Below the pieces are notes generated by a model. That model searched no databases and was not told where the DNA came from. It worked only from the letters and a program-made list of their open reading frames with translations. Both the position numbers and the translations under genes were made by a program. Shown here piece by piece: positions 1 to 64,000 of a stretch of DNA of 64,000 nt (the first letter of the stretch is position 1; every line of letters starts with the position of its first letter). The stretch spans positions 4,308,272 through 4,372,271 of the forward strand of contig CP073041.1 of assembly GCA_025370055.1 (NCBI GenBank), written 5' to 3'. The stretch comes from Woronichinia naegeliana WA131. GTDB taxonomy: Bacteria > Cyanobacteriota > Cyanobacteriia > Cyanobacteriales > Microcystaceae.

Positions 1-638
1 CTGGCCATCAGGGTAACGCGATCGCGCCACAGTTGGGACACATCTAAAACATTGGCCTTATCAACGGAACAGAGTTGATAACGACGTTTGCGAGCAATTT
101 CAAAGGCCACCTTGGCAATACGATCAATTTCCGACTGTCGATAGGCCATGGTATTGACCCCTCGCTTTTCCCCCGTTTCGGTTTCAAAAATACCCTTGGG
201 TTGGCCAAAATAAATTCCCCCTGTCAACTCTCGTACTACCATAATATCTACTCCTTCTACCACTTCGCGTTTGAGACTAGACGCATCAATTAATTGGGGA
301 AAAATGGTTGCGGGTCGCAGATTGGCAAATAGTCCTAAACCTTCTCGAATCGCCAATAATCCTGTTTCTGGTCGTTGTTGACGAGGTAAATTATCCCACT
401 TATAACCCCCGATCGCCGCCAGTAGCACTGCATCACTATCCCGCGCCACCTTCAGGGTTTCTTCCGGTAAGGGTTGACCGGTGGCATCAATCGCGGCTCC
501 TCCAATTAAGGCATTCTCAAAGGTAAAGGCTAGATCAAATTGGGAGGCGATCGCCCTAAGAACATCGACAGCAACGGCCATAATTTCAGGGCCAATGCCA
601 TCGCCAGGCAGGAGAGTGATACGGTATTGCTGAGTCAT
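1..638 (-). CDS. leuB: 3-isopropylmalate dehydrogenase, N-terminal part (C-terminus lies outside the window)
   Basis: Reverse-strand translation from the ATG at 638 gives [20 protein letters not shown]...LIGGAAID...; the [14 protein letters not shown]-terminus is characteristic of LeuB/IDH-family decarboxylating dehydrogenases. Confidence 0.85.
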
Positions 639-826
639 GGAACTAGAGTAGGCGTTAGAGTTTGCAATTTGCACAATCTTTAATTGTACAGGCCCCAGAC
701 CGCTTCTTAACGGGAACTCAAAATGTTGAATGGGTGCGATCGCGATAAAAGCTATTCTACCCTTACGGATTGTTATTCATTCTACTGGTCTGGAATATCA
801 CCAGATTTTAGTCTTAATCAATCTTG

Positions 827-3800
827 CTAAATGTACTTTTTGAGCCAAAGGTGGTTAAAGATCAAGCGGTAAATACGATTATTGATCTTGAGAGAATTCG
901 CTTTTTTAATCACTAATCCTGATAGAAGTAATTCTCTTTCGACAGAATTGTCAGTTAGGGGAATTTCTTCCTGTTCTAACACCTGTCGGTAAAGTTCTAA
1001 GAGTTGGGCTGATCGTTTACTTTTCAGAAGGCGATCGCGAATCGTTTTCAAATGTTCTGGCTCGTCCTGATATTCCCAATTCTGGATCACCTGGGTTTGG
1101 ATCAAGTTTTGGAGCCAGGTGGCTTCGTCGTTGACGGGAATGGGAGTAGAAGTATTATGAATCAGTTTACAAATTTTTTGAGTGAGAAAAGGTTGACCAT
1201 TCGTCCAGTTGAAGACTTCTTTGAGTAAGGTTTGGGGATTACTGACTTTTTCAGCTAAGCCTTGCAATAAAGGTTGGGCTTCATGTTCTTTAAAACCTTC
1301 TAGATGAATCGCTTGACCAATATTAAAAGGGGTTATCTGAACATCGGTCATTAAATCGCTAGGCGTTGTGACTCCAAAAAGAGCAAAGGTCAAACGCTGA
1401 TAGGCGGGATTAAGACTGCGTTGATTGTAACAGGAACGAATGAGGGCAAAAAAGTCATGAACAGAGAATTTTAAGCCGAGAACGCTGTCAATTTCATCAA
1501 TAAAAATAACCAAGGGTTTGGTGGGAATACCATTTTCTACACCCACTTCCGTTAATAGGACTTCTTCGATCAAGTCACTTAATCTTTGAACAGGGGGCCT
1601 ATCTTCTCGTTCTTGCCACCAGCTTTTTAGGTTAATCTTGCTCCGCAAATCAAAACGGCGTAATAGCTCAAAGGCGAATCCTTTATACCACTGTTCTGGA
1701 GTTACGTTTTCACTGCCGATGCGGGTCATGTCAATGGGCGCACAGCAATAGCCCTCGCGCTGGAGATAGTCAATCATCCGCACCATTAAACTGGATTTAC
1801 CGACCTGTCGGGGATTAAGAACGTAGCAAAATTCTCCTCGTTTTAAGGCTTTATAAAGATAGCGATCGCTGACTCGGACGACGTAGGTAGAGGCATCCAT
1901 CGGTAAGCTTCCGCCCACTTGATAATCGAAATTTGAAAAGGAATCTTCGCTACGGAGTAAATCATTTTCAAAACGGAGTTCGGCTTGGGTAGCTTGGAGA
2001 ATTTTTAGGGTTTGAGATAATTCTTTGGTTCGTTCTTCTACTTTTTGTTCCAAAGTCTGACTATACTCTTCTAGTTCATTTTTAGCTCGTTCTAGAGCAA
2101 GATTTTTGAGGGCTAGTTCTTGGGTAAACTGAACTCGATCCGTTTCAGCTTGTTTGCGTTGGGTAATATCTTGGAAGGCAGCGATCGCATAGGCAATTTG
2201 ACCTTTCTCGTTAAAAACAGGAGTAGCTGATACATCTAAAGGAATTGTTCGATCAACTTGGTGAATCTCCATATCATCCGCAGTTGTACTTTCGCCATTT
2301 AATGCTTTTACAATGGGTTGTTGTTCAGTTGGGTATAATTGGTCTGTCCCTGCTAAATAAGCATGGTAAATTTCAGTCAATTGATTGCTTGATGCAAGAG
2401 TTACAATTCCTTTGCCAAGAATGTTCTGGGCAGTCTGATTTGCATAGTAGGGTTCGCCCTTAGCATTAAGCACAAAAATACCTATGGGGATAGCTTCTAA
2501 AAATTGAGTTAATCTTTTCTCATTCTCACTTAGAGCGACATAAAGTTGAGCGTTTTGTAGAGAAATTCCAGCTTGATAAGATAAGAGTTTTAGGACTTCT
2601 AAGCGATCAGGAGTAAAGGCACCAGTACTGAGATTATTTTCTAAGTAAAGCAGTCCAATAACTTGACCTTGATGGATGATGGGCGTACATAAAATAGATT
2701 TAGATTGGTTTTGAATTATATAAGGATCTGTTGTGAATATTCCCTCACAAGTTGCATCGTTTAAAACCACATTTTCTCTGGTTCTTTCTACATAATTGAT
2801 TAGAGATAGGGGCAAATGTTGGCTAGTCGAAACCATGACTGATTCGCTCACTATCACTTTATCTTGCTCCACAGTACCTTGGGTTTTAATGAGTAACTGA
2901 CCTTCCTTTACCAAGATGAAAAAACCAGTTTGAGCACCAGCATTCTCAATCATGATTTTTACCAAATTTTCCACAAGTTTATCCAACAAAATGTCGCTAG
3001 AAATCGTTTGCGATGCTTTAAGCACGGTAGCTAAATCTAGGGCTTCACTAGAACCACCAGTAGTTTTTGAAACGCTTGGGAAAGTGGCTTTGTTTTTGGA
3101 TAATGCTGAAGCCAAAAACTGCGGGTATCGAGTCTCCATATCTTTTAGCTTGGCTAAAGCCCCCCAGCGCTGATAGGCGTAGTAGGCATCAACTAAATAA
3201 TGACGAGCTACCTGTTTTTGGTCCCTGCCTAAATAAAATCGGGCTGCTAGTTCGTTAGCCAGAGCTTCTTCGTTGATATATTCGTTTATTGTTGCTAGAG
3301 AGATAGCTTGATCGTAATATTCCCTAGCATCTTTATGTTGACCTAATACCCTGGCAAGTTCAGCCTCAACTAGATAATATTTATGCAAATAATTCATGGG
3401 GGCATGATGAGACCAATGCTTCATTTTTGTCTGATTGGCAGTTACTTTTTCGAGAATGTACTGTTGTTGGATATTTAGAGTATCAGTAAGCATCGCCAAT
3501 CTAGCGAGAGAATCATAAAAGTGAAAAATGGCAAAATTAATTGTCCCGACTGCGTTTCCTACATATTCTTCTGCCTCTGTTGAATTTTCAATAGCTTGAG
3601 GGTATTTCTGAAATAAATAGCAAAGAATTAGTTTCTGGAGATACATCTCACAAAGGGCATTGCGATCATTTATTTCCAGATAAACTTGTCTCATGGTTTC
3701 TTCATTATAATGCTCTCCAATTAAGCGACAATTGTCTTCAGATTTTCCTCTCAGATTTAAGACGGCTTGCCAATAAGTTTTATGTCTTTCAAGTATATGC

Positions 3801-6800
3801 TTCTGCTGAATTTGAGATATGGCAGCACTAGCTTTTTCCATTTCCCGTTCTAGTTCTCCCAGTTCCTTACCCATATAGTAGCCAAAGTAGCAGCATGAAT
3901 GTATTCCCCATGCAGCAAAATGCAAATCCCCTGTTTCTAGCCCGATTCTATATCCTTCTAAAAAAGGAGTGAGAGTTTCTCTGATATGCTCTTTCCAATG
4001 TCTGACAAAACAATTTACGATGAAGAAAGTACTCGGCTTAAGTTCTTTGGCATCAAATTTTTTGAGCAGCTTCAAAGTGAGTTGACCAACTTTATAACCA
4101 CCATCAAGATCTTCTACTACTCCACAGAGAACTATTCCATATAGAGCATAGGCCTTAGCCGACAAAATTGTATTACCATATTTAACCGATAAGCTGACCA
4201 TTTTCGACACAACCATTGTGAAGAGGGGAGGAGAGGTAACATAGCAACAGTGTATCATTTGAAACATGAAATCCATGACTGCCAGTTTTTCTGGATCTGT
4301 CATTTCAGGCAAATTGACTAAATCCTCTATATCTTTAATTCCCCTCTTACCTAAAGCCGATTTAACTTCTTCAAGACTCTTTTCAACATCCAATTGGCTG
4401 GGTAGTTTTGGAAAAACTACGCCCATCATTTCCAGAATTGACAGCGCGATCTTCACTGCTTCGACTAGCTTATTCTGCGAGGCATTAGCTTGGATTTTCA
4501 GAGTATAAACTTTCGCTTTATCCAGCAATGTGTTTGCTTTTTGCAATACGACCTCAATTAACCGTTCCATCTGCTCCAGATCACCAATGAGGAACTTTGT
4601 TTCTGCCGCTTCTATATACAGTTTTAGTGTTAAATCATACTGCCTCTGCCAGTAGTCCTCCCCTAATAGGCTCAATCCAACCTGAAAGTAATTGAATGCT
4701 GGTTGATAAGCTGCTGATTTCTTGGCTTTTTTACCAACTATTAGATTTAATCTAGCTAGTTCATCTCGCTCTTCCTGTCGATTAATTAACTGCCTACCCA
4801 AGTTTAATTGGTTGACAATCTCAAAGATTTTAGAATCTTCTTTTTCTAAAGAAATGCCATGCAACAGCAGTTGACCTATATGCAGATGAACAGCTTGTTT
4901 ATCCGCTTCGGGAATTAGGGAATAGACTGCCTGGTGGATTCGGTCATGGGAAAACTTATATTCAACAGTGACTGTCTCTGCCAAACCCTGTACATCAGAT
5001 TCTGTTAGCTTGTAAGCATCACTAAGAGGTAAAACTAAACCATTGAAAAGTGCTGGCAACAGATCTGTTGCGGTTTTTTTGGGCGATTGTTTATATACAG
5101 TTGCCAAAGTCTGGAGATCAAATTGGTTACCAATAGAGGCTGCCAACTTTAATACCTGTTGTGTTGCCACCCCCAACTTTTGCACCTTAATGGCCATTAG
5201 TTCGACCACATTATCGGTTATAGCTTGAGCTTGAATTTCCCTTAAATCCCACTGCCAATGGTTAAGCTGATAGTCAAATGTTAACAGTTCTTCGCTATAC
5301 AGTGCTTTTAAAAACTCATTTATAAAGAAAGGATTGCCATTAGTTTTGGTTAGCACTAATTCTGCCAGTGGTCTAGCAGTCTCTACTGCAACATTGAGAG
5401 TCATACTAATTAACTGATTTACCTCGATCAATTTTAAAGGCTGCAAGGTGATGTAACTGACAAGATCTTCAGTTTTACTAATCTCATCCAAAGTAAGCAT
5501 TAAGGGATGAGCCTGAGTGACCTCATTATTTCGATAGGCACCAATAATGTATAAATAATAGCTTTCAGTTGGTGTCATTAGTAGTTGAATGAGTTTCAAG
5601 GAAGCTTCATCAGCCCATTGTAAATCGTCTAGAAATAACACTAATGGATGTTCAGGCTGGGCAAATACCTGGATAAAGTTTTTAAATACCAAGTTGAAGC
5701 GATTTTGGGCTTCCATTGAAGCTAGTTCTGCTACAGTGGATTGGGAACCAATAATCAGTTCTACTTCGGGAATTATATCAATAATTATCTGACCATTATT
5801 TCCCAGAGCAGCTAATAATTTTTGTCGCCAAGCAGATATCTGGACTTCGTTTTCCGTCAAGAGTTGCTCTATTAAGAAGCGAAAGGCTTGTACTAGGGAC
5901 GAATAAGGAATATCTCTTTGAAATTGGTCGAATTTCCCAGAGATAAAGTACCCCTGCTGCCGAGTAATTGGCCTATAGACTTCCCTTACTAAAACCGACT
6001 TACCAATGCCGGAATAACCTCTTACCAGCATCATTTCCTTTCCCCCTTGGCTGACTCGTTCAAAGCCAGCCAACAATTGCTCAATTTCCTGTTGTCGCCC
6101 ATATAATCTCTGAGAAATTTGGAATCTATCCGAAATATCCTGCTGTCCTAGAAGAAAGGGATTAAGGCATCTCGTTTGCTCCCATTGTCTGTGACATTCC
6201 TCTAAATCCATCTTGAGACCGTAGGCTGATTGGTAACGATCTTCAGCGTTTTTAGCCATCAGCTTCATGACAATCTCCGATAGAATGTGAGGAATCTCTG
6301 GCACGAGTGCGTGAGGAAAGTTGGGTTGTTTAGCGATATGGGAGTGAACCAACTCCATTTCCTCAGTAGTTTCAAAAGGCAATCGATTAGTTAATAGCTC
6401 ATAAAAAGTTACCCCCAAAGAATAAAAGTCAGTGCGATAATCAATGTCTCGATTCATGCGCCCAGTTTGTTCTGGCGAAATGTAGGCTAATGTACCTTCT
6501 AACTGATTCGGGTTGCCTAAGGTGGTTTTTTCTCGTGAGAGTACGGTTGAAATGCCAAAGTCAATGAGTTTGATCTGACCTGTTGTGGGGTTTAAAACTA
6601 TGTTGGATGGGTTAATATCTTTGTGGATTATTAGACACTGATGGACCTGAATTAGAATCTCAACAATTTGTCTGGTAATGGTTAGAAACTCAGCCAAAGT
6701 GAATTGTCTGCCTTTCTGCATTAATCGTTCTAGAGATTCAGCGCCAAAATCCTCCATGACTATTAGCCAACAGTTTTGTTCATTTTCCAAGTTATAGGCA

Positions 6801-7033
6801 TTTACTACGCCCCTAAGTTGAAGGTTTTTGGTGATTGTATACTCTCGTTTGAACCAGGCTATTTTTTCTGGAGGTGGATAGGCTTGCTTTAGGGTTTTGA
6901 GTATAACTGTTTGGCTATCTCCTACCCGATGTCCGCGATAAACCAGCGAGTTGGTACTTTCATAAAGTTTTTCAATAATCTGATAGCCGGAAATAATTGC
7001 CATAATTATTATTGCTTTTGCTATAGATCTCAA
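827..7033 (-). CDS. Giant (2068 aa) multidomain signalling protein. N-terminal Ser/Thr protein kinase, then AAA/STAND-type NTPase (P-loop GYSGIGKS), TPR-like helical repeats, GAF, PAS, coiled coil, and a C-terminal 'AAA-like' ATPase domain (P-loop [10 protein letters not shown]).
   Basis: Kinase motifs [11 protein letters not shown] and DFG..APE-like (AYISPEQ); Walker A GYSGIGKS; TPR-like region; GAF/PAS-like segments; coiled coil [29 protein letters not shown]; C-terminal domain [23 protein letters not shown] resembling the AAA-like domain of the protein at 13805-15121. Confidence 0.8.
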
Positions 7034-7205
7034 TTAAAATTTTTCTAAATTTTTATTAATTATGCTTCAATTTGAAGATTTGCTTGTCAGTCGATATTTT
7101 TCATGATAGCGTACCTGTACAGTAGATGCTACTTTTACCTAATTCAATATCAAACGATTCCTTTAGAGGAATCACAATAGCTCAATCACTTGTCTGCTCT
7201 AAATT

Positions 7206-8015
7206 TTACACACTTTGTTCCTCTGCTCTACAACTGACTACCAATGCTCGACGTTGTTGGACTGTCTTATTTGGGCGGGAATAATGTAATGTGTGGCAGT
7301 GGTGAACAGTTGCTCCTCCAGGTGCTAAGGGGCAAACAACTGCTTGAGAGTATTGTACTCCGTCTGCTATCAAACCTGAGCCTGTCCTATCTCCTTCATA
7401 GGGACGATGCGGTATAATGCCTCCAAGATGAGAACCAGGGATGAAATGCAAACAGCCGTTCTCGGGGGTGGCAGGGTCTAAAGGCATCCAAATTTTGAGG
7501 AGATCAAGCGAGCCAGGATAGGCAGCATCTTGGTGCCAGGGCATCTCAGCACCAAAGTGTGCTGGCTTTAGGTACAGACGCACTCTGCCGATGACCTTTG
7601 TTTCCTCGACATTGAGAAGGTGTGCCACAATCTTAAGGGTATTGCGGAAGTAGATCGTATCTATCAGTTGGGGAAAGACTAACTCTGGAGATGGTATCCA
7701 CACCAAGATTTCTCTCCCACCAGCAAGAGGTAGCTGTTGTTGATCTGCAAGTAGAGCTATCTTTTCTGGGCAGTATACTTTCATCTCTTCTATGATGCGA
7801 TCGTAGATTCCCTTCAGCCACTCAATTTCTTGGTCAGTAGTAATACGGTCGAAAATCAGGAATCCTTGTTTTTTAAAGACGGTAACTTGCTCATCTTTCA
7901 GATTTAAATTCAATTTATCTTTCATAACTTGGTGACAAGATAACAGATGTTGTAGAGGTTTAGCAATGCCAAACCCCTGCAATAATGTAACATAAAATAC
8001 ATTTTCCCATGACAT
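7206..8015 (-). CDS. Phytanoyl-CoA dioxygenase (PhyH) family Fe(II)/2-oxoglutarate-dependent oxygenase
   Basis: 269 aa. HxD...H facial triad context WHQDAAY ... HFIPGSHLGG ... HHCHTLH and overall PhyH-like layout. Lies 46 bp downstream of, and co-oriented with, the NHLP precursor gene. Confidence 0.7.
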   Translation of the reverse strand: MSWENVFYVTLLQGFGIAKPLQHLLSCHQVMKDKLNLNLKDEQVTVFKKQGFLIFDRITTDQEIEWLKGIYDRIIEEMKVYCPEKIALLADQQQLPLAGGREILVWIPSPELVFPQLIDTIYFRNTLKIVAHLLNVEETKVIGRVRLYLKPAHFGAEMPWHQDAAYPGSLDLLKIWMPLDPATPENGCLHFIPGSHLGGIIPHRPYEGDRTGSGLIADGVQYSQAVVCPLAPGGATVHHCHTLHYSRPNKTVQQRRALVVSCRAEEQSV

Positions 8016-8060
8016 CGGGAGAGCTAGATTTTCCCTAAGGTTCTGTTAAAAGAATTGGGG

Positions 8061-8369
8061 TCAAATGCAACAAAGTTGCATTATCCCAAAAATACCCGGG
8101 TTCTCCGAAAGAAACTGTTCAAGCTCCTTTAGAGTTAAGCTTCCCAAACCTTCTGGTAAATCGGGTATGGCAAAAAATCCACCAGCACCACTACCAAGGT
8201 CACTTATATCACCTAGTTCTGGGGGCTTTTCCGCTTGTAGCCTTTCAATCTCTGTTTTAGGATCTTGCCGCAAATTGGCCAAAATGCTTGGGTTACTCCA
8301 AGCATTAGCAATTAGTCTAGCCCATTGTTCTTGTTCGTTCATATTTTTTTTAAGTGGGAAATGAAACAA
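8061..8369 (-). CDS. NHLP (nitrile-hydratase-leader-peptide)-type RiPP precursor peptide. The likely true start is the internal ATG giving MNEQEQWARLIANAW... (about 8342). The leader ends in a double glycine (SGAGG) and the predicted core is FFAIPDLPEGLGSLTLKELEQFLSENPGIFGIMQLCCI.
   Basis: The leader ARLIANAWSNPSILANLRQDPKTEIERL matches the conserved NHLP leader pattern (..AKAWEDPAFKQ.LL.NPKAAIE..), followed by a GG motif. It is divergent from the YcaO/dehydrogenase operon and directly upstream of the PhyH gene. The ORF-track start is a TTG. Confidence 0.65.
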   Translation of the reverse strand: MFHFPLKKNMNEQEQWARLIANAWSNPSILANLRQDPKTEIERLQAEKPPELGDISDLGSGAGGFFAIPDLPEGLGSLTLKELEQFLSENPGIFGIMQLCCI

Positions 8370-8483
8370 TTTATGCTCTCTGCAGCGTCTTATGGTATCA
8401 TTCTAACTGGGTTTCATGTCAAGTAAGTTTCGTACTGGGTATGAGGGGTTTAGAGAACATCGTCTTGTAAAGAAACATTACTT

Positions 8484-10324
8484 GTGGTGTGGAGTCACTA
8501 TGAAGAGCCAATATTGTGGAGGAAAATTATGCTAAGTAACACTAATCAAGATGCAAACAATAATTATGACGAAGCTTACAATTTTTTAGAACGATCAGAA
8601 ATAGACCCCGATCAACCAGACATTCGTTTCAGACTAGAGGATATACAAGGCAATATTCTTAAAAGTCACGGGAGAACTTATTCTATTTATGTTTTCTTAC
8701 ACTTTGACAACAGTCAACCAGAAGCTACTAAGAAATGGATTGGGGATTTTGCTGAAAAGTATGTTGTATCTGCCATTAGGCAACGAGAACAAACCCAAGA
8801 ACATAAAAAATTCCTTAAAACAAAGAAGGAAGCTTCGTCTTCAACCTTATTTGTTAATTTTTCTTTATCATTTAAAGGGTATGAAGCATTAGGATTAGAT
8901 GCTAAGACTAATTTCCGAAAACTTTATCAGCAAAAACTACAAGATAAAGAACGTTCTTTTTCTACACATCCTTTCGAGGAGGGAATGCTCGAAAACCTAG
9001 AGAGTCTCAAGGACAAGAAAAGAGATTGGGAGATTGAGTATCAACAAGTTGAGTCCAGTGTAATGAACAACGATATTCATGCTTTAATCTTACTGGCTGA
9101 TTGCGATATCGATAATTTATGTGAAAAAACACAACAAATATTAGATAATATTGAAGCGAACAACATTAGAATTATTAAGAAAGAAATTGGTTGGGTACGT
9201 AAGAACGATCAAGATCAGTGTATAGAACCATTTGGGTTTGCAGATAATATCAGTAATCCTTTATTTCTGAAATCAGATATTTACCAAGTAACAGATAAAG
9301 ACCAATGGGACCCAAGTGCTAACTTGCGCTTGGTGCTTAATGTCGATCCTTTTGGCAATCTCCAGAATAAGGGTTATAGCTATGGAAGTTTTTTAGTTTA
9401 TCGAAAGCTGGAACAAAATGTAGAGGGTTTCAATGAAAAAATCAAAGAGTTAGCTGGTAAGTTAGAAAATCTAGGAGCCGATTCCCATCCAAAAAAGAAA
9501 CAGAACAACTCGTTAAAGCTTATACTATGGGGCGTTTCCAAAATGGACGGCCTGTTATGATTTATAGTAGCCCAGATTCTCTAGAACAAAGTGGAGTAGA
9601 TTTAAATAATTTTAACTATGGAAAGGGAAATGATTTTAAAGAAACATCTCGATGGAAATGCCCATTTCACGCTCACATTAGGAAGATGAATTCGCGGGCA
9701 ATAAGTGATAATGTACATAGTGGTACTTATAAAGATAAACCAGATAACCAACGTCAGAGAAGAATTGTTCGGCGAGGAACAACCTACGGTTTACCCAAAG
9801 AAAATCAAACTTCACTCTTGTCACAAACAACGAAAGAAAACTTACGGCACTACAAAAGCCTCTCAGAAAAACTGGGAGTCAAAACAGAAGTGGGTAAGGA
9901 AGGATTGCTATTTTTTTGTTTCCAAAGTGATATTCACGCCCAATTTGAGAAGCTTCAAGACTACGCTAATGATAACAATTTTGGGACAAATCCATTCGGA
10001 AAACTAGGCGCAGATCCTATTTTGGGACAGCAAAAGACACTGTTAATTCAACAGGTGACAGATAGGATATTAAAAATACCGTTAATTCATCGGGTGACAA
10101 ATAGTATATTAAAGACACCGTTAATTCAATGGGGGAGAGAAAAATTGCCGCCAATGCTAAAAGAAGCGTTTGGCAAATGGCCAAGTCAGACATGGCCAAG
10201 AACGTGGGGAAATTCACAAGACCCAGTTAAGGATTTCGATTTTTTTGGGTATGTGACTCCTAGAGGAGGTGAATATTTCTTTACACCCAGTCTAAGTTTC
10301 CTGAAATCCCTAAAAGAAGAATGA
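8484..10324 (+). CDS. DyP-type haem peroxidase split over two overlapping ORFs (8484-9560 and 9527-10324), implying a frameshift near 9490-9530. The likely start is the ATG at 8529, preceded by GGAGG.
   Basis: ORF1 contains a GXXDG-type motif (EPFGFADNISNP, distal Asp). ORF2 contains FHAHIRKMNSR (candidate proximal His and distal Arg) and RRGTTYGLP. The two ORFs change frame around the A6GA3 run at 9491-9500, and the ORF2 frame is open upstream back to 9461. Confidence 0.5.
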
Positions 10325-12582
10325 GTCAGATAACTGCTTATCGTCCCAAATTGAAATCCTGCTTTCGTTGTGAAATTATTCCCTCGGAAGGGGTTTTGCT
10401 GCTATCTGAAAACCAATCTATTATTCTTCCTAATCCTGCCTTCATTAAGTTAGTTCAACTTCTCGATGGCCAGCACACCCTAGAAGAGATTATTAAGCAA
10501 CTTCAGCAAAAAATGCCTTCCGCAGAAGTTCTATCCCTGCTGATGCAAATTAAGAACTATACAGTTGATGCTACTCCTTCTATACCCTCAGAACAAGCTG
10601 CTTTTTGGGAAATGCTTGGCATTCAACCAGAAGTAGCTTACCAACGGTTGCAAACCACCTCCGTGACAGTAACAACCTTTGGCAATATTGATCCAACTTC
10701 CTTCGAGACCATGCTAACTTCCGTGGGGGTACAAGTCAGGGATGGAGAAGAGCGGTCAATCGTTCTCACTGATGATTACCTGCAACCAGGGCTAGAAGCT
10801 TTTAATCAGCAAGCTTTGTCCGAAAATCGTTCTTGGCTGTTAGTCAAACCTATGGGGACAGAGATTTGGTTAGGCCCCTTGTTTATTCCAGATAAAACAG
10901 GGTGTTGGGAGTGTCTCGGACAACGACTACAGGGTAAGCGAAAGGTCCAAACCTATCTCCAGCATAAACAAAAGACGAATCACCCTTTCTCTTCATCCTT
11001 AGCTGTTTTACCCTCTACTTACCAAACAGCCCTCAGTTTAGCCGCCACCGAAACTGTTAAATGGATAGTAAGTGAAGCAAATGAAAGTATTGAAGGTAAC
11101 ATCATTACCCTCAATACTTTAACTCTCGAAAAAAACAACCATCCCCTGATTCGTCGTCCTCAATGCCCAACTTGTGGAAATCCCAACTTGATGGCTCAAA
11201 AACAATCAATAATACCAGTTTTACAAAGTCGCCAAAAGAATTTCACCAGTGATGGCGGGCATCGCAGTATTGCACCAGAGGAAACTTTTAGGAGATTGCA
11301 ACCTTATATTAGTCCAATTACAGGAATAATAAGCCTTCTGGGACAACCTCAAGGTTGGGAACACCAGCAGCAATTCACGCCTGCTTACATTAGTCAGGGC
11401 ATTTTCTTAGAGTATAACCAAGACTTAGAATCTCTACGCCGCAGTCTGAATCGATGTGCTAGTGGTAAGGGAAAAAGTGATATCCAAGCCAGAGTTAGTG
11501 CCATTGGGGAGGCGATGGAGCATTATTCAGGAGTTTTTCATGGGGATGAATACCGCGTTCGAGACCGCCTGAAAAATCTCAGTAACCCAATTCATCCGAA
11601 CGCCTGTATGTTGTTTAGCGATCGCCAAATCCAAAATCGGCATCTAGAAACTTCCAACCCGTCTCGTCTCAACTGGATTCCCGAACCCTTTGATGAAGAA
11701 CAGCAAATTGATTGGAGTCTAGTTTGGTCTTTGACTGATAATGAGCCTCGATACCTTCCTACTGCTTATTGTTACTACGGCTATGCTCAACAGCATCACA
11801 TCAAGTTTACTAGGGCTGACTCCAATGGCTGTGCTGCGGGTAACACCATGGAAGAGGCGATTTTACAAGGCTTTATGGAGTTAGTCGAGCGGGATAGCGT
11901 AGCTTTGTGGTGGTACAACCGTTTGCGAAAACCAGCAGTGAATCTTGCCGATTTTAATGAACCATACTTCCAAGAATTGCTGAGATTCTATCAGCAACAC
12001 CACCGCGATCTCTGGGTATTGGATATTACCAGCGATTTTAACATTCCTACCTTTGCTGCCATTTCTCGACGAAATGACCAAGCTGTTGAAAATATTATTC
12101 TCGGTTTTGGAACCCATTTTGACCCACAAATTGCTATTCTTCGCGCCTTAACTGAACTCAATCAGTCACTCCCTGCTGTCTTGTCTAACAAGCCTGAACA
12201 CAGTCGTGCTTACCGAGATCATTATCCTGAAGCCCTAGAATGGTGGCAAACGGCAACTCTTGAAAATCAACCCTATTTAATCCCTGATGAAAGTACAACC
12301 TGTAAGGTTTCAGCAGACTATCATAACAACGGTTATGGTGACCTTTATACTGATGTAATGAGTTGTGTAAACCTGGCTCAATCCAAGGGATGGGAAACTC
12401 TAATTTTAGATCAGACTCGCCCTGATGTTGGATTGTCAGTTGTCAAAGTTATCGTCCCTGGGCTGCGACATTTTTGGCCTCGATTTGCCCCAGGACGGCT
12501 GTATGATATTCCCGTCCAAATGGGGTGGTTAACAACACCATTAACAGAGGAGCAATTAAATCCTCTACCTATTTTCTTTTAA
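10321..12582 (+). CDS. Fused E1-like/YcaO cyclodehydratase (PatD/TruD-like azoline synthetase) with an N-terminal RRE (PqqD-like) leader-binding domain
   Basis: 753 aa. N-terminal winged-helix RRE-like segment (LLLSENQSIILPNPAFIKLVQLLDGQHTLEEI). C-terminal YcaO hallmark (GCAAGNTMEEAILQGFMELVERDSVALWWYN) and proline-rich C-terminus. The start overlaps the upstream ORF by 4 nt. Confidence 0.8.
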   Translation: MSQITAYRPKLKSCFRCEIIPSEGVLLLSENQSIILPNPAFIKLVQLLDGQHTLEEIIKQLQQKMPSAEVLSLLMQIKNYTVDATPSIPSEQAAFWEMLGIQPEVAYQRLQTTSVTVTTFGNIDPTSFETMLTSVGVQVRDGEERSIVLTDDYLQPGLEAFNQQALSENRSWLLVKPMGTEIWLGPLFIPDKTGCWECLGQRLQGKRKVQTYLQHKQKTNHPFSSSLAVLPSTYQTALSLAATETVKWIVSEANESIEGNIITLNTLTLEKNNHPLIRRPQCPTCGNPNLMAQKQSIIPVLQSRQKNFTSDGGHRSIAPEETFRRLQPYISPITGIISLLGQPQGWEHQQQFTPAYISQGIFLEYNQDLESLRRSLNRCASGKGKSDIQARVSAIGEAMEHYSGVFHGDEYRVRDRLKNLSNPIHPNACMLFSDRQIQNRHLETSNPSRLNWIPEPFDEEQQIDWSLVWSLTDNEPRYLPTAYCYYGYAQQHHIKFTRADSNGCAAGNTMEEAILQGFMELVERDSVALWWYNRLRKPAVNLADFNEPYFQELLRFYQQHHRDLWVLDITSDFNIPTFAAISRRNDQAVENIILGFGTHFDPQIAILRALTELNQSLPAVLSNKPEHSRAYRDHYPEALEWWQTATLENQPYLIPDESTTCKVSADYHNNGYGDLYTDVMSCVNLAQSKGWETLILDQTRPDVGLSVVKVIVPGLRHFWPRFAPGRLYDIPVQMGWLTTPLTEEQLNPLPIFF

Positions 12583-12608
12583 GCGATTCGGCTACCTTGA
12601 ATTTTAAC

Positions 12609-13775
12609 ATGAGTGACTCATCAAGCAAGGAGCAGCATTTTGTTATCTCTACCTCAGAGAAAACTTGGGCTGAGATCGCTCCTTTTGGTACAAAACAAGT
12701 TGTCCCTTTTCCTCTAGAGTCGAACCAACTATATACGCTCTCACGTTTTGCCTACCTCCACAATCTTGACGGGAAAATGGTGCTGGAATCTCCCTTGGCT
12801 CATTGTCAAGTGATTCTGTATGATGAGCGATCGCTTGCCATTTTTCATGCTCTTTCTGCTCCTCAAACTCTGGCACAATTGGGTAATCAATTTTCAGATA
12901 TTCCCCAAGATATTATTGCAACCTTCCTAAGTTGGTTGCTAGGAGAGAAATTTTTAGCGGTTACTGATAAAGATGGAACGGTCAATGAGGAACCATCATT
13001 ACATCTGTGGGAACTTCACGACCTGTTGTTTCATGCCAGAAGTCGTTTAGGAAGGCATAATTATCCCTATGGGAAAAGCAATCTCCATTTAGGTAAAATC
13101 GAACCACTTCCTGCTGTGAAGTCGTCAAACTCATTTGCAACAATTACTCTATATCAGCCAAATATTGAAGCCTTGATGGATTGTGATATTCCCTTCACTC
13201 GTGTCATGGAACAAAGGCGATCGCAAAGGCAACAAGGTAAACAGCCAATTACTATTGAACAATTAGGTGAGTTTCTCTATCGTACTGCTCGTATTAGATC
13301 GCTCAAAATGACTGAATCTGTCGAGTATGAATTTAGCGATCGCCCCTATCCTAGTGGTGGTGCTTGTTATGAGTTGGAACTGTATTTGATAATCAATGCT
13401 TGTCAGGGAATAGAATCAGGACTCTACCATTACTGTCCCAAAGAACATTTTCTCTGTCAATTAAACGGTTACACGGGAGAAGTTTATAAACTTTCCTGTC
13501 AAGCAGTTACTGAATCAGGCTTACCTCAAGTCTTAATTATCCTAGCAGCCCGCTTTTCCAGAGTCGCTTGGAAATATCGCTCTCTTGCTTATTCCTTGAC
13601 ATTAAAACACGTCGGCGTTCTTTATCAAAGTATGTATCTAGTTGCAACAGCGATGGAGCTTGCCTCTTGCGCCATCGGAGGAGGAGATTCTGACCTGTTT
13701 GCCGAAGCAACTAAAACTGATTACTTGATTGAAACTTCCGTCGGTGAATTTATACTGGGTAGCCAAGCAGACTAG
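12609..13775 (+). CDS. SagB-type (McbC-like) FMN-dependent azoline dehydrogenase
   Basis: Nitroreductase-like motifs RRSQRQ and RPYPSGGACYELELYL. The ORF-track start at 12525 overlaps the YcaO gene; the ATG at 12609 (MSDSSSKEQHFV...) is the more plausible start. Confidence 0.75.
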   Translation: MSDSSSKEQHFVISTSEKTWAEIAPFGTKQVVPFPLESNQLYTLSRFAYLHNLDGKMVLESPLAHCQVILYDERSLAIFHALSAPQTLAQLGNQFSDIPQDIIATFLSWLLGEKFLAVTDKDGTVNEEPSLHLWELHDLLFHARSRLGRHNYPYGKSNLHLGKIEPLPAVKSSNSFATITLYQPNIEALMDCDIPFTRVMEQRRSQRQQGKQPITIEQLGEFLYRTARIRSLKMTESVEYEFSDRPYPSGGACYELELYLIINACQGIESGLYHYCPKEHFLCQLNGYTGEVYKLSCQAVTESGLPQVLIILAARFSRVAWKYRSLAYSLTLKHVGVLYQSMYLVATAMELASCAIGGGDSDLFAEATKTDYLIETSVGEFILGSQAD

Positions 13776-13804
13776 CAACCTCTCTTTACCGTGGAAATAT
13801 CAAT

Positions 13805-15121
13805 TTAGCGACTATTGAATCTTTCGGCAAAATACTGTCTATACAACTCACAACTCAAGATCACTTGATTTCCATACTGTTTAATTAGTCCCATGCTACT
13901 TAATTTATGGATCAGAATATTATCATCTAGAGAAATAGCTTCAGTCGCATCCATGACACGTTTAAGCGCAGTAGTTAATTTAGGTTGTTCTTGCAATGTG
14001 GCCCAATGTCGCTGCAAATAGTGAGTATAAATGCCAACATTTGTGGCCGCAGTTTCTAATAGTTGTTCTAGGGTCATTTCTCCCTGACCCAGGTGATAAA
14101 AGGCAATTTGTACCAATGCGGGATGACCATCTACCATCTCCATCAGTTGTTGACAATGTTCTCCTTGTCCACAGTCTAGTCCGTAGCATTGTGCTAATTT
14201 TTTAACCTCTTCTTGAGAAAAGTTACTTAACTGAATGGGCAATCCTATATTAAAGGGAGACTGATTAAGCTGAAGCGGAACGTAAATTTCTGTGGAGTGG
14301 ACGATGACTAGACGAAGTCTTTGCCAGAGGGGTGAGGTTTTGGCTTCTTCGTACCACGATCGCAGTAGAGGAAAAAAATCCTTTGCCACCTCAGAATGCT
14401 CAAAAAGCTGGTTTGCCTCATCTAAAGCCAAAACGAGAGGCGTTTGGATTGACTTTAATAGATAATCTTCAAAATAGGAAGTACAACTAATTTTGCTACC
14501 TAAGTCTTGATCCCAATATTCATCTAATCTAGGTTCTAAGTGAAGTTGACGGGCAACATTAGCACAAAGCCAGCGCAAAAATTGATTGAGGTTATTCAGG
14601 ATGGCTTGATCCGCTTGGTCTAAATTGAGGCTAACGGTCTGGTAGCCCTGGTTTTTTGCAAATTCCAAAAGTCTCAGTAATAGCGAGGTTTTACCCATTT
14701 CCTTTGGAGCTTTGATTCGCACGAGGGAACCTGGTTTCCTAATTTCTTGTTTACTTTGTTCTTCGACGGGAAAGCGTTCGAGATAAAAAGGGGAACCGAG
14801 GGGAACGGCTCCATTGGGGTAAAGCGGCTGGGGATTAGGATTAGTTTCTAAAAATTCAAGGTTTTCAGGGGTTTTAGGATTTGTCGGGGATGTTGTTTCA
14901 AAGTCCAGATTAGCTATTTCTTTCCATTCCAAGCCCAATTGCCGACAGAGTTCTTCAAAGGTGGTGAAGTCAACGGGTTTGCCTGTGAGAAAGTTACTGA
15001 CGGTAGCCAGGGCCAAACCAACCTCTTCCGCTAAGGCTCGTTGGCTGGGGAAGCCGTTGCGTTGGAGGGCTAGTTTGACGCGGCCTAGTTGGGCTGGTTG
15101 GACTCTCAGCGATCGGGGCAT
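13805..15121 (-). CDS. HTH-containing 'AAA-like domain' ATPase (N-terminal helix-turn-helix plus P-loop NTPase), a possible regulator
   Basis: The N-terminus (QRALAEEVGLALATVSNFLTGK) is HTH-like. Walker A KEMGKTSLLLRL. The overall domain is similar to the C-terminal domain of the giant kinase at 827-7033. Confidence 0.6.
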   Translation of the reverse strand: MPRSLRVQPAQLGRVKLALQRNGFPSQRALAEEVGLALATVSNFLTGKPVDFTTFEELCRQLGLEWKEIANLDFETTSPTNPKTPENLEFLETNPNPQPLYPNGAVPLGSPFYLERFPVEEQSKQEIRKPGSLVRIKAPKEMGKTSLLLRLLEFAKNQGYQTVSLNLDQADQAILNNLNQFLRWLCANVARQLHLEPRLDEYWDQDLGSKISCTSYFEDYLLKSIQTPLVLALDEANQLFEHSEVAKDFFPLLRSWYEEAKTSPLWQRLRLVIVHSTEIYVPLQLNQSPFNIGLPIQLSNFSQEEVKKLAQCYGLDCGQGEHCQQLMEMVDGHPALVQIAFYHLGQGEMTLEQLLETAATNVGIYTHYLQRHWATLQEQPKLTTALKRVMDATEAISLDDNILIHKLSSMGLIKQYGNQVILSCELYRQYFAERFNSR

Positions 15122-15303
15122 GGAGGGGCGGTTTTAAGTTTAATGGTCTTATTCTAAGGCAAAAGTCAGAACTCAGAACAAAAGTAGTCATAAGTCAGAA
15201 AGAAGTCAGGTGTTCTCAGGTTTGAAGTCAGATAATGGTGGAGTTTTATGGATATATCGAGAAGTTCTACTTTAAGCAATCAACCAATTACAGGGAGTAA
15301 ACG

Positions 15304-15714
15304 ATGACAGGGCAAATTGTTGAAGCGAATGATTTTAAGCTTGGTAACAAGGATACGCAAATCTACTATCTAGTAGAAAATATCGTTGGTAAACCACAGC
15401 TAATTTATAAAACGCCGCAACTTGACCGTCAGTTTTATGGAGAAGACATCCGTGTTCTAGAAACGGAGATTGGTAAGTTAGTCACTGTTACCGTCGAAAG
15501 ACCACCAATTCCCGATATAGGGGGAAAAGTTGTCACCTTAACTTTGTTGTTACCAGTTATAAACTTATCAGCTAGTTTAGAAATTTCTATTCAGACTGAG
15601 GCAGTTTTAACTACTAAATTGCAACAAGGTTTTATTAATAACCCGCCTGAAGGGCAACTACAGACTTATGAAATCCTTTCTTTAGCAGGGACGGCCAATC
15701 TGGTTAATACTTAA
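15304..15714 (+). CDS. Hypothetical protein (136 aa)
   Basis: Clean ORF with an ATG start upstream of the secretin-like gene; no recognisable motifs. Confidence 0.4.
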   Translation: MTGQIVEANDFKLGNKDTQIYYLVENIVGKPQLIYKTPQLDRQFYGEDIRVLETEIGKLVTVTVERPPIPDIGGKVVTLTLLLPVINLSASLEISIQTEAVLTTKLQQGFINNPPEGQLQTYEILSLAGTANLVNT

Positions 15715-15921
15715 TATTTCTATACGGGACAAAATATTGAAGTCTTTTAGATAATTTAAAGCAAGATTGCTGAGTATTTAACTATAAGAGTTTCAGAAAA
15801 ACTTTTGATCTAAATCAAACTTTTTGTCCCGTTTTTTGGATTTGTCCTGTCATTAGTTCCGTAAAACCATAATACTTTATTAGTTCTTTAAGAGTGTGAC
15901 TTCGATCACGCAGGAGCATCT

Positions 15922-17916
15922 ATGAAAAAGTTAGTTCGTCCGTTTGCCCTTGGTTTAAGTATGATGGTTGGCTTCGGGGTCAACATTCCTGCTCTGAATG
16001 CAAAAACTCCATCTAAACCCAATCAGTCAGTAGCTAATCCTTGCGAAGAAGCTCAAAACGTGTGTGCTGCTGAATCCGTTCCACTTTATTACAATCGTTC
16101 AGCAGACGCAATTAAAACGATACTGGAAAAAATTGTTGGTGATGGTAAGACTGGCAAATTTGCGGGAACTTTTATCGGAGAAAATGGCACTGGCACTGGC
16201 GAAGCATCTGGTAATAACCATAATGTAATCGTCCTATATGGTACAGATGACAACCGAAAAAAACTCAAACGAATCATTGCAATTCTCGACCTTCCCCGTG
16301 AGCGCGTCAATATGGAGATGTGGGGAATACTAATCTCTAGTGACAATCCTCAGCAATTGGCTGAAGTCATGAATCGGGTTAACAAGGAAATTGATAAGAC
16401 TCAACAATTACTGCAAGAGACCTACAATCAAATTAAAGAATATTCCATCAATTATGCTCTTAAGGCAGAGAATAATCCTGATCTTAAAATAGAACCTGAT
16501 TTTAAGAATTTATTTACAGAGGTTCTTGGATATAAAACAGCATTTGATGAAGATTCTTCTTCTCTCTCTATGATAGATATTTTGCTAATCTTGTTAGCAA
16601 GAAATAAACCTAATATTGCATATAATAATGCAGCAAATGGTCTTTGTCAGATTTTCTTTAAAAAAGACGGCCAGCCTAAAGAAGATTTTCAACCCTATTT
16701 AGAGGCTTTAGCTAAAAATGAAAAAAAACGACCCTTTGAAAACTATATCCGTTTGGGTTTACATCAAGAGGATAAAGGATCAACCCCAGGGTGTAACAGT
16801 CTAAAAAATGCTGAGGATTTAGATCAAAGAAATTTTATTGCACGAAAAGCCGTTCTAAATTTTGCCTTACAATATTCTCGTCTCAAGAGAATACCAGCCG
16901 AAATTGATCCCGATGCTTTACAAGAATCTGCCGAAACATTGAACTCTGTTTTGGAACCTGTGGTTAATGCGCTTAACCGTGACATAGAAGATTTGTTCAT
17001 TCAACCGACTTTAGAAAGAATTCAACGCATCGTGAGCGAATATGATGATGTAAGCTATGCGGAAGTGGGCAAAACCAGTGTCGCAGGATTAAATGGTATT
17101 CATTCGGAAGTCTCTTCAACATCAGTCAGTACCTTTGATGAAACTGGCCCTTTAAGGCTTAGTCAATGGCTTGAGGATGCGGGCAAACTCAATAACAGTG
17201 TCTCAAGTTTATTACCAAAAGAGGTTGCGTTTGAAGGTAGTCCAATCCCTGTATCCTCTTTGATAAGTACGGTTGCTGCCCTGAGCGCGGATCACTCCCA
17301 ATGGCGAGGATTAACATCAGGGATTTCGATAACGATTACCCCTTCGGTGTTACGCAACAGCGAGTCGGCAGAACTGCAAATAGATTTTACCACTGGCCCA
17401 AAAGAGATCACTCAAGGAGAAGAGAGTAACAACGGACAAACGAAGCTACGTCCTTTATCCCGCATTGCCCAGAGTCATGTGAAAACAAGTGTTTATGTTA
17501 AAACCTTAGATTTATTTGCTCTTTCTACTTTCAATAATCAAACTACTGAAGATGGTGGACGAGGCTATATCCCTCTAATTGGCCCAATTTGGAAAGGATT
17601 TTTCAGTGGACTTCCAATTGTTGGCGATCTGTTCAGTTGGCAGAATGCACCCAACAATGTTCAGCATCAAAGTATTGCATTAGTTAACTCCTTTATTGTC
17701 CCTACTGCAATGGGATTAGCTCATTTATACAGCAACAGTAACAGTAACACAATTCCCTTTGAATATAAGTCTTCTGCCGTTGAAAGATATTTGGATTGTC
17801 TTAAGAAAAAGAATCAAGCAACTGTTGTTGATTCTCAGTGTTTTGTTACAAGCCCGCAACAACCATATCAATATCAGCAACTCCCACCTCAATATCAACC
17901 TGACTTTTCCCGTTAA
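15922..17916 (+). CDS. Divergent secretin-family outer-membrane protein (signal peptide, secretin-N-like module, C-terminal secretin motif). The last ~4 codons and the stop are supplied by the inserted IS.
   Basis: Signal peptide MKKLVRPFALGLSMMVGFGVNIPALNA. Secretin_N-like HNVIVLYGTDDNRKKLKRIIAILDLPRERVNMEMWGILISS. C-terminal IPLIGPIWKGFFSGLPIVGDLFS resembling the conserved secretin PxLGxIPxLGxLF motif. The reading frame continues across the IS as ...QYQQVPNTGVRP* at 21114+. Confidence 0.5.
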   Translation: MKKLVRPFALGLSMMVGFGVNIPALNAKTPSKPNQSVANPCEEAQNVCAAESVPLYYNRSADAIKTILEKIVGDGKTGKFAGTFIGENGTGTGEASGNNHNVIVLYGTDDNRKKLKRIIAILDLPRERVNMEMWGILISSDNPQQLAEVMNRVNKEIDKTQQLLQETYNQIKEYSINYALKAENNPDLKIEPDFKNLFTEVLGYKTAFDEDSSSLSMIDILLILLARNKPNIAYNNAANGLCQIFFKKDGQPKEDFQPYLEALAKNEKKRPFENYIRLGLHQEDKGSTPGCNSLKNAEDLDQRNFIARKAVLNFALQYSRLKRIPAEIDPDALQESAETLNSVLEPVVNALNRDIEDLFIQPTLERIQRIVSEYDDVSYAEVGKTSVAGLNGIHSEVSSTSVSTFDETGPLRLSQWLEDAGKLNNSVSSLLPKEVAFEGSPIPVSSLISTVAALSADHSQWRGLTSGISITITPSVLRNSESAELQIDFTTGPKEITQGEESNNGQTKLRPLSRIAQSHVKTSVYVKTLDLFALSTFNNQTTEDGGRGYIPLIGPIWKGFFSGLPIVGDLFSWQNAPNNVQHQSIALVNSFIVPTAMGLAHLYSNSNSNTIPFEYKSSAVERYLDCLKKKNQATVVDSQCFVTSPQQPYQYQQLPPQYQPDFSR

Positions 17917-20900
17917 GTGCGGATTGCAAGCTGCCAGCCTTGGCAAAGGTCATGCAACTTCAACCAACCGCGCCAAAGGACTTGGATACCGAGAGGAGTT
18001 TTACGACGATGTTCAAGATAACCACCAAGAAAAGCAACAGACTCGACAGCCCAAGCAACAGTCAAAATAGGGGGAAGTTTTTGAGAGGCGGCTGCTTTTA
18101 ACACCTGAAGTTGAAGAGGATTAAGAATTTCAATCGCGAGAGCATCGGGCTGGGTACGATGAAGATAAGTAACGTGTAAAAGTTCAACAGCAATGACACT
18201 TAAAAAACCCAAAAGAGTTTTCATTCCATCAGAGGCAAGTCGATAACGCTCACTCTGACAACCAGACTTAAGGACTTTATGAAATTCTTCAACCCGCCAT
18301 CGGTAGGTGTACCAACGAAGAATAGTGACAGCCATCTCAATAGTCTCAACAACTTCTGTAGTCAGAAGCATCCAAGATAAAGGAGTTTCGCCTTCGGGAC
18401 AATCGATTTCTGTCGCATAAACAGCATAGACATTCAACGGGTCACGATTATCAAAACGATAGGGAGTTCGTAGATTCTGACTTTTCCCGTTAAGTGCGGA
18501 TTGCAAGCTGCCAGCCTTGGCAAAGGTCATGCAACTTCAACCAACCGCGCCAAAGGACTTGGATACCGAGAGGAGTTTTACGACGATGTTCAAGATAACC
18601 ACCAAGAAAAGCAACAGACTCGACAGCCCAAGCAACAGTCAAAATAGGGGGAAGTTTTTGAGAGGCGGCTGCTTTTAACACCTGAAGTTGAAGAGGATTA
18701 AGAATTTCAATCGCGAGAGCATCGGGCTGGGTACGATGAAGATAAGTAACGTGTAAAAGTTCAACAGCAATGACACTTAAAAAACCCAAAAGAGTTTTCA
18801 TTCCATCAGAGGCAAGTCGATAACGCTCACTCTGACAACCAGACTTAAGGACTTTATGAAATTCTTCAACCCGCCATCGGTAGGTGTACCAACGAAGAAT
18901 AGTGACAGCCATCTCAATAGTCTCAACAACTTCTGTAGTCAGAAGCATCCAAGATAAAGGAGTTTCGCCTTCGGGACAATCGATTTCTGTCGCATAAACA
19001 GCATAGACATTCAACGGGTCACGATTATCAAAACGATAGGGAGTTCGTAGATTAACTGAGCAAAATCGGACGGCAAGCTTAACCTTCCGTGCTTTTCTTT
19101 TTCCTGTACTCGGAATCTCGATTTCTTGATGAAAACGAATCGGTTCTGATTCCAAATGTTGCCAAAGTCGTTCACTATTTTTGTCTAAACTACGATTATG
19201 AGACGCTCTGACCAGCACTCCTGTATGCTTGAGTTGACGCACTGAGTCAAAGACTTCTGAAACATCTCCTTCTCTGTCAAATACATGAATTACCCTCGTT
19301 GAACTTTCTACCTGTTTCTCACAGGTGTTTAGAGCCTCTACCCATTTGTAGGATTCTTTTTCCTCAAATGGTCTTTGACGAGCTGCTTTTCTTTGTTCTT
19401 TCTGTCTTTCTTTTTTCTGCTTCGCCGTTTCATCTGTTGGGGGCTTTTCTTTTACCTCCCTATTCCACAGTTTTTGCCATAATAAACCTAATACTTGTCC
19501 TTTTTCTGGCTCAATTGCTAAAGCACTATGCAGTATTAATCCATTCCCTCCTTTTCCAGTCGGCCCATACCCTTCCCTTTTTTCCTTGATATTGCGATAA
19601 TCTAAGAAGGTCGTATCTCCGACTGATAGCATTATCTTATATTCTTCTACGGCGGCAGTTGTCATTTCACAGTGCGGCTCTATTATCTTGACAAAGTCTG
19701 TTTTCGGATTCCCAAAAATTCATAGGCCCTCTTTAACTCGTTTCCTCCCTTAAACACTTCTGATAAGGCTTTTCCAAACCCCTCACTTAACTTTTTCCCA
19801 ATCGAGAAGGCACGATTGTTTAGCCTCTCGTCTCCCAATTCACAACTGGCAAAGTTTTTTGTCCACCATTCCAACATTTTTTGACCTGCCCTTTAAGATT
19901 TTCTCCATTTTACAGTCTCATACTCCCTTCATCCTTTGTTTTTGAAATTTGAACGATAAGCGGGATGATGGCTTCAGAATATTTTTTTCCTGTCAAGAGA
20001 ATCATTACTCAAACCCTTGCCAGATAAAGCCTCTAGAAGTTTGCATTGCTGGATTTTGGACTTAACGGGAAAAGTCAGTTCGTAGATTAACTGAGCAAAA
20101 TCGGACGGCAAGCTTAACCTTCCGTGCTTTTCTTTTTCCTGTACTCGGAATCTCGATTTCTTGATGAAAACGAATCGGTTCTGATTCCAAATGTTGCCAA
20201 AGTCGTTCACTATTTTTGTCTAAACTACGATTATGAGACGCTCTGACCAGCACTCCTGTATGCTTGAGTTGACGCACTGAGTCAAAGACTTCTGAAACAT
20301 CTCCTTCTCTGTCAAATACATGAATTACCCTCGTTGAACTTTCTACCTGTTTCTCACAGGTGTTTAGAGCCTCTACCCATTTGTAGGATTCTTTTTCCTC
20401 AAATGGTCTTTGACGAGCTGCTTTTCTTTGTTCTTTCTGTCTTTCTTTTTTCTGCTTCGCCGTTTCATCTGTTGGGGGCTTTTCTTTTACCTCCCTATTC
20501 CACAGTTTTTGCCATAATAAACCTAATACTTGTCCTTTTTCTGGCTCAATTGCTAAAGCACTATGCAGTATTAATCCATTCCCTCCTTTTCCAGTCGGCC
20601 CATACCCTTCCCTTTTTTCCTTGATATTGCGATAATCTAAGAAGGTCGTATCTCCGACTGATAGCATTATCTTATATTCTTCTACGGCGGCAGTTGTCAT
20701 TTCACAGTGCGGCTCTATTATCTTGACAAAGTCTGTTTTCGGATTCCCAAAAATTCATAGGCCCTCTTTAACTCGTTTCCTCCCTTAAACACTTCTGATA
20801 AGGCTTTTCCAAACCCCTCACTTAACTTTTTCCCAATCGAGAAGGCACGATTGTTTAGCCTCTCGTCTCCCAATTCACAACTGGCAAAGTTTTTTGTCCA

Positions 20901-21113
20901 CCATTCCAACATTTTTTGACCTGCCCTTTAAGATTTTCTCCATTTTACAGTCTCATACTCCCTTCATCCTTTGTTTTTGAAATTTGAACGATAAGCGGGA
21001 TGATGGCTTCAGAATATTTTTTTCCTGTCAAGAGAATCATTACTCAAACCCTTGCCAGATAAAGCCTCTAGAAGTTTGCATTGCTGGATTTTGGACTTAA
21101 CGGGAAAAGTCAG
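17900..21113 (-). mobile_element. Composite of two identical 1602-bp Tn5/IS4-family IS copies. The outer copy (17900-18476 plus 20079-21113) is interrupted by a complete inner copy (18477-20078) in the same orientation. Terminal IRs are CTGACTTTTCCCGTTAAGT. Outer TSD is CAATATCAAC (17890-17899 / 21114-21123) and inner TSD is TTCGTAGATT (18467-18476 / 20079-20088).
   Basis: Exact sequence identity between segments (identical ORF translations 18490-19665 vs 17913-18530 and 20062-20700; 19683-19877 vs 20718-20912). Inverted terminal repeats read directly. 577+1035 = 1602+10. Confidence 0.9.
18490..19877 (-). CDS. IS4/IS50-family DDE transposase of the inner IS copy, in two overlapping frames (N-part 19683-19877, main part 18490-19665). 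Either a frameshift or programmed frameshifting.
   Basis: The N-part LGDERLNNRAFSIGKKLSEGFGKALSE...AYEFLGIRKQTLS parallels the Tn5 Tnp N-terminus. The main part carries DTT..., VFDREGD and the YTYRWRVEEFHKVLKSGCQ (YREK) signature of IS4-family transposases. Confidence 0.85.
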
Positions 21114-21434
21114 CAATATCAACAAGTCCCCAATACAGGGGTACGACCCTAAAACAGAACTTTTTTTCAATGATCACAGGTTGGGCTAGATGACAGTATT
21201 TTAAATTTCTAAAAACTTTTTCTAGTCCGATTATTACTTCTAAAATAGGACAATATTATGAACAGAAAGACTCATAATTTAGCAGAAAATACTAGCTAAA
21301 TTATCGACTGGAAATTATCATTATTGAAGTCCAGTCAAAGTCAATTCTTATCTCGTTTGAAATATCTTCAATAGAGATGAGTTAACCACCATTTTCATCA
21401 ATGTAATTTATTTAACTTAGGAGAGAATGACAAA

Positions 21435-24182
21435 ATGAAAAACAAAAACTATGGACTCACCTTCGGAAGTTCTGCTCTATTTATTGGAGGCTTGATTTTT
21501 AAATTCTTATGGTTTATATTACTGTTTATCTTGGTTTGGGGGCTTGCAAAATTTATTTCTGAATATTTTCAATTTCTCAAAAAACCAGCAGAATTCTTGA
21601 AGTTAGATAAGTTAGATGAAAAATTTACTTCAATTTTAGATTGGTCATATAAGCATTTTCCTGATCTGTTATACTATGCTTTTTTATTGCGAGTGCCAAT
21701 CATCAGTGGATTAATTTTATTTTTGTTTCCACTTATTTCCTTCCCATTGATTCCCCAGTTTAATGCTTCTAATTTTCTACAAAATATTTTTGTAATGGAA
21801 AGTGGAATACAATTAATCTTAGTTATGTCATGCGCTACATTAACCTCAATAACTGTTGTCTCACTCTTGAAAACTACCCTTGTTTTGATAGATGAAAACT
21901 TCAACGATAAGGAATACTTTCGGTTCGGAAGGTTTATTGGAATGATCGCGCTGTTCCTGCCAACTTGGGTATTATTATTGTTGAATAAAGAAACTAATAT
22001 CGAATGGATTTATTCATTTTTTGGGATAGCAATTAGCGCAATATTACTTGTAATAACTGAGATTTATGAGTATCGCTCTAACCCTATAATAAAGGGGATA
22101 GGCTCTAAAATATCCGATATATCCCAACCTGTAATAAGTGAGATTAGTAATTCACCAATAGGCTCTAAAATATCCGATATATCCCGACCTGTAATAAAGG
22201 GAATCACAACATTAAAAACAAGAAGAATTATCTTTTTTACTATTCAAGTAATTAGTGGACTCTTTTTTTATGGATTAGTTATTTTCTTTAATTGGCCACG
22301 AAATCCAAGTGAAAGTATTTTGCCTAATAACCTTCAAGCACCTACATTACTTTATGTTCTGTTGATGATTTGGATTCTCACTCTTTTTGTAGGATTAGTC
22401 ACTTTTCTTTTTGATAAATCCATTGATAATCAATTAGATAGCCAGAAAAAGTCACTTGGAAAAAAAGTCATTTTTCTTGTAAAAAAAGCCACTAAAATCG
22501 GAGATAATGAAGAAGAAATGAAGTTTACAGTTGAATTTTTAAATAAATTTCAAGAGAAATTTAAATTACTGAATCACACTTTTTACTGGCCTGTTATTCT
22601 CTTCTTAATTATATTTTCTGGTTTAGGCTATGGGACTTTTGGAGTAGATCACTTTTTTAAACTAGAAAACAGTAACACTCCTGTAAAAATGGAAAACTAT
22701 AAGCAGGATTTTCAAGAAGCTATTTGGAATCGTCTTTGTGAAGAAAAGTTTGATATAAAGAAGGAAATTCAAACTTGTAACAAGGACAAAGAACAATCCT
22801 TAGTTGTAGTGGCTGCTAGTGGTGGCGGTATTCAAGCTTCTGGTTGGATGACTCAGGTTTTAGCAGGATTACAAGAGCAAAAATCGGGAATAGGAGAAGA
22901 TTTTACCAAGGCTATTGGTTTAATTAGTTCGACCTCTGGTGGTTCTGTAGGCTCAATGTTTTACTTGGATCAATTTGAGAATGGCATACTGAGTGATCAA
23001 GGCTTGAAAAAAGACGAAAATAAATTATCAAAAGTGGTTAAAAATTCTACAGATGATTGGTTAAATTCCGTCGGCTGGGGATTAGCTTTTCCCGATTTAT
23101 TTCGAGCTATTGGATTACCTGTTGTTCTTAATTGGTTTGGGGAAAATCATAAGTATCTAGACCGAGGATACGCCCTAGAAAAAAATTGGGGAAAAACTTT
23201 AACTGTCGGTGATAAAAAGCCACCGACTTTAGACGATCGACGTAAGAAAATTCTCGCAGGAGAGGTTCCGATCGCTGTTTACAATACAACCCTAGTAGAA
23301 AATGGTCGCCCTTTTTTGGTATCTTCTATGAAATTTGTCGAAGGAACAATGGCGAATTATGCCAGTGAATTATCTGGGAAAAGTGTTGATGATACTGCAT
23401 TAGATTTTAAGACACTTTATAACAATTGTGGGACAAACGGAGATCAACCCTGTGATCTCACACTAACAACAGCAGCCCGACTCTCTGCCAGTTTTCCTTA
23501 CGTTACTCCAATGGCGCGTAATGATCGAGAAAACATCATTAAAAATAAAGAAGGTCAAAATATTAAAGTTAAAGACAAAAATGGTAACGACACTGATTTT
23601 TTACAAAACTATCACATTGCTGATGGTGGATATTATGACAATTCAGGTGCATTCACGGCAATGAATTGGTTAAATAATTTTCTAGAATACAATAATTCTC
23701 TGAAAAATAAAGATCATCGAATCAACATCAAAAAGGTGATAATATTGCAGATTAATGCTTTTCCAGAAGATAAACTAGAGCTAGATCAACATGGAAGTCC
23801 AGGGTTTGTTGTTACTACCATTGGCCCTGTAAATACCTTAAACGGCATTCGGGACTCTACTCAAATTGGCCGTAATAAATTATTTGCAGAACTCCTTAAA
23901 GACCGTTGGCATAATGATAAGAATGAGGAAAATAACATCAGTATTCAAGACTTCACTATTTCTTTTCCAGAATCAAAACCATTAAAGGATAAAGATGGCA
24001 ATGTAGTCAAGGATAAAGATGGCAATCTGGTCAAAATACCTTACAATCCTCCTTTATCATGGCGACTAACCGAAAGTCAAAAAATGAACCTAGTAGAAGC
24101 TTGGCAGCAAGATACGGACATACGGGAAACTGTAGAAAAAATGAAAACATTCTGGACTCCTGAAGCAAAAGCTAAAATTTAA
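21435..24182 (+). CDS. Multi-pass membrane protein with a C-terminal patatin-like phospholipase domain (915 aa)
   Basis: N-terminal ~330 aa are strongly hydrophobic (multiple TM helices) with an internal direct repeat (IGSKISDISQPVI / IGSKISDISRPVI). Patatin motifs are the oxyanion-hole ASGGGIQASGW, a nucleophile-elbow-like SSTSGGS, and the catalytic Asp in HIADGGYYDNSGA. Confidence 0.65.
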   Translation: MKNKNYGLTFGSSALFIGGLIFKFLWFILLFILVWGLAKFISEYFQFLKKPAEFLKLDKLDEKFTSILDWSYKHFPDLLYYAFLLRVPIISGLILFLFPLISFPLIPQFNASNFLQNIFVMESGIQLILVMSCATLTSITVVSLLKTTLVLIDENFNDKEYFRFGRFIGMIALFLPTWVLLLLNKETNIEWIYSFFGIAISAILLVITEIYEYRSNPIIKGIGSKISDISQPVISEISNSPIGSKISDISRPVIKGITTLKTRRIIFFTIQVISGLFFYGLVIFFNWPRNPSESILPNNLQAPTLLYVLLMIWILTLFVGLVTFLFDKSIDNQLDSQKKSLGKKVIFLVKKATKIGDNEEEMKFTVEFLNKFQEKFKLLNHTFYWPVILFLIIFSGLGYGTFGVDHFFKLENSNTPVKMENYKQDFQEAIWNRLCEEKFDIKKEIQTCNKDKEQSLVVVAASGGGIQASGWMTQVLAGLQEQKSGIGEDFTKAIGLISSTSGGSVGSMFYLDQFENGILSDQGLKKDENKLSKVVKNSTDDWLNSVGWGLAFPDLFRAIGLPVVLNWFGENHKYLDRGYALEKNWGKTLTVGDKKPPTLDDRRKKILAGEVPIAVYNTTLVENGRPFLVSSMKFVEGTMANYASELSGKSVDDTALDFKTLYNNCGTNGDQPCDLTLTTAARLSASFPYVTPMARNDRENIIKNKEGQNIKVKDKNGNDTDFLQNYHIADGGYYDNSGAFTAMNWLNNFLEYNNSLKNKDHRINIKKVIILQINAFPEDKLELDQHGSPGFVVTTIGPVNTLNGIRDSTQIGRNKLFAELLKDRWHNDKNEENNISIQDFTISFPESKPLKDKDGNVVKDKDGNLVKIPYNPPLSWRLTESQKMNLVEAWQQDTDIRETVEKMKTFWTPEAKAKI

Positions 24183-24455
24183 GTTATTCAAAGGCGATCG
24201 CATTCTCAAATTTACGTGGTGCGATCGCTTTTTGTGAGGATGAGATTGATGAGGCGATCGCTCTTTTTTTCTCATAGGGCGATCGCGTTTTATGTCCTGA
24301 ACTAACTTGCAAAGGGCTAGTTTAATGCGCTCTAGTTGGGGGGGATTCCCTGCTATCACTCTTTGAGTTTTTACGCGATCGCAACCCTTTTGCTAAAAAG
24401 TTACGGAAAATTGCGTTAAAATTGAGTGCTAATATCTAACTTGTGAGTAGTCTCT

Positions 24456-24758
24456 ATGGTAAATTTCTCCAAGCGATCAATCACCTCTCTCGAACTGCTC
24501 ATTTCTGAAATAGAAGCCACACCTAGAGAGTATTGGACAGAACTACTAGAAACCTTGCGCCAATTTCGGCAGACAATTCCGTTAACAAACTCACCCGTTA
24601 TTAACGCAGAACAAGCTCAAAAAAATCAAGCCGCGATTGATCTTTTAGACTCCTGGTTGAGTGAAGATGAAGATGCTTCAGAACATCAACAAACTTGGGA
24701 CTATTTAAAAAAGGTTATGGATGAAGACCGTTTATCAGATCGTCCTCTATTCCCATGA
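24456..24758 (+). CDS. Putative antitoxin (100 aa) of a type II TA pair
   Basis: Small acidic protein whose stop overlaps the start of the downstream PIN-like gene (ATGA overlap at 24755). Confidence 0.45.
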   Translation: MVNFSKRSITSLELLISEIEATPREYWTELLETLRQFRQTIPLTNSPVINAEQAQKNQAAIDLLDSWLSEDEDASEHQQTWDYLKKVMDEDRLSDRPLFP

Positions 24759-25207
24759 ACCGCTTAATTTTATTAGATTCGGGGCCGTTAGGCATGGTGA
24801 CAAATCCCAAGGCAAAAGGACTTCCGCTTGCTTGTCAACAGTGGCTAAAAAGGCTTCTAAAACGAGGTGAACGATTTGCAATTCCTGAAATTGCAGATTA
24901 TGAGGTACGTCGAGAATTGCTCCGTGCCAATTTATTGAAAAGTGTTCATCGTCTCGATCATTTAACCCAAACGCTTGAATATATTCCTATTCAAACAGAT
25001 ACCATGTTGTTAGCTGCAAGTCTTTGGGCAGAAGTCAGAAAAATGGGACAACCAACGGCCGATCCCAAGGCATTAGATGGAGATGTTATTCTAGCTGCTC
25101 AAGCGCAAATATTGGCTAATAAGATGACACCAGTAATTATTGCGACAACTAATGTTGGTCATTTGAGCCGATTTGCTACAGCCTTAAATTGGCAGGACAT
25201 TGATTAG
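24755..25207 (+). CDS. PIN-domain (VapC-like) putative toxin
   Basis: N-terminal ILLDSGPLGMVTNP (PIN first acidic residue context), ~150 aa, 4-nt overlap with the upstream small gene. Confidence 0.5.
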   Translation: MNRLILLDSGPLGMVTNPKAKGLPLACQQWLKRLLKRGERFAIPEIADYEVRRELLRANLLKSVHRLDHLTQTLEYIPIQTDTMLLAASLWAEVRKMGQPTADPKALDGDVILAAQAQILANKMTPVIIATTNVGHLSRFATALNWQDID

Positions 25208-25414
25208 TTTTAAAGACGCGATCGCTTTTTAATATTTTTGCTCAGACTATCCGAAAAATGTTAGCTGGAAAATTTTTTCGTTGGAGAGCTAGTTTGACGC
25301 GGTTTAGTTGGGCTATTGGACTCTCAGCGATCGCTTATATTTCTCTCTATTAATCAAACTTTGGGAAGACGCGATCGCACAGGAGAAATTGTTATTCCGC
25401 CATCAGGATATGCT

Positions 25415-25741
25415 ATGATGCGGGGTATTTCAGTTTTCAAAAGTGGCAATGACTTGGAACTAGCATTTGAATGGGATAAACAGAAAGCAAAAGCAAATCA
25501 AAGAAAACATAGCATTGCTTTTGAAGAAGCATCCACCGCATTTGATGATCCCTTAGCTGTAAATTTCGATGATCCTGACCATTCTTCAGGGGAAAATCGC
25601 TATCTTATAATAGGTTTATCAGACCAAGGTAAATTTCTATTTGTTTCTTATACGGATCGTAATCATAAAATTCGTTTAATTAGTGCAAGATTAGTTACCC
25701 CCAAAGAAAGGAGATCTTATGAACGAGAAAATCCAAAATGA
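25415..25741 (+). CDS. brnT: BrnT-family (DUF497) toxin
   Basis: FEWDKQKAKANQRKHSIAFEEASTAFDDP...IRLISARLVTPKERRSYE matches the BrnT ribonuclease signature. ATG ATG at 25415 is chosen as the start (the ORF track begins earlier at 25316). Confidence 0.7.
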   Translation: MMRGISVFKSGNDLELAFEWDKQKAKANQRKHSIAFEEASTAFDDPLAVNFDDPDHSSGENRYLIIGLSDQGKFLFVSYTDRNHKIRLISARLVTPKERRSYERENPK

Positions 25742-25994
25742 ATTAGAAGACGACTTACGAGAAGAATATGATTTAAGTCAACTTAAAAATCCTGTTCGCG
25801 GAAAATATTACCAACAATATCGGGAAGGTCATAGCGTTACGATTCATCATGAAGATGGCACAAAAACGGTTGAACATTTTCCAGCGCGAAATGATGTAAT
25901 TATTCTTGATCCTGATGTAAAGAAATATTTTCCTAATTCGGAATCTGTTAATTCTACTTTAAGAAGTTTAATTAAATTGATTCCTCAACAATAG
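25719..25994 (+). CDS. brnA: BrnA-like antitoxin
   Basis: 91 aa, overlaps the BrnT 3' end; the toxin-then-antitoxin order is typical of brnTA. Confidence 0.6.
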   Translation: MNEKIQNELEDDLREEYDLSQLKNPVRGKYYQQYREGHSVTIHHEDGTKTVEHFPARNDVIILDPDVKKYFPNSESVNSTLRSLIKLIPQQ

Positions 25995-26395
25995 CTAGTA
26001 GGCAGGGATGGCGATCGCTTTTCTATGTTTTAACTAAATTGCGATCTTTTTGATGTTTTAAACTAAATTGTGATCGCTCTTCTTTCTTATCATAGGGCGA
26101 TCACTTTTTAAATGTGAGAGTTTAGAGGTGATTGCCTTTTTGAAGATTGAATTAAATTGCGATCGCTCTCCAAAATTAATATAGGGCGATCGCATTTTTT
26201 GATCTTCAACTAATCCGCGATCGCTTTTTATATCTTTAACAAACTGCGATCGCTTTTCTGTCTTGAATTCAATTGCAATTTTCTATATCTTGAACTAAAT
26301 TTTCATTGATTTCAATCCCATAACCTTAAAAATAAGTCTTACTTGCCAAGAAAGGGATTGCGTACTTCAGCACGTGTATGATAAAGTATGACAAT

Positions 26396-26734
26396 ATGAT
26401 TAAACCCGTAAAGCCAAAAACTTTAACCGTTTATCAGGATGCAGATGGAAACGAGCCATTCACAAACTGGCTTAATAGCTTACGTGATGTTCAGGGGCGT
26501 AAGAGGATCAGTGCCAGATTAAGACGGCTAGAGCAGGGGAATTACGGAGATTGTGAACCAATCTGTGAAGGACTTTCAGAATTACGAATGTTCTTTAGTC
26601 CAGGCTACCGTGTATATTTCGGGGAAGAGGGTGACAACATTGTGCTTTTGCTGTGTGGCGGCGACAAAAGTAGCCAAACACAGGATATTGAAGCAGCTAA
26701 AGCTTATTGGAAGGAGCATCTAAATCATGCGTAA
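26396..26734 (+). CDS. Addiction-module killer protein (RelE/HigB-like)
   Basis: RLRRLEQGNYGDCEPICEGLSELRMFFSPGYRVYFGEEGDNIVLLLCGGDKSSQTQDI matches the conserved RelE/HigB-related killer-protein pattern; the 3' end overlaps the following antidote gene. Confidence 0.7.
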   Translation: MIKPVKPKTLTVYQDADGNEPFTNWLNSLRDVQGRKRISARLRRLEQGNYGDCEPICEGLSELRMFFSPGYRVYFGEEGDNIVLLLCGGDKSSQTQDIEAAKAYWKEHLNHA

Positions 26735-27041
26735 ATACAGAACATTTGACCAAGTTGAAGAAGAATACTACCGCGAACATCCAGAAGAAATTGATAGTTT
26801 TCTAACTGTTACCTTTGAGGAATATGCAAAGGACAATGATACAGGTGCTTTATTGTCCGCATTGTGTATGATTAGCCGTGTCAAAGCAGTTACAGCAGAA
26901 GCCGCAGGGATGAGTCAGAAAAAACTACGCAAAGTATTGTCAGAGCAGGGAAAACCACTTTTTGAGAATGTAAACGCGATTCTACATACTATGGGCTATC
27001 AGCTTGTTCCCCAAGCTTTGACTATGGATGTCAGAGACTAA
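26727..27041 (+). CDS. Addiction-module antidote protein (HigA-like HTH)
   Basis: 104 aa; overlaps the killer gene by 8 nt; HTH-type antitoxin size and position. Confidence 0.6.
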   Translation: MRKYRTFDQVEEEYYREHPEEIDSFLTVTFEEYAKDNDTGALLSALCMISRVKAVTAEAAGMSQKKLRKVLSEQGKPLFENVNAILHTMGYQLVPQALTMDVRD

Positions 27042-27453
27042 AATACGTCTCTAAATTATTAGCGTAGATATTGCCTTGGAGCGGTATTGCATTCAATGTC
27101 TTTGGTATTGCGATCGCGTTTTTATATCTTGAACTGATTTGCGATCGCTTTTCTGTCTTGAATTCAATTGCGATCGCTTTTTTATGTGTTGAGTTAAACT
27201 GCGATCGATTCCTAAGTCTAAACTCAAAACGCGATCGCAGATTAATTAATAGTTGATAGTGAATAGTTGATAATTATCCATTGTCAATTGTCCATTATCC
27301 ATTGAAGCCCGCGATCGCCCTTTCACTTCACAAAAAGCGATCGCCCTTTTAATTAATAGTTGATAATGAATAGTTGATAATTGTCCGTTGGAACGCGATC
27401 GCAGATAATCCATTAAAATAGAGAAAACCAAAGATGATAAAGGTAGATAATCT

Positions 27454-28041
27454 ATGGCAACCACCGCAGACGATGTATGGCGACTCCTCGCCGAATTGGC
27501 CACCAGTCAATCTGAGTTAACGGCGGCTCAAAAGGAAACTGACCTACAACTGAAGGAAGTTAGTCAGGCTCAGAAGGCGACTGACCGCCAACTCAAAGAA
27601 TTAGGTAAGCAAATTGGGGGACTCGGTTCAAAATTTGGCAGCTTTACCGAAGGTCTTGCTCTTCCTTCAATGGAAAAGATTCTCAGACAACGGTTTGGAA
27701 TGAAGGTCGTCAGTCCCAGTGTACGAGCCAGCGAAGATGGAAAGCATATAGAAATTGATGTCCTCGCCTATACCAATGGCAATTTGAATACTGCCTATAT
27801 TGTGGAAGTTAAAAGTCATGCAAGAGAGGACTCTATTACTCAATTAAAAAGTATTTTGCAACGTTTTCGTACCTTTTTCCCTGAACACAAAGATAAACAA
27901 CTCTATGGTATTTTAGCGGCGGTTGATATGTCCCCTGAATTACGCGAAAAAACTCTACAAGAAGGATTTTATGTTGCTCGTATTCACGACCAAGTTTTTG
28001 AACTGGATACTCCTGAAAATTTTCAACCTCAAAGTTATTAG
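27454..28041 (+). CDS. DUF3782-like protein (N-terminal coiled coil plus restriction-endonuclease-like C-terminal domain), copy 1
   Basis: 195 aa; layout ...EIDVLAYTNG...AYIVEVKS...FFPEHKDKQLYGILAAVDM. Part of an ~830-bp tandem duplication (27388-28060 vs 28222-28890). Confidence 0.55.
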   Translation: MATTADDVWRLLAELATSQSELTAAQKETDLQLKEVSQAQKATDRQLKELGKQIGGLGSKFGSFTEGLALPSMEKILRQRFGMKVVSPSVRASEDGKHIEIDVLAYTNGNLNTAYIVEVKSHAREDSITQLKSILQRFRTFFPEHKDKQLYGILAAVDMSPELREKTLQEGFYVARIHDQVFELDTPENFQPQSY

Positions 28042-28283
28042 TTTGGTTTCCTTTTTTCAAGCCGACCTACGAAACGGCGATCGCCTTTCCAAATCTTTTC
28101 AATAAAAAAGCGATCGCACCTTAAAACGTAATCGGGAACTGCGATCATCTTTCCAAGTCTTTACGGTAAAAATGCGATCGCCGATTAATTGATAGTTGAT
28201 AGTTGATAGTTTTAAATTGAAAACGCGATCGCAGATAATCCATTAAAATAGAGAAAACCAAAGATGATAAAGGTAGATAATCT

Positions 28284-28871
28284 ATGGCAACCACCGCAGA
28301 CGATGTATGGCGACTCCTCGCCGAATTGGCCACCAGTCAATCTGAGTTAACGGCGGCTCAAAAGGAAACTGACCTACAACTGAAGGAAGTTAGTCAGGCT
28401 CAGAAGGCGACTGACCGCCAACTCAAAGAATTAGGTAAGCAAATTGGGGGACTCGGTTCAAAATTTGGCAGTTTTACCGAAGGTCTTGCTCTTCCTGCAA
28501 TGGAAAAGATTCTCAGACAACGGTTTGGAATGAAGGTTGTCAGTCCCAGTGTACGGGCCAGCGAAGATGGAAAGCATATAGAAATTGATGTCCTCGCCTA
28601 TACCAATGGTAATCTGAATACTGCCTATATTGTGGAGGTTAAAAGTCATGTAAAAGAGGACTCTATTACCCAATTAAAAAGTATTTTGCAACGTTTTCGT
28701 ACCTTTTTCCCTGAACACAAAGATAAACAACTCTATGGTATTTTAGCGGCTGTTGATATGTCTCCTGAATTACGCGAAAAAACTCTACAAGAAGGATTTT
28801 ATGTTGCTCGTATTCACGACCAAGTTTTTGAACTGGATACTCCTGAAAATTTTCAACCTCAAAGTTATTAG
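28284..28871 (+). CDS. DUF3782-like protein, copy 2 (tandem duplicate; 3 aa substitutions relative to copy 1)
   Basis: Near-identical translation to 27454-28041 (S72A, A123V, R124K). Confidence 0.55.
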   Translation: MATTADDVWRLLAELATSQSELTAAQKETDLQLKEVSQAQKATDRQLKELGKQIGGLGSKFGSFTEGLALPAMEKILRQRFGMKVVSPSVRASEDGKHIEIDVLAYTNGNLNTAYIVEVKSHVKEDSITQLKSILQRFRTFFPEHKDKQLYGILAAVDMSPELREKTLQEGFYVARIHDQVFELDTPENFQPQSY

Positions 28872-29070
28872 TTTGGTTTCTTTTTTTCAAGCCAATCTAC
28901 GAAGCAGCGATCGCACTTTTCAATCATAAACAATAAAACAGTGATTGCTTCCTAGGCCGAAACTCAAAATGCGATCGCCGTCTCCTGCTTCTGTATTGCA
29001 ATTTTTTAACTGTTAGGGCATAATGATTATGTTGGTATTGCTGGCCCGATTGAAAGCGACAAATTAAGCC

Positions 29071-29550
29071 ATGAACAAAAATCGTCTAAAAGAGATTGAG
29101 TCTCTTCTTGAACAACTTTACGAACAAAGACGGGAAAAGGAACAGGCTATTATTACGGCTCCAGCAGGCAGCAAAACAATCCTAAAACAGCAACTTCGGT
29201 CAGATATTCTTCCATTCATTCAGGCTTATGAAAAAGAATATTGGGAAATTATCGCTACTCAGTCCAATCTAGCTGAGATTCTAGAAGCGGAAGCTGAAGT
29301 GGTTATCGCCGAATTTGTGGAAGGAGTCGGACAAATTCATGGAGAAAATGCGAAAATTATAGAATATTTGCAAAAAATCCTCGCTAAAGTGGAACAACCT
29401 GGCCCAACAGCAGCCGCTAAACTTAAAACGGTTATTTCTTCGATTCCTCCTTTTGTGGGAATTTCCTATGAAGCAGAATTAGATACAGAAAATTTCTTAA
29501 ATCGGCATTTTCCTCTATTGATGAAGGGAGTGCAACGCCTAAAAAAGTAG
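29071..29550 (+). CDS. Hypothetical alpha-helical protein (159 aa), first gene of a 4-gene operon
   Basis: ATG start, coiled-coil N-terminus, 57-bp gap to the next gene. Confidence 0.45.
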   Translation: MNKNRLKEIESLLEQLYEQRREKEQAIITAPAGSKTILKQQLRSDILPFIQAYEKEYWEIIATQSNLAEILEAEAEVVIAEFVEGVGQIHGENAKIIEYLQKILAKVEQPGPTAAAKLKTVISSIPPFVGISYEAELDTENFLNRHFPLLMKGVQRLKK

Positions 29551-29606
29551 TAGGTAAGGATGTCACTTCAGCCAAACAAGAAGAAACTCCTCAAAAGAGT
29601 TCGTCA

Positions 29607-30686
29607 AAAATAATTCTGATCTTAGCTTCTAGTCCAACGGATGAAGCAAGATTACGGCTAGATCAAGAGGTACGAGAAATTGACGAGGGTTTGAGAAGAT
29701 CGCGGACAAGAGAAAAATTAACCTTACAGCAACGTTGGGCGGTTCGCCCTGATGTTTTACGTCGAGCGTTACTAGACTTTAATCCTCAGATTCTCCACTT
29801 TTGTGGGCATGGTTCAGGAGAAAATGGTTTAGTCCTCGAAAATGATACGGGCGAGGCAAAACTTGTATCTACGGAGGCATTAGCAAACTTATTGAAACGG
29901 TTTGCAGATAGAGGATTGGAGTGTGTTGTTCTCAATGCTTGCTATTCGGAAGTTCAAGCCAATGCGATCATCGAACATATTGATTATGTGATCGGTATGG
30001 ATAGTTCGATCAGTGATAGAGCGGCCATTAAGTTTGTACAGGGTTTTTATGACGAATTGGGTGCTGGTTGGTCGTATGAGGATGCTTTTCAAGGTGGCTG
30101 TGATGCGATCGCATTGGAAGGTATTCAACAGGAACATATACCGATTTTAAAAAGAAAGTCTCAATTTAAAAAGCCAAGCTCTCCTAATGAACCTGATATA
30201 CAAATTCCCGCAACTTTGGGATCTGAGAATAGTAAATTAAAAGGAAATTATGATCAACTTCAATCTTTATTAGCCGAGAAGAACTGGAAAGAAGCAGATT
30301 GGGAAACAATGCAGATTCTGCTTCGTATTGCTGAGAGAACTGAACAAGGTTGGCTACTAAGTATTGACGAAATTCCCTCTGAAGACATCAGAAAAATAGA
30401 TTTTCTCTGGTTAGATGCCAGCAAAGGCAAATTTGGTTATAATGTACAAAAGAATATCTGGCTGAATGTCCAAGGTGAACTTGGTGTATTTGACACCTTA
30501 GTATTTTATAAATTCGCCAAACAAGTAGGTTGGCAAGTAAACGAACAGTTGCGAATGAACTATGACGATTTTGATTTTTCCTTAAATGCACCTAACGGCC
30601 ATTTACCCACATTTAGATTTCCTTCTGATACCGATCAGTTAGGAACATGGCTTGATGCTTTCAAGGATTTTTTACCTCGATTATAA
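29607..30686 (+). CDS. Caspase-like (CHAT-type, His-Cys dyad) peptidase domain fused to a C-terminal GUN4-like domain. Non-ATG start; the annotated TTG at 29691 is probably too far downstream.
   Basis: The frame is open from 29472 and encodes ...IILILASSPTDEARLRLDQEVREIDEGLRRS... upstream of 29691. Motifs HFCGHGSGENGLVLEND (His) and VVLNACYSE (Cys). C-terminal WKEADWETMQILLRIAE...IRKIDFLWLDASKGKFGYNVQKNIW matches the GUN4 fold signature. Confidence 0.6.
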   Translation, partial: KIILILASSPTDEARLRLDQEVREIDEGLRRSRTREKLTLQQRWAVRPDVLRRALLDFNPQILHFCGHGSGENGLVLENDTGEAKLVSTEALANLLKRFADRGLECVVLNACYSEVQANAIIEHIDYVIGMDSSISDRAAIKFVQGFYDELGAGWSYEDAFQGGCDAIALEGIQQEHIPILKRKSQFKKPSSPNEPDIQIPATLGSENSKLKGNYDQLQSLLAEKNWKEADWETMQILLRIAERTEQGWLLSIDEIPSEDIRKIDFLWLDASKGKFGYNVQKNIWLNVQGELGVFDTLVFYKFAKQVGWQVNEQLRMNYDDFDFSLNAPNGHLPTFRFPSDTDQLGTWLDAFKDFLPRL

Positions 30687-30722
30687 ATTTACATTCTAAA
30701 ATAGTAAAAGGAGACACAAACA

Positions 30723-33278
30723 ATGGTTTATATTCATATCAAAGAAGATGAAGTTGGAATTGTTTATAAAAGATTTGGTCGTCCCTTGCCTGCGGGTCGT
30801 CGAGTTGCCCTCAATGGAGAGAGCGGTTTACAAGCGGAGGTGCTTACCCCTGGACGGCATTTTAATTTGCCTAATGTGGAAATTCGCGTAACTAAGGCAA
30901 TTTTGGTTGCCTCAGATGAAGTGGGACTAGTTGATGCAAAAGATGGGGCGAGCTTACCTCCTGGTGAAAACTTTGGAAAAGTTGTCGAGTGTAAGGATTT
31001 TCAAGATGCTAAAGCATTTATCCATAATGATGGACAAAAAGGAAAACAACGAGCCATTTTGACTAATGGTACTTATTACATCAATACTGAGCTATTCTCT
31101 GTTGAGATGGTTAATGTTGTTCGTATCCGTGAAGACGAAGTAGGACTCGTGGAAGCTAGGGATGGTAAACCTCTACCGCCAGGTCAAGCCTTTGCTAAGT
31201 TTGTAGAATGCAATAATTTTCAAAATGCCCAAGCTTTTTTTGATAATGGTGGTCAAAGCGGTAAACAACTGACAATTTTAACCGCTAATACCTATCAGAT
31301 TAATACCAATATCTTTAAAGTAAAAAGGGTAAAATGTATTCGCATTGCGGAAGATCAAGTGGGATTGGTTCGGGCTACCTTTGGCAAGCCGCTACCCACA
31401 ACCCGAACTTTTGGTAAGGTTGTTGAATGCAATAATTTTCAAGATGCTCAAGCTTTTATCAGTGGTGGTGGCGAAAGTGGTAAGCAATTAACCTTTTTAA
31501 CGCCTGGGACTTATCAACTTAATACCGATTTATTTGAAGTTAAAATTGATTCAGTCACCAAGGTTCCCCACGGAGAAATTGGTTTAGTTGTTGCTAACGG
31601 TGGGGAAACCCGTCCCGAAGATAAAAATTTAGGTAAAGTTGTTGAATGCCAAAATTTTGAATCTGCTGAAGCTTTCATTAAAAATGGCGGTGAAAGTGGC
31701 AAACAATTGGCAGTTCTACCCGCCAGAACTTATCAGATTAATACCGACTTGTTTACTGTCATTACTTCCGCTAATGCTACTCAGCATAATGTCAACCCCG
31801 AAGAATTGAAAGTTTATACTGTAGGCAAAGACAAAATTGGTATTGTTACGACACTTGAAGGAAAAACACTTCCTGAAGGAGAAATTGCTGGCCCTATTAT
31901 TCAAGGTCACGATAATTTTCAAAAACCACAAAAATTTATCGAGGCTGGGGGATATAAAGGCTTACAACAGGAATTTTTGCAGGAAGGTTCATGGACTCTC
32001 AATCCTTGGTTTGTTCGTGTTGAACAAGTACCATTGGTTGAAATTCTTGCCGAACAAGTCGGGGTGATTATTTCTTATGTCGGCAAAAGTGACGAGTCAA
32101 AAAATGATGATCGACTTTCAGAAGATGGGGAAAAAGGCATACAGCGCAAGCCTCTTCTGCCAGGAAAATATTCTATAAACAAAAGAATTAAAAATGTTCA
32201 TGTTGTCCCTACCAACGAAATTATCTTGGAGTGGTCTAAGTCGGAGGGAAAAGCTGAGGATAACTACGATAAAATCCTTGAGCCATTACAACTTCGATCA
32301 AAAGATGGCTTTGTTTTTCAGTTGGAATTAACTCAGACTATCTGCATAGCAGTAGAAGATGCCCCACAAATGATTCTCAAAGTCGGTGCTCAAGTAATTG
32401 ATCCTTTGATCTTAGAGTATTCTAATGCTCTTGATGGCAACGATAAGAAACTTGTCAAATCTCCTGCCATCAAAAATTTAGTCGGTAGAGTTTTGGCCCC
32501 TCTAGTTAACTCTTATTTTCAGAATGCGGCTCAGTATTTTGAGGCTCTTGATTTTTTCAGTAAGCGAAATGCTATTCAAAAGCATGCGGCAGATTTTATT
32601 AAAAAGGCACTTAATGATTATGGCGTACAGTCAATCCAGACTTTGATTACAGACATTGATTTGCCTGATGAATTGGAGGAGCTATTAAGAGAGCGTCAAA
32701 TTCTGCAACAACAAGCTGAGAATTATAAACAACAAGAGTTAACCGAGCAAGTACGTAAGTCCCTCATCAAACAGCAAGAGGAAAACAAGGCTCAAACCAA
32801 GTTAGTTGAGGCTCAAAGTAATTTAGAGGTAGCAGATCTTAATAATAAAGCTAAACTTAAGGAATCACAAGTAGATGTACAAATCCAACAAGAAAAAAAT
32901 AATCTTGAGGCAGAACGGATGCGGGCAGAGTCTGAAATTAAAACTAATGAAGACAAGAAAATGAATGAAAATCGTTTGCAAGAACTTCATGATAAAGTTG
33001 AAAAATACGGTCCTGAAAGGGCTGCCCGATTGGAATCAGAAGAAAAATGGGCTAAAGCATTCGCTGAAACTAAAATGAAATTTCCAGAAATTGTTATTCA
33101 AGGAGGTAATAGCGGCGGCGGAAATTCTAGTGGAGGAGGAATGGCAGAATCCTCTGCTATGTGGATGATGGTCATAGAAAACATGAGAGATTTGCAGAAA
33201 TCAAAAAGACAAAATGATCAAATTAATACGCTACAAGGAAATGAAGTTGAAGTTCAACCCCGTTCTGAAGATGATTAA
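30723..33278 (+). CDS. SPFH/flotillin-like protein (851 aa) with five tandem ~72-aa N-terminal modules, an SPFH core, a long E/Q/K-rich coiled coil and a Gly/Ser-rich tail
   Basis: Repeated module EDEVGLV.A.DGKPLPPG..F.K.VEC.NFQ.AQAF...GG.SGKQL..L....Y.INT.LF.V (x5); SPFH start-type motif; flotillin-like EA-rich coiled coil (...LEAERMRAESE...). Confidence 0.6.
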   Translation: MVYIHIKEDEVGIVYKRFGRPLPAGRRVALNGESGLQAEVLTPGRHFNLPNVEIRVTKAILVASDEVGLVDAKDGASLPPGENFGKVVECKDFQDAKAFIHNDGQKGKQRAILTNGTYYINTELFSVEMVNVVRIREDEVGLVEARDGKPLPPGQAFAKFVECNNFQNAQAFFDNGGQSGKQLTILTANTYQINTNIFKVKRVKCIRIAEDQVGLVRATFGKPLPTTRTFGKVVECNNFQDAQAFISGGGESGKQLTFLTPGTYQLNTDLFEVKIDSVTKVPHGEIGLVVANGGETRPEDKNLGKVVECQNFESAEAFIKNGGESGKQLAVLPARTYQINTDLFTVITSANATQHNVNPEELKVYTVGKDKIGIVTTLEGKTLPEGEIAGPIIQGHDNFQKPQKFIEAGGYKGLQQEFLQEGSWTLNPWFVRVEQVPLVEILAEQVGVIISYVGKSDESKNDDRLSEDGEKGIQRKPLLPGKYSINKRIKNVHVVPTNEIILEWSKSEGKAEDNYDKILEPLQLRSKDGFVFQLELTQTICIAVEDAPQMILKVGAQVIDPLILEYSNALDGNDKKLVKSPAIKNLVGRVLAPLVNSYFQNAAQYFEALDFFSKRNAIQKHAADFIKKALNDYGVQSIQTLITDIDLPDELEELLRERQILQQQAENYKQQELTEQVRKSLIKQQEENKAQTKLVEAQSNLEVADLNNKAKLKESQVDVQIQQEKNNLEAERMRAESEIKTNEDKKMNENRLQELHDKVEKYGPERAARLESEEKWAKAFAETKMKFPEIVIQGGNSGGGNSSGGGMAESSAMWMMVIENMRDLQKSKRQNDQINTLQGNEVEVQPRSEDD

Positions 33279-33304
33279 ATTCAGAGAGTGTTAATTCCTT
33301 TATT

Positions 33305-34606
33305 TTGTCCCTGACTAAATTAAGCGGAGTGATTGTTAACAAAGGTAATCAAGTGCCAACTAAAATACGACTCAATTCTGTACAAAAATTTTTAATTTGG
33401 TCTGCTGGTGCAGATCAAGAAGTTTTGTCTCAAGAAAGTTGCCGAACAGAAAGGTATAAATATGAATCTATCGGCACAACCGTTGTTCTGACTGCGATAA
33501 TGGCTTTTTGTTCAGGAGGCTATGCACTTTTTACGGTTTTCGGCTCTTTGAAAATTTCAATTTCTTTGGGTTTTATTTGGGCTAACATAATTTTCAATTT
33601 AGATCGCTTTTTTATCCTAACAGCTAGTCAAAATAAATCTTCATCAAAACTGCAATTTTGGGGAGGAGCCACTACTCGCTTAACCATAGCGATTCTTTTA
33701 GGTTTTATCGTTGCTAAACCTCTGGAGTTAAGATTATTTGAAAGTGAAATCAATCAAAAAATTAGTCAACAGAGAAGAGAAAGAGAAAGACAAGAAAGCA
33801 TAAACGATCAGAAGACTCCATATGCCCAAAGAATTAATGAAATAAATCAGATACTCAAAGATAAAACAAAAGAAAGAGAGCAACTTTCACTATCTTTACA
33901 ACAAGCGCGTAGAAATGCGATAGAAGAAAGAGAAGGCAAAGGTAGAACAGGCAAGCCTGGTAAAGGCACTATTTACGAAGAAAAAAAAGAGCTTGTAAAA
34001 AATTTAGAGCAGGAATTCGCCTCTTTAAAGCAAGAAGTTCAAGACTTAAATAATGAAAAAAGTGATTTGCTAGAAAAGCAGCGATCAAAATCAAATAAAC
34101 CTCAACTACCTCAACAGCAATGGCAAGAAGGAAGTCTTTTAGATCGTATCTCAGCCCTAGAAGCATTATCGAAAAATGATTCTGCTATTTTATACACAAA
34201 TTGGTTGATAACTGTTTTATTAATTATTATTGAAATTTCTCCAGTTCTTGTAAAAATCTTGTCGAAAGAAGGCGTTTATGAAAAACTGCTTAAGAAAGAA
34301 ACTATCTATAGAATGGATCAAGAAAATCTTGCCAGAATTACAGAAAAAGAACTCTTAAAAATGAAGGAATTAAAGGATTTTCAGCTAAAAGTTGACGACT
34401 TAATGTTTGAATACATTCGACTTAGAGAAAGAAATAGAGAAAAAATTGAAAATATAGAAATCAATGATGCAAAAAAGTTTTATCAGGAATACGATGAAGA
34501 AACTGCTAAATTTATCAAATTATGTCAAGAGCGAGTAACTCATTACAAATCTTTAGTGGAGCAAACTCTATTTTTGGATAAAGATAATGAGCTTTTTAAA
34601 AATTGA
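33305..34606 (+). CDS. Membrane protein with two TM helices flanking a long coiled coil (DUF4407-like architecture)
   Basis: Hydrophobic segments (TVVLTAIMAFCSGGYALFTVFG; TRLTIAILLGFIVA; LITVLLIIIEISPVLV) and a K/E/Q-rich coiled coil. TTG/alternative start; 27-bp gap after the flotillin-like gene. Confidence 0.45.
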   Translation: MSLTKLSGVIVNKGNQVPTKIRLNSVQKFLIWSAGADQEVLSQESCRTERYKYESIGTTVVLTAIMAFCSGGYALFTVFGSLKISISLGFIWANIIFNLDRFFILTASQNKSSSKLQFWGGATTRLTIAILLGFIVAKPLELRLFESEINQKISQQRRERERQESINDQKTPYAQRINEINQILKDKTKEREQLSLSLQQARRNAIEEREGKGRTGKPGKGTIYEEKKELVKNLEQEFASLKQEVQDLNNEKSDLLEKQRSKSNKPQLPQQQWQEGSLLDRISALEALSKNDSAILYTNWLITVLLIIIEISPVLVKILSKEGVYEKLLKKETIYRMDQENLARITEKELLKMKELKDFQLKVDDLMFEYIRLRERNREKIENIEINDAKKFYQEYDEETAKFIKLCQERVTHYKSLVEQTLFLDKDNELFKN

Positions 34607-34728
34607 TATTAATCTCTCAAATTGCGGTTCTCTATTTTGTTTTAAAGGGTGATCCTGTTTAGAGTGTAGAGTTAAGAGGCGATCACAAGCTGAAAAAATG
34701 TGTTAAATTAGCGATATATGAGTCTAAT

Positions 34729-35001
34729 TTGGCAAGAAAAATGGAAATCACCCTCAATCTCAGTGACGAACAATGGCAAAAAATAACCTTTATCCAACAG
34801 CATAGTTCAGAAAATATTCTAGCTTTACTAGAAATAACTATCAATCAACAATACGAAAAACTTCAGGTAGCTGATCCTGATCCCATCAAAGGATGGCAAG
34901 AAAGTGGCTTTATTGGCTGCGGAAAAGGTGATGCCAACCTTTCAACTAATTATAAAGAAATATTGAAAGAATTTTGGTCTGAAAAACATGATTATAGTTG
35001 A
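34729..35001 (+). CDS. Small putative antitoxin (90 aa)
   Basis: Followed immediately by a PIN-like remnant. Confidence 0.35.
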   Translation: MARKMEITLNLSDEQWQKITFIQQHSSENILALLEITINQQYEKLQVADPDPIKGWQESGFIGCGKGDANLSTNYKEILKEFWSEKHDYS

Positions 35002-35142
35002 CACAGGTTTTTGGTTAGCTCTTGCGAACCAAGACGATGCTGAATATCTAGGTCATGGGCGAATTTTTACCTGCGATCGCCGAAATTTTTTAACCTATCG
35101 CTGGAATAATACCCATACTTTTGAAAATTTATTTTTAGATTA
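34997..35142 (+). pseudogene. Truncated VapC/PIN toxin remnant (about 48 codons; N- and C-terminal PIN motifs only)
   Basis: Translation IVDTGFWLALANQDDAEY...FTCDRRNFLTY... has PIN N-terminal (D in IVDTG) and C-terminal (D in CDRRNF) hallmarks without the central region. Confidence 0.35.
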
Positions 35143-35197
35143 AAGCCCTTCGTGAATTTTTAATAACTATCAATTAATTATGGATAATGGACAATTG

Positions 35198-36473
35198 GGC
35201 ACTGGTATCGTCTAGCTAGAAGCTATAAACGTTGCAATACAAGAGGTTCAACAAATCAGGCGAATTTGGAGTAAGTCCTCCCAAGTTAACCCTTTTTGAA
35301 TTATACCGAGAGCTACCGCAGGAACTTTTTTCGTCGTAAAATGGCTGCGAACAAAGTTATGAACCATCCAGAAAATATCTAGCACTCGCTGTAATCCCAC
35401 AACAGATTTAGCATAAGTATTTGTTCGACGACGAAAGGCGGCTAAATAGCGTCGTAGAGAACTATTAAATGCCTCAACGTGGTTGGCATGAACATCCTTG
35501 TCTTCTGGTTTTTCTGTTGTCTCAGGATGTTCAGTTTTCGGAGTTTCTACTTTCTCTAGTTTACCCTCAGAATCTCGACGTTTACTACTCTTATTTTTTA
35601 ATCTTACCACCATACCCTTCGGTAATACTTTGGTGGGACGACCTCGCTTCCCAGTCCTTAATACTTCGTGACAAATATTAAATAGCAGTTGACTATATCG
35701 CTTTTCTCCATCTGTAAATAACTGGAGAGATTCTGCACTCCTTTCAAATAATTCCGCTACCGTCATCATTGCTTCTAGAAATAATTTCTGCTCTTTTTTA
35801 CCACATTTTAAATGCCAAATAAAGCGGCTAGCCCTGTCCATGAGCACGATTGTCCACCCCTCAGAGGCACTTGCTTCTTTATTTTTTCCAACTTTTGTGT
35901 ATAGTTCATCCCCTTCTATTACTAATTTAACAAATTCATTCACTAAGGCGTATAAAAATAATGTCTCTTGTAATCCTGATAATTTCTTTTCCCAATTCAA
36001 TATTGTTGTTTTTGCGTAGCCGAATACTCGGGCTGCTGCATTTAATCCTATTCCTTCCATTCTGGCTTTTAATACTTTTACAATTTCACTTAATGGGGTT
36101 TCTAAGCCAGCGATTACGCTACCATAAGTCTCAGCAAAACAAGAACCACATTCTTGACAGATGAACATTTTACGTTCCCCGTTACCTTTCGTTTGGTAAT
36201 GAGAATGTATTTTTACTTTTTCACTATAGCAATGAGGGCAGTTTTTCTGAAATAAGGCTTCCTCTTTCTCTTGAGGTAAGCCAATATCACTTAGGAGGTC
36301 AATTGAGCTTTTATTCAATGTTGACATTGCTTTCCGTTTTCCCTTTCTTTAATATAATGACAATAATAATAGTATAACAAAAACGGGAATATGTCCAGTC
36401 GTAAGTTATTTTCTATTTTCTCAAACTCTTACACCATAACTTTTTCTAGCTTTGATCACACGATACCAGTACC
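35198..36473 (-). mobile_element. IS1-family insertion sequence (1276 bp), imperfect terminal IRs GG(C/T)ACTGGTATCGT..., 8-bp TSD GACAATTG (35190-35197 / 36474-36481)
   Basis: IRs and TSD read directly; a single-ORF IS1-type transposase lies inside. Confidence 0.8.
35248..36327 (-). CDS. IS1-family transposase (single-ORF type: N-terminal zinc finger plus InsB-like DDE domain)
   Basis: CPHCYSEK...CQECGSCF zinc finger; DELYTKVGKNKE...W...DR.SR...TDGEKRY... similar to IS1 InsB DEMW..VG.KK..WL....DR...TDGW.LY. Confidence 0.7.
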   Translation of the reverse strand: MSTLNKSSIDLLSDIGLPQEKEEALFQKNCPHCYSEKVKIHSHYQTKGNGERKMFICQECGSCFAETYGSVIAGLETPLSEIVKVLKARMEGIGLNAAARVFGYAKTTILNWEKKLSGLQETLFLYALVNEFVKLVIEGDELYTKVGKNKEASASEGWTIVLMDRASRFIWHLKCGKKEQKLFLEAMMTVAELFERSAESLQLFTDGEKRYSQLLFNICHEVLRTGKRGRPTKVLPKGMVVRLKNKSSKRRDSEGKLEKVETPKTEHPETTEKPEDKDVHANHVEAFNSSLRRYLAAFRRRTNTYAKSVVGLQRVLDIFWMVHNFVRSHFTTKKVPAVALGIIQKGLTWEDLLQIRLIC

Positions 36474-36789
36474 GACAATTGACAATGGACAATTATCAAC
36501 TATTCATTATCAACTATCAATTATTCACTAATCGGCGATCGCATTTTTTCTAACTGAGAAGAGGCGATCGCGTTTAGATTAAAGATCGTCTGTTGTGCAA
36601 TAAGCTATTAACAAAAACAATGATCTTTATTACTGCTTACCTCTCTCGCCGTATAAACTCCCTCAACAAACGCAAAGAACTATGGTCACGACACCCTTAA
36701 GCCCTCTCAAAATTTCAGGCTATCTTAACCTCGCTAAGGCCATTAAAAGCCTTTAATGATTTGATTATATTGTAAAGAGATAGACTGAT

Positions 36790-38256
36790 CTATTCGGCAG
36801 CAAGACTCTTCGCATATTGACTGGTAATGATCGCAATTAAGAACCACCAAAGCGTACTGACTTGAGGACGATACCAAACGGTGTCAACACAACCATGAAT
36901 CATTAAGCCAATCATGCCAGCGATCGCGGCCATAATCCAGAATCCTTCCCGACTAGGAGATTGACGAAGGCGTTTAATTTGTTGAATACCCTGGTTAAAC
37001 GTTACGGTCAATAACCAAATAAAACAAGAAAAACCAATAATGCCCGTCTCTACCAAAATTTCTAAATAAATCGAATAGGCACTCAAGGCACTATATTTAG
37101 GTCGCATATAAAGGGGATAAATTTTATTAAACGCACTGTTACCAGGGCCAATCCCCAAAATCGGGCGATCACGGATCATACTTCTGACCCCTTCCCAAAC
37201 ATTAATCCGAAAGTTATTACTACTATCATTGCGTCCGGCAAAAATACTGAAAACCCTTGTCCGTAACGGAGCAACTAAGAGTAAACCCAAGCCGACCAGC
37301 ACCACCACTGAAGCGATCGCGCTAGGCAATAACCATTTTTGCCAAAAGGGAGAAAGATAGGGCTTCCACCACAGATAGGAAAGAATTAAAAAGGTGAGAA
37401 AAACCCCCACCAATCCCAGCCAACCACCCCGACTTTGGGTGAAAAATAGACAACAAACATCCACAACGACCATCGTAATTGCTAATACTTTAGGAAGCCA
37501 GCGTTGCCAAACAAAGAAAGCTGCAATACTCAAAGAGATCATCGGCAGTAAATAGGCGGCTAACAAATTGGGATTGCCCAGATAACTATAAACCCGCGTT
37601 GCTCCGGCCATATCCGAGGTCGGATCATTCCAGGTGGCTAATTGTTCAACCCCATCAAACTGTTGCTTAATCCCGTAGGCTCCAACTGCCAATCCAACCA
37701 TTAGAATAACGGTAATAATGCGATTTAACAGGGAATTATTCCGCAAAATCCGAGAAGCCAGGGCAAAAAAGACCATATTTAAGGTTAATTTACCCAGCCC
37801 TACTAAAGCCGCCATTTTCACCGGCGAAAAACCTACCGCGATCGCCGAAATCCCCCAATAGAGAATAACTAACAGATGAATAGGGGTTAAGCCATTGGGT
37901 TTCCTATCGGCAAGGGTCAGCAATCCCCAATAGAATCCGGTCGCTGCCATGATTAAACCGATCAGCCCCGTCGAGACAAAAGGACTGAGCAGAAAGACAC
38001 CACTAATTAACAGTGCACCCAAGCCTTCTGACCACTGCCATAGTCCACTGTAGGTCGTCCAATGGGATAACAGACCAACCAAGCGGTGAATGTAACTCCC
38101 ACTACGCCACTCAGACGGAGAAAATCCTTGAAACGTGATTTGCTGCCAAACCGAATTCATTAGTACATCAAGCCGATAATGAGCGGTGTAATTATAGCCT
38201 AGATTAGGTAAGGCATTCGCATTCAGATCGAGATAGTTCAAGCGATCAGCAACCAT
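36790..38256 (-). CDS. O-antigen ligase/polymerase (Wzy_C) family polytopic membrane protein
   Basis: About 12 TM segments; a periplasmic loop contains FFTQSRGGWLGL, typical of O-antigen-ligase domain proteins. Confidence 0.6.
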   Translation of the reverse strand: MVADRLNYLDLNANALPNLGYNYTAHYRLDVLMNSVWQQITFQGFSPSEWRSGSYIHRLVGLLSHWTTYSGLWQWSEGLGALLISGVFLLSPFVSTGLIGLIMAATGFYWGLLTLADRKPNGLTPIHLLVILYWGISAIAVGFSPVKMAALVGLGKLTLNMVFFALASRILRNNSLLNRIITVILMVGLAVGAYGIKQQFDGVEQLATWNDPTSDMAGATRVYSYLGNPNLLAAYLLPMISLSIAAFFVWQRWLPKVLAITMVVVDVCCLFFTQSRGGWLGLVGVFLTFLILSYLWWKPYLSPFWQKWLLPSAIASVVVLVGLGLLLVAPLRTRVFSIFAGRNDSSNNFRINVWEGVRSMIRDRPILGIGPGNSAFNKIYPLYMRPKYSALSAYSIYLEILVETGIIGFSCFIWLLTVTFNQGIQQIKRLRQSPSREGFWIMAAIAGMIGLMIHGCVDTVWYRPQVSTLWWFLIAIITSQYAKSLAAE

Positions 38257-38401
38257 CCCAACCGTTTAGCCGCACCACCAGCGCGACAATCAGTGCCACC
38301 ACAACAGTGGGTGTGTCCGTCCATCAGCCTTTTTTCTTTAACTTGATGAGATGTTTTTCGTTTTTAAGGGGAGACGGTCTCTAAAATCTCCCCGATCGCC
38401 G

Positions 38402-39964
38402 TTATTCTTCTATGGTTTTATCTCGAACCCCGCGCACAATCCGAGACAGTTCCGATTTTTCATCCACACTAATGCGAGTGGGCGAACCACTAATAATGCG
38501 CTCATAGTTACGGAAAGAGTCCTTGATATCGGGGCCATCATGACTAATGGTATATTCCCGAATGCCTTTATCATGCCAAGAGCCGCGCATTTTAAAGACG
38601 TTAATGGCACGAGACATTTCGCCCCGAATTTCTACGTATTGCAGCATGATAATAGTGTCGGTAATGGTTGAAATATGGGATTCCGTAATGGAATGGGCCC
38701 CCATAAATTGGTCGGTTGTGTTGGTGAAAAAGCCGGTAATTTCCTCCTGTTTAGCATAGCCTGTCACTCCAATGACAAACTGACGGAAGGCATTGTTGGT
38801 AACACCTCTGGCTAAAGCGGAGAGAGAATCAATGGCAATACGGGAAGGTTTAAACTCAGAAATTTCAGATTTGATCATTTGTAAGTGATCCTCTAGCCCG
38901 GCTGACTCAGGATAGGTACAGAGTAACTTTAATAATCCTTTTTGCTCCATTTCCTCAAAGTCAATGCCCCAGGAAGAGGCGTTACGCGATAATTGGGCTC
39001 GTGATTCTTCATAGGCAAATAAAATTGCCCGTTCTCCCTGACGACAACCTTCCTGTAAAAATTTGCTGACCAATAGGGTTTTGCCGGTTCCCGTTGCCCC
39101 CGTTGCTAAAATAATTGAATCTTTAAAAAAGCCGCCACCACACATTTCATCCAAGGTTTTGACACCAGAAGAAATGCGTGTGTTTGAGGATCGTTGAGTC
39201 AGACGCATAGCACCTAGGGGGAAAATGTTAATACCGTCATGGGTAATCGTAAAGGGATATTCCCCTTTCATGTGGGTTGTCCCCCGCAATTTTAAAATTT
39301 CAACGGTTCTTCTTCTGCGTTCGCCCTCTAAAACATTTCGCAAAATGACAACGTTATCTGATACAAATTCTTCCACTCCAAAACGGGCGATCGCGCCATA
39401 TTCTTCGATCCGTTCAGTGGTCATGATTGAGGTGACATTCAGTTGTTTGAGGCGGGCTACGAGGCGAAAAATTTCTCGTCTCACCACGGAAGCGGCATCA
39501 TATTGTTGAAAAACGGCTGTTACAGAGTCAATAGAGACTAATTTCGCCTTATATTTACGAATAGCGTACTGAATCCGTTCAATTAAGGCCGAAAGATCAA
39601 AACTGCCCACCACTTCTTGCCCTTCAGGATCGGGAGAGGCATCTAAAATAAATAATTTGCCATCATCAATTAATTTTTGCAAATCCCAACCAAAACTATA
39701 GGCATTTTGAATAATATCGGTGGGAGATTCTTCAAAGGTGATAAAAAGACCCGGATAGTCAAAATGATGAATGCCATGATAGAGAAATTGAACGGCGAGC
39801 AGTGTTTTTCCAGTCCCTGATGTGCCGCTAACTAAGGTTGTTCGTCCAATCGGCAGGCCACCATGAGTAATTTCATCAAATCCTTCAATAATTGTCCGAA
39901 TTTTCTGAACTCCTTTGCGAGGGGTTTCAGCCGGTTCAGTCGTATTTAAAATAGATTGGTTCAT
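38402..39964 (-). CDS. kaiC: Circadian clock protein KaiC
   Basis: 520 aa, duplicated RecA-like domains with Walker A GTSGTGKT and GATGTGKT; full-length KaiC organisation. Confidence 0.95.
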   Translation of the reverse strand: MNQSILNTTEPAETPRKGVQKIRTIIEGFDEITHGGLPIGRTTLVSGTSGTGKTLLAVQFLYHGIHHFDYPGLFITFEESPTDIIQNAYSFGWDLQKLIDDGKLFILDASPDPEGQEVVGSFDLSALIERIQYAIRKYKAKLVSIDSVTAVFQQYDAASVVRREIFRLVARLKQLNVTSIMTTERIEEYGAIARFGVEEFVSDNVVILRNVLEGERRRRTVEILKLRGTTHMKGEYPFTITHDGINIFPLGAMRLTQRSSNTRISSGVKTLDEMCGGGFFKDSIILATGATGTGKTLLVSKFLQEGCRQGERAILFAYEESRAQLSRNASSWGIDFEEMEQKGLLKLLCTYPESAGLEDHLQMIKSEISEFKPSRIAIDSLSALARGVTNNAFRQFVIGVTGYAKQEEITGFFTNTTDQFMGAHSITESHISTITDTIIMLQYVEIRGEMSRAINVFKMRGSWHDKGIREYTISHDGPDIKDSFRNYERIISGSPTRISVDEKSELSRIVRGVRDKTIEE

Positions 39965-40186
39965 TGTACATTTTTATTAAGGTGTTATAAAGTATTTACA
40001 GCTTATCGCGGTTCAGTCATTGTACGATTGCGTCGTAGAGCCTGAATCCCTTTCCCTTCTACAGTGTAAGTGATAAGACTGCAATACCCCCGTATCGTTT
40101 TGCGGCTATTGACTTTGGCTATTTTAAAATAAAGTTTTTATTGAAGTTTGCGAACTAATCCCAAAACAGGGGATTAAGGATGAAGA

Positions 40187-40501
40187 CTAGAGTTCATTTT
40201 CTCGTTCACGAATTTCATCGTAAAGGAGATCTAAGCCAATGAGGACTTTTTCTCTATCTGAGAGATCGCCAATAATTTTACGAACGGGAGGGGGTAAGAC
40301 TTTCGCTAAGGTGGGGGTCGCTAAAATTTTATCTTCCTCTGCCAGTTGGGGATTTTTGAGTACATCGATAACTTTCAGGGCATAAACCCCTTTAAATTCC
40401 TGTTCTAAAATTGTCTTTAAGGTTTTTAAGGCTCGAACTGAGTTAGGGGTATTCCCAGCGACATAGAGTTTGAGAACATAAGTTTTTTTGAAATTACTCA
40501 T
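40187..40501 (-). CDS. kaiB: Circadian clock protein KaiB
   Basis: 104 aa; [14 protein letters not shown]...[21 protein letters not shown] is the KaiB thioredoxin-like signature; immediately upstream of kaiC. Confidence 0.95.
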
Positions 40502-40634
40502 TGTTAATGATCCTGAGGTTTTCGCTAGCCGCTAAAAATAAAGGATAAGAGTCTAAGTATAAAGGTGAGCAAGGAATAGGTTTAGGATAACGTAAATTAG
40601 TCCGTTTGATAGAAAACATCAAAGGGAATATCTT
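40502..40634 (-). promoter_or_regulatory. Residual native kaiBC upstream region (~133 bp) between the kaiB start and the IS end
   Basis: Location only: in cyanobacteria kaiBC is transcribed from a promoter upstream of kaiB. Here the IS terminus lies 134 bp upstream of the kaiB ATG. Confidence 0.3.
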
Positions 40635-42038
40635 CCCTGGGAGGGTGCGACCTTTAGTTGATAAAAGCTGTTGTAATCAGGGTTCTACAGGGAACCCATA
40701 TTGATCAAGTTTTGCCCAAAATTGACTCCATCGTTCCTTGGTCAATACCAAAGCTCGTAGGCTCAAAATAATTCCTGCTCCTTTTTCCTTCCATCGCATC
40801 CCTGAACAACATAATCGTTGTTTGACCAACGTCTTACAAGCTGCTTCCGTAACACCTGAACCAATCGGATACTTTTTCTCTAAGTATTCAGCATAATCCA
40901 TTTGATGCTGATGATTCTCGTAATAAGTAATCGCCGCTTGTAGTTTCTCGGTAAGATTCTTAGAATGACTTTTTTCTTCTTTGACTTCTTTCATCAGATT
41001 TAGCAGTTCTCCTGCTTTTCCTTTTTCATGCTTGAGTTCTCGACAATTTTCAGTCAACCATTCTTTTTGTTTTGACACTGTATTCGGATGCAACGCTTCT
41101 GCCAAGGCACCTAAGTAACCAGAGGCATGATAGAAATCTAATATCTGTTCTTCCGTTTGCTTTTCTAAAAACTTCCAATTTGATTCTGCCCCGTCTGCTA
41201 TCCCGACCAATGTTGCCTCTGGATAACGTTTTTTCGCTCGCTCAATTTCTCTTTCTAATCTTTCTAGAAAACTCTTTTTTCCATACTCTGGTGCCGCACC
41301 TAGATAGATTGTATGTTGACGTTCTCCCTCACTATCGTATAGGGAAACGGTTCCCACCATTGCTTCACGGTAGCCATCCTCACACATCAGCATACAGGTT
41401 CCATCTAATCCTATTCCCACTGTTGCAATTTGGCTATCCTCCTTGGGCGGGGCATAACTCCACGCTTCTTCTTTTGCCTGTACCACACTTCCTACTGCTT
41501 CACTCAATCTTTGGATATAGGATAGCGCTACTTTTCTACCATGATTTTCTAATAAATCATTTTTCACCTCTTTGCCTGCCATCCCTGACATTTTTGAGGA
41601 TACCTGTTTTGCCAATAATGGCGTTGATGTTATGATTATCCTTGCTTCTCTTTCTAAGGGGCAATACGTTTTTCCTCCTACTGAACGCTGATATACATGA
41701 CGATTCACTATAACCTCACCATAAGGTGTTTGATATTCTTTCGGTTGCTCTCCCTTACTCTTCCAGATTTCTTCACCGATTTTTAAGGGTGAACCATCTG
41801 TATCTAAATATTTCAAGGCTTCTTTGCTGGCGATGCAACCTACTTCGTTTAAGCCTTTTTGAATATTTATTTCTGTATCCAACATTGAACGACTGAGTTC
41901 TAATGTTAGTTCTATTTTTATCTTTGAACCCTCTACATTAATTAGTTTTGCTGTCATCATTGTTTCCTCTTTGTCACTTTTCATCTCATGTTAACACTTT
42001 TCTTTTCCTTCATCAACTAAAAGTCGCACCCCCCTGGG
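40635..42038 (-). mobile_element. Insertion sequence (~1404 bp) encoding a UPF0236/ISKra4-like transposase; imperfect terminal IRs ~27 bp C(T/A)GGG(A/G)GGGTGCGAC(C/T)TTTAGTTGAT; inserted at the extreme 3' end of kaiA
   Basis: Inverted repeats at 40635-40662 and 42012-42038 read directly; one long transposase ORF inside. Confidence 0.7.
40677..41984 (-). CDS. Transposase, ISKra4/ISLre2-like (UPF0236) family (435 aa)
   Basis: Size and acidic-residue context (LDGTCMLMCEDG; GIADGAESNW; DFYHASGYL); the family assignment is tentative. Confidence 0.5.
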   Translation of the reverse strand: MKSDKEETMMTAKLINVEGSKIKIELTLELSRSMLDTEINIQKGLNEVGCIASKEALKYLDTDGSPLKIGEEIWKSKGEQPKEYQTPYGEVIVNRHVYQRSVGGKTYCPLEREARIIITSTPLLAKQVSSKMSGMAGKEVKNDLLENHGRKVALSYIQRLSEAVGSVVQAKEEAWSYAPPKEDSQIATVGIGLDGTCMLMCEDGYREAMVGTVSLYDSEGERQHTIYLGAAPEYGKKSFLERLEREIERAKKRYPEATLVGIADGAESNWKFLEKQTEEQILDFYHASGYLGALAEALHPNTVSKQKEWLTENCRELKHEKGKAGELLNLMKEVKEEKSHSKNLTEKLQAAITYYENHQHQMDYAEYLEKKYPIGSGVTEAACKTLVKQRLCCSGMRWKEKGAGIILSLRALVLTKERWSQFWAKLDQYGFPVEP

Positions 42039-42938
42039 AATAGAGCGTCGATACATTTCACCTAAATGCGCCAAAATATCAATCAGTGCTAAACGATAGT
42101 CTAATAAAATTTCTTCGCTGCGTCCTTCCAGTTTTAGGTGTTGAGAAAACTCATCCATGAGGTTAATATGAATTTCCAAAATTTGGGAAACCGAAATATC
42201 GGCAAAGAAAGCACTATTCACAAATTGATCAATCTCTTGGTTAATATCAACACTTTGGTTGAAATAGGTCAAGATAATTTCACGATATTCTAAGGCAAGC
42301 TGTTCTAGAAATTCTTGTTTCTCAGCCGGCTCTAGATTGCGATAAAAGCTTTTGGGGTTGCGCTTGTAATACACACCTAAATATCCCAATCTTTCTTTTA
42401 GCTTATCCGCCAAGCGACGTTGTTGTAGGAGCAAGAAACTTTGTTGAGAGTCTTGAGGATCACGTTTTTGAGTACTAGCATTTGGAGGGGGGATGGTGCA
42501 GCTAGGGCCAAGATGTAAATAATGGGCGATCGCCCGATCAATGACTGTCGGGATAGTTTGCCATTCTGATTCGGGTAAATGGATTTCGGCATTGTGGTAA
42601 ATGACCGTCGGCGTTTCCTGAGGGGCAGATGTCTCGCGTTGAGATTCGAGGATGATTATTGGCAGGAGGCAGCCTTGCTCGTAGAGTTGGTTAAAAAAGG
42701 GTAAGGCGGGACTATCTCGTAAGACGATCAGACAATCAATATGCTCTGTATGACTACCAATAAACTCGATAAATTCATTAACAGAATAGACATAGGTCAG
42801 CCGATAGCGATCGCTCTTTAACATCTGAGAAAGTTGCTGGGCGATCACCTCCGTTACAAAGAGGCAAAGAGAAAGAGAAGACTGCAAAGCGTTCTCGACA
42901 GGGTAACAGGGAAGGGTGTGAGGAGTAGAACACCCCAT
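41991..42938 (-). CDS. kaiA: Circadian clock protein KaiA. The 3'-terminal ~15 codons are encoded by the IS terminal repeat, and the N-terminal extent is uncertain.
   Basis: C-terminal domain LGYLGVYYKRNPKSFYRNL...FFADISVSQILEIHINLMDEFSQHLKLEGRSEEILLDYRLALIDILAHLGEMYRRSIPR is the KaiA dimerisation/KaiC-binding domain. The tail GVRLLVDEGKEKC* is read from the IS IR (ccaggggggtgcgac...). Confidence 0.85.
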   Translation of the reverse strand: MGCSTPHTLPCYPVENALQSSLSLCLFVTEVIAQQLSQMLKSDRYRLTYVYSVNEFIEFIGSHTEHIDCLIVLRDSPALPFFNQLYEQGCLLPIIILESQRETSAPQETPTVIYHNAEIHLPESEWQTIPTVIDRAIAHYLHLGPSCTIPPPNASTQKRDPQDSQQSFLLLQQRRLADKLKERLGYLGVYYKRNPKSFYRNLEPAEKQEFLEQLALEYREIILTYFNQSVDINQEIDQFVNSAFFADISVSQILEIHINLMDEFSQHLKLEGRSEEILLDYRLALIDILAHLGEMYRRSIPRGVRLLVDEGKEKC

Positions 42939-42989
42939 AGGGGGGACTGACCATAGACATTTCTACACTACAAAAGCTATCACATCTAG

Positions 42990-43990
42990 GCAGTCAGGAG
43001 TAGGAAAATCTAAAGAAAAGGTGAAAAAAGGTCAAAGTTAGGTTGCTAACGGTTGCCGAGGATGGGGATTCAGCCCGCGATCGCCGCTTGACGATGGCTT
43101 TGAGCCTGATTGACTGACAAAAGTTATGCAGAAAAGTACTGATAAGAGTGGATAGTGAATTCGAGACGATGTAGTCGCTGACGATGTTGTGGGCGTGAAG
43201 CCATAGAGGGTTCGGAGTCAAAATTAGAAGAGAAACGGACTTGATGAATGAGATTCCAGGCATTGAGAACAGCCGCCTTAATCCAATCACAGCCAATCCG
43301 AAAATAACTGTTGACGCGAAACCAATGAGTATCGACCCAGCGACGATGCCCTCCATCAACGACAGCAAGACCTTGAGAGGTGGCAAAAAGTGTAGCCACA
43401 GCCATGATAAAACTTTGAACTTTGAACTTTGAACTCGCCATCTATTGTGTACTGAATCTCTACCCAAACTCCATCTACGAGAATCATCTTGGGAATTCGG
43501 GTTAAGGGAACCTGTCTTCTGCTTTCTATTTGTTTTTGGACATTAAGAGTAATCTGGTTCACCGCACTTACCGATAGCACTTTTCCTAGTATTAAATATA
43601 AAGCCTCCTGCAAATCTCGTAAGGATAGCCCCATCACATAGAGAACACACATCCAATCCAATAAATTTCCCAGACTTCGCTGATATCTTTCTAAAATCTG
43701 CCATTCTCTTTCTTTATTTCCCTCTCTTAATTTGGGGACAGCTAAATCACTTATCTGTCCATATTGAGTGTTTACTCCACGAAGATAGTACCCAGAACGA
43801 TACGGTTTTTTCTCTTTTCCCTTGAGAAATTCTGTCACTTCTTACTTCAAGGCACTTTCTAAAACCGTTTTGACCGTATCCACCACTCCACCACTTCTGT
43901 CTTTAACTTTGAGTTTAAGGCTTCGTTTAGTTGAGGATGAAAACCTTGCTGTCTCACACGCAGGATTTGTTTTTCTTGCTCGGCTATACT
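42990..43990 (-). pseudogene. Decayed IS256-family (mutator-type) transposase remnant, fragmented over at least three frames
   Basis: Fragments KPYRSGYYLRGVNTQYGQISDLAVPKLREG...ILVDGVWVEI (43356-43838), FIMAVATLFATSQGLAVVDGGHRRW (43124-43441) and an upstream N-terminal piece; no intact ORF. Confidence 0.6.
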
Positions 43991-44420
43991 CATCGCTACA
44001 ATCCTTTCCAATCTTTTTTATTCTCTTGTTTTATACCTTTTCATACCATTTTCTACCTGCGCGAATAAATAAAGACACTAACGAAATTGTTAACTACCAC
44101 CAGCGTGAATATGAGTCCATCATTCTAAGTGTTTGGAAAGGATTGACCACAAGTGAATAATCGCTTGTATTAATTAATGTCTAACTTAGCCGCTAGACGA
44201 TGAACAAGAAGCTTAGAAATTATCATTTAGTGCGATCTCTGTTTCTGTCGCGTCATTTTAAGGTGTGATCGCGGTTTCATTATCTGTAATTGAAAATAGG
44301 CGATCGCGGCTTTATTGTTTGTAATTAAAAGGGGCGATCGCTATTCTTATCGTCGTTTCCTATTTAGCAAGCTTAGGGTTTAAAATAAAGAAGAGGTGTT
44401 TAGAGTTATCAACAAGAACT

Positions 44421-44696
44421 ATGGTGGTACAACGTTGGACAGATGAAATGCTTGATGATTTAGCGTCAAGTGTCACTGAGCTACGGAACGGCTTTGCAGA
44501 TGTACGGGAAAGCATTACCGAGATTCGGGATAGTGTGGATGGATTAAGAGTGACTTCCCAAGCGTTGTTACAGGTGGCAGCGCAGAGTCAACGGGATATG
44601 GAAGCAATTAAAGAACGGCAAGCGGAAAGTGATCAACAGTTTAATGTTTTATTGGAGGAGGTACGTTTTTTGATTCGGGGAAAAACCAATGATTAA
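44421..44696 (+). CDS. Hypothetical coiled-coil protein (91 aa)
   Basis: ATG start, flanked by HIP1 repeat arrays. Confidence 0.35.
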   Translation: MVVQRWTDEMLDDLASSVTELRNGFADVRESITEIRDSVDGLRVTSQALLQVAAQSQRDMEAIKERQAESDQQFNVLLEEVRFLIRGKTND

Positions 44697-44866
44697 TTAG
44701 ATTTTAAATCGCGGTTTTATTCTTTATGATTGAAAAAGGCGATCGCAGTATGAATTTGGGCTTTAAGGGCAATCACGGTGCAAGAGTTGATTGTTTTAAG
44801 AATGGCGATCCATTGAATCTTATTGTAAAATAGTGACATCAAGAACATCTTGCACATTTTTTTATT

Positions 44867-45085
44867 ATGACGGAACTACTTGAACAAGATATTTCAAAAA
44901 TCAGAACTTTATCCTCTGATCAACAAGAGACTCTAGCGACTATCATTCTAGAAGAAATCGAAGAAGAAAAGCAATGGGATCAATCCTTTACTCGTTCACC
45001 TGATTTATTAGCCAAACTTGCCGCAGAAGCGATGACTGAATACCGACAAGGAAAAACGAAAGAACTCGATCCAGAAACTCTGTGA
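44867..45085 (+). CDS. Antitoxin of a RelE/ParE-type TA pair (72 aa)
   Basis: 4-nt overlap with the toxin gene; paralogous to 45515-45739. Confidence 0.55.
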   Translation: MTELLEQDISKIRTLSSDQQETLATIILEEIEEEKQWDQSFTRSPDLLAKLAAEAMTEYRQGKTKELDPETL

Positions 45086-45351
45086 AATCCCAAACAACAA
45101 TTCAGTTTCGTAAACAATTTTCTGCTCTCCCTAAACAAATTCAAGAACAGACCCGCAAAGCCTATCGGCAATTTCAAGATGATTCCAGTCATCCTAGTTT
45201 ACGGTTCAAAAAAATCCATTCTCAACTACCTATTTATTCTGCTCGAATTAACAAAGATTATCGAGTAGTTGGTCAGTTAGAACAGGATACAGTAATCTGG
45301 TTTTGGATTGGTTCCCATGCTGAATATGACTTGCTTTTGAATCAGATTTAA
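45082..45351 (+). CDS. RelE/ParE-family toxin (89 aa)
   Basis: C-terminal INKDYRVVGQLEQDTVIWFWIGSHAEYDLL matches the RelE/ParE core (..YRL.Y......V....IG.H..Y). Confidence 0.6.
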   Translation: MKSQTTIQFRKQFSALPKQIQEQTRKAYRQFQDDSSHPSLRFKKIHSQLPIYSARINKDYRVVGQLEQDTVIWFWIGSHAEYDLLLNQI

Positions 45352-45514
45352 GGCGATCGCGTTGCAAGAGTTGATTGTTTTAAGAAAGGCGATCTCGGTT
45401 TCGTTATTCGCAATTGAAAATAGGCGATCACTTTTGAAAGGAGAATTAGTGAGTGGTGATCGCTTTTTTGGCGCTAGAATCTAACTAACAATAAATTCTA
45501 TATTTCAACTGATT

Positions 45515-45739
45515 ATGACGGAACTACTTCAACAGGCGATCGCCAAAATCGAACAACTTTCTCCACATCAACAGGACGCGATCGCTTCTCGGTTATTAAC
45601 AGAAGTGCAAGATGAACAGCATTGGGAAACCAGCCTTAATAACACAACTGATGGTCAGTGGGAGCAAATGGCCGATATGGTGCGCCAAGAAATTAGTGGG
45701 AGTAAAACCGTTCCTCTGAATCAAATTTTTCCCTCTTAG
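45515..45739 (+). CDS. Antitoxin (paralogue of 44867-45085), retained next to a dead toxin gene
   Basis: 74 aa, MTELLQQAIAKIEQLSPHQQDAIASRLL... parallels MTELLEQDISKIRTLSSDQQETLATIIL... Confidence 0.5.
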   Translation: MTELLQQAIAKIEQLSPHQQDAIASRLLTEVQDEQHWETSLNNTTDGQWEQMADMVRQEISGSKTVPLNQIFPS

Positions 45740-45740
45740 C

Positions 45741-46011
45741 AATGAAATCAAGCGTTACACAATCCTTTCGTAAGCAACTGGAACAATTGCCAATCTTCGT
45801 TCAAGAACAGGCAGCTAAAGCTTACAAACTTTGGCAAAAAGACCCGTACCATAATAGTATTTAATTCAAAAGAGTGAGTCCTCAACAACCGATTTATTCG
45901 GTGCGTGTTAGTCTCAATTATCGTGCATTAGGTTTTTGGGAATCTGATCACGTTTATTGGTATTGGATAGGTACTCATAATGAATATGACGAATTACTCA
46001 AAAATTTGTAG
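45741..46011 (+). pseudogene. RelE/ParE-family toxin paralogue inactivated by an in-frame TAA at 45861-45863 (codon 41; the paralogue has Leu/TTA here)
   Basis: Translation MKSSVTQSFRKQLEQLPIFVQEQAAKAYKLWQKDPYHNSI*FKRVSPQQPIYSVRVSLNYRALGFWESDHVYWYWIGTHNEYDELLKNL, compared with the intact toxin ...HPSLRFKKIHSQLPIYSARINKDYRVVG... Confidence 0.65.
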
Positions 46012-46085
46012 AATTGCGGTTTTGTTGTGTGTAATTGATAAAAGGCGATCATTAAAATTCTAATATGTTAAGATTGAGGTAAAAT

Positions 46086-46335
46086 GTGAATTATTATTTT
46101 TCTGAACACGCTAAACAAGAAATAGAACGCCGTTTCATTCCCTTATAACATATTGAATCAACTCTAAATAGTCCTCAACAAATTACCGAGGAACGAGAAC
46201 AAAGACGGTGCTATCAATCTCTCGTTAAAATCAATGATAAGCAGTTTTTACGGCGCATTATTGTCAATCGAGAAAGCCCCAAAAAAGTTATCACACTTTA
46301 TCTAACCACAAAAATCAAAAAATATTGGAGATAAC
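46086..46335 (+). pseudogene. DUF4258-like toxin-type gene with an internal TAA (nonsense) about 20 codons in
   Basis: Translation VNYYFSEHAKQEIERRFIPL*HIESTLNSPQQITEEREQRRCYQSLVKINDKQFLRRIIVNRESPKKVITLYLTTKIKKYWR; paired with the DUF2283 gene immediately downstream. Confidence 0.45.
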
Positions 46336-46336
46336 C

Positions 46337-46537
46337 ATGAAAATTAATTATGATCAAGACGTTGATATTCTTAGAATTTTACTCACCGATGCCGCTATTG
46401 AAGAAAGTGATGAGATAGAAACAGGTGTAATTTTTGACTACGATAGTCAAGGTAATGTTGTTGGTATTGAGATTTTAGATGCCTCTAAACGCAACACTCA
46501 ATCTCGTCAACTAGAATACTCAATTTCCAATATTTAG
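46337..46537 (+). CDS. DUF2283-family small protein (partner of DUF4258)
   Basis: MKINYDQDVDILRILLTD...GVIFDYDSQGNVVGIEILDAS is the DUF2283 signature. Confidence 0.6.
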   Translation: MKINYDQDVDILRILLTDAAIEESDEIETGVIFDYDSQGNVVGIEILDASKRNTQSRQLEYSISNI

Positions 46538-46704
46538 GTTAATCTTGTTGGGAAAAAGGAGATCGCATTATGAGTTCAGGGTTTAGAGGCGATCGCGGTT
46601 TGTTATTTGTGTTGAAAAAGGATTATTGTCTTTTCCTCTCCTGATCTTAATTTCTATGCTAAAATCGAATCCAGAGCTTAATCTTAATATTTAATCGTAA
46701 AGCC

Positions 46705-46941
46705 ATGACGACTATTAATTTATCAGTTCCCTTTGAATCCCTTGTTACTGCAATTCGATCTTTAACCTGGAATGAACAGCAACAATTATTAAAATTACTC
46801 GAAGAGCAAATGTTTGAATCAGAAGAAGCCTGGGAGGATAGTCCTGAAATAGTCGCCGAAATTCAACAAGCAAGAGAAGCTTATCAAGCAGGAGACTATC
46901 AAACACTCGAAGAATTTATGTCTAATAAATCTCAAGGTTAG
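46705..46941 (+). CDS. Antitoxin (78 aa) of a RelE/ParE TA pair
   Basis: Acidic small protein, 2-bp gap to the toxin gene. Confidence 0.5.
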   Translation: MTTINLSVPFESLVTAIRSLTWNEQQQLLKLLEEQMFESEEAWEDSPEIVAEIQQAREAYQAGDYQTLEEFMSNKSQG

Positions 46942-46943
46942 CC

Positions 46944-47204
46944 ATGAGATATACAATAATTATTCCTAAACCCGTACAAAAACAACTTAAAAATTTACCT
47001 ACAGAAACGTATCAAAGAATTATAGAAAAAATCGGACAACTATCTAGTCAGCCTCGTTCTCTAGACACGAAAAAACTCAAGGGATTTGAAAATGAGTACC
47101 GAATTAGAATTGGCGATTACCGTGTTCGCTACGAAATTAAAGACAAAACCCTAACAGTTCTTCTTCTTAGTTGTCGCCATCGAAGAGATGCCTATAGAGA
47201 TTAA
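46944..47204 (+). CDS. RelE/ParE-family toxin (86 aa)
   Basis: KLKGFENEYRIRIGDYRVRYEIKDKTLTVLLLSCRHRRDAY matches the RelE/ParE C-terminal core. Confidence 0.6.
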   Translation: MRYTIIIPKPVQKQLKNLPTETYQRIIEKIGQLSSQPRSLDTKKLKGFENEYRIRIGDYRVRYEIKDKTLTVLLLSCRHRRDAYRD

Positions 47205-47205
47205 T

Positions 47206-47400
47206 GGCGATCGCAATATAAGTTCAGATTTTAGGGGTGATCGCAGTATGAATTCAGGATTTAGAGGCGATCGCAATATAAGTTCAGATTTTAGGGGTGA
47301 TCGCAGTATGAATTCAGGATTTAGAGGCGATCGCAATATAAGTTCAGATTTTAGGGGCGATCGCAATTTGAGTTAAGGGTTTAGGAGCGATCGCGTTTTC
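47206..47400. repeat. Tandem repeat, 60-bp period x ~3.3, composed of two alternating ~30-bp HIP1-containing subunits (G(G/T)GATCGCAATATAAGTTCAGATTTTAGG / GGTGATCGCAGTATGAATTCAGGATTTAGAG)
   Basis: Exact 60-nt register visible in consecutive sequence lines 47221, 47281, 47341. Confidence 0.85.
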
Positions 47401-47548
47401 ATTATCTGTAATTGAAAAGGGCGATCGCTGTTTCGTATCGAGTAGAGGTAGAGCCGATGTTCAGTGGTTAAGGAAAGGATTTGAGGGAAAACTTTGCCGT
47501 GTAAATTTGTTATACTCTAATTAGTCTAACTTTTGAGGTAATAAGCGT

Positions 47549-48121
47549 GTGACTATCAGCATCGAACGCCCTCCTGCTAGTTCTATTACTTTAACTGAGT
47601 TTTTGGCATTGCCAGAGACTAAACCTGCCAGTGAATATTTAGATGGAGAAATCATTCAAAAACCAATGCCCCAGGGAGAACATAGTCTGTTTCAAAATGA
47701 GCTACTAATGCGTATTAATCAATTAGGCAAACCTGCCAAAATTGTTTACGCCTTCCCTGAATTGCGTTGTGTCTTTGCAGGACGAGCGATCGTGCCAGAT
47801 ATAGCAGTATTTGCTTGGAATAATATTCCGAGAACTGCGGAGGGAAAGGTCGCAAATAGATTTGAAATCCCCCCCGATTGGTTAATTGAAATTCTCTCAC
47901 CTGAACAATCTCCTAATCGGGTTATTAAAAAGATTGTGTTTGCACTTAAACAGGGAACCCAGTTAGCTTGGTTAATTGATCCGATGGATGAGTCTGTCAC
48001 AGTTTTCTATCCTCAAAGTTTACCTGATATTAAAGAACAGGAGGATTTATTGCCAGCTTTAGATGGTCTTCAGAACTGGCAATTATCAGTAGCAGAAATG
48101 TTTAGTTGGTTGGCTTTATAG
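47549..48121 (+). CDS. Uma2-family (DUF820) restriction-endonuclease-like protein
   Basis: EYLDGEII...D...E..K fold signature (EYLDGEIIQKPMPQGEHS...PDIAVF...IEILSPEQ). Confidence 0.65.
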   Translation: MTISIERPPASSITLTEFLALPETKPASEYLDGEIIQKPMPQGEHSLFQNELLMRINQLGKPAKIVYAFPELRCVFAGRAIVPDIAVFAWNNIPRTAEGKVANRFEIPPDWLIEILSPEQSPNRVIKKIVFALKQGTQLAWLIDPMDESVTVFYPQSLPDIKEQEDLLPALDGLQNWQLSVAEMFSWLAL

Positions 48122-48480
48122 ATTCAAAAATAAGTGGCGATCGCGGTTTCATTATCTGTAATTGAAAAAAGGCGATCGCGGTTTCGTTATCTGTAATTGA
48201 AAGTAGTGATCGCGTTTTCATTATCTGTAATTGAAGAGGGGCGATCGCAGTATGATTTTAGAATTTAGGGGCGATCTCAGTATGAATTTGGGGTTTAGAA
48301 GCGATCGCGGTCTTGTTGTTTATGAATAGTGCGATCGCGGTTTCATTATTTATAATTGAAAATAGGTGATCGCCGTTTCCTATCCTGTTTGAAAGTGCGA
48401 TCGCAGTATGAGTTCAAGGTTTAGAGGTCGATCGCCTTATGAGTTCGGAGTTTAGGGGCGATCGCTAGGGTAAACAACCT
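48121..48480. repeat. HIP1-containing minisatellite array (about 10 units of 30-36 bp; unit types GCGATCGCGGTTTCATTATCTGTAATTGAAAA and GCGATCGCAGTATGARTTCAGGRTTTAGRG). Its first ~170 bp are duplicated exactly at 49745-49925.
   Basis: Read directly. Units abut without unique spacers. Confidence 0.8.
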
Positions 48481-48791
48481 TGTAATTCTTCTTGACTCAC
48501 TGATTGTCTTAAGATTTCACTAATCAGTGATTGATAACCCTCTTCTCCTGCTTTTAACTTAAAATAGGCAATTAAAGTTTCGTCTAAATCAATCATAATA
48601 GATTGCTTGCGTGGCGAAGGCTTAAGACCTACCCGAAAAACAGCACGGTCTAAATCTGTTTGAGTGACTTCAGGATATTCGTCTTGCAGATCAGAGATTT
48701 CTAAAGAAGAGTGATTGTTCATGGTTGTTTGCCTCACGCATTGAAATAAGACGAATTTCAGTTTCGGTTTCTGTGTGGATAATAACCACAA
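48465..48791 (-). CDS. brnA: BrnA-like antitoxin (start probably at MNNHSS, ~48722)
   Basis: Downstream of, and overlapping, the BrnT toxin gene on the minus strand. Confidence 0.5.
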   Translation of the reverse strand: MWLLSTQKPKLKFVLFQCVRQTTMNNHSSLEISDLQDEYPEVTQTDLDRAVFRVGLKPSPRKQSIMIDLDETLIAYFKLKAGEEGYQSLISEILRQSVSQEELQGCLP

Positions 48792-48960
48792 CTTTAAGCC
48801 CTAATAATCCTAGCGTTACCCAACGCTGTTCGCCATAATTTTGACGATTATCTTCAAAAGTGAAAGTTGGCCCAGCAAATACGTTTTCCGCATTACAAAA
48901 ATCCAGACCGTGCTTTTTAAGGTTACTTTGTCGCTTAGGTTCGTGCCAAATAAATCTCAT
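48691..48960 (-). CDS. brnT: BrnT-family (DUF497) toxin
   Basis: WHEPKRQSNLKKHGLDFCNAENVFAGPTFTFEDNRQNYGEQRWVTLGLL...IRLISMREANNHE matches the BrnT signature. Confidence 0.7.
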   Translation of the reverse strand: MRFIWHEPKRQSNLKKHGLDFCNAENVFAGPTFTFEDNRQNYGEQRWVTLGLLGLKVVVIIHTETETEIRLISMREANNHEQSLFFRNL

Positions 48961-49148
48961 ACATAGACATTATACAAAGAATTTGGGTGATCGCAGTATA
49001 AGCTCAGAGTTCGGGATGTAGGGGCGATCGCAATTTGAGTTCAGAGTTTAGGGGCGATCACTGTTTTCTAGTTTCGGGAGAGAGCGATCACTATAACAGA
49101 ATTTCTCTATAATATAGAGAGTATCTCATCCCGTTAGGAGATGGTTAA

Positions 49149-49607
49149 ATGCTGACAACTGACCCCAAACCTTCATTATACGAACAGGATTTTTATTTGT
49201 GGATACAAAGAACCATCGAGCTACTAAAAAAAGGTAAGTTAGAGCAATTAGATCTAGAAAATTTAATTGAAGAAATAGATAGTATGGGAAAAAGTCAAAG
49301 GAAGGAGCTTAAAACTCGCCTGACGGTGTTAATTGAACATCTATTAAAGCTTCAATATTGGACAACGGAAAAAGAATATAATGTTAGGGGATGGCTCAAT
49401 ACTATTGTTGAACAAAGACGACAAATTACTTACATTTTGGCTGATAGCCCTAGTTTAAAACCTGTTTTAAATGATATATTTTTAGACTGTTATCAGGATG
49501 CAAGAAGCGATACCCTTCGCAAATATCAACTCCCTGCAACTCTATTTCCCCAAGAATCTCCCTTTTGTCTGTTGGAAGTGCTTGATCCAGATTTTATTCC
49601 AGTATAA
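49149..49607 (+). CDS. DUF29-family protein
   Basis: LYEQDFYLWIQRTIELLKKGKLEQLDLENLIEEIDSMGKSQRKEL... is the typical DUF29 N-terminus. Confidence 0.65.
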   Translation: MLTTDPKPSLYEQDFYLWIQRTIELLKKGKLEQLDLENLIEEIDSMGKSQRKELKTRLTVLIEHLLKLQYWTTEKEYNVRGWLNTIVEQRRQITYILADSPSLKPVLNDIFLDCYQDARSDTLRKYQLPATLFPQESPFCLLEVLDPDFIPV

Positions 49608-49639
49608 TTTGGGTGAATTTTTAAGAGATCACTATTTTT

Positions 49640-49960
49640 CTCCGTTAGAGATGGGGCGATCGCAGTATAAGTTCAGGACTTACGGGCGATCGCTGTTCCT
49701 GTTGTTTGATTCTAAGGTGCGATCACAGTATAAGTTCAGGACTTACGGGCGATCGCGGTTTCATTATCTGTAATTGAAAAGAGGCGATCGCGGTTTCGTT
49801 ATCTGTAATTGAAAGTAGTGATCGCGTTTTCATTATCTGTAATTGAAGAGGGGCGATCGCAGTATGATTTTAGAATTTAGGGGCGATCTCAGTATGAATT
49901 TGGGGTTTAGAAGCGATCGCTATTTTGCTGTTTATGACTGAAAGGGCGATCACAGTAGAA
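49640..49960. repeat. HIP1-containing minisatellite array, partly an exact copy of 48138-48300
   Basis: Read directly. Confidence 0.8.
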
Positions 49961-49994
49961 AAAACGTTAGTAATCTAGGTTATTACAGATTAAC

Positions 49995-50507
49995 TTATTG
50001 CAGAGTATCTAAAATCAAAGATAACTCTAAATCAAGAGTTTCGGAAATTTGCTCTGCGGTTAGTCCAAGTTTTGTTAATTTAGGAACAGTTTCTAATTTT
50101 AGCTGTTTGAATTTGTTCTCAATTTGTGGATTTTCAGCATCAACATTGTTAGGAATATTGACTTCCAAATTTTCAGGAGATTGGAGAGATGTAGGACATA
50201 AATTAATATTACCTATTCGTCCAGGGTTGATCACAATATTTGAGTTTGTAGCTGTAAATCTTTCAATAGCTGATCGAACATTTGACTTATTCAACTCTTC
50301 TCCTAGTGTTTCTGAAAGAATATGCCATAACTCATAGGCTTTATCTCTCGCATGACCTTCAGAGCAGTTATATTCTTGGGCAATTTGAGAATATTTTTGT
50401 CCATTAAAAACATTTTTTAAAATACCCAATTGTAGAGTATCAAGATGTTTTCCAGTTTGACTAAAAACAAGATTATCAAGTGTCTTAAAAAGTTCTTTAG
50501 TATCCAT
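49995..50507 (-). CDS. Hypothetical protein with an N-terminal HTH-like module of the kind found at the N-termini of cyanobacterial STAND/WD40 proteins
   Basis: LQLGILKNVFNGQKYSQIAQEYNCSEGHARDKAYELWHILSETLGEELNKSNVRSAIERF. Confidence 0.4.
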   Translation of the reverse strand: MDTKELFKTLDNLVFSQTGKHLDTLQLGILKNVFNGQKYSQIAQEYNCSEGHARDKAYELWHILSETLGEELNKSNVRSAIERFTATNSNIVINPGRIGNINLCPTSLQSPENLEVNIPNNVDAENPQIENKFKQLKLETVPKLTKLGLTAEQISETLDLELSLILDTLQ

Positions 50508-50665
50508 AAGAAATAATTTTAAGGTTAGTAGCCGTTATTTTCCGACATTTTCCGACTTTTGTAAAGGGTCACAAACAAAGTCCCGACATTTTCCGTTGTT
50601 TTCCGTCTTGACTCAAGCTGATCTTGTTTGTGATAATTTACGCAAATTCTTAGGAGATTTAGAGT

Positions 50666-51019
50666 ATGAAATTTTTAAAAATAAGTAAAGCAACTCATGT
50701 ACTTATCTTGGCTGGAGCCATTTTCGGCTTTCAAACAACAATTAGCACAATTAACGCTAACGCAGACAACCCCTATATGGGGCCAGTTCTTCAATTAGAC
50801 AAAGAAGTAAGTCGCTTCGTGGACAATGAACTGAGAAAAGATCAACAACGAGTTTCACAGATGTCCTGCTCACAATTAAAATCTGAAGCTCGTCAATATC
50901 GTAACCGAGGAAATTATTGGGCTGCTCAAGTTAATGTTCGTGGTTATGCAGCCCAGGCAGAGGGAAATTATCTTTATGAAGACCGAAGACTTGCAGAATA
51001 CTCCAGAAGATGCGGATAA
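50666..51019 (+). CDS. Small secreted hypothetical protein (117 aa, signal peptide)
   Basis: N-terminal hydrophobic h-region plus A-N-A cleavage-site-like motif. Confidence 0.4.
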   Translation: MKFLKISKATHVLILAGAIFGFQTTISTINANADNPYMGPVLQLDKEVSRFVDNELRKDQQRVSQMSCSQLKSEARQYRNRGNYWAAQVNVRGYAAQAEGNYLYEDRRLAEYSRRCG

Positions 51020-51520
51020 CTTTTGTTAAATTTGTATTCTTTCTGTAAATCAACCCTTAATTTAATTATTATGAATCGCTTTCTTCTGTTTGTTTCCAGT
51101 GTTCTAGTTCTTTTTTGTTTCGTATTTTATTTTATGTGGAAGGAAAATGAAAAAACGGTTGATTGTCTTTCCTATGCTTATCAAGGTATTGATTCAACAG
51201 GAAAAGGGCGGGACAATTGTACGCAATGAATAACTATACACATTTTTAGTTCTTGATTTTTGCACTATAACCCTTGATTTTTGTGCCATTTGTCGCTGAT
51301 TGCCGTTATTTATATTCCTTTTAGTATAATCGCCGATTTTGTAAATCGGCTTAACAATTAGTGCTGTTTCTTAGAGGTTTAATGGTCAACAAGAGATCGC
51401 CGCTCTTGTTTCGTTTAATTTCCGAGAGAAAAGTACCGTGAGCAGTATAGTCAGAAAATCCATTACAAAAGCGTAACGATTTGTTAAGCTAGGTTAAGAT
51501 TTTTACCCTTTGCGCTGCTC

Positions 51521-54445
51521 ATGCCTAATCGACCACTTGCCGCCCCCGCGATCGCGCCCTCTGCAACCCTGGCTCCCACCGATACCTTTGTTAATCGTCA
51601 TCTTGGCCCCAATGCTGCCGAAGTGGGGAAAATGCTCAGTTTTCTGGGGTTCAGTGATTTAGAGAGTTTGATTGCCAAGACCGTTCCCCCCGCTATTCGG
51701 TTAAAAAATGCCCTGAAATTGCCCCCCGCTCAGAGTGAATATGCGGCGATCGCCCAGTTGAAGTCCATCGCCTCCAAAAATCAGATTTATCGTTCCTATA
51801 TTGGCATGGGGTATAATGACACTATTACGCCCCCCGTCATTCAACGCAACATTTTAGAAAATCCAGGTTGGTACACCGCATATACTCCCTATCAAGCGGA
51901 AATTGCCCAGGGTCGTCTCGAAGCTCTGTTAAATTTCCAGACCATGATTATTGAGTTAACAGGCTTAGAAATAGCCAATGCCTCACTATTAGATGAAGGA
52001 ACGGCGGCGGCGGAAGCAATGGCCATGAGTTATGGGGTTTCTAAAAATAAAGCTAATGCCTTTTTTGTGTCTAGTAGTTGTCATCCCCAAACCATTGAAG
52101 TGGTTAAAACTCGTGCTATTCCTTTGGGTATTGAACTAATTATTAGTGATCACCAAACCTTTGATTTTAGTACCCCCATCTTTGGAGCTTTATTACAATA
52201 TCCAGCCACCGATGGCATCATTTACGATTACCGCAATTTTATTGAAAAAGTTCACGCCCAAAAAGCCTTAGTCACTCTAGCCGCCGATCCCCTCAGTTTA
52301 GCTCTGTTAACTTCTCCTGGAGAATTAGGGGCTGATATTGCGATCGGTTCTACCCAACGGTTTGGCGTTCCCCTGGGTTATGGTGGCCCCCATGCTGCCT
52401 ATTTTGCCACCAAAGAAGCCTATAAACGTCAGGTTCCAGGTCGTATTGTGGGCGTTTCTAAGGATAGTCAAGGTAAACCCGCTTTACGTTTAGCATTGCA
52501 AACCCGCGAACAACATATTCGTCGAGAAAAGGCGACGAGCAACATCTGTACTGCTCAAGTTTTATTGGCGGTAATTGCCTCGATGTATGGAGTTTATCAT
52601 GGTGCAAAAGGAGTTAAAAATATTGCCCTGCGAGTGCATCAATTAACAGTTTTATTAGCCGCAGGATTAAAGCGTTTAAATTATACTTTTGGCAATGATC
52701 CTGTCTTTGATACTTTGCGAGTAGGAGTCGGTGATCAGAGTGCTGCCGCTATTGTCAAAGCGGCCACAGCCCGCAAGATTAATCTGCGCTTATTAGATCA
52801 TGGTTCCGTTGGTATTAGTTTAGATGAAACCACTACCATTCAGGATTTAATTGACCTCTGGCAAATTTTTGCCGCCAAAGAAGATTTACCTTTTACGGTT
52901 GAAGAATTGCTGCAAACCGTTAATTTTGACTTTCCTAAATACCTAACCCGTCAAACTCCCTATCTAACTGATACTGTTTTCAATAAATATCATTCTGAGC
53001 ATGAATTATTGCGCTATCTCCATCAATTAGAAAGTAAAGATTTAGCATTAAATACTTCTATGATTCCTCTCGGTTCCTGCACCATGAAGCTGAATGCAAC
53101 AGCAGAAATGATGCCCGTAACCTGGCCAGAGTTTGGAAAATTACATCCCTTTGCTCCTGTTGATCAAGCGGAAGGTTATCAAATTTTATTTGAACAATTG
53201 GAAACTTGGTTAGGAGAAATCACTGGATTTGATGGGGTTTCTTTACAGCCAAATGCGGGTTCTCAAGGGGAATATGCGGGCTTGCAAGTCATCCGCCAAT
53301 ACCATTTAAGTCGCGGCGATCACGATCGCAATATCTGTTTAATTCCAGAATCTGCTCACGGTACAAATCCCGCCAGTGCGGTTATGTGTGGAATGAAAGT
53401 TATCCCTGTAAAATGTGATGGGGATGGCAATATTGATGTCACTGATTTGACAGCAAAAGCAGAAAAGTATGCGGCTAATTTAGCAGCTTTGATGGTGACG
53501 TATCCTTCCACTCACGGGGTTTTTGAAGAAGGTATTACGGAAATTTGTGAAATTATTCACCGTCATGGTGGTCAAGTTTATATGGACGGGGCCAATATGA
53601 ATGCTCAGGTGGGGTTATGTCGCCCTGCGGATTTTGGGGCAGATGTTTGCCATTTGAATTTGCATAAGACATTCTGTATTCCTCATGGTGGCGGTGGGCC
53701 TGGTATGGGGCCGATTGGAGTTAAGGCTCATTTAGTACCATTTTTGCCGAGTGTTATCCCCCCTAATCCCCCTTTGGAAGGGGGGAACCAGAGTGAGTCT
53801 ATTGGCTTAATTTCGGCAGCCCCCTATGGTAGTGCGAGTATTCTGGTTATTTCCTGGATGTATATCGCCATGATGGGGTCGGAAGGGTTAACGGAAGCCA
53901 CGAAGATTGCCATTCTTAATGCGAATTATATGGCCCGTCGTTTGGAAGTGTACTATCCGATTCTGTTTAAGGGAAGTAACGGTTTAGTTGCTCACGAGTG
54001 TGTCATTGATTTGCATCCTCTCAAAAAGGCGGCGGCGATCGAGGTGGATGATGTGGCTAAACGGTTGATGGATTTTGGTTTTCACTCGCCTACGGTTTCC
54101 TGGCCTGTGCCTGGGACGATGATGGTGGAACCGACGGAAAGTGAGTCCCTCGAAGAATTAGACCGTTTCTGTGATGCCATGATCGCCATTTATAAAGAGT
54201 CCGAGGCGATCGCCAATGGTGAGATTGATGCGGTCAATAATCCGTTGAAAAATGCGCCCCATACGGCAGAAAGTTTACTCTGTGGCGAGTGGGATCGTCC
54301 CTATTCCCGTGAACAAGCTGCCTATCCTGCCCCCTGGACAAAGGTTCACAAATTCTGGCCTGCGGTAGGACGAATTGATAATGCCTACGGCGATCGCCAT
54401 TTGGTCTGTTCCTGTGAGGGCATGGAGGCTTATAAAGAGGGTTAA
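51521..54445 (+). CDS. gcvP: Glycine dehydrogenase (decarboxylating), glycine cleavage system P protein
   Basis: 974 aa. [22 protein letters not shown]..., [15 protein letters not shown] and a PLP-lysine region typical of single-chain GcvP. Confidence 0.95.
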
Positions 54446-54967
54446 TTGTTGAGAAATTGGGACGGCGATCGCTTTTTATCCTTGGGTGAGGGGCGATCGT
54501 GCTTGATCCGAGAAACTGATCACAGTAACCCACAATAAGGTTGTCATTTCCCATAATTGAGTTACGTTCCTTGGTAGTGATTTGGTAGTAATGGTAGCAG
54601 TTTAAGCCTTTGCTAAGTGGGTATTGTAGTTGTGTATAAGGCTATTTAAAACTAGTCTTTGAGGGACAAGCTTTCTCTGCCAATTATTGTTCTACTGTCA
54701 ATTAAGTTGAGACAAAAAATAATAGCGCAAAAATGTTAGTCATAAAAACGTTGATTTAGGAGACAAATTTGACAAATATAGATTTGCCAAATATTTATAT
54801 TAGTTAATATTCTACACAGTTCCTACCATATAAGCCATTTAGACCACCACTACTACCGAATCACTACCCAATGATCGGTAATCTAACCATTCAACCTAAT
54901 CCAGACTTTAACCCAGATAAACAATGAGTTTGCCCTTAACGAATATTAAACGTTTACTAGGTGTTAG

Positions 54968-55507
54968 CTATTGTACTTGATTGTAGGGTAGCTTTGCTAA
55001 TAAATTAGCCATCATACAGTTATCTGAAATACCCGAAAATAATAAACCACAGCCCACTAGCCCACTTAACACAAAGAAACCTGGAGTCACCAAAGACCCT
55101 AGAAGAATGCCTGTCACCACTAAGCTGCCGGCGACAATGTGAACCTGTCGCATAAGACTGATGGGTGCGTTGGATTGCCTTTTTAGCGGTAATCCAGCTT
55201 GTTTCCAGGCATTCAATCCACCCTGTAAATGGGTCACTTCTGTATATCCTGCGGCTAATAAACGTTGGGCAGCTTGTCCTGAACGATTAGCACTTCGACA
55301 GGTAAGCACAAAGGGTTTATTCCCTTCAAGCGGTAACTTTTCTGGATCAAAAGTGGAAAGAGGAAATAGTTTTGAACCTTCAATTCTTTACTGAGCGATA
55401 TTCGTCAAGCTCCCGGACATCAATAAGAGTGACATCACCTTTCCGAAGTAATTTTTCAAGCGTTAGTGCATCAATCGTGTGGATTGTTTTGGTAGGGGTA
55501 TTGGTCA
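54968..55507 (-). pseudogene. Rhodanese-domain membrane protein (YgaP-like: rhodanese plus two C-terminal TM helices) split by a 1-nt frameshift near 55335-55350
   Basis: N-part ...LIDVRELDEYRSVKN* and C-part (*)RIEGSKLFPLSTFDPEKLPLEGNKPFVLTCRSANRSGQAAQRLLAAGY... lie in adjacent frames; the active-site Cys loop is CRSANRS. Confidence 0.45.
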
Positions 55508-55570
55508 TGATAGTTTTCCTTAAAATCAAACTGCTTAATGAAGTTAAAAAATAACAAGATGCAATTGCAC

Positions 55571-56116
55571 CTATGTGATTGGGGCAGCAACTAATTTTTG
55601 CCATTCTCGAATGAGAAAATAGGGGATCTTAAGAATGATCTTTGATTCAGATACGACAGGAATCTCTAATTCCCAAAAGCTGCTGGCTTCCATTTGTTGA
55701 ATAATGTCCTGAAAGTCATACTGTCCAACATTAGTCGCTGGAGCTTTTTCTGCAAATACATCCTGTGCCAGCCTGTCCAACTGGGTGAAAGAACGAATTA
55801 AAAGCGGTGCCGGATGAATAAAGGTTGTAATCTCTGGAAAACCCACCAGGCGCAAATTAATCGTCGCAGCTTGATGATTTTGGGTTTGTTTAAATAAGAT
55901 GACTTGCCAGCGATGGCCCTGTTGATCCTGAAGGGTTTCACGGGATTGGTCCAGCAAATGTCCAGGAGACTCTTCTCGCTGATCAATCATTGCGTTTGTG
56001 TCTGGGACAAGGAGGAGGTTAAAGCCAAGCAAGGTGAGCAGCACGATGAACAGGCGTATTTGCATTAAGCATTTTTTAAACATGGGGGCCAAAAATCTAA
56101 TCATTGCTAGTTCCAT
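55571..56116 (-). CDS. Hypothetical secreted/periplasmic protein
   Basis: N-terminal signal-peptide-like region (MFKKCLMQIRLFIVLLTLLGFNLLLVP). Confidence 0.35.
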   Translation of the reverse strand: MELAMIRFLAPMFKKCLMQIRLFIVLLTLLGFNLLLVPDTNAMIDQREESPGHLLDQSRETLQDQQGHRWQVILFKQTQNHQAATINLRLVGFPEITTFIHPAPLLIRSFTQLDRLAQDVFAEKAPATNVGQYDFQDIIQQMEASSFWELEIPVVSESKIILKIPYFLIREWQKLVAAPIT

Positions 56117-56383
56117 ATCTCATCAAAGCGACTCCTCCTTGAGAACATAACAGAACATTATTCAGAACTATTGTTTGAAGCTGAACAGGGACAGATACTT
56201 AATTGCACCCATTGTTTTCGTCAATTGACTATATAGTAATGAAAATGGGGCGGTTTGTCAACTCCTTAGCCTAACCTTGGGCAATAGTTCCCACGACTTG
56301 ATACACTGGAAAAATTGATAGGTTAATTGCAAAATTAATTCAGCCCATCTAGTTCTTTTTTTGACTGACGCTCAAGACTTGCC

Positions 56384-57814
56384 ATGCTATCGACGGAATC
56401 TCCCTTGCAACTTTCTGGACAACATTTTCTGCCTGCGACTCCCTCGCCCTCACCTAATCAGAATTTGTTGCCCTTAACGGCTCGCACCAATGCCCAAGGT
56501 CATCTAGAAATTGGGGGCTGTGATGTCCCATCTTTAGTGGAACAGTTTGGTTCCCCTCTCTACATTTTGGATGAACAGACGCTGCGGGAAACCTGTCGTC
56601 AGTATCGGGAAGCTTTCCAAACCTATTATCCTGGGGTTAGTCAGGTTATTTATGCTTCTAAAGCTTGGAGTTGTTTGGCGGTTTGTGCGATCGCGGCCAG
56701 TGAAGACCTGGGCTTTGATGTGGTTTCTGGGGGAGAGCTTTATACAACTTTGACCGCCTTAGAACAGATGGGATGGACGACGGAGCAAGCGGCGAGCAAA
56801 ATTTATTTTCATGGCAATAATAAATCGGTCAATGAATTGGAATATGCCATTGAGGTGGGTTGTACCATTATCGTTGATAACTGGTTAGAACTACAAACTT
56901 TGGTGAAGTTAGGGAGTCAGTCATCGGAGCAACCGTTACGGATCATGCTGCGTTTAACCCCTGGGATCGAATGTCATACCCACGAATATATTCGCACAGG
57001 CCATTTGGATAGTAAATTTGGCTTTGATCCCCATCAGTTAGAAGCGGTTTTTACCTATATCTGTGAGCAATCGGTTTTAAATTGTGTGGGACTCCATGCC
57101 CATATTGGATCACAAATTTTTGAACGTCAGCCCCATCAGGATCTAGGGGTTGTCTTGGTAGAATGGTTGGAAAAAGGTTTAGCCTACGGTTTGCCCCTGA
57201 CAGAACTTAATATTGGTGGCGGTTTAGGAATTTGTTACACCGAGATGGATGATCCCCCCAGTATTGAAGAGTGGGTGCGGGCGGCGGCTCAGTCAGTGGT
57301 CAAGGCTTGTACCGCCAAAAATTTACCCTTGCCCAAACTGTTGGCCGAACCAGGGCGATCGCTGATTGGCACAGCTTGTGTTACGGCCTATGGGATCGGC
57401 AGTCGTAAAGTCATTCCCGAAATGCGAACCTATGTAGCGGTAGATGGAGGGATGTCGGATAATCCCCGCCCTATTACCTACCAGTCCCTCTATCGGGTGG
57501 TGGTGGCCAATCGGATGAACGCTCCCTATACAGAAACGGTGACGATCGCCGGTAAACACTGTGAATCAGGAGATATTTTAATTAAAGAAACCCAACTACC
57601 GAACACCGAGCCAGGGGATACCTTAGTGGTCATGACTACAGGAGCCTATAATTACAGCATGGCTTCTAATTACAATCGGTTGCCCCGTCCGGCAGCCGTG
57701 CTGGTCAAAGCAGGAGAGGCCAATCTATTTTTAGAACGGGAATCCTTAGCCGATTTAATTCGTCAGGATCGACTTCCCAGCCGCCTGTTACAATCAGACC
57801 TTGGTGACGAATAA
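56384..57814 (+). CDS. lysA: Diaminopimelate decarboxylase
   Basis: Fold-III PLP decarboxylase motifs (YASKA..., HIGSQIFE, EPGRSLIG, CESGD). Confidence 0.9.
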   Translation: MLSTESPLQLSGQHFLPATPSPSPNQNLLPLTARTNAQGHLEIGGCDVPSLVEQFGSPLYILDEQTLRETCRQYREAFQTYYPGVSQVIYASKAWSCLAVCAIAASEDLGFDVVSGGELYTTLTALEQMGWTTEQAASKIYFHGNNKSVNELEYAIEVGCTIIVDNWLELQTLVKLGSQSSEQPLRIMLRLTPGIECHTHEYIRTGHLDSKFGFDPHQLEAVFTYICEQSVLNCVGLHAHIGSQIFERQPHQDLGVVLVEWLEKGLAYGLPLTELNIGGGLGICYTEMDDPPSIEEWVRAAAQSVVKACTAKNLPLPKLLAEPGRSLIGTACVTAYGIGSRKVIPEMRTYVAVDGGMSDNPRPITYQSLYRVVVANRMNAPYTETVTIAGKHCESGDILIKETQLPNTEPGDTLVVMTTGAYNYSMASNYNRLPRPAAVLVKAGEANLFLERESLADLIRQDRLPSRLLQSDLGDE

Positions 57815-57852
57815 TTCATCTTTTACCAATAACCCTATTCTTCCTTTTTCCC

Positions 57853-58758
57853 ATGTCGGGCTTCCCCCCTGACCCCGAATTTATAGCGTCATTATTTCAT
57901 AACGCCCTGGATATTGGTCTGGTTCTAGGGTTGTTCTATTTGATGAGCCTGATTATTGGCGAATATCGTACTCTCTGGATGATGCGCGGCCTCGTTGTTT
58001 TGATGGTGGCCCAGGTAATCAGCGATCGCCTTCATCTAGAATTACTGAAATTTGTGCTAGAGAAATTGGTGTTAGGGGCAGCAGTGGCCCTGGCAGTTAT
58101 TTTTCAGGGGGAGTTCCGTCGTTTTTTAGAATTACTGGGTCGGGGACAAATTCTGCAATTATTTAAGCGACAGCCCCAGGTACCCAAAACCGATAATGCC
58201 ATTGATGAAATTGTAGATGCGGTCAAAGAACTTTCCCAAAATCGCATTGGTGCTTTGATGGTCATGGAAACGTTTGGAACGTTGGATAATAAACTTTTTG
58301 TTAATAAGGGCGTAATGCTCAATAGTGAACTATCCAAGGAGTTGTTACAAACCATTTTCCAACCCAAAACCCTGTTACATGATGGAGCGGTTTTTATTCG
58401 CGGTACTCGCATTATTGCGGCGGGTGTTATTTTACCCCTCTCCGAACGGAGTGCTTCTCGCCAATTGGGAACTCGTCACCGAGCGGCAATGGGCATTACC
58501 GAACGCAGTGAAAATTGTCTCTGTGTGGTGGTCTCGGAAGAAACTGGCTCTATCACCTTGGCAGAGAGAGGTTTACTCAATCGTCCCCTCACCAGTAGCA
58601 AACTCAGAGAACTGCTAGAAACCAAATACGCTCCCCGAATGGAACGAGAACCTGGAACACCAAGTTTAGGGCGGCTTGGTCGTACAATTGGGTCACAAGG
58701 AAAATGGTTTCTCCAGCGTCTGTTTTTGACTTCATCAGCTAAAAACGATAAGAAATGA
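57853..58758 (+). CDS. cdaA: Diadenylate cyclase (c-di-AMP synthase) CdaA: N-terminal TM region plus DAC domain
   Basis: [22 protein letters not shown]....[28 protein letters not shown] is the DisA_N/DAC signature. It lies between lysA and uppS, as in the lysA-cdaA-uppS operon conserved in cyanobacteria. Confidence 0.9.
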
Positions 58759-59504
58759 CAGCTAACTCCACTGTGTTACAAAAACTCCCCACTGACCTCG
58801 ATCCGAGCCTCTTACCCCATCATGTTGCGGTAATTATGGATGGCAATGGACGCTGGGCAAAACGGCGGGGCTTACCTCGTATTATGGGACATCAACGCGG
58901 GGTTGATGCGCTCAAAAGTCTTTTGCGTTGTTGTAATGACTGGGGAGTGCCAGCCTTAACGGCCTATGCCTTCTCAACGGAAAATTGGGGTCGTCCCTTA
59001 GAGGAAGTGGAATTTTTGATGACGCTGTTTGAACGGGTGCTCAGGCGGGAATTACAGGAAATGATGACCGAAAATGTCAAAATTCGCTTTGTTGGCAATT
59101 TAGATTCGCTGCCTCTTTCTCTACAGGAGGAGATTGATCGTTCGATGCGGGACACAGAAAATAATACCGGTATCCAATTTACCGTTGCTACTAATTACGG
59201 GGGCAGACAGGAGATTTTGCAAGCTTGTCGGGCGATCGCTGTTAAAATCCAAGCGGGCAAACTCGCTCCCGAAGACATTGATGAAGCTGAAATCGAACGT
59301 CATCTCTATACCTTTGGCTTATCCCATCCTGATCTGCTCATTCGCACCAGTGGAGAAATGCGGATCAGTAACTTTCTACTGTGGCAGATGGCCTATGCCG
59401 AAATCTACGTGACTCCGACCCTCTGGCCTGACTTTAACCGCCAGGAATTTCACAAAGCTCTCTTAGATTATCAGCAGCGTGAACGGCGTTTTGGTAAAGT
59501 CTAG
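58755..59504 (+). CDS. uppS: Isoprenyl transferase / undecaprenyl-diphosphate synthase
   Basis: [20 protein letters not shown]...[10 protein letters not shown]...RER.FG motifs of cis-prenyltransferases. Confidence 0.9.
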
Positions 59505-59564
59505 AGAATTATTGTCTAGGGCAGCCATAGCTCACCTATCTATTCACTGAATTCCGCGCTTCCT

Positions 59565-59918
59565 ATGTTATCTTCTTCCAAAAGCAAAGCGATCGCCGTC
59601 CGTCCCCAGCCCCCTGTTCCCCCTAGCATCCTAGCCGAAGAGCGGTTTAAACAGGAACGTCTCCATGATGTACAACTATTACTGAAGGATCTTTTTATTC
59701 GGGAAGAAGCGACCATTAAACTGATTTTGGAATCTCTCTACGACATTGGCGCGATTAATATTATTAATAAAAAGTTTCCCTTTCCTCCGCTCAATCGTTT
59801 TTTAAAGTCTATTGTGGGCATTCCTAGACCCATTGCCAAACGCTTATTATTGCGTTGGTTTCAACAAAAATGTCCTGGCTTACTAGCCAATTGGCTATAC
59901 CGAAAGGTTAAATTTTAA
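59565..59918 (+). CDS. Hypothetical protein (117 aa)
   Basis: ORF only. Confidence 0.35.
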   Translation: MLSSSKSKAIAVRPQPPVPPSILAEERFKQERLHDVQLLLKDLFIREEATIKLILESLYDIGAINIINKKFPFPPLNRFLKSIVGIPRPIAKRLLLRWFQQKCPGLLANWLYRKVKF

Positions 59919-59977
59919 CGCATTCCCACACTTCCCTTCTGAAATTTAATATTTGAACATGGGTACTTTCTTTTAAG

Positions 59978-60307
59978 TTGCCATCTCAAAATGAATCGGC
60001 TAAGGCGTTCAGATGTACGGTAAAATTTTTTATGAAAAGGGTTAAACATCCCAAATCTGAGATTGAAGCGGTTTTAAAATATGCAGAGCAAAGGAAATGG
60101 CAGATCGAAGTGGGCGGCTCCCATGCCTGGGGAAAGCTCTATTGTCCTTTTAATGACAAAACTTGTAGAGACGGTATTTTTTGCATTATGAGTATTTGGA
60201 GTACTCCCAAAAATCCCAGCAACCATGCCAAACAAATTCGTCAAAAGATTGATACCTGTATAAGATACAAGCAAGCTCAAAATTCTTTAGAAGAAAAAAC
60301 TAACTAA
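59978..60307 (+). CDS. Hypothetical Cys-rich small protein
   Basis: ORF only. Confidence 0.3.
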   Translation: MPSQNESAKAFRCTVKFFMKRVKHPKSEIEAVLKYAEQRKWQIEVGGSHAWGKLYCPFNDKTCRDGIFCIMSIWSTPKNPSNHAKQIRQKIDTCIRYKQAQNSLEEKTN

Positions 60308-60311
60308 AACA

Positions 60312-60674
60312 ATGAAGGAATACGATTTTACACTCAAATTTGATTTAAAAGACCCTGAACTAGACCCTGCTATCTATGTTGAGTCATTGTATGAAAGTGG
60401 CTGTGATGACGCTTTAATTGGCATTGGTCAAAAAGGTTATATCGTACTTAGTTTTATTCGTGAAGCCTTATCTTCGTCACAAGCAATTACCCAAGCGATC
60501 GCTGATGTTAAAAACGTGATTCCCTTTGCGACTCTAGTAGAAACAACCCTTGACAGGGCGGAAACTAATCCTGATGTTATTAGCGTAAAAGCTGCGGCTC
60601 CAGACTCATATCTTGAATCAATAATGGAACTGGCGAATGTACGGGAAAAAGCAAAAGGAACGGCTAAGGTATAA
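60312..60674 (+). CDS. Hypothetical protein (120 aa)
   Basis: ORF only. Confidence 0.35.
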   Translation: MKEYDFTLKFDLKDPELDPAIYVESLYESGCDDALIGIGQKGYIVLSFIREALSSSQAITQAIADVKNVIPFATLVETTLDRAETNPDVISVKAAAPDSYLESIMELANVREKAKGTAKV

Positions 60675-60701
60675 TGAGGCCAGCTTTTTCTCATCATTTC
60701 T

Positions 60702-62186
60702 ATGACCGCCACTGCTGTTAAGACTGACTACGAAGCCGTTATTGGACTAGAAACTCACTGTCAACTCAACACTGCCAGTAAGATTTTTTGTAACTGCTCT
60801 ACCCATTTTGATAGTCCACCCAATACTAATGTCTGCCCTGTCTGTTTAGGCTATCCAGGGGTATTGCCCGTCTTAAATGAACAGGTTTTGGCGGCAGCAG
60901 TTAAGCTCGGATTAGCGATCAATGGCCAGATTGCTCCCTACAGCAAGTTTGATCGCAAGCAGTATTTTTATCCTGATCTCCCTAAAAATTATCAAATTTC
61001 CCAGTTTGATCTGCCCATCGTCGAGCATGGTTCCCTAGAGATTGAATTGGTGGATAAGAAAACCAAAGCAATCACCCGTAAAACTATCGGTATTACACGT
61101 CTGCACATGGAAGAGGATGCCGGTAAGTTAGTTCATGCTGGCAGTGACCGCCTATCGGGATCAACCCATTCCCTGGTGGATTTTAATCGTACTGGCGTTC
61201 CTTTATTGGAAATTGTCTCAGAGCCAGATTTACGATCGGGGCAAGAAGCGGCGGAATATGCCCAATCCTTACGACAATTAGTGCGTTATCTCGGTATTAG
61301 CGATGGCAATATGCAGGAAGGTTCCCTGCGCTGTGATGTCAATATTTCCGTCCGTCCCGTTGGTCAGGAACAATTCGGCGTTAAGGTTGAGATCAAAAAT
61401 ATGAACTCCTTTAGTGCGATTCAACGGGCGATTGAGTACGAAATTGAACGGCAGATTGAAGCGATTGAAAACGGCGATCGCATCTATCAAGAAACTCGTC
61501 TTTGGGAAGAAGGCAGTCAACGGACGATTAGTATGCGTTCCAAGGAAGGTTCCAGTGATTATCGCTATTTCCCGGAACCGGATTTACCGCCTCTGATGGT
61601 TTCCAATGCTCAAAAGTTGGACTGGCAAGCGGAATTACCTGAACTCCCCGCCGTTAAACGATCGCGCTATGAACAAGAGTTTGGACTATCTGCCTACGAT
61701 GCTAGGGTGATTACCGAGGATCGGGAAGTGGCCGAATATTTTGAAACGGCAGTAAAAACGGGAGGCAATCCCAAATTAGTGGCCAATTGGGTCACTCAGG
61801 ATTTGGCGGCCTATTTGAATAATGCCAAATTGACGATTACGGAAATTCCTTTTAAACCTGAAGCCCTGGCTGAATTGGTGCAATTGATTGATCAGGGAAC
61901 TATTAGCGGCAAAATTGCTAAGGAAATCCTACCTGAACTTTTAGAAAAAGGTGGTTCTCCCCAAAAAATTATTGAATCCAAGGGTATGACCCAACTTTCT
62001 GATCCCCAGGAATTAGCCAAAGTCATTGAGGAAATTCTGGCGGCTAATCCCAAGGAAGTCGAAAAATTCCGCAGTGGTAAGGGCAATATGAAAGGCTTCT
62101 TTGTCGGTCAAGTGATGAAGAAAACGGGGGGACGGGCTGATCCCAAATTAACGAATCAATTGATTGATGAAAAATTGCAGGCTTGA
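60702..62186 (+). CDS. gatB: Asp-tRNA(Asn)/Glu-tRNA(Gln) amidotransferase subunit B
   Basis: N-terminus EAVIGLETHCQLNT.SKIFC.C and GatB/YqeY C-terminal domain; 494 aa. Confidence 0.95.
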   Translation: MTATAVKTDYEAVIGLETHCQLNTASKIFCNCSTHFDSPPNTNVCPVCLGYPGVLPVLNEQVLAAAVKLGLAINGQIAPYSKFDRKQYFYPDLPKNYQISQFDLPIVEHGSLEIELVDKKTKAITRKTIGITRLHMEEDAGKLVHAGSDRLSGSTHSLVDFNRTGVPLLEIVSEPDLRSGQEAAEYAQSLRQLVRYLGISDGNMQEGSLRCDVNISVRPVGQEQFGVKVEIKNMNSFSAIQRAIEYEIERQIEAIENGDRIYQETRLWEEGSQRTISMRSKEGSSDYRYFPEPDLPPLMVSNAQKLDWQAELPELPAVKRSRYEQEFGLSAYDARVITEDREVAEYFETAVKTGGNPKLVANWVTQDLAAYLNNAKLTITEIPFKPEALAELVQLIDQGTISGKIAKEILPELLEKGGSPQKIIESKGMTQLSDPQELAKVIEEILAANPKEVEKFRSGKGNMKGFFVGQVMKKTGGRADPKLTNQLIDEKLQA

Positions 62187-62584
62187 AATAGTTTGCGAGC
62201 CAGGAAACTGCCTAATTCTAAACCAATTACTCCAAAAATTAGGCTTCCTAGGCTATAAAATAAGCCCATTCCCCAATTGCCAGAGCGGAGAAAAAGATCA
62301 TTATCTAGGGTGTAGGTGGAAAAAGTAGTATAGGAACCTAAAAAACCCACGGCCAGAAATAGGCGTAGATCGGGAGAAATTAAGGCGCGTTCTAGGGCTA
62401 AGGTGATAATAAAACCCATCAAAAAAGAACCGCTAAGATTGACGAACATGGTTCCATAGGGAAAATTTTCACCTAACCATTTTGCTAATCCCACTGTCAA
62501 ATAGTAGCGACATAAGGCCCCTGGTATGGCCCCCAAGGCGATCGCGATCGGGGCCCGCAAGTTAGGATCTAGAGACGCAAACAT
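62156..62584 (-). CDS. crcB: Fluoride ion channel CrcB/Fluc
   Basis: Four-TM small protein with GFLGSYTTFSTY (TFST) signature. Convergent with gatB and overlapping its 3' end. Confidence 0.8.
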   Translation of the reverse strand: MFASLDPNLRAPIAIALGAIPGALCRYYLTVGLAKWLGENFPYGTMFVNLSGSFLMGFIITLALERALISPDLRLFLAVGFLGSYTTFSTYTLDNDLFLRSGNWGMGLFYSLGSLIFGVIGLELGSFLARKLFQACNFSSIN

Positions 62585-62979
62585 AGGAAAAAATACTAAT
62601 TATCTATCTGATTTAATGTTCTCTTCATTCTAAGCCCTAGAGAGAACACAACTGCTATCATCAGTTTAATCTATTTCAGTATTTCAGCGATCGTCATTAT
62701 TTCTTTAAGGAATGACTTTATTTTGTTGCCGATAAGCTGCAATCATTTCCTGTAGAACATCTTGGACTGATTGACGACATAATTCCAGGGTTTCACCTTC
62801 TGAAATTACTTCTGGCCACTCTATCAATTGACCCATATAACCTGAGCTAATTTTAGTGTACGAAATAGTAAAAGTCAGCATAATGAGCAGTAATCTAGCT
62901 AAGATCTTCTATCTTAATGTAAATTTTTAGTGATCGCAATATTTCTTTAAACTAAACTAAGAGCGGAAATATGAAAATA

Positions 62980-63333
62980 TTATTGATGAATGATGATCGC
63001 CTGACGATTAATCTCTAAATAATAATGTTGATCAAGTTGTAAACTAAGATAGTCTAGATGTTTTAGGAATAAATTTTCTAATTCTTTATTACTGATGTTA
63101 CCTGTTGTAACTAACAAAAATTTATAGGGGATTTTGTATAAAATAAAAGATTCCAAAAAGTCCGTATCTTTAGTAATAACAATCCTTTGTTGTCGGATAG
63201 AAATTGCATTGATTTCCTGATCCGAAGTTTGATTTTGGTGAGGTAATTCCTTTGTATGAATTGCATCATAGCCTTTTTGTCTAAGTATTTGAGCTAGTTT
63301 AACAGGGAGTTGGGCATCTACTAAAAATTTCAT
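62980..63333 (-). CDS. DUF5615 (PIN-like) putative toxin
   Basis: MKFLVDAQLP..L...L...G.D. matches the DUF5615 N-terminus; 4-nt overlap with the DUF433 gene. Confidence 0.55.
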   Translation of the reverse strand: MKFLVDAQLPVKLAQILRQKGYDAIHTKELPHQNQTSDQEINAISIRQQRIVITKDTDFLESFILYKIPYKFLLVTTGNISNKELENLFLKHLDYLSLQLDQHYYLEINRQAIIIHQ

Positions 63334-63566
63334 GATGCAATTTTATAAATGTTTTTTAGTTGACTCAGTTTAGCAGCATAAAGTAAGGTAGCTCGAATAT
63401 CATCCAATTCTAAATCGTCGTAGTCTTCTAAAATTTCTTCGTTTGTCATACCTGAACTCAGCAATTCAAGAATAAATTCTACGGGATAGCGCATTTCTCT
63501 TATGCAAGGTTTTCCGTGACAAATATTGGGGTTAATGGTAATCCGTTCTAATAATGAGTCTTGCAT
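63330..63566 (-). CDS. DUF433 putative antitoxin
   Basis: ITINPNICHGKPCIREMRYPVEFILELLSSGMTNEEILEDY is the DUF433 signature. Confidence 0.6.
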   Translation of the reverse strand: MQDSLLERITINPNICHGKPCIREMRYPVEFILELLSSGMTNEEILEDYDDLELDDIRATLLYAAKLSQLKNIYKIAS

Positions 63567-63693
63567 CTTTTTTAATGTTTTTTGTGACTAAAGAATAGGA
63601 GATTAATTCACTTTCTTTTAATATAGCATTTAATACGGATAGTGGCGATCGCAATATTTCTTTAAACTAAACCAAGAGCAGCGATCGCCTTTT

Positions 63694-63993
63694 CTAACTT
63701 CGACTCTTTAACCAACGCTGAAATGAGGTTTGACTTTCTCCCGATGGCTGTCCTAGAATTAAATTTTTAAGACTAATATCTTCATCAAGCTGATGCCAAT
63801 GAATACCGCTACCATCAGCAATTAAACGATAATCATTACGCTCTAAAATGGAACCATTCAACAGACGTGGATACCAAGCCAGTGGGACGAAAATGGTTCG
63901 TCCATCGGATAAATCTACAGAAAGAGTATCGTCAGTTATGGTTACTTTCTGAATGATGGGTATGGTTAGTAATTCAATCGTTGAAGAAGTCAT
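63694..63993 (-). CDS. DUF2442-family small protein
   Basis: ITDDTLSVDLSDGRTIFVPLAWYPRLLNGSILERNDYRLIADGSGIHWHQLDEDISLKNLI is the DUF2442 signature. Confidence 0.55.
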   Translation of the reverse strand: MTSSTIELLTIPIIQKVTITDDTLSVDLSDGRTIFVPLAWYPRLLNGSILERNDYRLIADGSGIHWHQLDEDISLKNLILGQPSGESQTSFQRWLKSRS

Positions 63994-64000
63994 GCCAGCC

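What the first reader, a model, noticed from the sequence alone, without database searches (positions are those of the whole stretch)
7206..15121. Uncharacterised RiPP-type biosynthetic locus: NHLP precursor + PhyH dioxygenase facing DyP peroxidase + fused E1/YcaO cyclodehydratase + SagB dehydrogenase
Seen in sequence. A small ORF (8061-8369, -) has an NHLP-type leader ending in GG and a 38-aa core. Opposite it, on the plus strand, lie a PatD/TruD-like fused E1-like/YcaO enzyme with an RRE domain and a SagB-type dehydrogenase. Together these form the minimal azol(in)e-forming machinery of thiazole/oxazole-modified peptides. The core peptide FFAIPDLPEGLGSLTLKELEQFLSENPGIFGIMQLCCI is unusually poor in Cys/Ser/Thr and ends in a C-terminal Cys-Cys-Ile. 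This suggests only one or two heterocycles (for example a C-terminal bis-thiazole) on an otherwise hydrophobic, partly helical peptide. Two oxidative tailoring candidates not normally found in such clusters are present. A PhyH-family Fe/2OG oxygenase is co-transcribed with the precursor, and a haem DyP-type peroxidase heads the modification operon. A HTH/AAA-like-domain ATPase gene (13805-15121) sits at the end. No C39-peptidase ABC exporter is present in the window, so leader removal may be encoded elsewhere. I am not aware of a described NHLP + YcaO + DyP + PhyH combination.
Basis: partly seen in the sequence, partly recalled or inferred. Interest (0 to 1): 0.85.

Follow-up and report, generated by a model that had tools for sequence, protein, structure and literature searches.

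The report
NHLP azole-tail peptide gene module
This is a real, uncharacterised gene cluster in the bloom-forming cyanobacterium Woronichinia naegeliana that most likely builds two thiazole rings on the invariant last few residues of a small nitrile-hydratase-like protein, and that always travels with a haem peroxidase, an iron oxygenase and two large signalling proteins, a combination not found in the literature searched.

Summary
The window is Woronichinia naegeliana WA131. Three corrections matter.

1. About 80% of the precursor is an NHLP/nitrile-hydratase-alpha fold. The 'GG' is not conserved. The real core is only the last 7-10 residues, [IL]FGxM[QR]x[CS]C[IVA], which is nearly invariant.
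2. DyP is broken in this strain by a 1-nt deletion (A7 to A6). A strain with otherwise identical DyP DNA has it intact.

The enzymes are close to the cyanobactin heterocyclase LynD and oxidase CyaGox. NHLP + YcaO + oxidase systems are already characterised (MprC/D/E, nostatin A), so the kind is known.

New here are the tiny invariant tail, the DyP, the co-inherited kinase and AAA_35 proteins, and the absence of any protease or exporter in about ten related loci. A sister set of modules swaps oxidase + PhyH for a PtmU3-like amidohydrolase.

Verdict: a new variant of a known kind. The chemistry beyond azole formation, and the biological role, remain inferred.

The parts
827..7033 (-). Giant signalling protein (about 2,060 aa): Ser/Thr kinase, AAA_16 STAND-like NTPase, GAF, PAS and a C-terminal AAA_35 domain. 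It is a conserved member of the module.
   Evidence: Pfam: Pkinase 2e-38, AAA_16 6e-51, GAF 5e-13, PAS_4 1.5e-8, AAA_35 7e-36. An orthologue lies next to the module in every related locus with enough flank, at 63-79% identity in group A and 44-47% in variant 2.
7206..8015 (-). PhyH-family Fe(II)/2-oxoglutarate oxygenase. The true start is probably Met31 at 7925, because the orthologues are 235-242 aa.
   Evidence: PF05721 E 6e-26 over the whole profile. The closest solved structure is EvdO2, E 5e-43. The HxD motif (WHQD) and a distal His are visible in the sequence. It is present in all 8 group A loci at 54-79% identity.
8061..8342 (-). Precursor of 93 aa (the ORF extends to a TTG at 8369). 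Residues 1 to about 83 form an NHLP / nitrile-hydratase-alpha-like fold.
8064..8093 (-). Predicted core or tail, IFGIMQLCCI (residues 84-93). Cys91-Cys92 are the predicted heterocyclisation sites.
   Evidence: F85, G86, M88 and C92 are invariant, and residue 91 is Cys or Ser, across 13 sequences down to 35% identity. The tail is disordered in the model, with pLDDT below 50 for residues 89-93. 62 of 65 superfamily members have Cys/Ser/Thr as the last or penultimate residue.
8529..9497 (+). DyP-type haem peroxidase, N-terminal part (frame 0, which runs on to a stop at 9560).
   Evidence: PF21105 DyP_N E 1.3e-8. It is identical to the N-terminal part of the intact 598-aa DyP P0017 in L015.
9491..9497 (+). 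Frameshift site A_AAA_AAG. The A6 run here corresponds to A7 in the intact allele.
   Evidence: Window and L015 are 1900/1900 identical apart from this one base. A -1 slip here would regenerate exactly the L015 protein (...HPKKETEQL...). AGGAG lies at 9473-9477. There is no significant downstream structure, z = 0.74.
9497..10324 (+). DyP C-terminal part (-1 frame), carrying the proximal-His, distal-Arg and FQSD motifs.
   Evidence: TIGR01413 E 5e-14 and PF20628. It aligns with intact DyPs. The closest solved structure to the intact orthologue is Anabaena Alr1585, 5c2i, E 7.5e-72.
10033..10129 (+). In-frame 39-bp tandem repeat (2.5 copies) inserted in the DyP C-terminal domain.
   Evidence: TRF score 138. 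It appears as a 41-residue insertion (gap) relative to the DyP of L024; the alignment to L025 shows only a smaller net gap there.
10321..12582 (+). Fused RRE (wHTH), E1-like domain and YcaO: a cyanobactin-type cyclodehydratase.
   Evidence: PF02624 E 1e-102, TIGR03604, TIGR03882 and PF21084. LynD, MusD and TruD at E 1e-204 to 1e-217, aligned over residues 12-752.
12609..13775 (+). FMN-dependent azoline oxidase (ThcOx/CyaGox-type SagB dehydrogenase).
   Evidence: PF22767 E 4e-28, PF00881, TIGR03605 E 1e-50. CyaGox 5lq4 at E 4e-67.
13805..15121 (-). HTH + AAA_35 P-loop NTPase, a conserved member of the module and a putative regulator or sensor.
   Evidence: PF14516 E 2e-149 plus Cro/C1-type HTH. 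Walker A (GKTS) and Walker B (LALDE) motifs are visible in the sequence. Orthologues at 57-69% identity occur in 9 related loci; Pfam labels the HTH in some of them HTH_VMAP-M9.

Best explanation
The locus is a seven-gene, patchily distributed cyanobacterial module that modifies the extreme C-terminus of a small NHLP-fold protein.

Shown by homology
- The fused RRE-E1-YcaO enzyme is a close relative of the cyanobactin heterocyclases.
- The adjacent flavoprotein is a cyanobactin-type azoline oxidase.
- The 93-aa substrate has an NHLP/nitrile-hydratase-alpha fold followed by a flexible, almost invariant tail, IFGIMQLCCI.

Inferred mechanism
1. The heterocyclase RRE binds the folded leader through the alpha-1 helix (invariant A12 and W15) and the L69-x4-L74 strand, as shown experimentally for MprE7/MprC and PatE/LynD.
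2. The enzyme then cyclodehydrates Cys91 and Cys92 with ATP.
3. The oxidase aromatises both rings to a C-terminal bis-thiazole, for a total change of -40.05 Da.
4. PhyH (Fe/2OG) and DyP (haem/H2O2), both apparently cytoplasmic, carry out further oxidative tailoring or trimming of the tail. The chemistry is unknown. DyP is dispensable in at least one lineage and is frameshifted in this strain.
5. The HTH-AAA_35 protein and the giant kinase-AAA_16-GAF-PAS-AAA_35 protein control the module or respond to its product.

Because the tail is invariant and no protease or exporter is linked, the product is more likely a single conserved signal- or cofactor-like entity than a diversifying antibiotic.
For: - Enzyme identities.
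- NHLP fold of the precursor.
- Invariant tail with [CS]C.
- Purifying selection on the small ORF.
- The same seven genes appear in at least 7 independent group A loci with rearranged order and unrelated flanks. Component identities of 40-79% move together.
- Sister modules with Ser/Thr-ending tails keep precursor + DyP + fused YcaO + giant kinase (+ AAA_35).
- Experimental precedent for an NHLP leader, RRE-YcaO and FMN oxidase producing thiazole, and for the L(X)4L and alpha-1 helix recognition: PMC12455567. Nostatin A is a cyanobacterial example: PMC11583998.
- In the profile alignment to MprE7 (8tb1), the Trp shown to contact the RRE (MprE7 W17) aligns with the invariant W15; A12 is also invariant in the family.
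Against: - No biochemical or expression data exist for this family, so azole formation on the CC tail is inferred from homology only.
- The precursor fails the curated NHLP HMM.
- No leader protease or exporter lies in the window or in any related locus, so release of a peptide is unproven.
- DyP is frameshifted in this strain and absent from L021/L022, so its role is not essential.
- The roles of PhyH, DyP, AAA_35 and the kinase rest on conserved linkage alone.
- YcaO enzymes can also make thioamides or amidines. That is less likely here because a cognate azoline oxidase is present.
Confidence: 0.6

Rival explanations
1. One reading: a classical NHLP RiPP. The leader is cut after Gly54-Gly55 by a C39-peptidase ABC exporter encoded elsewhere, releasing a 38-aa hydrophobic, partly helical peptide antibiotic with a C-terminal bis-thiazole and a hydroxyl group.
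For: A GAGG sequence is present in the window peptide. Classical NHLP precursors end in a GG motif (Haft 2010, as cited in PMC4603692). No exporter is found among the scanned ORFs of the window, so one elsewhere cannot be excluded.
Against: - The first Gly of the pair is not conserved, and some relatives have no GG at all.
- Residues 56-83 align with the C-terminal segment of nitrile hydratase alpha and are folded in the model; 73 of 93 residues superpose on NHase alpha.
- That stretch contains the L(X)4L element used for RRE docking (PMC12455567).
- Conservation rises towards the last 10 residues instead of showing a variable core.
Confidence: 0.08
2. Not a secreted peptide at all. The modified tail, either still attached to the folded 10-kDa protein or trimmed oxidatively to a small bis-thiazole molecule, acts inside the cell as a ligand or cofactor. 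This follows the logic of PQQ and mycofactocin. It would be sensed by or act with the co-inherited AAA_35 NTPases and the GAF/PAS kinase, forming a signalling or conflict module.
For: - The tail is invariant and the scaffold strongly conserved, unlike the hypervariable cores of NHLP/cyanobactin families (contrast PMC4603692).
- No protease or transporter is linked in about 10 loci with different flanks.
- Two AAA_35-containing proteins and a kinase are co-inherited in both module variants.
- The kinase carries ligand-binding GAF and PAS domains.
- DyP and PhyH have no signal peptide visible in the sequence.
Against: - The evidence is purely contextual, with no precedent for azole-tailed proteins as ligands of STAND-like NTPases.
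- PADLOC finds only generic kinase similarity.
- The conflict-systems paper that is the probable source of the HTH_VMAP-M9 name does not mention YcaO, peroxidase or NHLP.
- The AAA_35 and kinase proteins could simply be transcriptional or post-translational regulators of an ordinary biosynthetic cluster.
Confidence: 0.25
3. The cluster is decaying and non-functional in this strain. W. naegeliana WA131 carries a frameshifted DyP and lies in a transposon-rich region, so nothing is made here.
For: - There is a 1-nt deletion in DyP relative to a strain whose DyP DNA is otherwise identical.
- IS4-like transposase copies with an internal 577-bp duplication lie 3 kb away.
- A related locus, L017, has a split oxidase and a split kinase.
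Against: - All other six genes are intact and full length compared with their orthologues.
- The DyP halves carry no further lesions and are 100% identical to the intact allele.
- DyP is naturally absent from a related, otherwise complete module, so losing it need not abolish function.
- The lesion sits on an A_AAA_AAG slippery heptamer, where a -1 slip restores the exact protein.
Confidence: 0.12
4. The DyP break is a programmed -1 ribosomal frameshift of the dnaX type, which sets the ratio of truncated to full-length DyP.
For: The heptamer is a canonical X_XXY_YYZ (A_AAA_AAG) in the correct zero frame. AGGAG lies 13 nt upstream, within the 10-14 nt window reported to stimulate -1 shifts (my own knowledge of dnaX). 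The slip product is identical to the intact allele. The A6 allele recurs in several independent metagenome assemblies.
Against: - All other lineages, and a sister strain with otherwise identical DyP DNA, encode DyP in one frame with A7.
- There is no significant downstream stem-loop.
- All A6 assemblies are 100% identical, so they represent one clone and not independent conservation.
Confidence: 0.1

Closest known systems
MprE/MprC/MprD proteusin-type azole system (methanotroph; Nguyen et al. 2022; PMC12455567)
   Same: A folded NHLP leader is recognised by the RRE of a YcaO cyclodehydratase through the alpha-1 helix (Trp, Ala) and an L(X)4L strand. An FMN oxidase then converts thiazoline to thiazole. 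The window peptide has W15/A12 and L69-x4-L74 at equivalent positions.
   Different: Mpr has ten precursors with variable cores that take 2-6 azolines after a GG-type junction. Here there is a single precursor with an invariant tail of at most 10 residues and two sites. The additional partners (DyP, PhyH, AAA_35, kinase) are not mentioned in the Mpr paper read (PMC12455567).
Nostatin A (nst) cluster of Nostoc sp. (PMC11583998)
   Same: It is a cyanobacterial NHLP precursor (NstC) with a YcaO cyclodehydratase (NstD) and an azoline oxidase (NstE).
   Different: NstC has a 30-aa Cys/Ser/Thr-rich core. The cluster adds a PoyD-like epimerase, a LanM-like dehydratase, a methyltransferase and transporters. 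The passages of that paper I searched do not mention DyP, PhyH, AAA_35 or a kinase. The product is a large secreted cytotoxin.
Cyanobactin pathways (PatD/LynD/TruD/MusD heterocyclases; ThcOx/CyaGox oxidases)
   Same: These are the closest enzyme relatives: LynD at E 3e-217 over the full length and CyaGox at E 4e-67.
   Different: There is no PatA/PatG protease or macrocyclase, no PatE-type precursor with recognition-sequence cassettes, and no prenyltransferase (and the gene tables).
NHLP/Nif11 TOMM class (Haft 2010; Cox 2015, PMC4603692)
   Same: A nitrile-hydratase-like precursor lacking the CxxCSC metal site is paired with a D protein that groups with the cyanobactin heterocyclases. PatA/G proteases are absent.
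   Different: That class is described as having hypervariable cores and GG-type cleavage with dedicated exporters. This family falls below the TIGR03793 cutoff, has an invariant micro-core, and has no linked exporter.
Peptide-derived cofactors such as mycofactocin and PQQ (analogy only; my own knowledge)
   Same: A small conserved precursor has its invariant C-terminal residues reworked by redox enzymes into a single conserved product.
   Different: The enzymology is different (radical SAM in those systems, YcaO/FMN/haem/Fe-2OG here). No homology is implied or was tested.
AnaPX / Alr1585 DyP-type peroxidase of Anabaena PCC 7120 (PDB 5c2i)
   Same: It is the closest solved relative of the module's DyP (E 7.5e-72). 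The proximal-His, distal-Arg and Asp motifs are retained.
   Different: The module DyPs form a longer subfamily (549-631 aa, against about 470-490 aa) at only 36-42% identity to ordinary cyanobacterial DyPs. All nine subfamily members whose context was examined lie beside the NHLP-like precursor. GxxDG is changed to FADN.

Membership tests
NHLP leader peptide family (TIGR03793 / NHLP clan) | Scores above the curated cutoff of the TIGR03793 HMM | tested here: not met
   The window peptide gives no TIGR03793 hit even at E <= 10. Only 5 of 13 family members touch it, with a best E of 0.0062.
NHLP leader peptide family (TIGR03793 / NHLP clan) | Homology to the nitrile hydratase alpha subunit, without the CxxCSC metal site | tested here: met
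   The family profile hits NHase alpha 1v29 at E 5.7e-4 in two co-linear segments, and the NHLP leader 8tb1 at E 2.9e-3. All 13 members hit TIGR01323 weakly. No CxxCSC motif is present in the sequence.
NHLP leader peptide family (TIGR03793 / NHLP clan) | NHLP three-dimensional fold | tested here: met
NHLP leader peptide family (TIGR03793 / NHLP clan) | Conserved GG-type leader/core junction followed by a variable core | tested here: not met
   The GG is not conserved, and the C-terminal 10 residues are the most conserved part of the peptide.
TOMM / linear azol(in)e peptide machinery | YcaO cyclodehydratase domain with an E1-like partner and an RRE | tested here: met
   PF02624 E 1e-102. TIGR03604 scores 278 bits against a 219 cutoff. 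TIGR03882 scores 163 bits against a 37 cutoff. PF21084 wHTH is present. The protein aligns with LynD over its full length, including the C-terminal NP.P motif.
TOMM / linear azol(in)e peptide machinery | FMN-dependent azoline dehydrogenase (SagB type) | tested here: met
   TIGR03605 scores 172 bits against a 78 cutoff. The PF22767 ThcOx domain is present. CyaGox matches at E 4e-67.
TOMM / linear azol(in)e peptide machinery | Azol(in)e rings are actually installed on the precursor | not testable with these tools
   This needs mass spectrometry after co-expression. The expected shift is -40.05 Da on Cys91-Cys92 (masses).
Cyanobactins | PatA/PatG subtilisin-like proteases (N-terminal protease and macrocyclase) | tested here: not met
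   No peptidase is present in the module, in the ten large window ORFs scanned, or in the precomputed Pfam tables of the related loci.
Cyanobactins | PatE-type precursor with protease recognition sequences flanking the core | tested here: not met
   The precursor is NHLP-like, and the tail ends at the protein's C-terminus with no follower sequence.
DyP-type peroxidase | DyP two-domain ferredoxin-like fold with proximal His, distal Asp (GxxDG) and distal Arg | tested here: met
   DyP_N and Dyp_perox_C / TIGR01413 hits. The motifs FGFADN (Asp kept, Gly changed to Asn), PFHAHIRK and RRIVRRG align with canonical DyPs. In this strain the reading frame is broken. Haem binding was not tested.
PhyH Fe(II)/2OG oxygenase | Double-stranded beta-helix fold with an HxD...H facial triad | tested here: met
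   PF05721 matches over the full profile at E 6e-26. WHQD and a downstream His-rich segment (HHCHTLH) are in the sequence. EvdO2 matches at E 5e-43.
Programmed -1 ribosomal frameshift (dnaX type) | Slippery X_XXY_YYZ heptamer in the zero frame, plus stimulators, plus evolutionary conservation of the two-frame arrangement | tested here: inconclusive
   The heptamer A_AAA_AAG and an AGGAG 13 nt upstream are present. No downstream structure was found. The two-frame arrangement is not conserved: relatives and a sister strain are in a single frame.
Known anti-phage defence systems (PADLOC) | Match of module proteins to defence-system models | tested here: not met
   Only the generic kinase domain hits models (PD-T4-6, mad6, Stk2). 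AAA_35, DyP, YcaO, PhyH and the oxidase give no hits.

The most novel reading that the evidence does not exclude
The window belongs to an undescribed superfamily of cyanobacterial modules. In these, a folded NHLP-like small protein receives a C-terminal azol(in)e 'cap' from a fused YcaO and is further oxidised by a dedicated DyP haem peroxidase. The capped protein, or its trimmed tail, is not an exported antibiotic. It is the cognate ligand or substrate of co-inherited AAA_35 STAND-like NTPases and a giant GAF/PAS Ser/Thr kinase. That would be a RiPP-type modification used for intracellular signalling or conflict sensing. Two accessory sets (FMN oxidase + PhyH for Cys tails; a PtmU3-like amidohydrolase-fold enzyme for Ser/Thr-ending tails) would represent alternative chemistries on the same theme.
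Probability: 0.2. Interest if true: 0.85.

Novelty: new variant of a known kind. Interest (0 to 1): 0.62.

Why it matters
If the model holds, this would be, within the literature searched, the first RiPP-type pathway to recruit a DyP haem peroxidase. It would also be an unusual case in which an NHLP 'leader' carries only a 7-10-residue invariant tail, which points to one conserved product rather than a diversifying toxin.

The strict co-inheritance with a ~2,000-aa kinase and AAA_35 NTPases offers a concrete handle on two very abundant but functionally opaque cyanobacterial protein families. These are the Pkinase-AAA_16-GAF giants and the AAA_35 proteins. It suggests that some of them may be partnered with ribosomal peptide ligands.

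The host is a common bloom former, so the product could be ecologically relevant. The proposed experiment is simple: co-express three genes and look for a -40 Da shift.

Tried and rejected
1. 'YcaO tracks Cys-containing tails, and DyP alone serves Cys-less tails.' I proposed this after L024 and L025. It was refuted by L026 and L028, where Ser/Thr-ending precursors sit next to a fused YcaO.
2. The DyP split as a sequencing or assembly error. Rejected, because five independent assemblies carry the same A6 run. They are clonal, however, so they say nothing about selection.
3. A downstream frameshift-stimulating RNA structure. None was found (z = 0.74).
5. An AF2 single-sequence model of the HTH-AAA_35 protein. 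pLDDT was 37, which is unusable, so no fold search was run.
6. A PDB sequence search for AAA_35. It returned only HipB-like HTH and spurious P-loop hits.
7. A literature search for AAA_35/PF14516 returned noise only. The conflict-systems paper PMC7159879 does not mention VMAP-M9, YcaO, peroxidase or NHLP in its main text.
8. A metagenome scan with a broad superfamily alignment failed because the alignment was too diverse. The narrower group B scan gave only 2 loci.
9. The promoter/terminator scan gave counts barely above the shuffles and nothing informative in the divergent intergenic region.
10. The CC tail as a homologue of the NHase CxxCSC metal site. Rejected, because the NHase segments that align flank that site, and the tail lies beyond the C-terminal NHase-like segment.
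11. I could not check whether the WA131 genome paper mentions this cluster. It is not in the library.

Full report
**Origin and anatomy.** Exact-sequence lookups place the window in the 7.87-Mb MAG of Woronichinia naegeliana WA131. There the YcaO (UXE58652) is annotated 'TOMM precursor leader peptide-binding protein', and the two DyP pieces (KA717_21725 and KA717_21730) are annotated as hypothetical proteins. ORF listing and family scans give the following genes:

- A ~2,060-aa Pkinase-AAA_16-GAF-PAS-AAA_35 protein (827-7033, -).
- PhyH (7206-8015, -). The start is probably at 7925, because the orthologues are 235-242 aa.
- A small ORF (8061-8369, -). Its likely start is 8342, giving 93 aa.
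- DyP in two frames (8484-9560 and 9527-10324, +).
- A fused wHTH/RRE-E1-like-YcaO (10321-12582, +).
- A ThcOx/SagB oxidase (start about 12609, end 13775, +).
- HTH-AAA_35 (13805-15121, -).

The ten largest ORFs between 21 kb and 62 kb of the window are housekeeping or unrelated genes: GcvP, a PLP-dependent Orn/DAP/Arg-type decarboxylase, GatB, a KaiC-like gene, an SPFH protein and a patatin-like protein. None is an ABC/C39 exporter or a peptidase; the smaller ORFs there were not scanned.

**The enzymes.**
- The YcaO aligns end to end with the cyanobactin heterocyclase LynD (E 3e-217, residues 12-752 against 10-774). It matches MusD and TruD almost as well.
- The oxidase matches the cyanobactin oxidase CyaGox at E 4e-67.
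- PhyH is closest to EvdO2 (E 5e-43).
- The intact orthologue of the DyP is closest to Anabaena Alr1585 (5c2i, E 7.5e-72).

The azole-forming pair is therefore specifically of the cyanobactin lineage.

**The precursor.** The window peptide does not hit TIGR03793, and shows only E of about 0.03-0.08 to nitrile hydratase alpha and to TIGR04351. Stronger tests nevertheless support NHLP-clan membership:

- All 13 family members touch the NHase alpha model, and 5 touch TIGR03793.
- A family profile hits NHase alpha 1v29 (E 5.7e-4) in two co-linear segments (profile positions 13-39 and 59-91). It also hits the solved NHLP leader MprE7, 8tb1 (E 2.9e-3).

The supposed GG junction is not conserved. The truly conserved C-terminal element is [IL]FGxM[QR]x[CS]C[IVA], and it is disordered in the model. 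The ORF is under purifying selection, with dN/dS 0.18-0.34 at dS about 0.8-1.5. The core is therefore at most 10 residues, with two heterocyclisable positions.

**Mechanistic precedent.** MprC (YcaO) and MprD (FMN oxidase) install thiazoles on NHLP-led MprE peptides. Recognition needs an L(X)4L motif (Leu70 and Leu75 of an 81-aa leader) that extends the RRE sheet, plus alpha-1 helix residues including Ala14 and Trp17 (PMC12455567). The window peptide has L69-x4-L74, and its invariant W15 aligns with MprE7 Trp17; A12 is also invariant. Nostatin A is a cyanobacterial NHLP + YcaO + oxidase product with a 30-aa Cys/Ser/Thr-rich core and transporters (PMC11583998). Cox et al. had already grouped NHLP/Nif11 D proteins with the cyanobactin heterocyclases and noted the lack of PatA/G (PMC4603692). 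The core chemistry is therefore a known kind.

**Comparative genomics.** The precursor family is rare. It has 10 clusters at 90% identity, 4 loci among 185,579 species-representative genomes, all Chamaesiphon or Chroococcales MAGs, and 41 representatives at E <= 1e-3 among 1.84 billion proteins.

- In L007, L009/L010, L015/L016, L017, L018/L019 and L020, the same seven genes recur with different orders, strands and unrelated flanks.
- L021/L022 have six of the seven genes and lack DyP.
- Identities to the window proteins move together: kinase 63-79%, YcaO 65-79%, oxidase 64-75%, PhyH 54-79%, AAA_35 62-69%, DyP 40-60%.
- None of these loci has a linked protease or exporter.
- The DyPs form a distinct long subfamily of 549-631 aa, separate from ordinary ~470-490-aa cyanobacterial DyPs at 36-42% identity.

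**A wider superfamily.** The exhaustive search revealed sister groups with very short conserved tails that end in Ser or Thr. Group B ends ...FGI[MIL]Rx[ST]. Group C consists of ~200-aa tandem doubles ending ...GIFLI[GA][ST]. Overall, 62 of 65 members have Cys/Ser/Thr as the last or penultimate residue.

- L026 (group B): DyP | precursor | fused YcaO | Amidohydro_2 | Pkinase-AAA_16-GAF-SpoIIE.
- L028 (group C): HTH-AAA_35 | DyP | precursor | fused YcaO | Amidohydro_2 | Pkinase-AAA_16-GAF-AAA_35.
- The short contigs L024 and L025 show precursor + DyP with a kinase or an AAA_35 gene.

The constant core is thus precursor + DyP + fused YcaO + giant kinase, usually with HTH-AAA_35. The accessory set is either ThcOx + PhyH (Cys tails) or an amidohydrolase-fold enzyme closest to PtmU3 (E 5e-40). 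From memory, PtmU3 is a non-haem diiron monooxygenase. If that is right, an oxygenase step may be conserved through non-homologous replacement. This is an inference. My interim idea that YcaO tracks only Cys tails was refuted by L026 and L028.

**The DyP lesion.** The window and L015 are identical at 1900 of 1900 aligned bases across DyP, apart from A6 against A7 at 9491-9496. L015 encodes an intact 598-aa DyP (P0017). Both alleles are common in metagenomes, but all the A6 assemblies are clonal. The lesion creates CC_A_AAA_AAG, a canonical -1 slippery heptamer, with AGGAG 13 nt upstream. A -1 slip would regenerate exactly the intact protein. No downstream structure is detectable, and other lineages are in a single frame. 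A recent null or leaky allele is therefore more likely than a programmed frameshift. Since L021 lacks DyP altogether, loss may be tolerated.

**Interpretation.** The best-supported model (confidence about 0.6) has four parts:

1. Leader-directed bis-thiazole formation on Cys91-Cys92.
2. Further oxidative tailoring by PhyH and DyP, with unknown chemistry.
3. Control or sensing by the AAA_35 and kinase proteins.
4. A single conserved product.

The main rival (about 0.25) is that the product acts inside the cell as a ligand or cofactor for the co-inherited signalling proteins. The evidence for this is the invariant tail, the absence of a protease or exporter, and the GAF/PAS/AAA_35 partners. The evidence against is that the support is purely contextual, and PADLOC gives only generic kinase hits.

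**Novelty and score.** I found no paper linking YcaO or RiPPs with DyP. The WA131 genome paper is not in the library, so a prior antiSMASH-level mention cannot be excluded. I rate this a new variant of a known kind, with interest 0.62. The azole core is ordinary. The DyP partnership, the micro-core and the obligate signalling partners are unusual and directly testable.

Noticed in passing
window 9491-9497 (DyP gene 8529-10324): A single-base homopolymer deletion (A7 to A6) splits DyP. It creates a textbook A_AAA_AAG -1 slippery site, with AGGAG 13 nt upstream. Both the intact and the split alleles are frequent in public metagenomes.
   Followed up: partly
window 10033-10129: An in-frame 39-bp tandem repeat (2.5 copies) adds about 40 residues to the DyP C-terminal domain. 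It is seen in the Woronichinia alleles (window and L015) and not in the DyPs of the other loci compared.
   Followed up: partly
window 17900-18776 (ORFs 17913-18530 and 18490-19665): An IS4-like transposase gene carries a perfect 577-bp-spaced tandem duplication of its 3' part, producing two ORFs with identical C-termini.
   Followed up: partly
window 15922-17916: A 664-aa protein with weak secretin N-domain and T3SS/T2SS secretin C-terminal similarity lies just beyond the module. A protein of similar size (674 aa) lies in the corresponding position in the sister strain (L015), but nothing comparable appears in the other related loci, so it is probably not part of the module. A role in export is untested.
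   Followed up: no
L026 5960-7168; L028 12986-14083: The sister modules with Ser/Thr-ending tails carry an Amidohydro_2 enzyme in place of ThcOx + PhyH. Its closest solved relative is PtmU3 (E 5e-40), followed by ACMSD/LigW-type decarboxylases.
   Followed up: partly
proteins P0180-P0186, P0188, P0202, P0205, P0209 and P0216-P0232 (for example L028 10001-10591): Many relatives are tandem fusions of two NHLP-like domains (about 200 aa). This recalls the fused NHLP-Burk precursors. In the CC-tail doubles the first copy ends ...FGxMMxGG and only the second copy ends in CC[LR].
   Followed up: no
L017 14038-15193 and 16311-21767: In this related locus both the oxidase and the giant kinase are split into two pieces, and transposases lie nearby. 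This suggests that the module decays in some lineages.
   Followed up: no
window 21435-34606: A run of large unexplained genes lies downstream: a patatin-like 915-aa protein, two tandem 195-aa ORFs, an 851-aa SPFH/Band_7 protein and a DUF4407 protein. It may be a separate membrane-associated or defence island.
   Followed up: no
L021 699-2162: An Rce1-like (CPBP/CAAX-type) intramembrane protease lies about 6 kb upstream of the DyP-less module whose precursor ends in CCL. It is separated from the module by unrelated genes and is not seen in the other loci, so this is probably coincidence.
   Followed up: no

Follow-up and report, generated by a model that had tools for sequence, protein, structure and literature searches.

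A conserved gene on the minus strand of the 64,000-nucleotide stretch of Woronichinia naegeliana WA131 analysed here (the window) probably encodes the 93-residue precursor of a thiazole peptide (a TOMM/linear-azole RiPP), composed of a leader spanning about residues 5-80 and a short tail predicted to carry two thiazoles. The gene has homologues, evolves in a pattern that sets its tail apart and is kept in synteny with enzymes of assigned families, whose modification steps are predicted from these features.

The preferred gene (8061..8342, minus strand) starts at an ATG at 8342-8340, giving the N-terminus MNEQEQWARLIANAW... (also written MNEQEQWARLIA...), and ends with ...GIFGIMQLCCI followed by a TGA stop at 8063-8061. 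Ten homologues with 58-100% identity lie on independent contigs that share the gene neighbourhood, and orthologues occur in Chamaesiphon-like cyanobacteria; a profile search with the orthologue alignment retrieved four loci in 185,579 species genomes, all from Chamaesiphon or Chroococcales MAGs. Compared to distant orthologues, the precursor has a dN/dS of about 0.2-0.36, indicating purifying selection, and the mean column identity along the whole chain is 75%, so conservation is not confined to the tail. By its conservation, the precursor ORF is thus a real gene rather than a chance ORF, and it is present as a single copy in the window (tblastn). A plus-strand ORF at 8065-8364 was rejected as the shadow of this conserved gene.

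The original prediction described a TTG-initiated ORF with an in-frame ATG as a possible alternative start; both codons are found on the minus strand (at 8369 and 8342-8340), the TTG-initiated ORF (8369 to 8061) being 102 aa long. The added N-terminal stretch, LFHFPLKKN (8343..8369, minus strand), has no equivalent in more distant homologues. The ATG does fit the homologues, all of which are ATG-initiated 2-9 codons ahead of a conserved EQxQWARLIA, and by this alignment it is a better start choice than TTG. In L001, L003 and L012, the in-frame stretch upstream of the ATG lacks a start codon. An upstream element, CCCACTTA, is common to the window and L001/L012, but it is read in different frames, and the 8343..8369 segment is therefore probably 5' untranslated rather than coding. 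In favour of the TTG, it is the start called by JGI (P0001), and the upstream DNA of L011 is identical; the start evidence is not decisive. A promoter scan did not separate the two starts, a conserved TTGACA being located upstream of both.

The leader domain (residues 1-80; 8103..8342, minus strand) is nitrile-hydratase-alpha-like, as in the NHLP clan, according to hhalign, profile searches and AlphaFold. It contains motif 1 (WARLIANAWSNPSILANLRQDP), an invariant P60-x-x-P63 and motif 2. Orthologues alone (A3) align with 12 canonical NHLPs in hhalign with 97.5% probability (E 6e-12) over window residues 5-80, and the A1 profile by itself retrieves the canonical NHLPs P0045 (E 2e-4) and P0050 (E 1e-3) among 1.8 billion proteins. 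The precursor profile also matches the nitrile hydratase (NHase) alpha chain in two colinear pieces, 12-37 and 61-89, and NHase alpha is matched weakly by all 11 family members; the metal-binding CxxCSC segment of NHase alpha is absent from the precursor sequence. Pfam and NCBIfam scans of the precursor gave nothing above cut-off, only E values of about 0.03 to NHase alpha and TIGR04351. With TIGR03793 (cut-off 50.9 bits), the window peptide is unmatched at E <= 10 and 3 of the 11 orthologues match, the best at E 0.015, below cut-off. The NHLP-type leader of the original prediction is thus borne out at the level of profile comparison only, every curated NHLP-clan cut-off being missed. The AlphaFold model of the precursor (pLDDT 80, pTM 0.72) has a confident body and a low-confidence tail (81-93); in 10-residue blocks, pLDDT is 82-91 for residues 1-50, 67 for residues 51-60 and 84-88 for residues 61-80. 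A Foldseek search of the PDB with this model returned mostly NHase alpha chains at E >= 1.9, which is not significant and gives a direction only. The wider family also includes fused two-domain relatives of about 200 aa (190-215 aa); P0016, a 1115-aa protein matched in 8 stretches by the representatives search, was rejected as a false positive because it is a repeat protein.

Within the leader, L69-T-L-K-E-L74 (8121..8138, minus strand) forms an L(X)4L motif that aligns with ELSEEQL of canonical NHLPs; L69 is invariant in the orthologues and position 74 is L, V or I. In other systems, this motif has a described role in leader binding, by LynD for PatE and by MprC for MprE7 (PMC12455567). By analogy, the heterocyclase would likely contact L69(X)4L74 with its recognition (RRE) domain.

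The tail, NPGIFGIMQLCCI (residues 81-93; 8064..8102, minus strand), is at once the most conserved segment of the precursor and predicted to be flexible: 11 of its 13 residues are identical in distant orthologues (dN 0.07-0.13), while pLDDT falls from 60 to 42. It contains a pair of cysteines, Cys91-Cys92 (8067..8072, minus strand), invariant in 10/10 orthologues and the predicted sites of thiazoline and then thiazole formation. The translation confirms that C, C, S, T and S are the sole modifiable residues following an upstream SGAGG, as originally proposed (S68, T70, S79, C91 and C92), and the point that there are very few sites stands; S68, T70 and S79 are not conserved in orthologues and, among Cys, Ser and Thr, the tail itself holds the two cysteines only. 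What does not stand is the suggestion that so few sites would be unusual for TOMM-type enzymes, since precursors with few azole sites are already known for this enzyme clade. Of 49 family representatives, 21 terminate in CC, with or without one further residue, and 19 have a terminal Ser or Thr; among the other nine, five carry a Cys in the last four positions. The core would correspond to the last 10-13 residues, (NPG)IFGIMQLCCI.

The precursor adjoins TOMM enzyme genes that are transcribed divergently from it, and the cluster holds a YcaO cyclodehydratase, an E1-like docking domain, a SagB-type dehydrogenase and a Cys precursor. The 753-aa fused E1-like/YcaO heterocyclase (10321..12582, plus strand) has an N-terminal winged-helix (RRE) domain, with a PqqD-like/wHTH match at residues 8-71, and matches LynD (3.3e-217), MusD (3.9e-217) and TruD (2.3e-204) over nearly its full length; it scores 277.9 bits with TIGR03604 (cut-off 219) and 163 bits with TIGR03882 (cut-off 36.9). 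Next to it, a 388-aa ThcOx/SagB-type FMN azoline oxidase (12609..13775, plus strand; CyaGox, 3.6e-67) carries PF22767 ThcOx and Nitroreductase domains and scores 171.6 bits with TIGR03605; its ORF extends from a GTG at 12525, but the ATG start is backed by a 388-aa gene call in L005. A ThcOx/CyaGox-type oxidase adjoins in four of five CC-type loci. In the fifth, L016, the precursor is of CC type but ThcOx is missing, and oxidation to thiazole may perhaps not be universal.

Two further oxidative enzymes flank the precursor, and one option of the original prediction was that they are the main structural contributors. The PhyH-family Fe(II)/2-oxoglutarate dioxygenase (7206..8015, minus strand; PF05721 6e-26) is present in every CC-type locus examined. 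Its nearest solved structure is EvdO2 (5e-43), and its translation may in fact begin at M31 (7925), for a length of about 239 aa that matches the homologues. The D-type DyP haem peroxidase (8529..10324, plus strand; nearest solved structure AnaPX Alr1585, 7.5e-72) is not a constant contributor, given that L014 and L015 have no DyP and that an A6 tract at 9491-9496 carries a frameshift in the window copy. There, the 0-frame reading ends at 9560 and the -1 frame (ORF frame 3) runs on to 10324, a switch detected by tblastn with the intact DyPs of L001 and L003. The A6 allele is found in the window, L005, L007 and L010, and an intact A7 allele in L008. By these comparisons, DyP is a dispensable, optional tailoring enzyme.

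We propose that translation from the ATG at 8342 yields a 93-residue precursor in which residues of about 5-80 would fold as the leader, and that the LynD-like E1/YcaO enzyme docks onto this leader with the winged-helix recognition domain at its N-terminus. In an ATP-dependent step, the heterocyclase would then cyclodehydrate Cys92 and Cys91 to thiazolines, and the ThcOx-like FMN oxidase would aromatise these, leaving a C-terminal Leu-thiazole-thiazole-Ile with an expected mass change of -40 Da. The PhyH dioxygenase probably adds further oxidation to the tail and DyP could provide an optional tailoring step, its gene being frameshifted in this strain. The cassette has neither a Gly-Gly site nor a peptidase or exporter, and release of the core, if any, would depend on functions unlinked to it. 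A C-terminal bis-thiazole is the likeliest product on the strength of these enzyme families.

The cassette has a constant neighbourhood. A giant 2058-aa protein (827..7003, minus strand) combines Ser/Thr kinase, AAA_16 (STAND), GAF, PAS and AAA_35 domains and matches TIGR03903, 'TOMM system kinase/cyclase fusion protein', partially, at 142.6 bits for a cut-off of 705. A giant kinase of this type adjoins in every locus examined (8 distinct loci), even where the tailoring enzymes differ. On the other side, an HTH + AAA_35 NTPase protein (13805..15121, minus strand; PF14516 2.4e-149), presumably a regulator, is kept beside the cassette in L001, L003, L014 and L016. Synteny of the cassette is kept despite rearranged gene order in L001, L003, L012, L014 and L016. 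The HTH-AAA_35 protein and the giant kinase/STAND probably regulate the pathway or sense its product. A PADLOC scan gave a generic kinase domain only, the cassette-specific proteins having no defence-system match, and a literature search for AAA_35/PF14516/VMAP-M9 turned up nothing relevant. Searches for maturation functions were negative: no protease or exporter was found among the called genes of the 8 loci or the large ORFs of the window, no C39 peptidase, peptidase-containing ABC exporter or HlyD system in the window or related loci, and no PatA/PatG-type subtilisin protease or PatE-type precursor in the cassette or related loci.

The anatomy and chemistry proposed here depart from the original prediction, in which SGAGG (residues 51-55; 8178..8192, minus strand) is the leader/core junction, so that a leader of residues 1-55 would be cut off to leave a 38-residue core, FFAIPDLPEGLGSLTLKELEQFLSENPGIFGIMQLCCI, with S68, T70, S79, C91 and C92 as sites. 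G55 is indeed invariant, and L011 is about 100% identical to the window DNA up to codon 55 and then drops to 68-82%, a sharp mosaic breakpoint just after SGAGG that favours a module boundary at G55, as if a C-terminal module had been swapped; the fast evolution of residues 56-80 (dN 0.30-0.43, the highest of the precursor) would fit such a boundary too. Yet G55 is the only invariant residue of SGAGG and orthologues have G, N, S or E just before it, hence there is no double-glycine motif, and the three Ser/Thr sites that this core would add are precisely the unconserved ones. SGAGG forms a loop of variable sequence within the leader domain, aligned with the 'EETxxx' loop that lies ahead of the YFVLP strand in canonical NHLPs. 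The segment that follows (56-80) shares homology with the stretch of NHLP leaders ahead of their Gly-Gly, as well as with the C-terminal portion of NHase alpha, and is modelled within the fold at high pLDDT. Alignment with the NHLP family, the check that had been named for this claim, puts the canonical Gly-Gly (AGG) on L78-S79-E80 and not at G55, and a joint alignment gives the same junction. Moreover, Gly-Gly motifs of NHLPs end at position 83 on average (PMC2887384), so a 55-residue leader would be atypically short, and the C39 peptidase/ABC exporter is missing from the window and related loci. A cut at SGAGG is thus very unlikely, and because the canonical Gly-Gly aligns at 78-80 the core would comprise about NPGIFGIMQLCCI only. 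The junction itself probably lies within residues 80-83, its exact place being uncertain. A recognisable cleavage motif and a protease are both missing; P0020 has ENGG at this place, and the nearby N-P-G83 of the window peptide offers a single Gly. A second departure concerns the YcaO, for which action on backbone amides (thioamides or amidines) had been suggested as one option. Joined to a main structural role of the oxidative enzymes, this reading could draw on the scarcity of heterocyclisable residues, on the absence of an azoline oxidase from L016 and on a match of the YcaO to the McrA-glycine thioamidation model TIGR03266 (7e-51), though at 173 bits this is below its cut-off of 365. It is hard to reconcile with full-length homology to the azoline-forming LynD, MusD and TruD (E about 1e-204 to 1e-217), with the E1-like docking domain that is fused to the enzyme (TIGR03882, above cut-off), with the azoline oxidase adjoining in most CC-type loci and with the fact that a TfuA-like partner is missing among the called genes of all loci; in addition, the invariant residues are exactly the two Cys, with a Ser/Thr terminus in sister subfamilies. 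A LynD/MusD/TruD-type heterocyclase beside a ThcOx-type oxidase makes a thioamide or amidine role highly improbable.

Two other readings concern the DyP gene and the fate of the product. The chances are about even that DyP is a pseudogene through its A6 frameshift, in which case the pathway would be partly decayed here and its product would lack a DyP-dependent step. The frame switch falls between the distal-Asp (FGFADN) and proximal-His (HAHIRK) motifs, the A6 allele also occurs in three independent metagenome contigs, DyP is dispensed with altogether in L014/L015 and no frameshift-stimulating RNA structure was detected downstream of the A6 site, where folding is no better than shuffled (z -0.16). 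On the other hand, both halves are still open and conserved, an intact A7 allele coexists in related populations (L008), and a -1 slip on the in-frame A_AAA_AAG heptamer of this site, which has AGGAG 13 nt upstream, would produce exactly the protein of the A7 allele. It is also conceivable, if rather unlikely, that the product is never released: a NHLP-like protein of about 10 kDa would keep its leader, with C-terminal heterocycles built in, and act inside the cell with the kinase/STAND and AAA_35 proteins. Such a protein might serve, for instance, as a ligand or cofactor-like partner, or it might be a redox-sensitive switch. Consistent with retention, a protease, a Gly-Gly site and an exporter are missing in 8/8 distinct loci, conservation extends over the whole chain, a stable fold is predicted for the leader and the giant kinase-AAA_16-GAF protein adjoins in every locus while tailoring enzymes vary; further, the tails are Met/Cys-rich with haem peroxidases as frequent neighbours, and exporters are likewise lacking for NHLP-Burk (PMC2887384). 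All of this is context, however: unlinked proteases commonly remove RiPP leaders and the kinase neighbours may be mere regulators. Taken further, and as a speculation to which we give only about one chance in several, the cassette could be a protein-modification/signalling module of filamentous and colonial cyanobacteria and not an antibiotic-type RiPP pathway, in which a leader-retaining NHLP-like mini-protein, bearing one or two heterocycles and PhyH/DyP oxidation on its Met/Cys-rich tail, acts as a ligand or redox-responsive partner of the giant kinase-STAND-GAF and HTH-AAA_35 proteins; NHLP-Burk would then be its proteobacterial counterpart.

The corrected anatomy of the precursor, with a fixed two-Cys tail of 10-13 residues as its core instead of a 38-residue peptide, means that mass-spectrometry searches should target this tail. 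More broadly, the precursor falls in a branch of the NHLP clan that is still uncurated: among 1.8 billion proteins it counts 43 representatives at 50% identity, none of which reaches the cut-off of an existing model. RiPP precursors usually pair a conserved leader with a variable core, a pattern from which this branch departs; in the loci examined, it is always accompanied by a giant kinase/STAND and never by a protease or exporter. No paper describing this cassette (YcaO with DyP, peroxidase, PhyH, kinase and NHLP) was found in the literature searched, nor was haem-peroxidase plus Fe/2OG tailoring beside a LynD-type heterocyclase. This uncharacterised type of gene cluster resembles the Burkholderia one noted in 2010, when the combination of a kinase with no exporter was already pointed out for NHLP-Burk; no experimental characterisation of the NHLP-Burk systems was found in the literature searched. 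A cyanobacterial example that is amenable to experiment could reveal what such systems produce and why they are tied to signalling proteins.

Among known systems, NHLP-Burk (TIGR03795, BMA_0021/BMA_0022; Burkholderia, Delftia, Acidovorax) has several points in common with the window system: in both precursors, a long leader of nitrile-hydratase type, in which motif 1 and P-x-x-P are present but a Gly-Gly motif 2 is missing, is followed by a very short suffix of about 11 aa (NHLP-Burk) or 10-13 aa (window). In both, a fused cyclodehydratase-docking protein and a large Ser/Thr kinase are encoded nearby, no exporter is linked (for NHLP-Burk: Haft, Basu & Mitchell 2010, PMC2887384) and fused two-domain forms exist in the family. 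The likeness does not extend to model scores, since with TIGR03795 (cut-off 41 bits) the window peptide and its orthologues are unmatched at E <= 10, the best distant relative (P0051) reaching 25.3 bits, below that cut-off. There are other differences: (i), the precursor is a tandem pair or fused in NHLP-Burk but single copy in the window; (ii), the window kinase carries GAF, PAS and AAA_35 and scores 142.6 against 705 bits for TIGR03903; (iii), the host is a cyanobacterium, and PhyH, DyP and ThcOx are additional genes here, whereas the NHLP-Burk paper names the kinase as sole accessory gene and leaves peroxidase and dioxygenase unmentioned (PMC2887384).

The canonical NHLP-type TOMMs and azole proteusins (TIGR03793; MprE with MprC/MprD, PMC12455567; nostatin A, PMC11583998) share with the window a homologous leader, including L(X)4L, a YcaO with a recognition domain, a flavin oxidase and thiazoles on a C-terminal core (predicted here). 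Their leaders end in Gly-Gly (ELSxEELxxVAGG) and are followed by a hypervariable Cys/Ser/Thr-rich core of about 27 aa and served by a peptidase-containing ABC exporter (PMC2887384), whereas the window precursor has no Gly-Gly at that place, its core of 10-13 residues is the most conserved segment with only two sites and the exporter is missing. On the enzyme side, the cyanobactin/muscoride enzymes LynD, TruD, MusD and ThcOx/CyaGox are the closest solved homologues over their full length, the window YcaO being equally close to MusD and LynD; MusD makes two adjacent azoles in muscoride. Here, PatA/PatG, a PatE-like precursor with flanking recognition sequences and the macrocyclisation and prenylation genes of cyanobactin pathways are all missing, and the precursor belongs instead to the NHLP clan. 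Such a pairing is not without parallel: in NHLP-type TOMM clusters that lack PatA/G proteases, the D proteins group with cyanobactin D proteins (PMC4603692).

Comparative sequence evidence shows that the precursor gene is real. Ten homologues, at 58-100% identity, were found among 5.8 billion proteins; aligned along their whole length, they show a mean column identity of 72-75%, and dN/dS against distant orthologues is ~0.2-0.36. The window holds a single copy of it, a minus-strand ORF of 102 codons that opens with a TTG at 8369 and closes at the TGA at 8063-8061; starting instead from the in-frame ATG at 8342, the product has 93 residues: MNEQEQWARLIANAWSNPSILANLRQDPKTEIERLQAEKPPELGDISDLGSGAGGFFAIPDLPEGLGSLTLKELEQFLSENPGIFGIMQLCCI. 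The plus-strand ORF at 8065-8364 was rejected as a shadow of this gene. Homologues support the ATG, raised as a possible start in the original prediction, although this evidence is comparative and not direct: every homologue starts at an ATG 2-9 codons ahead of the conserved EQxQWARLIA, no in-frame start codon lies upstream of it in the related loci L001, L003 and L012, and the FHFPLKKN extension added by the TTG has no counterpart in their homologues. The window and the loci L001 and L012 have an upstream nucleotide element, CCCACTTA, in common, but its reading frame in the window differs, which indicates that the stretch upstream of the ATG is conserved untranslated, not coding, sequence. 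Existing start calls conflict (TTG in the JGI protein P0001, ATG in the close relative L011, whose upstream DNA is identical) and a promoter scan of the upstream region did not separate the two starts.

No Pfam or NCBIfam model recognizes the precursor, which reaches only E ~0.03 to NHase alpha and TIGR04351; nevertheless, at the profile level its relationship to NHLP and NHase proteins is clear, in line with the NHLP-like leader first proposed. Each of the 11 family members shows a weak match to NHase alpha, and three of them hit the NHLP model. Two colinear segments of the orthologue profile (positions 12-37 and 61-89) match NHase alpha structures, and the profile also matches the NHLP MprE7; run exhaustively against 1.84 billion representatives, it retrieved 43 relatives, including the canonical NHLPs P0045 (...ELESMAGG/KCGTGG...) and P0050 (...LTRIAGG/GSLFC...). 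Aligned by hhalign to 12 canonical NHLPs, the orthologues match over window residues 5-80 (97.5% probability, E 6e-12), the canonical leader-terminal AGG falling on L78-S79-E80 and the canonical L(X)4L on L69/L74. The invariant P60/P63 are the counterpart of the P-x-x-P motif common to NHase, NHLP and NHLP-Burk (PMC2887384). In the AlphaFold model (pLDDT 80, pTM 0.72) the body is predicted with confidence and the tail (residues 81-93) is floppy; the model's Foldseek matches are mostly NHase alpha and non-significant.

Where the leader ends is the point on which the original prediction fails: it set the leader/core junction at SGAGG (residues 51-55), rightly stressing how few modifiable residues follow (S68, T70, S79, C91 and C92 are the only Cys, Ser or Thr). 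In this motif G55 alone is invariant, the residue before it being G, N, S or E, and SGAGG aligns with a loop ahead of the YFVLP strand in canonical NHLPs, inside the leader-homologous region, which includes the 25 residues that follow. A 55-residue leader would also be atypical because the NHLP Gly-Gly ends on average at position 83 (PMC2887384). With SGAGG rejected as the junction, the predicted core shrinks to roughly (NPG)IFGIMQLCCI, a tail more conserved than any other part of the precursor (11 of 13 residues identical to distant orthologues, dN 0.07-0.13), with C91 and C92 invariant. Of 49 genuine family representatives, CC or CC plus one residue forms the C-terminus in 21 and Ser or Thr in 19, and five of the nine others have a Cys among the last four residues; the rule in this family is one or two heterocyclizable residues at the extreme C-terminus. 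A modular boundary at the SGAGG loop nevertheless draws some support from L011. Its DNA is ~100% identical to the window across the 5' part of DyP, through the intergenic stretch and on to precursor codon 55, then only 68-82% over codons 56-93 (L011:1300-1450 against window 8061-8180), and the C-terminal half of its precursor resembles the related protein P0007, a pattern suggesting that the precursor gene is a mosaic produced by recombination. Both this break and the rapid evolution of residues 56-80, the fastest-evolving segment, count toward such a boundary, against a core confined to the tail.

For the C-terminal core, two of the neighboring enzymes point to thiazoline and then thiazole formation, making the thioamide or amidine chemistry once envisaged for YcaO unlikely. 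The 753-aa E1-like/YcaO heterocyclase (10321-12582) is a full-length homologue of LynD (3.3e-217), MusD (3.9e-217) and TruD (2.3e-204), scores above the TIGR03604 and TIGR03882 cut-offs and has an N-terminal winged-helix/PqqD-like region; it is accompanied by a ThcOx/CyaGox-type FMN azoline oxidase (12609-13775, 3.6e-67). We propose that the folded leader is bound by the heterocyclase, whose recognition domain would contact L69(X)4L74 in the manner of PatE-LynD and MprE7-MprC binding (PMC12455567), and that the enzyme turns C92 and C91 into thiazolines. The oxidase would aromatize both, yielding a C-terminal Leu-thiazole-thiazole-Ile, 40 Da below the unmodified peptide. PhyH and, where functional, DyP may contribute oxidation.

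PhyH (7206-8015, minus strand) is an Fe/2OG-family dioxygenase whose nearest solved structure is EvdO2 (5e-43). Its 269-aa ORF from 8015 is ~30 N-terminal residues longer than homologues (237-242 aa), and a small hairpin (8020-8005) overlaps the upstream ATG; the true start may be M31 at 7925 (minus), leaving a ~135-nt gap past the precursor stop. The D-type peroxidase DyP (8529-10324; nearest solved structure AnaPX Alr1585, 7.5e-72) keeps the FGFADN, HAHIRK and RRG motifs, but a one-base deficit in an A6 tract (9491-9496) splits it into ORFs 8484-9560 and 9527-10324. Three metagenome contigs (L005, L007, L010) share the A6 allele with the window; L008 carries an intact A7. At the break, the 0-frame CCA AAA AAG forms an in-frame A_AAA_AAG slippery heptamer with AGGAG 13 nt upstream, and slipping by -1 there would yield ...HPKKETEQLVKAYTMGRF, the same product as that of the A7 allele; no RNA structure was found downstream (z -0.16). 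Being frameshifted here and absent from L014/L015, DyP is not supported as a constant contributor.

Cassette loci are rare, four being found in 185,579 species genomes. CC-type tails occur with the full set (HTH-AAA_35, DyP, YcaO, ThcOx, precursor, PhyH and giant kinase) in the window, L001 (a Chamaesiphon MAG) and L003/L004, where gene order is rearranged and the kinase is built as kinase-AAA_16-GAF-PAS-AAA_35. They also occur in the short contigs L012/L013, whose assessable genes are DyP (truncated in L012 where the contig stops), precursor, PhyH and giant kinase, in L014/L015 (precursor 26% identical, ...KMKLCCL; the window/L001-type set without DyP) and in L016 (a fused two-domain precursor, ...MMHCCR; two DyPs and the rest of the set without ThcOx). 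Ser/Thr-type tails ending R-x-T mark L017/L018, which have DyP, YcaO and giant kinase without PhyH or ThcOx; in this R-x-Thr/Ser sister subfamily an Amidohydro_2 protein replaces PhyH (L017:13768-14862, L018:12945-14024), and at its C-terminus the giant kinase, unlike that of other loci, carries HisKA/HATPase or SpoIIE in place of AAA_35. Tailoring enzyme and kinase output domain therefore co-vary with tail type. The constants are precursor, fused YcaO and giant kinase/STAND protein; PhyH follows the CC type, and DyP and ThcOx are dispensable. No protease or exporter occurs among the called genes of any compared locus or among the large ORFs in the rest of the window. About one-third of the wider family has two tandem NHLP-like domains in roughly 190-215 aa (P0013, P0014, P0017-P0019, P0021, P0025, P0027, P0028, P0033, P0034, P0037, P0039, P0043, P0051, P0058). 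Where such fusions are CC-type, the first domain closes with a tail-like FGxMMxGG and then a W (P0058, ...FGQFMMCGG/WTVNDGEAW), which could be an internal Gly-Gly processing site.

Just past the cassette, two plus-strand ORFs, one of 136 aa without family match (15304-15714) and one of 664 aa that is weakly secretin-like (15922-17916; SctC 3e-8, GspD 2e-5, far below cut-off), recur in the same-strain contig L005 and not in more distant loci. Beyond lies a rearranged or nested minus-strand transposase region (17900-20700): a 391-aa ORF (18490-19665) is flanked by truncated copies of its C-terminal (17913-18530) and N-terminal (20062-20700) halves, with direct repeats at least 300 nt long and 100% identical (17900-18199 = 18477-18776; 19042-19341 = 20077-20376). 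The other neighbors (21435-24182; 24456-25207; 29691-34606; 38402-39964), namely a 915-aa membrane protein with a weak patatin-like domain, a pair of small ORFs (100 and 150 aa), a CHAT-GUN4 protein followed by SPFH/Band 7 and DUF4407 proteins, and a KaiC-like double ATPase, appear to have no link to the precursor cassette.

The literature searched holds no description of this cassette and no experimental characterization of NHLP-Burk (TIGR03795), whose precursors, tandem or fused, combine a long leader resembling NHase with a suffix of 11 residues, lack a Gly-Gly motif 2, and neighbor a fused cyclodehydratase-docking protein and a large Ser/Thr kinase, with no exporter (Haft et al., 2010; PMC2887384). 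The present family works alike, and its two-domain relatives parallel the fused precursors of Delftia and Acidovorax; by curated models, however, it lies outside NHLP-Burk and adds PhyH, DyP, ThcOx and AAA_35 proteins. The window kinase matches TIGR03903 (TOMM system kinase/cyclase fusion protein) only partially (142.6 bits, cut-off 705). D proteins of the NHLP type fall together with those of cyanobactins, and their clusters lack PatA/G proteases (Cox et al., 2015; PMC4603692); both points are true of the present cassette. The system is of a known kind, here in a rare and uncurated cyanobacterial variant; its unusual features are a fixed minimal core, the lack of a release or export function and an obligate tie to giant signaling proteins.

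Follow-up and report, generated by a model that had tools for sequence, protein, structure and literature searches.

An ISKra4-family insertion sequence in the last codons of kaiA supplies a new KaiA C-terminus and separates kaiA from kaiBC in Woronichinia naegeliana WA131

The closest described counterpart of the kai locus discussed here is that of Synechococcus elongatus PCC 7942, in which kaiA likewise comes immediately before kaiBC, separated from it by about 90-95 bp, and in which the upstream regulatory sequence of kaiBC overlaps the kaiA ORF. At this kaiBC promoter the RpaA footprint extends from -58 to -36, and a reporter that starts at -75 is rhythmic (PMC12916501). When the promoter is cut down to the region of the RpaA site, it remains functional, with a strength above that of the full version that overlaps kaiA (PMC7205874, PMC12916501); the truncated promoter 'D4', in the account that PMC7205874 gives of Kutsuna et al. 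(2005), was sufficient for feedback and stronger than the intact one. On the side of the mobile elements, the closest relatives are the insertion sequences (ISs) of the ISKra4 family (p-MULT 4), whose terminal inverted repeats are 18-39 bp long and end in a C (PMC3942029). Sigma-A promoters are the targets of some elements of the ISKra4 group, which insert at a distance of 13-17 bp on the upstream side, and the repeats of these targeting elements are 83-100% complementary (Guerillot et al. 2014, PMC3942029).

In WA131, an IS lies between kaiA and kaiB. The locus was analysed in a window of 64,000 nucleotides from the 7,867,615-bp WA131 contig, to which all coordinates refer, and the kai genes are on its minus strand. 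A preliminary description of this DNA had reported kaiB and kaiC as intact, and both genes are: kaiC (38402..39964, minus strand) encodes 520 aa and matches TIGR02655 with 1028 bits, and kaiB (40187..40501, minus strand) encodes 104 aa and matches NF006798 and TIGR02654. The KaiC protein is the same as UXE58676.1 and as that of five of the seven IS-free contigs compared (L001-L007), while KaiB is identical in six of these seven. The native kaiA-kaiB spacer (40502..40596, minus strand) is complete at 95 bp and is 100% identical to that of the same contigs, where it runs uninterrupted from kaiA to kaiB.

The IS itself occupies 40643..42031 (minus strand), and the earlier assignment of a roughly 1.4-kb, ISKra4-like element to the last kaiA codons could be refined to 1389 bp, mapped to the base. 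Its transposase ORF, 435 aa in the longest reading (40677..41984, minus strand), is co-oriented with kaiA, kaiB and kaiC and scores 229 bits with the NCBIfam profile NF033572 (ISKra4; cut-off 205), the match covering profile positions 11-420 of 422. The NCBI call is shorter, 426 aa, with a start at 41957 behind the Shine-Dalgarno-like sequence GAGGAA, and this protein is identical to UXE64523.1, UXE64554.1, UXE64574.1 and UXE64576.1, giving at least four identical copies in WA131, which NCBI names 'ISKra4 family transposase'. The element is bounded by 26-bp inverted repeats, the kaiB-proximal one (GGGTGCGACCTTTAGTTGATAAAAGC) at 40643..40668 and the kaiA-proximal one at 42006..42031, which are complementary at 23 of 26 positions (88%). 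Within the window, the initial 20 nt of the repeat are found at these two sites and nowhere else (0 expected by chance). The ends read GGG.../...CCC, that is, with a terminal C, and a perfect 8-bp direct repeat, CCCTGGGA, flanks the element at 40635..40642 and 42032..42039, as was checked against empty sites; this length fits the family criterion of 8 or 9 bp. Thus, in its above-cut-off transposase, 26-bp repeats, terminal C, 8-bp duplication, single transposase ORF and multi-copy nature, the kaiA IS resembles the ISKra4 family as described by Guerillot et al. 2014 (PMC3942029). Insertion upstream of promoters is described for part of that family; the kaiA IS is here assigned at the level of the family.

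The insertion point is codon 303 of kaiA. As read now, the gene (42938..41991, minus strand) encodes 315 aa with the Pfam KaiA_N and KaiA C-terminal domains; its native part consists of codons 1-302 and the first base of codon 303 (42032..42938, minus strand), and the remaining 13 residues, G303-C315 (GVRLLVDEGKEKC), together with the stop codon TAA, are supplied by the IS (42031..41991, minus strand). The fused ORF accordingly ends ...EMYRRSIPRGVRLLVDEGKEKC*, and its stop codon precedes the first ATG of the transposase ORF by 6 nt. That the inverted repeat rewrites the end of KaiA had been proposed before and held up here. In-silico removal of the IS restores a 314-aa KaiA ending ...SIPREDIPFDVFYQTD, which is the same as a natural protein (P0124), and an alignment of orthologues revealed that KaiA relatives end in tails of the EDIPFDVFYQTD type and not in the IS-encoded one. 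The displaced 3' end of kaiA, from the rest of codon 303 to D314 (EDIPFDVFYQTD) plus TAA, is found at 40597..40634 (minus strand), or, when the last 12 codons and the stop are counted with the 8-bp duplication, at 40642..40597. According to the in-silico excision and the alignment to empty sites, it is not translated as part of KaiA.

KaiA acts in the clock by binding the C-terminal A-loop of KaiC, whose autophosphorylation it stimulates. Both KaiA domains lie in the native part of the protein. KaiA_N (PF21714) matches residues 22-145 (E = 3.8e-40) and the KaiA C-terminal domain (PF07688) residues 182-302 (E = 4.4e-63), this match ending at R302. The S. elongatus KaiA structures 1R8J, 4G86 and 5N8Y match the protein with E values of about 1e-70; the alignment reaches E303, one residue short of where these structures end. 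Of the residues that align to positions 3-282 of S. elongatus KaiA (284 residues), none is lost, and the equivalent of E283 has become G. AF2 models of the native and the fused KaiA have the same helices and strands, so that the fold of KaiA is predicted to be retained after the insertion; in both models the tail is a coil with pLDDT of about 40-55, at which its contacts are not readable.

Further support for an insertion event was provided by 13 IS-free contigs (from ENA, JGI, Logan and two NCBI MAGs), which join exactly at the target duplication and break relative to the window at 40642 and 42032 with an overlap of 8 bp. The uninterrupted locus, kaiA followed by 95 bp and kaiB, was found on independent metagenome and MAG contigs. 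Because such empty sites exist, the inverted repeat is not native, and kaiA is indeed now 1.4 kb apart from kaiBC. The native part of kaiA is 99.97-100% identical to three IS-free contigs (L100, L101, L104), and L100 differs from the window by one SNP in 7.6 kb, the IS aside. The insertion is very recent, as the identity of its transposase to at least four other copies in the genome also indicates, and the unchanged KaiB and KaiC are therefore uninformative on selection since the event. Among the populations sampled, it is also confined to WA131: all listed members of the KaiA cluster that reach the C-terminus (the listed members come from about 180 contigs) carry the native tail except that of WA131, a search of JGI metagenome contigs for the kaiA-IS junction gave no match, and the IS-bearing haplotype comes from the WA131 assembly alone, with IS-free and otherwise nearly identical haplotypes coming from other samples. 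In a scan of a genome collection with a KaiA alignment, the best among the matches listed was 69% identical. If IS-bearing and IS-free haplotypes both occur in metatranscriptome samples, they would form a natural experiment on the upstream sequence that kaiBC needs.

The element and its relatives are found at other places as well. In metagenomes, at least nine different flanking sequences adjoin the end of this IS, which indicates multiple insertion sites, and full-length copies about 99% identical to it occur elsewhere (L089, L098). No target duplications were found at these two copies, probably as a result of chimeric assembly or of recombination between IS copies, and they are thus unusable for target-site analysis. 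A sister element, also 1389 bp long, is flanked by the 8-bp direct repeat ATTGTCGA, and one of its copies sits within the coding sequence of tnpB. A look-up of one transposase (P0177) returned essentially one insertion site, repeated across samples, and a look-up of the WA131 transposase (P0157) for further sites returned no record.

What remains next to kaiBC is best considered with the S. elongatus promoter in mind. The native DNA between the IS and the kaiB ATG had been put at about 133 bp; this figure stands for the sequence without the 8-bp duplication, and the true total is 141 bp, made up of the displaced kaiA end and the 95-bp spacer. The WA131 allele can be regarded as a naturally truncated kaiBC promoter, cut off about 141 bp ahead of the kaiB start codon. 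Unlike the S. elongatus PCC 7942 region, the Woronichinia spacer is known from its sequence alone and is unalignable between genera: phylogenetic footprinting across 13 genomes lost alignment past the kaiA stop and recovered no conserved promoter element. A candidate -10 hexamer, TATACT, is present in the spacer (40561..40556), 54 nt before the kaiB ATG, and may be a promoter element. In the retained 141 bp, a consensus scan of the kai strand returned no sigma-70-type promoter, nothing clearly resembling the RpaA motif TAAA-N7-TTAA was seen by eye, and no transcription start was identifiable. The terminator-like hairpins returned by a terminator scan were all weak, and they include the native palindrome AGGGAAGATATTCCCT of the target site.

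These data show that a multi-copy ISKra4-family IS transposed into kaiA, at codon 303, in the WA131 lineage, leaving the 8-bp duplication. The native 12-residue tail was thereby exchanged for 13 IS-encoded residues, a transposase gene came to lie directly behind kaiA in the same orientation, and the sequence upstream of -141 (counted from the kaiB start codon) was pushed 1.4 kb further from kaiBC, with about 90 bp upstream of a plausible kaiBC transcription start left untouched. If the S. elongatus promoter is a guide, truncation to the region of the RpaA site would leave rhythmicity in place and raise promoter strength. The preliminary suggestion that the insertion could alter KaiA function as well as kaiBC transcription is thereby qualified, as it is by the intact spacer and the complete C-terminal domain of KaiA. 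Since the KaiA domains, KaiB and KaiC, and the spacer are all kept, and given this promoter analogy, a nil-to-modest change in KaiA behaviour or in the level of kaiBC is expected, without loss of the oscillator; the most likely effect, as judged from sequence and analogy, would be mild or neutral, and the WA131 clock probably still runs. To this whole explanation, a recent IS insertion polymorphism with a clock that is probably still running, we assign a probability of about 0.6. Searches of the literature for IS insertions in kai loci, for kaiB1C1 transcription units and for the WA131 insertion itself returned no specific report.

The lost tail is a feature of a group of cyanobacteria that does not include the model organism. 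S. elongatus KaiA lacks the 12 residues, whereas the native form of Woronichinia KaiA has them. A tail of the form ED[IL]P[FY][DE][LV][LF]xxxD is found in the KaiA of Chroococcales, Pleurocapsales and Spirulina, including Synechocystis, Microcystis and Crocosphaera, and short-form KaiA (..IPRE[LST]) is present in other orders. The tail of Synechocystis salina KaiA is EDIPFDVYYQTD, from which we infer the same tail for Synechocystis sp. PCC 6803. It is exactly 12 residues long in 117 of 131 close homologues; in the other 14 the length differs, nine of these having a shorter tail or none. Within it D304, P306, F/Y307, D/E308 and D314 are strongly conserved, and a pN/pS of 0.41 across 45 genomes points to purifying selection, which implies a function that WA131 would have lost. 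In a Microcystis MAG, 527 bp have inserted independently into the same tail codons of kaiA (an Rfam search with this insert gave no match), so the conserved tail that the model organism lacks is naturally disrupted by mobile elements in both Woronichinia and this MAG. A literature search on a C-terminal extension of KaiA returned nothing specific. Prochlorococcus has no kaiA at all. Natural variants of the protein include the short, 102-aa KaiA of Anabaena (PDB 1R5Q), which, like that of WA131, varies at its ends. Unlike the loss of a domain or of the gene across whole lineages in Anabaena and Prochlorococcus, WA131 has a strain-private, IS-made swap of the last 12 residues.

There are two less favoured readings. 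It is conceivable, at rather low odds, that the 12-residue tail is an unrecognised functional motif, which could serve as a docking or autoinhibitory peptide, and that WA131 is a natural tail-replacement mutant with a truncated kaiBC upstream region and an altered clock; if the tail is functional, the period, amplitude or output of the clock would be changed. The second, which we hold doubtful to a like degree, is that the insertion cripples the clock and makes WA131 a hypomorph or a damped, hourglass-like strain, either through the loss of the tail or through the separation of kaiBC from promoter elements embedded in kaiA or from kaiA read-through, as a first step towards a Prochlorococcus-like loss of kaiA. 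Besides the purifying selection on the tail, it draws on the kaiA-kaiB spacers of many relatives, which measure only 27-60 bp and imply that in those genomes kaiBC promoter elements lie inside kaiA or that kaiABC is co-transcribed; if this architecture holds in WA131, the IS would displace or interrupt such elements or the co-transcription, and the retained 141 bp indeed contain no recognisable promoter. Moreover, kaiA-null S. elongatus is viable with a damped rhythm (PMC7205874), so a clock-impaired strain could persist in a bloom. These points are set against the retention of all residues aligned to S. elongatus KaiA 3-282, the predicted unchanged fold, the natural KaiA variants with a shorter, absent or disrupted tail, the complete native spacer, and an S. 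elongatus kaiBC promoter whose activity rises and is not abolished without its kaiA-overlapping upstream part.

Another explanation, which appears improbable, gives the position of the IS a meaning: the element would have been drawn to this spot by a kaiBC promoter that starts within the last codons of kaiA, leaving the promoter intact and rewiring its regulation, either by adding read-through from kaiA or the transposase gene or by cutting off negative upstream elements, with a changed and possibly adaptive dosage of kaiBC. The complementarity of the repeats (88%) falls within the 83-100% of targeting elements, the transposase gene is co-oriented with the kai genes with no strong terminator predicted on that strand, and the 'D4' promoter, as PMC7205874 relates, exceeds the full one. 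A candidate promoter, TTGATG-17 nt-TAATTT (40622..40594), also points outward towards kaiB; however, it matches 7 of 12 positions and begins 20 nt from the repeat end, not 13-17. The criterion for promoter targeting is a sigma-A -35 box 13-17 bp from the repeat end in more than 20% of insertion sites; for the IS and its sister taken together, a weak -35 (at least 7/12) stood at 13-17 nt in 3 of 16 independent flanks, a small sample scored with a lenient threshold. In addition, the sister copy in tnpB is within a coding sequence, the transposase is placed at the level of the family, with ISKra4, ISMich2 and ISAzba1 as candidate subgroups, and the allele, present in one assembly only, bears no sign of a selective sweep. 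Finally, a repeat-induced misjoin that set an IS copy between kaiA and kaiB was considered, as WA131 is a metagenome-derived assembly, labelled MAG, and the two copies without target duplications indicate that chimeric assembly can occur around this IS. Such an artefact is very hard to reconcile with the data: a misjoin would not reproduce 8 bp of the exact sequence of the empty site as a perfect duplication, both flanks are collinear with and 99.97-100% identical to an IS-free contig, and the sister element likewise makes 8-bp duplications.

At the level of the locus, the recent insertion polymorphism is a routine event of modest interest in an extremely IS-rich genome. WA131 is credited with '30% of its genome in transposons' where PMC12568284 cites Dreher et al. 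2023, and, as in other IS-rich bloom-forming cyanobacteria such as Microcystis, recent IS insertions into or beside functional genes are frequent; the kaiA insertion is an ordinary one among many IS polymorphisms in a genome with about 30% transposons. The fused ORF is deposited as UXE58678.1 under the plain name 'circadian clock protein KaiA', and, because this annotation labels it an ordinary KaiA, comparative studies that take the entry at face value would inherit the chimeric C-terminus. The window also contains IS4, IS1-like and IS256 sequences.

Four consecutive genes on the minus strand make up the kai locus: kaiA (42938..41991, 315 aa), a 435-aa transposase ORF (41984..40677), kaiB (40501..40187) and kaiC (39964..38402). 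The kaiB and kaiC products match their equivalog models far above cut-off, and KaiA contains the Pfam domains KaiA_N (residues 22-145) and KaiA C-terminal (182-302). The transposase ORF scores 229 bits against the NCBIfam model NF033572 "ISKra4 family transposase" (cut-off 205) and is flanked by 26-bp inverted repeats (40643-40668 and 42006-42031) that are 88% complementary; the first 20 nt of this repeat occur at just two sites in the 64-kb window, versus 0 expected by chance. Because the inverted repeats are directly flanked by two exact copies of an 8-bp direct repeat, CCCTGGGA (40635-40642 and 42032-42039), the ends of the IS are set at 40643 and 42031, giving an element of 1389 bp. A sister element (94% identical in amino acids) has the same length, 1389 bp, and likewise an 8-bp duplication, and the inverted repeats, direct repeats and related copies all fit the features listed for the transposase superfamily, among them 18-39-bp inverted repeats with a terminal C and 8-9-bp direct repeats (Guerillot et al. 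2014, PMC3942029).

In-silico removal of the IS and one direct repeat restores a 314-aa KaiA ending ...EMYRRSIPREDIPFDVFYQTD* and leaves 95 bp between its stop codon and the kaiB ATG. When the reconstructed protein was used as query, the search recovered a 314-aa KaiA (P0001) that is 99% identical and present on 42 contigs. Seven contigs encoding it have the order kaiA-95 bp-kaiB-kaiC with no IS; across the join they equal the window's two flanks exactly, with a flank overlap of the 8 bp of the duplication, and by BLAST each breaks into two matches with ends at window positions 40642 and 42032. Furthermore, another natural protein (P0124), also found on six IS-free contigs (L099-L104), equals the reconstruction residue for residue, and one of these contigs (L100, NCBI MAG GCA_044345695.1) agrees with the window at 100% over 4292 bp of the kaiB-side flank and has 1 mismatch over 3327 bp of the kaiA-side flank. 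Since the empty sites match the flanks, P0124 is the reconstruction and L100 is nearly identical, the sequence comparisons show that this is a genuine insertion with exact boundaries, and a very recent one. The preliminary description had placed an ISKra4-like IS between kaiB and kaiA, and the NF033572 score, the inverted repeats and the IS-free contigs bear this out.

Codon 303 is interrupted after its first base, leaving residues 1-302 native, and the inverted repeat encodes G303-C315 (GVRLLVDEGKEKC) and the stop codon of the fused KaiA; the earlier proposal that the repeat begins within kaiA and rewrites its end was thus correct. The S. elongatus KaiA structures (1R8J, 4G86, 5N8Y), which have 284 residues, align through native E303 and end one residue beyond. 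The fused protein therefore retains all that is aligned to model residues 3-282, and its S. elongatus-equivalent changes are E283 to G and the replacement of T284 by the foreign tail. The match to the Pfam C-terminal domain likewise stops at R302. What WA131 has lost is a 12-residue extension that S. elongatus KaiA does not have. The AF2 models for native and fused KaiA contain an identical set of secondary-structure elements and are of low confidence (pLDDT about 40-55) over their last 14-15 residues; in these models the tail resembles a flexible peptide, any partner of which would be invisible in a monomer. The insertion removes a conserved tail and leaves intact the KaiA core, kaiB, kaiC and the native spacer; KaiB and KaiC, already described as intact, are the same as in the IS-free alleles.

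The comparison with orthologues, suggested earlier as a means to define the native KaiA end, showed tails of the native type and not the IS-encoded one. The tail is exactly 12 residues long in 117 of 131 close homologues, with the pattern [EG]-D-[ILV]-[PL]-[FYL]-[DE]-[LVI]-[LFY]-x-x-x-D. It is not universal within the clade: the other 14 homologues deviate in length, nine of them being shorter or tail-less. Among 80 genomes compared, the long form occurs in Synechocystis, Snowella, Microcystis, Crocosphaera, Pleurocapsales and Spirulina, whereas Coleofasciculus, several Oscillatoria-like and other filamentous cyanobacteria have the short ..IPRE[LST] end and, like S. elongatus, lack the tail. 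In alignments A2 and A3, the consensus for Chroococcales, Pleurocapsales and Spirulina is ED[IL]P[FY][DE][LV][LF]xxxD (window codons 40597-40634). Across 45 genomes, pN/pS is 0.41 (0.29/0.71) for the tail codons versus 0.11 (0.09/0.81) for the 28 codons preceding them, which indicates that the tail is constrained, but less than the last helix. No literature on a conserved 12-residue C-terminal tail of KaiA was found, and this tail is the most interesting by-product of the analysis.

The same 12 codons are hit independently in a Microcystis aeruginosa W13-11 MAG (L034:4839-5365, JAADBR010000112.1), where a 527-bp non-coding insertion follows ...GATTTAT, KaiA ends ...EDIPYDLSQMSG* and the distance to kaiB is 583 bp instead of 56 bp. 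No target duplication, inverted repeats, ORF or Rfam match was found for this insert, whose lack of duplication and inverted repeats is reminiscent of a candidate IS200/IS605-type non-autonomous element.

Upstream of kaiB, 141 bp of native DNA are kept, comprising the full 95-bp spacer and 46 bp of former kaiA. The spacer is unalignable between genera, so that no promoter could be located in this way, and a consensus promoter scan of the kai strand upstream of kaiB found nothing. A candidate -10 hexamer, TATACT, lies 54 nt upstream of the kaiB ATG; were this the actual -10, the junction with the IS would be placed at about -94 from the transcription start. In the S. elongatus kaiBC promoter, the RpaA~P footprint spans -58 to -36 and a reporter beginning at -75 is rhythmic (PMC12916501); the truncated "D4" promoter keeps the RpaA site and is enough for feedback regulation (PMC7205874). 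By analogy, WA131 has probably kept the core promoter of kaiBC, and modulatory sequence further upstream, if any, would now be 1.4 kb away. In many relatives the kaiA-kaiB spacer is just 27-60 bp, and therefore in those species promoter elements must lie inside kaiA or kaiABC must be co-transcribed. The transposase is co-directional with the kai genes, 6 nt separate the new kaiA stop from the transposase ORF's first ATG, and a terminator scan of the kai strand gave weak terminator-like hairpins only; read-through from kaiA across the IS into kaiBC is therefore possible. One weak hairpin in that scan, with TTGATGTTTT after it, is a 16-nt palindrome in the kaiA coding sequence (40623-40638, AGGGAAGATATTCCCT), which the target site overlaps.

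With the KaiA core retained, the consequences of the insertion are judged mild or neutral, at a probability of about 0.6. A real clock defect, for which the constraint on the lost tail would speak, is rather unlikely beside a protein that keeps all that aligns with residues 3-282 of S. elongatus KaiA. Regulatory rewiring, through read-through or the displacement of upstream sequence, is a distinctly slimmer prospect, and an assembly artefact behind the IS is very improbable, given the empty sites. As for the choice of site, Guerillot et al. (PMC3942029) report insertion 13-17 bp upstream of sigma-A promoters for 13 elements of the ISKra4 group whose inverted repeats are nearly perfect, and TTGATG-17 nt-TAATTT (40622..40594) reads outward from the IS toward kaiB. 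However, TTGATG begins 20 nt from the repeat, the consensus match covers just 7/12 positions, a weak -35 lies at 13-17 nt in just 3 of 16 independent flanks, and a sister copy sits within a tnpB gene, so that promoter-upstream targeting is attractive but unsupported.

In a genome saturated with ISs, this insertion is an ordinary event, very recent and private to the strain. The fused KaiA, when read from NCBI's TTG start, is UXE58678.1, on the 7,867,615-bp contig of Woronichinia naegeliana WA131, and its KaiC is UXE58676.1. Among the listed KaiA cluster members that reach the C-terminus, WA131 alone has the fused allele and all others have the native tail, the listed members being seen on about 180 contigs in total; a search of JGI metagenome contigs gave no exact match to the kaiA-IS junction. 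In the WA131 genome, four accessions represent the transposase in its 426-aa form and several other copies are truncated; the title of a paper on this genome reads "...with 30% of its genome in transposons" (Dreher et al. 2023, cited in PMC12568284). In JGI metagenome contigs the IS end lies beside at least nine different flanking sequences, and two full-length copies (L089:952-2341 and L098:1690-3079) are about 99% identical to the window copy. These two lack a target duplication, and contigs L094 and L098 have one flank in common and the other different; this pattern points to chimeras formed when short reads were assembled across the repeat, or else to recombination between copies of the IS.

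Other transposase sequences in the window are of the IS4 family, IS1-like or of the IS256 family. Two adjacent or overlapping IS4-family ORFs (391 aa and 205 aa, 17913-19665) look like a disrupted or nested copy. An IS1-like ORF lies at 35248-36327, and homology to the IS-free contigs L001, L002 and L004 ends at about 36483-36491, their remainder (DUF4384 and TPR/CHAT genes) being absent from the window; this second structural difference (35248-36500), next to ictB, is probably another IS-associated rearrangement. An IS256-family remnant just upstream of kaiA (43356-43838) also occurs in the IS-free L003, L099 and L100, and is therefore older than the ISKra4 insertion and common to the species. 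About 2 kb upstream of kaiA, a small gene pair (44867-45351) resembles a toxin-antitoxin module, and the counterpart of one of its genes is called as a ParE-like toxin (PF24732) on the same three contigs. Finally, a 2068-aa ORF on the minus strand (827-7033) and a plus-strand gene run (8484-13775) whose last gene encodes a SagB-family peptide dehydrogenase (12525-13775) may form a RiPP-type biosynthetic cluster (827-13775).
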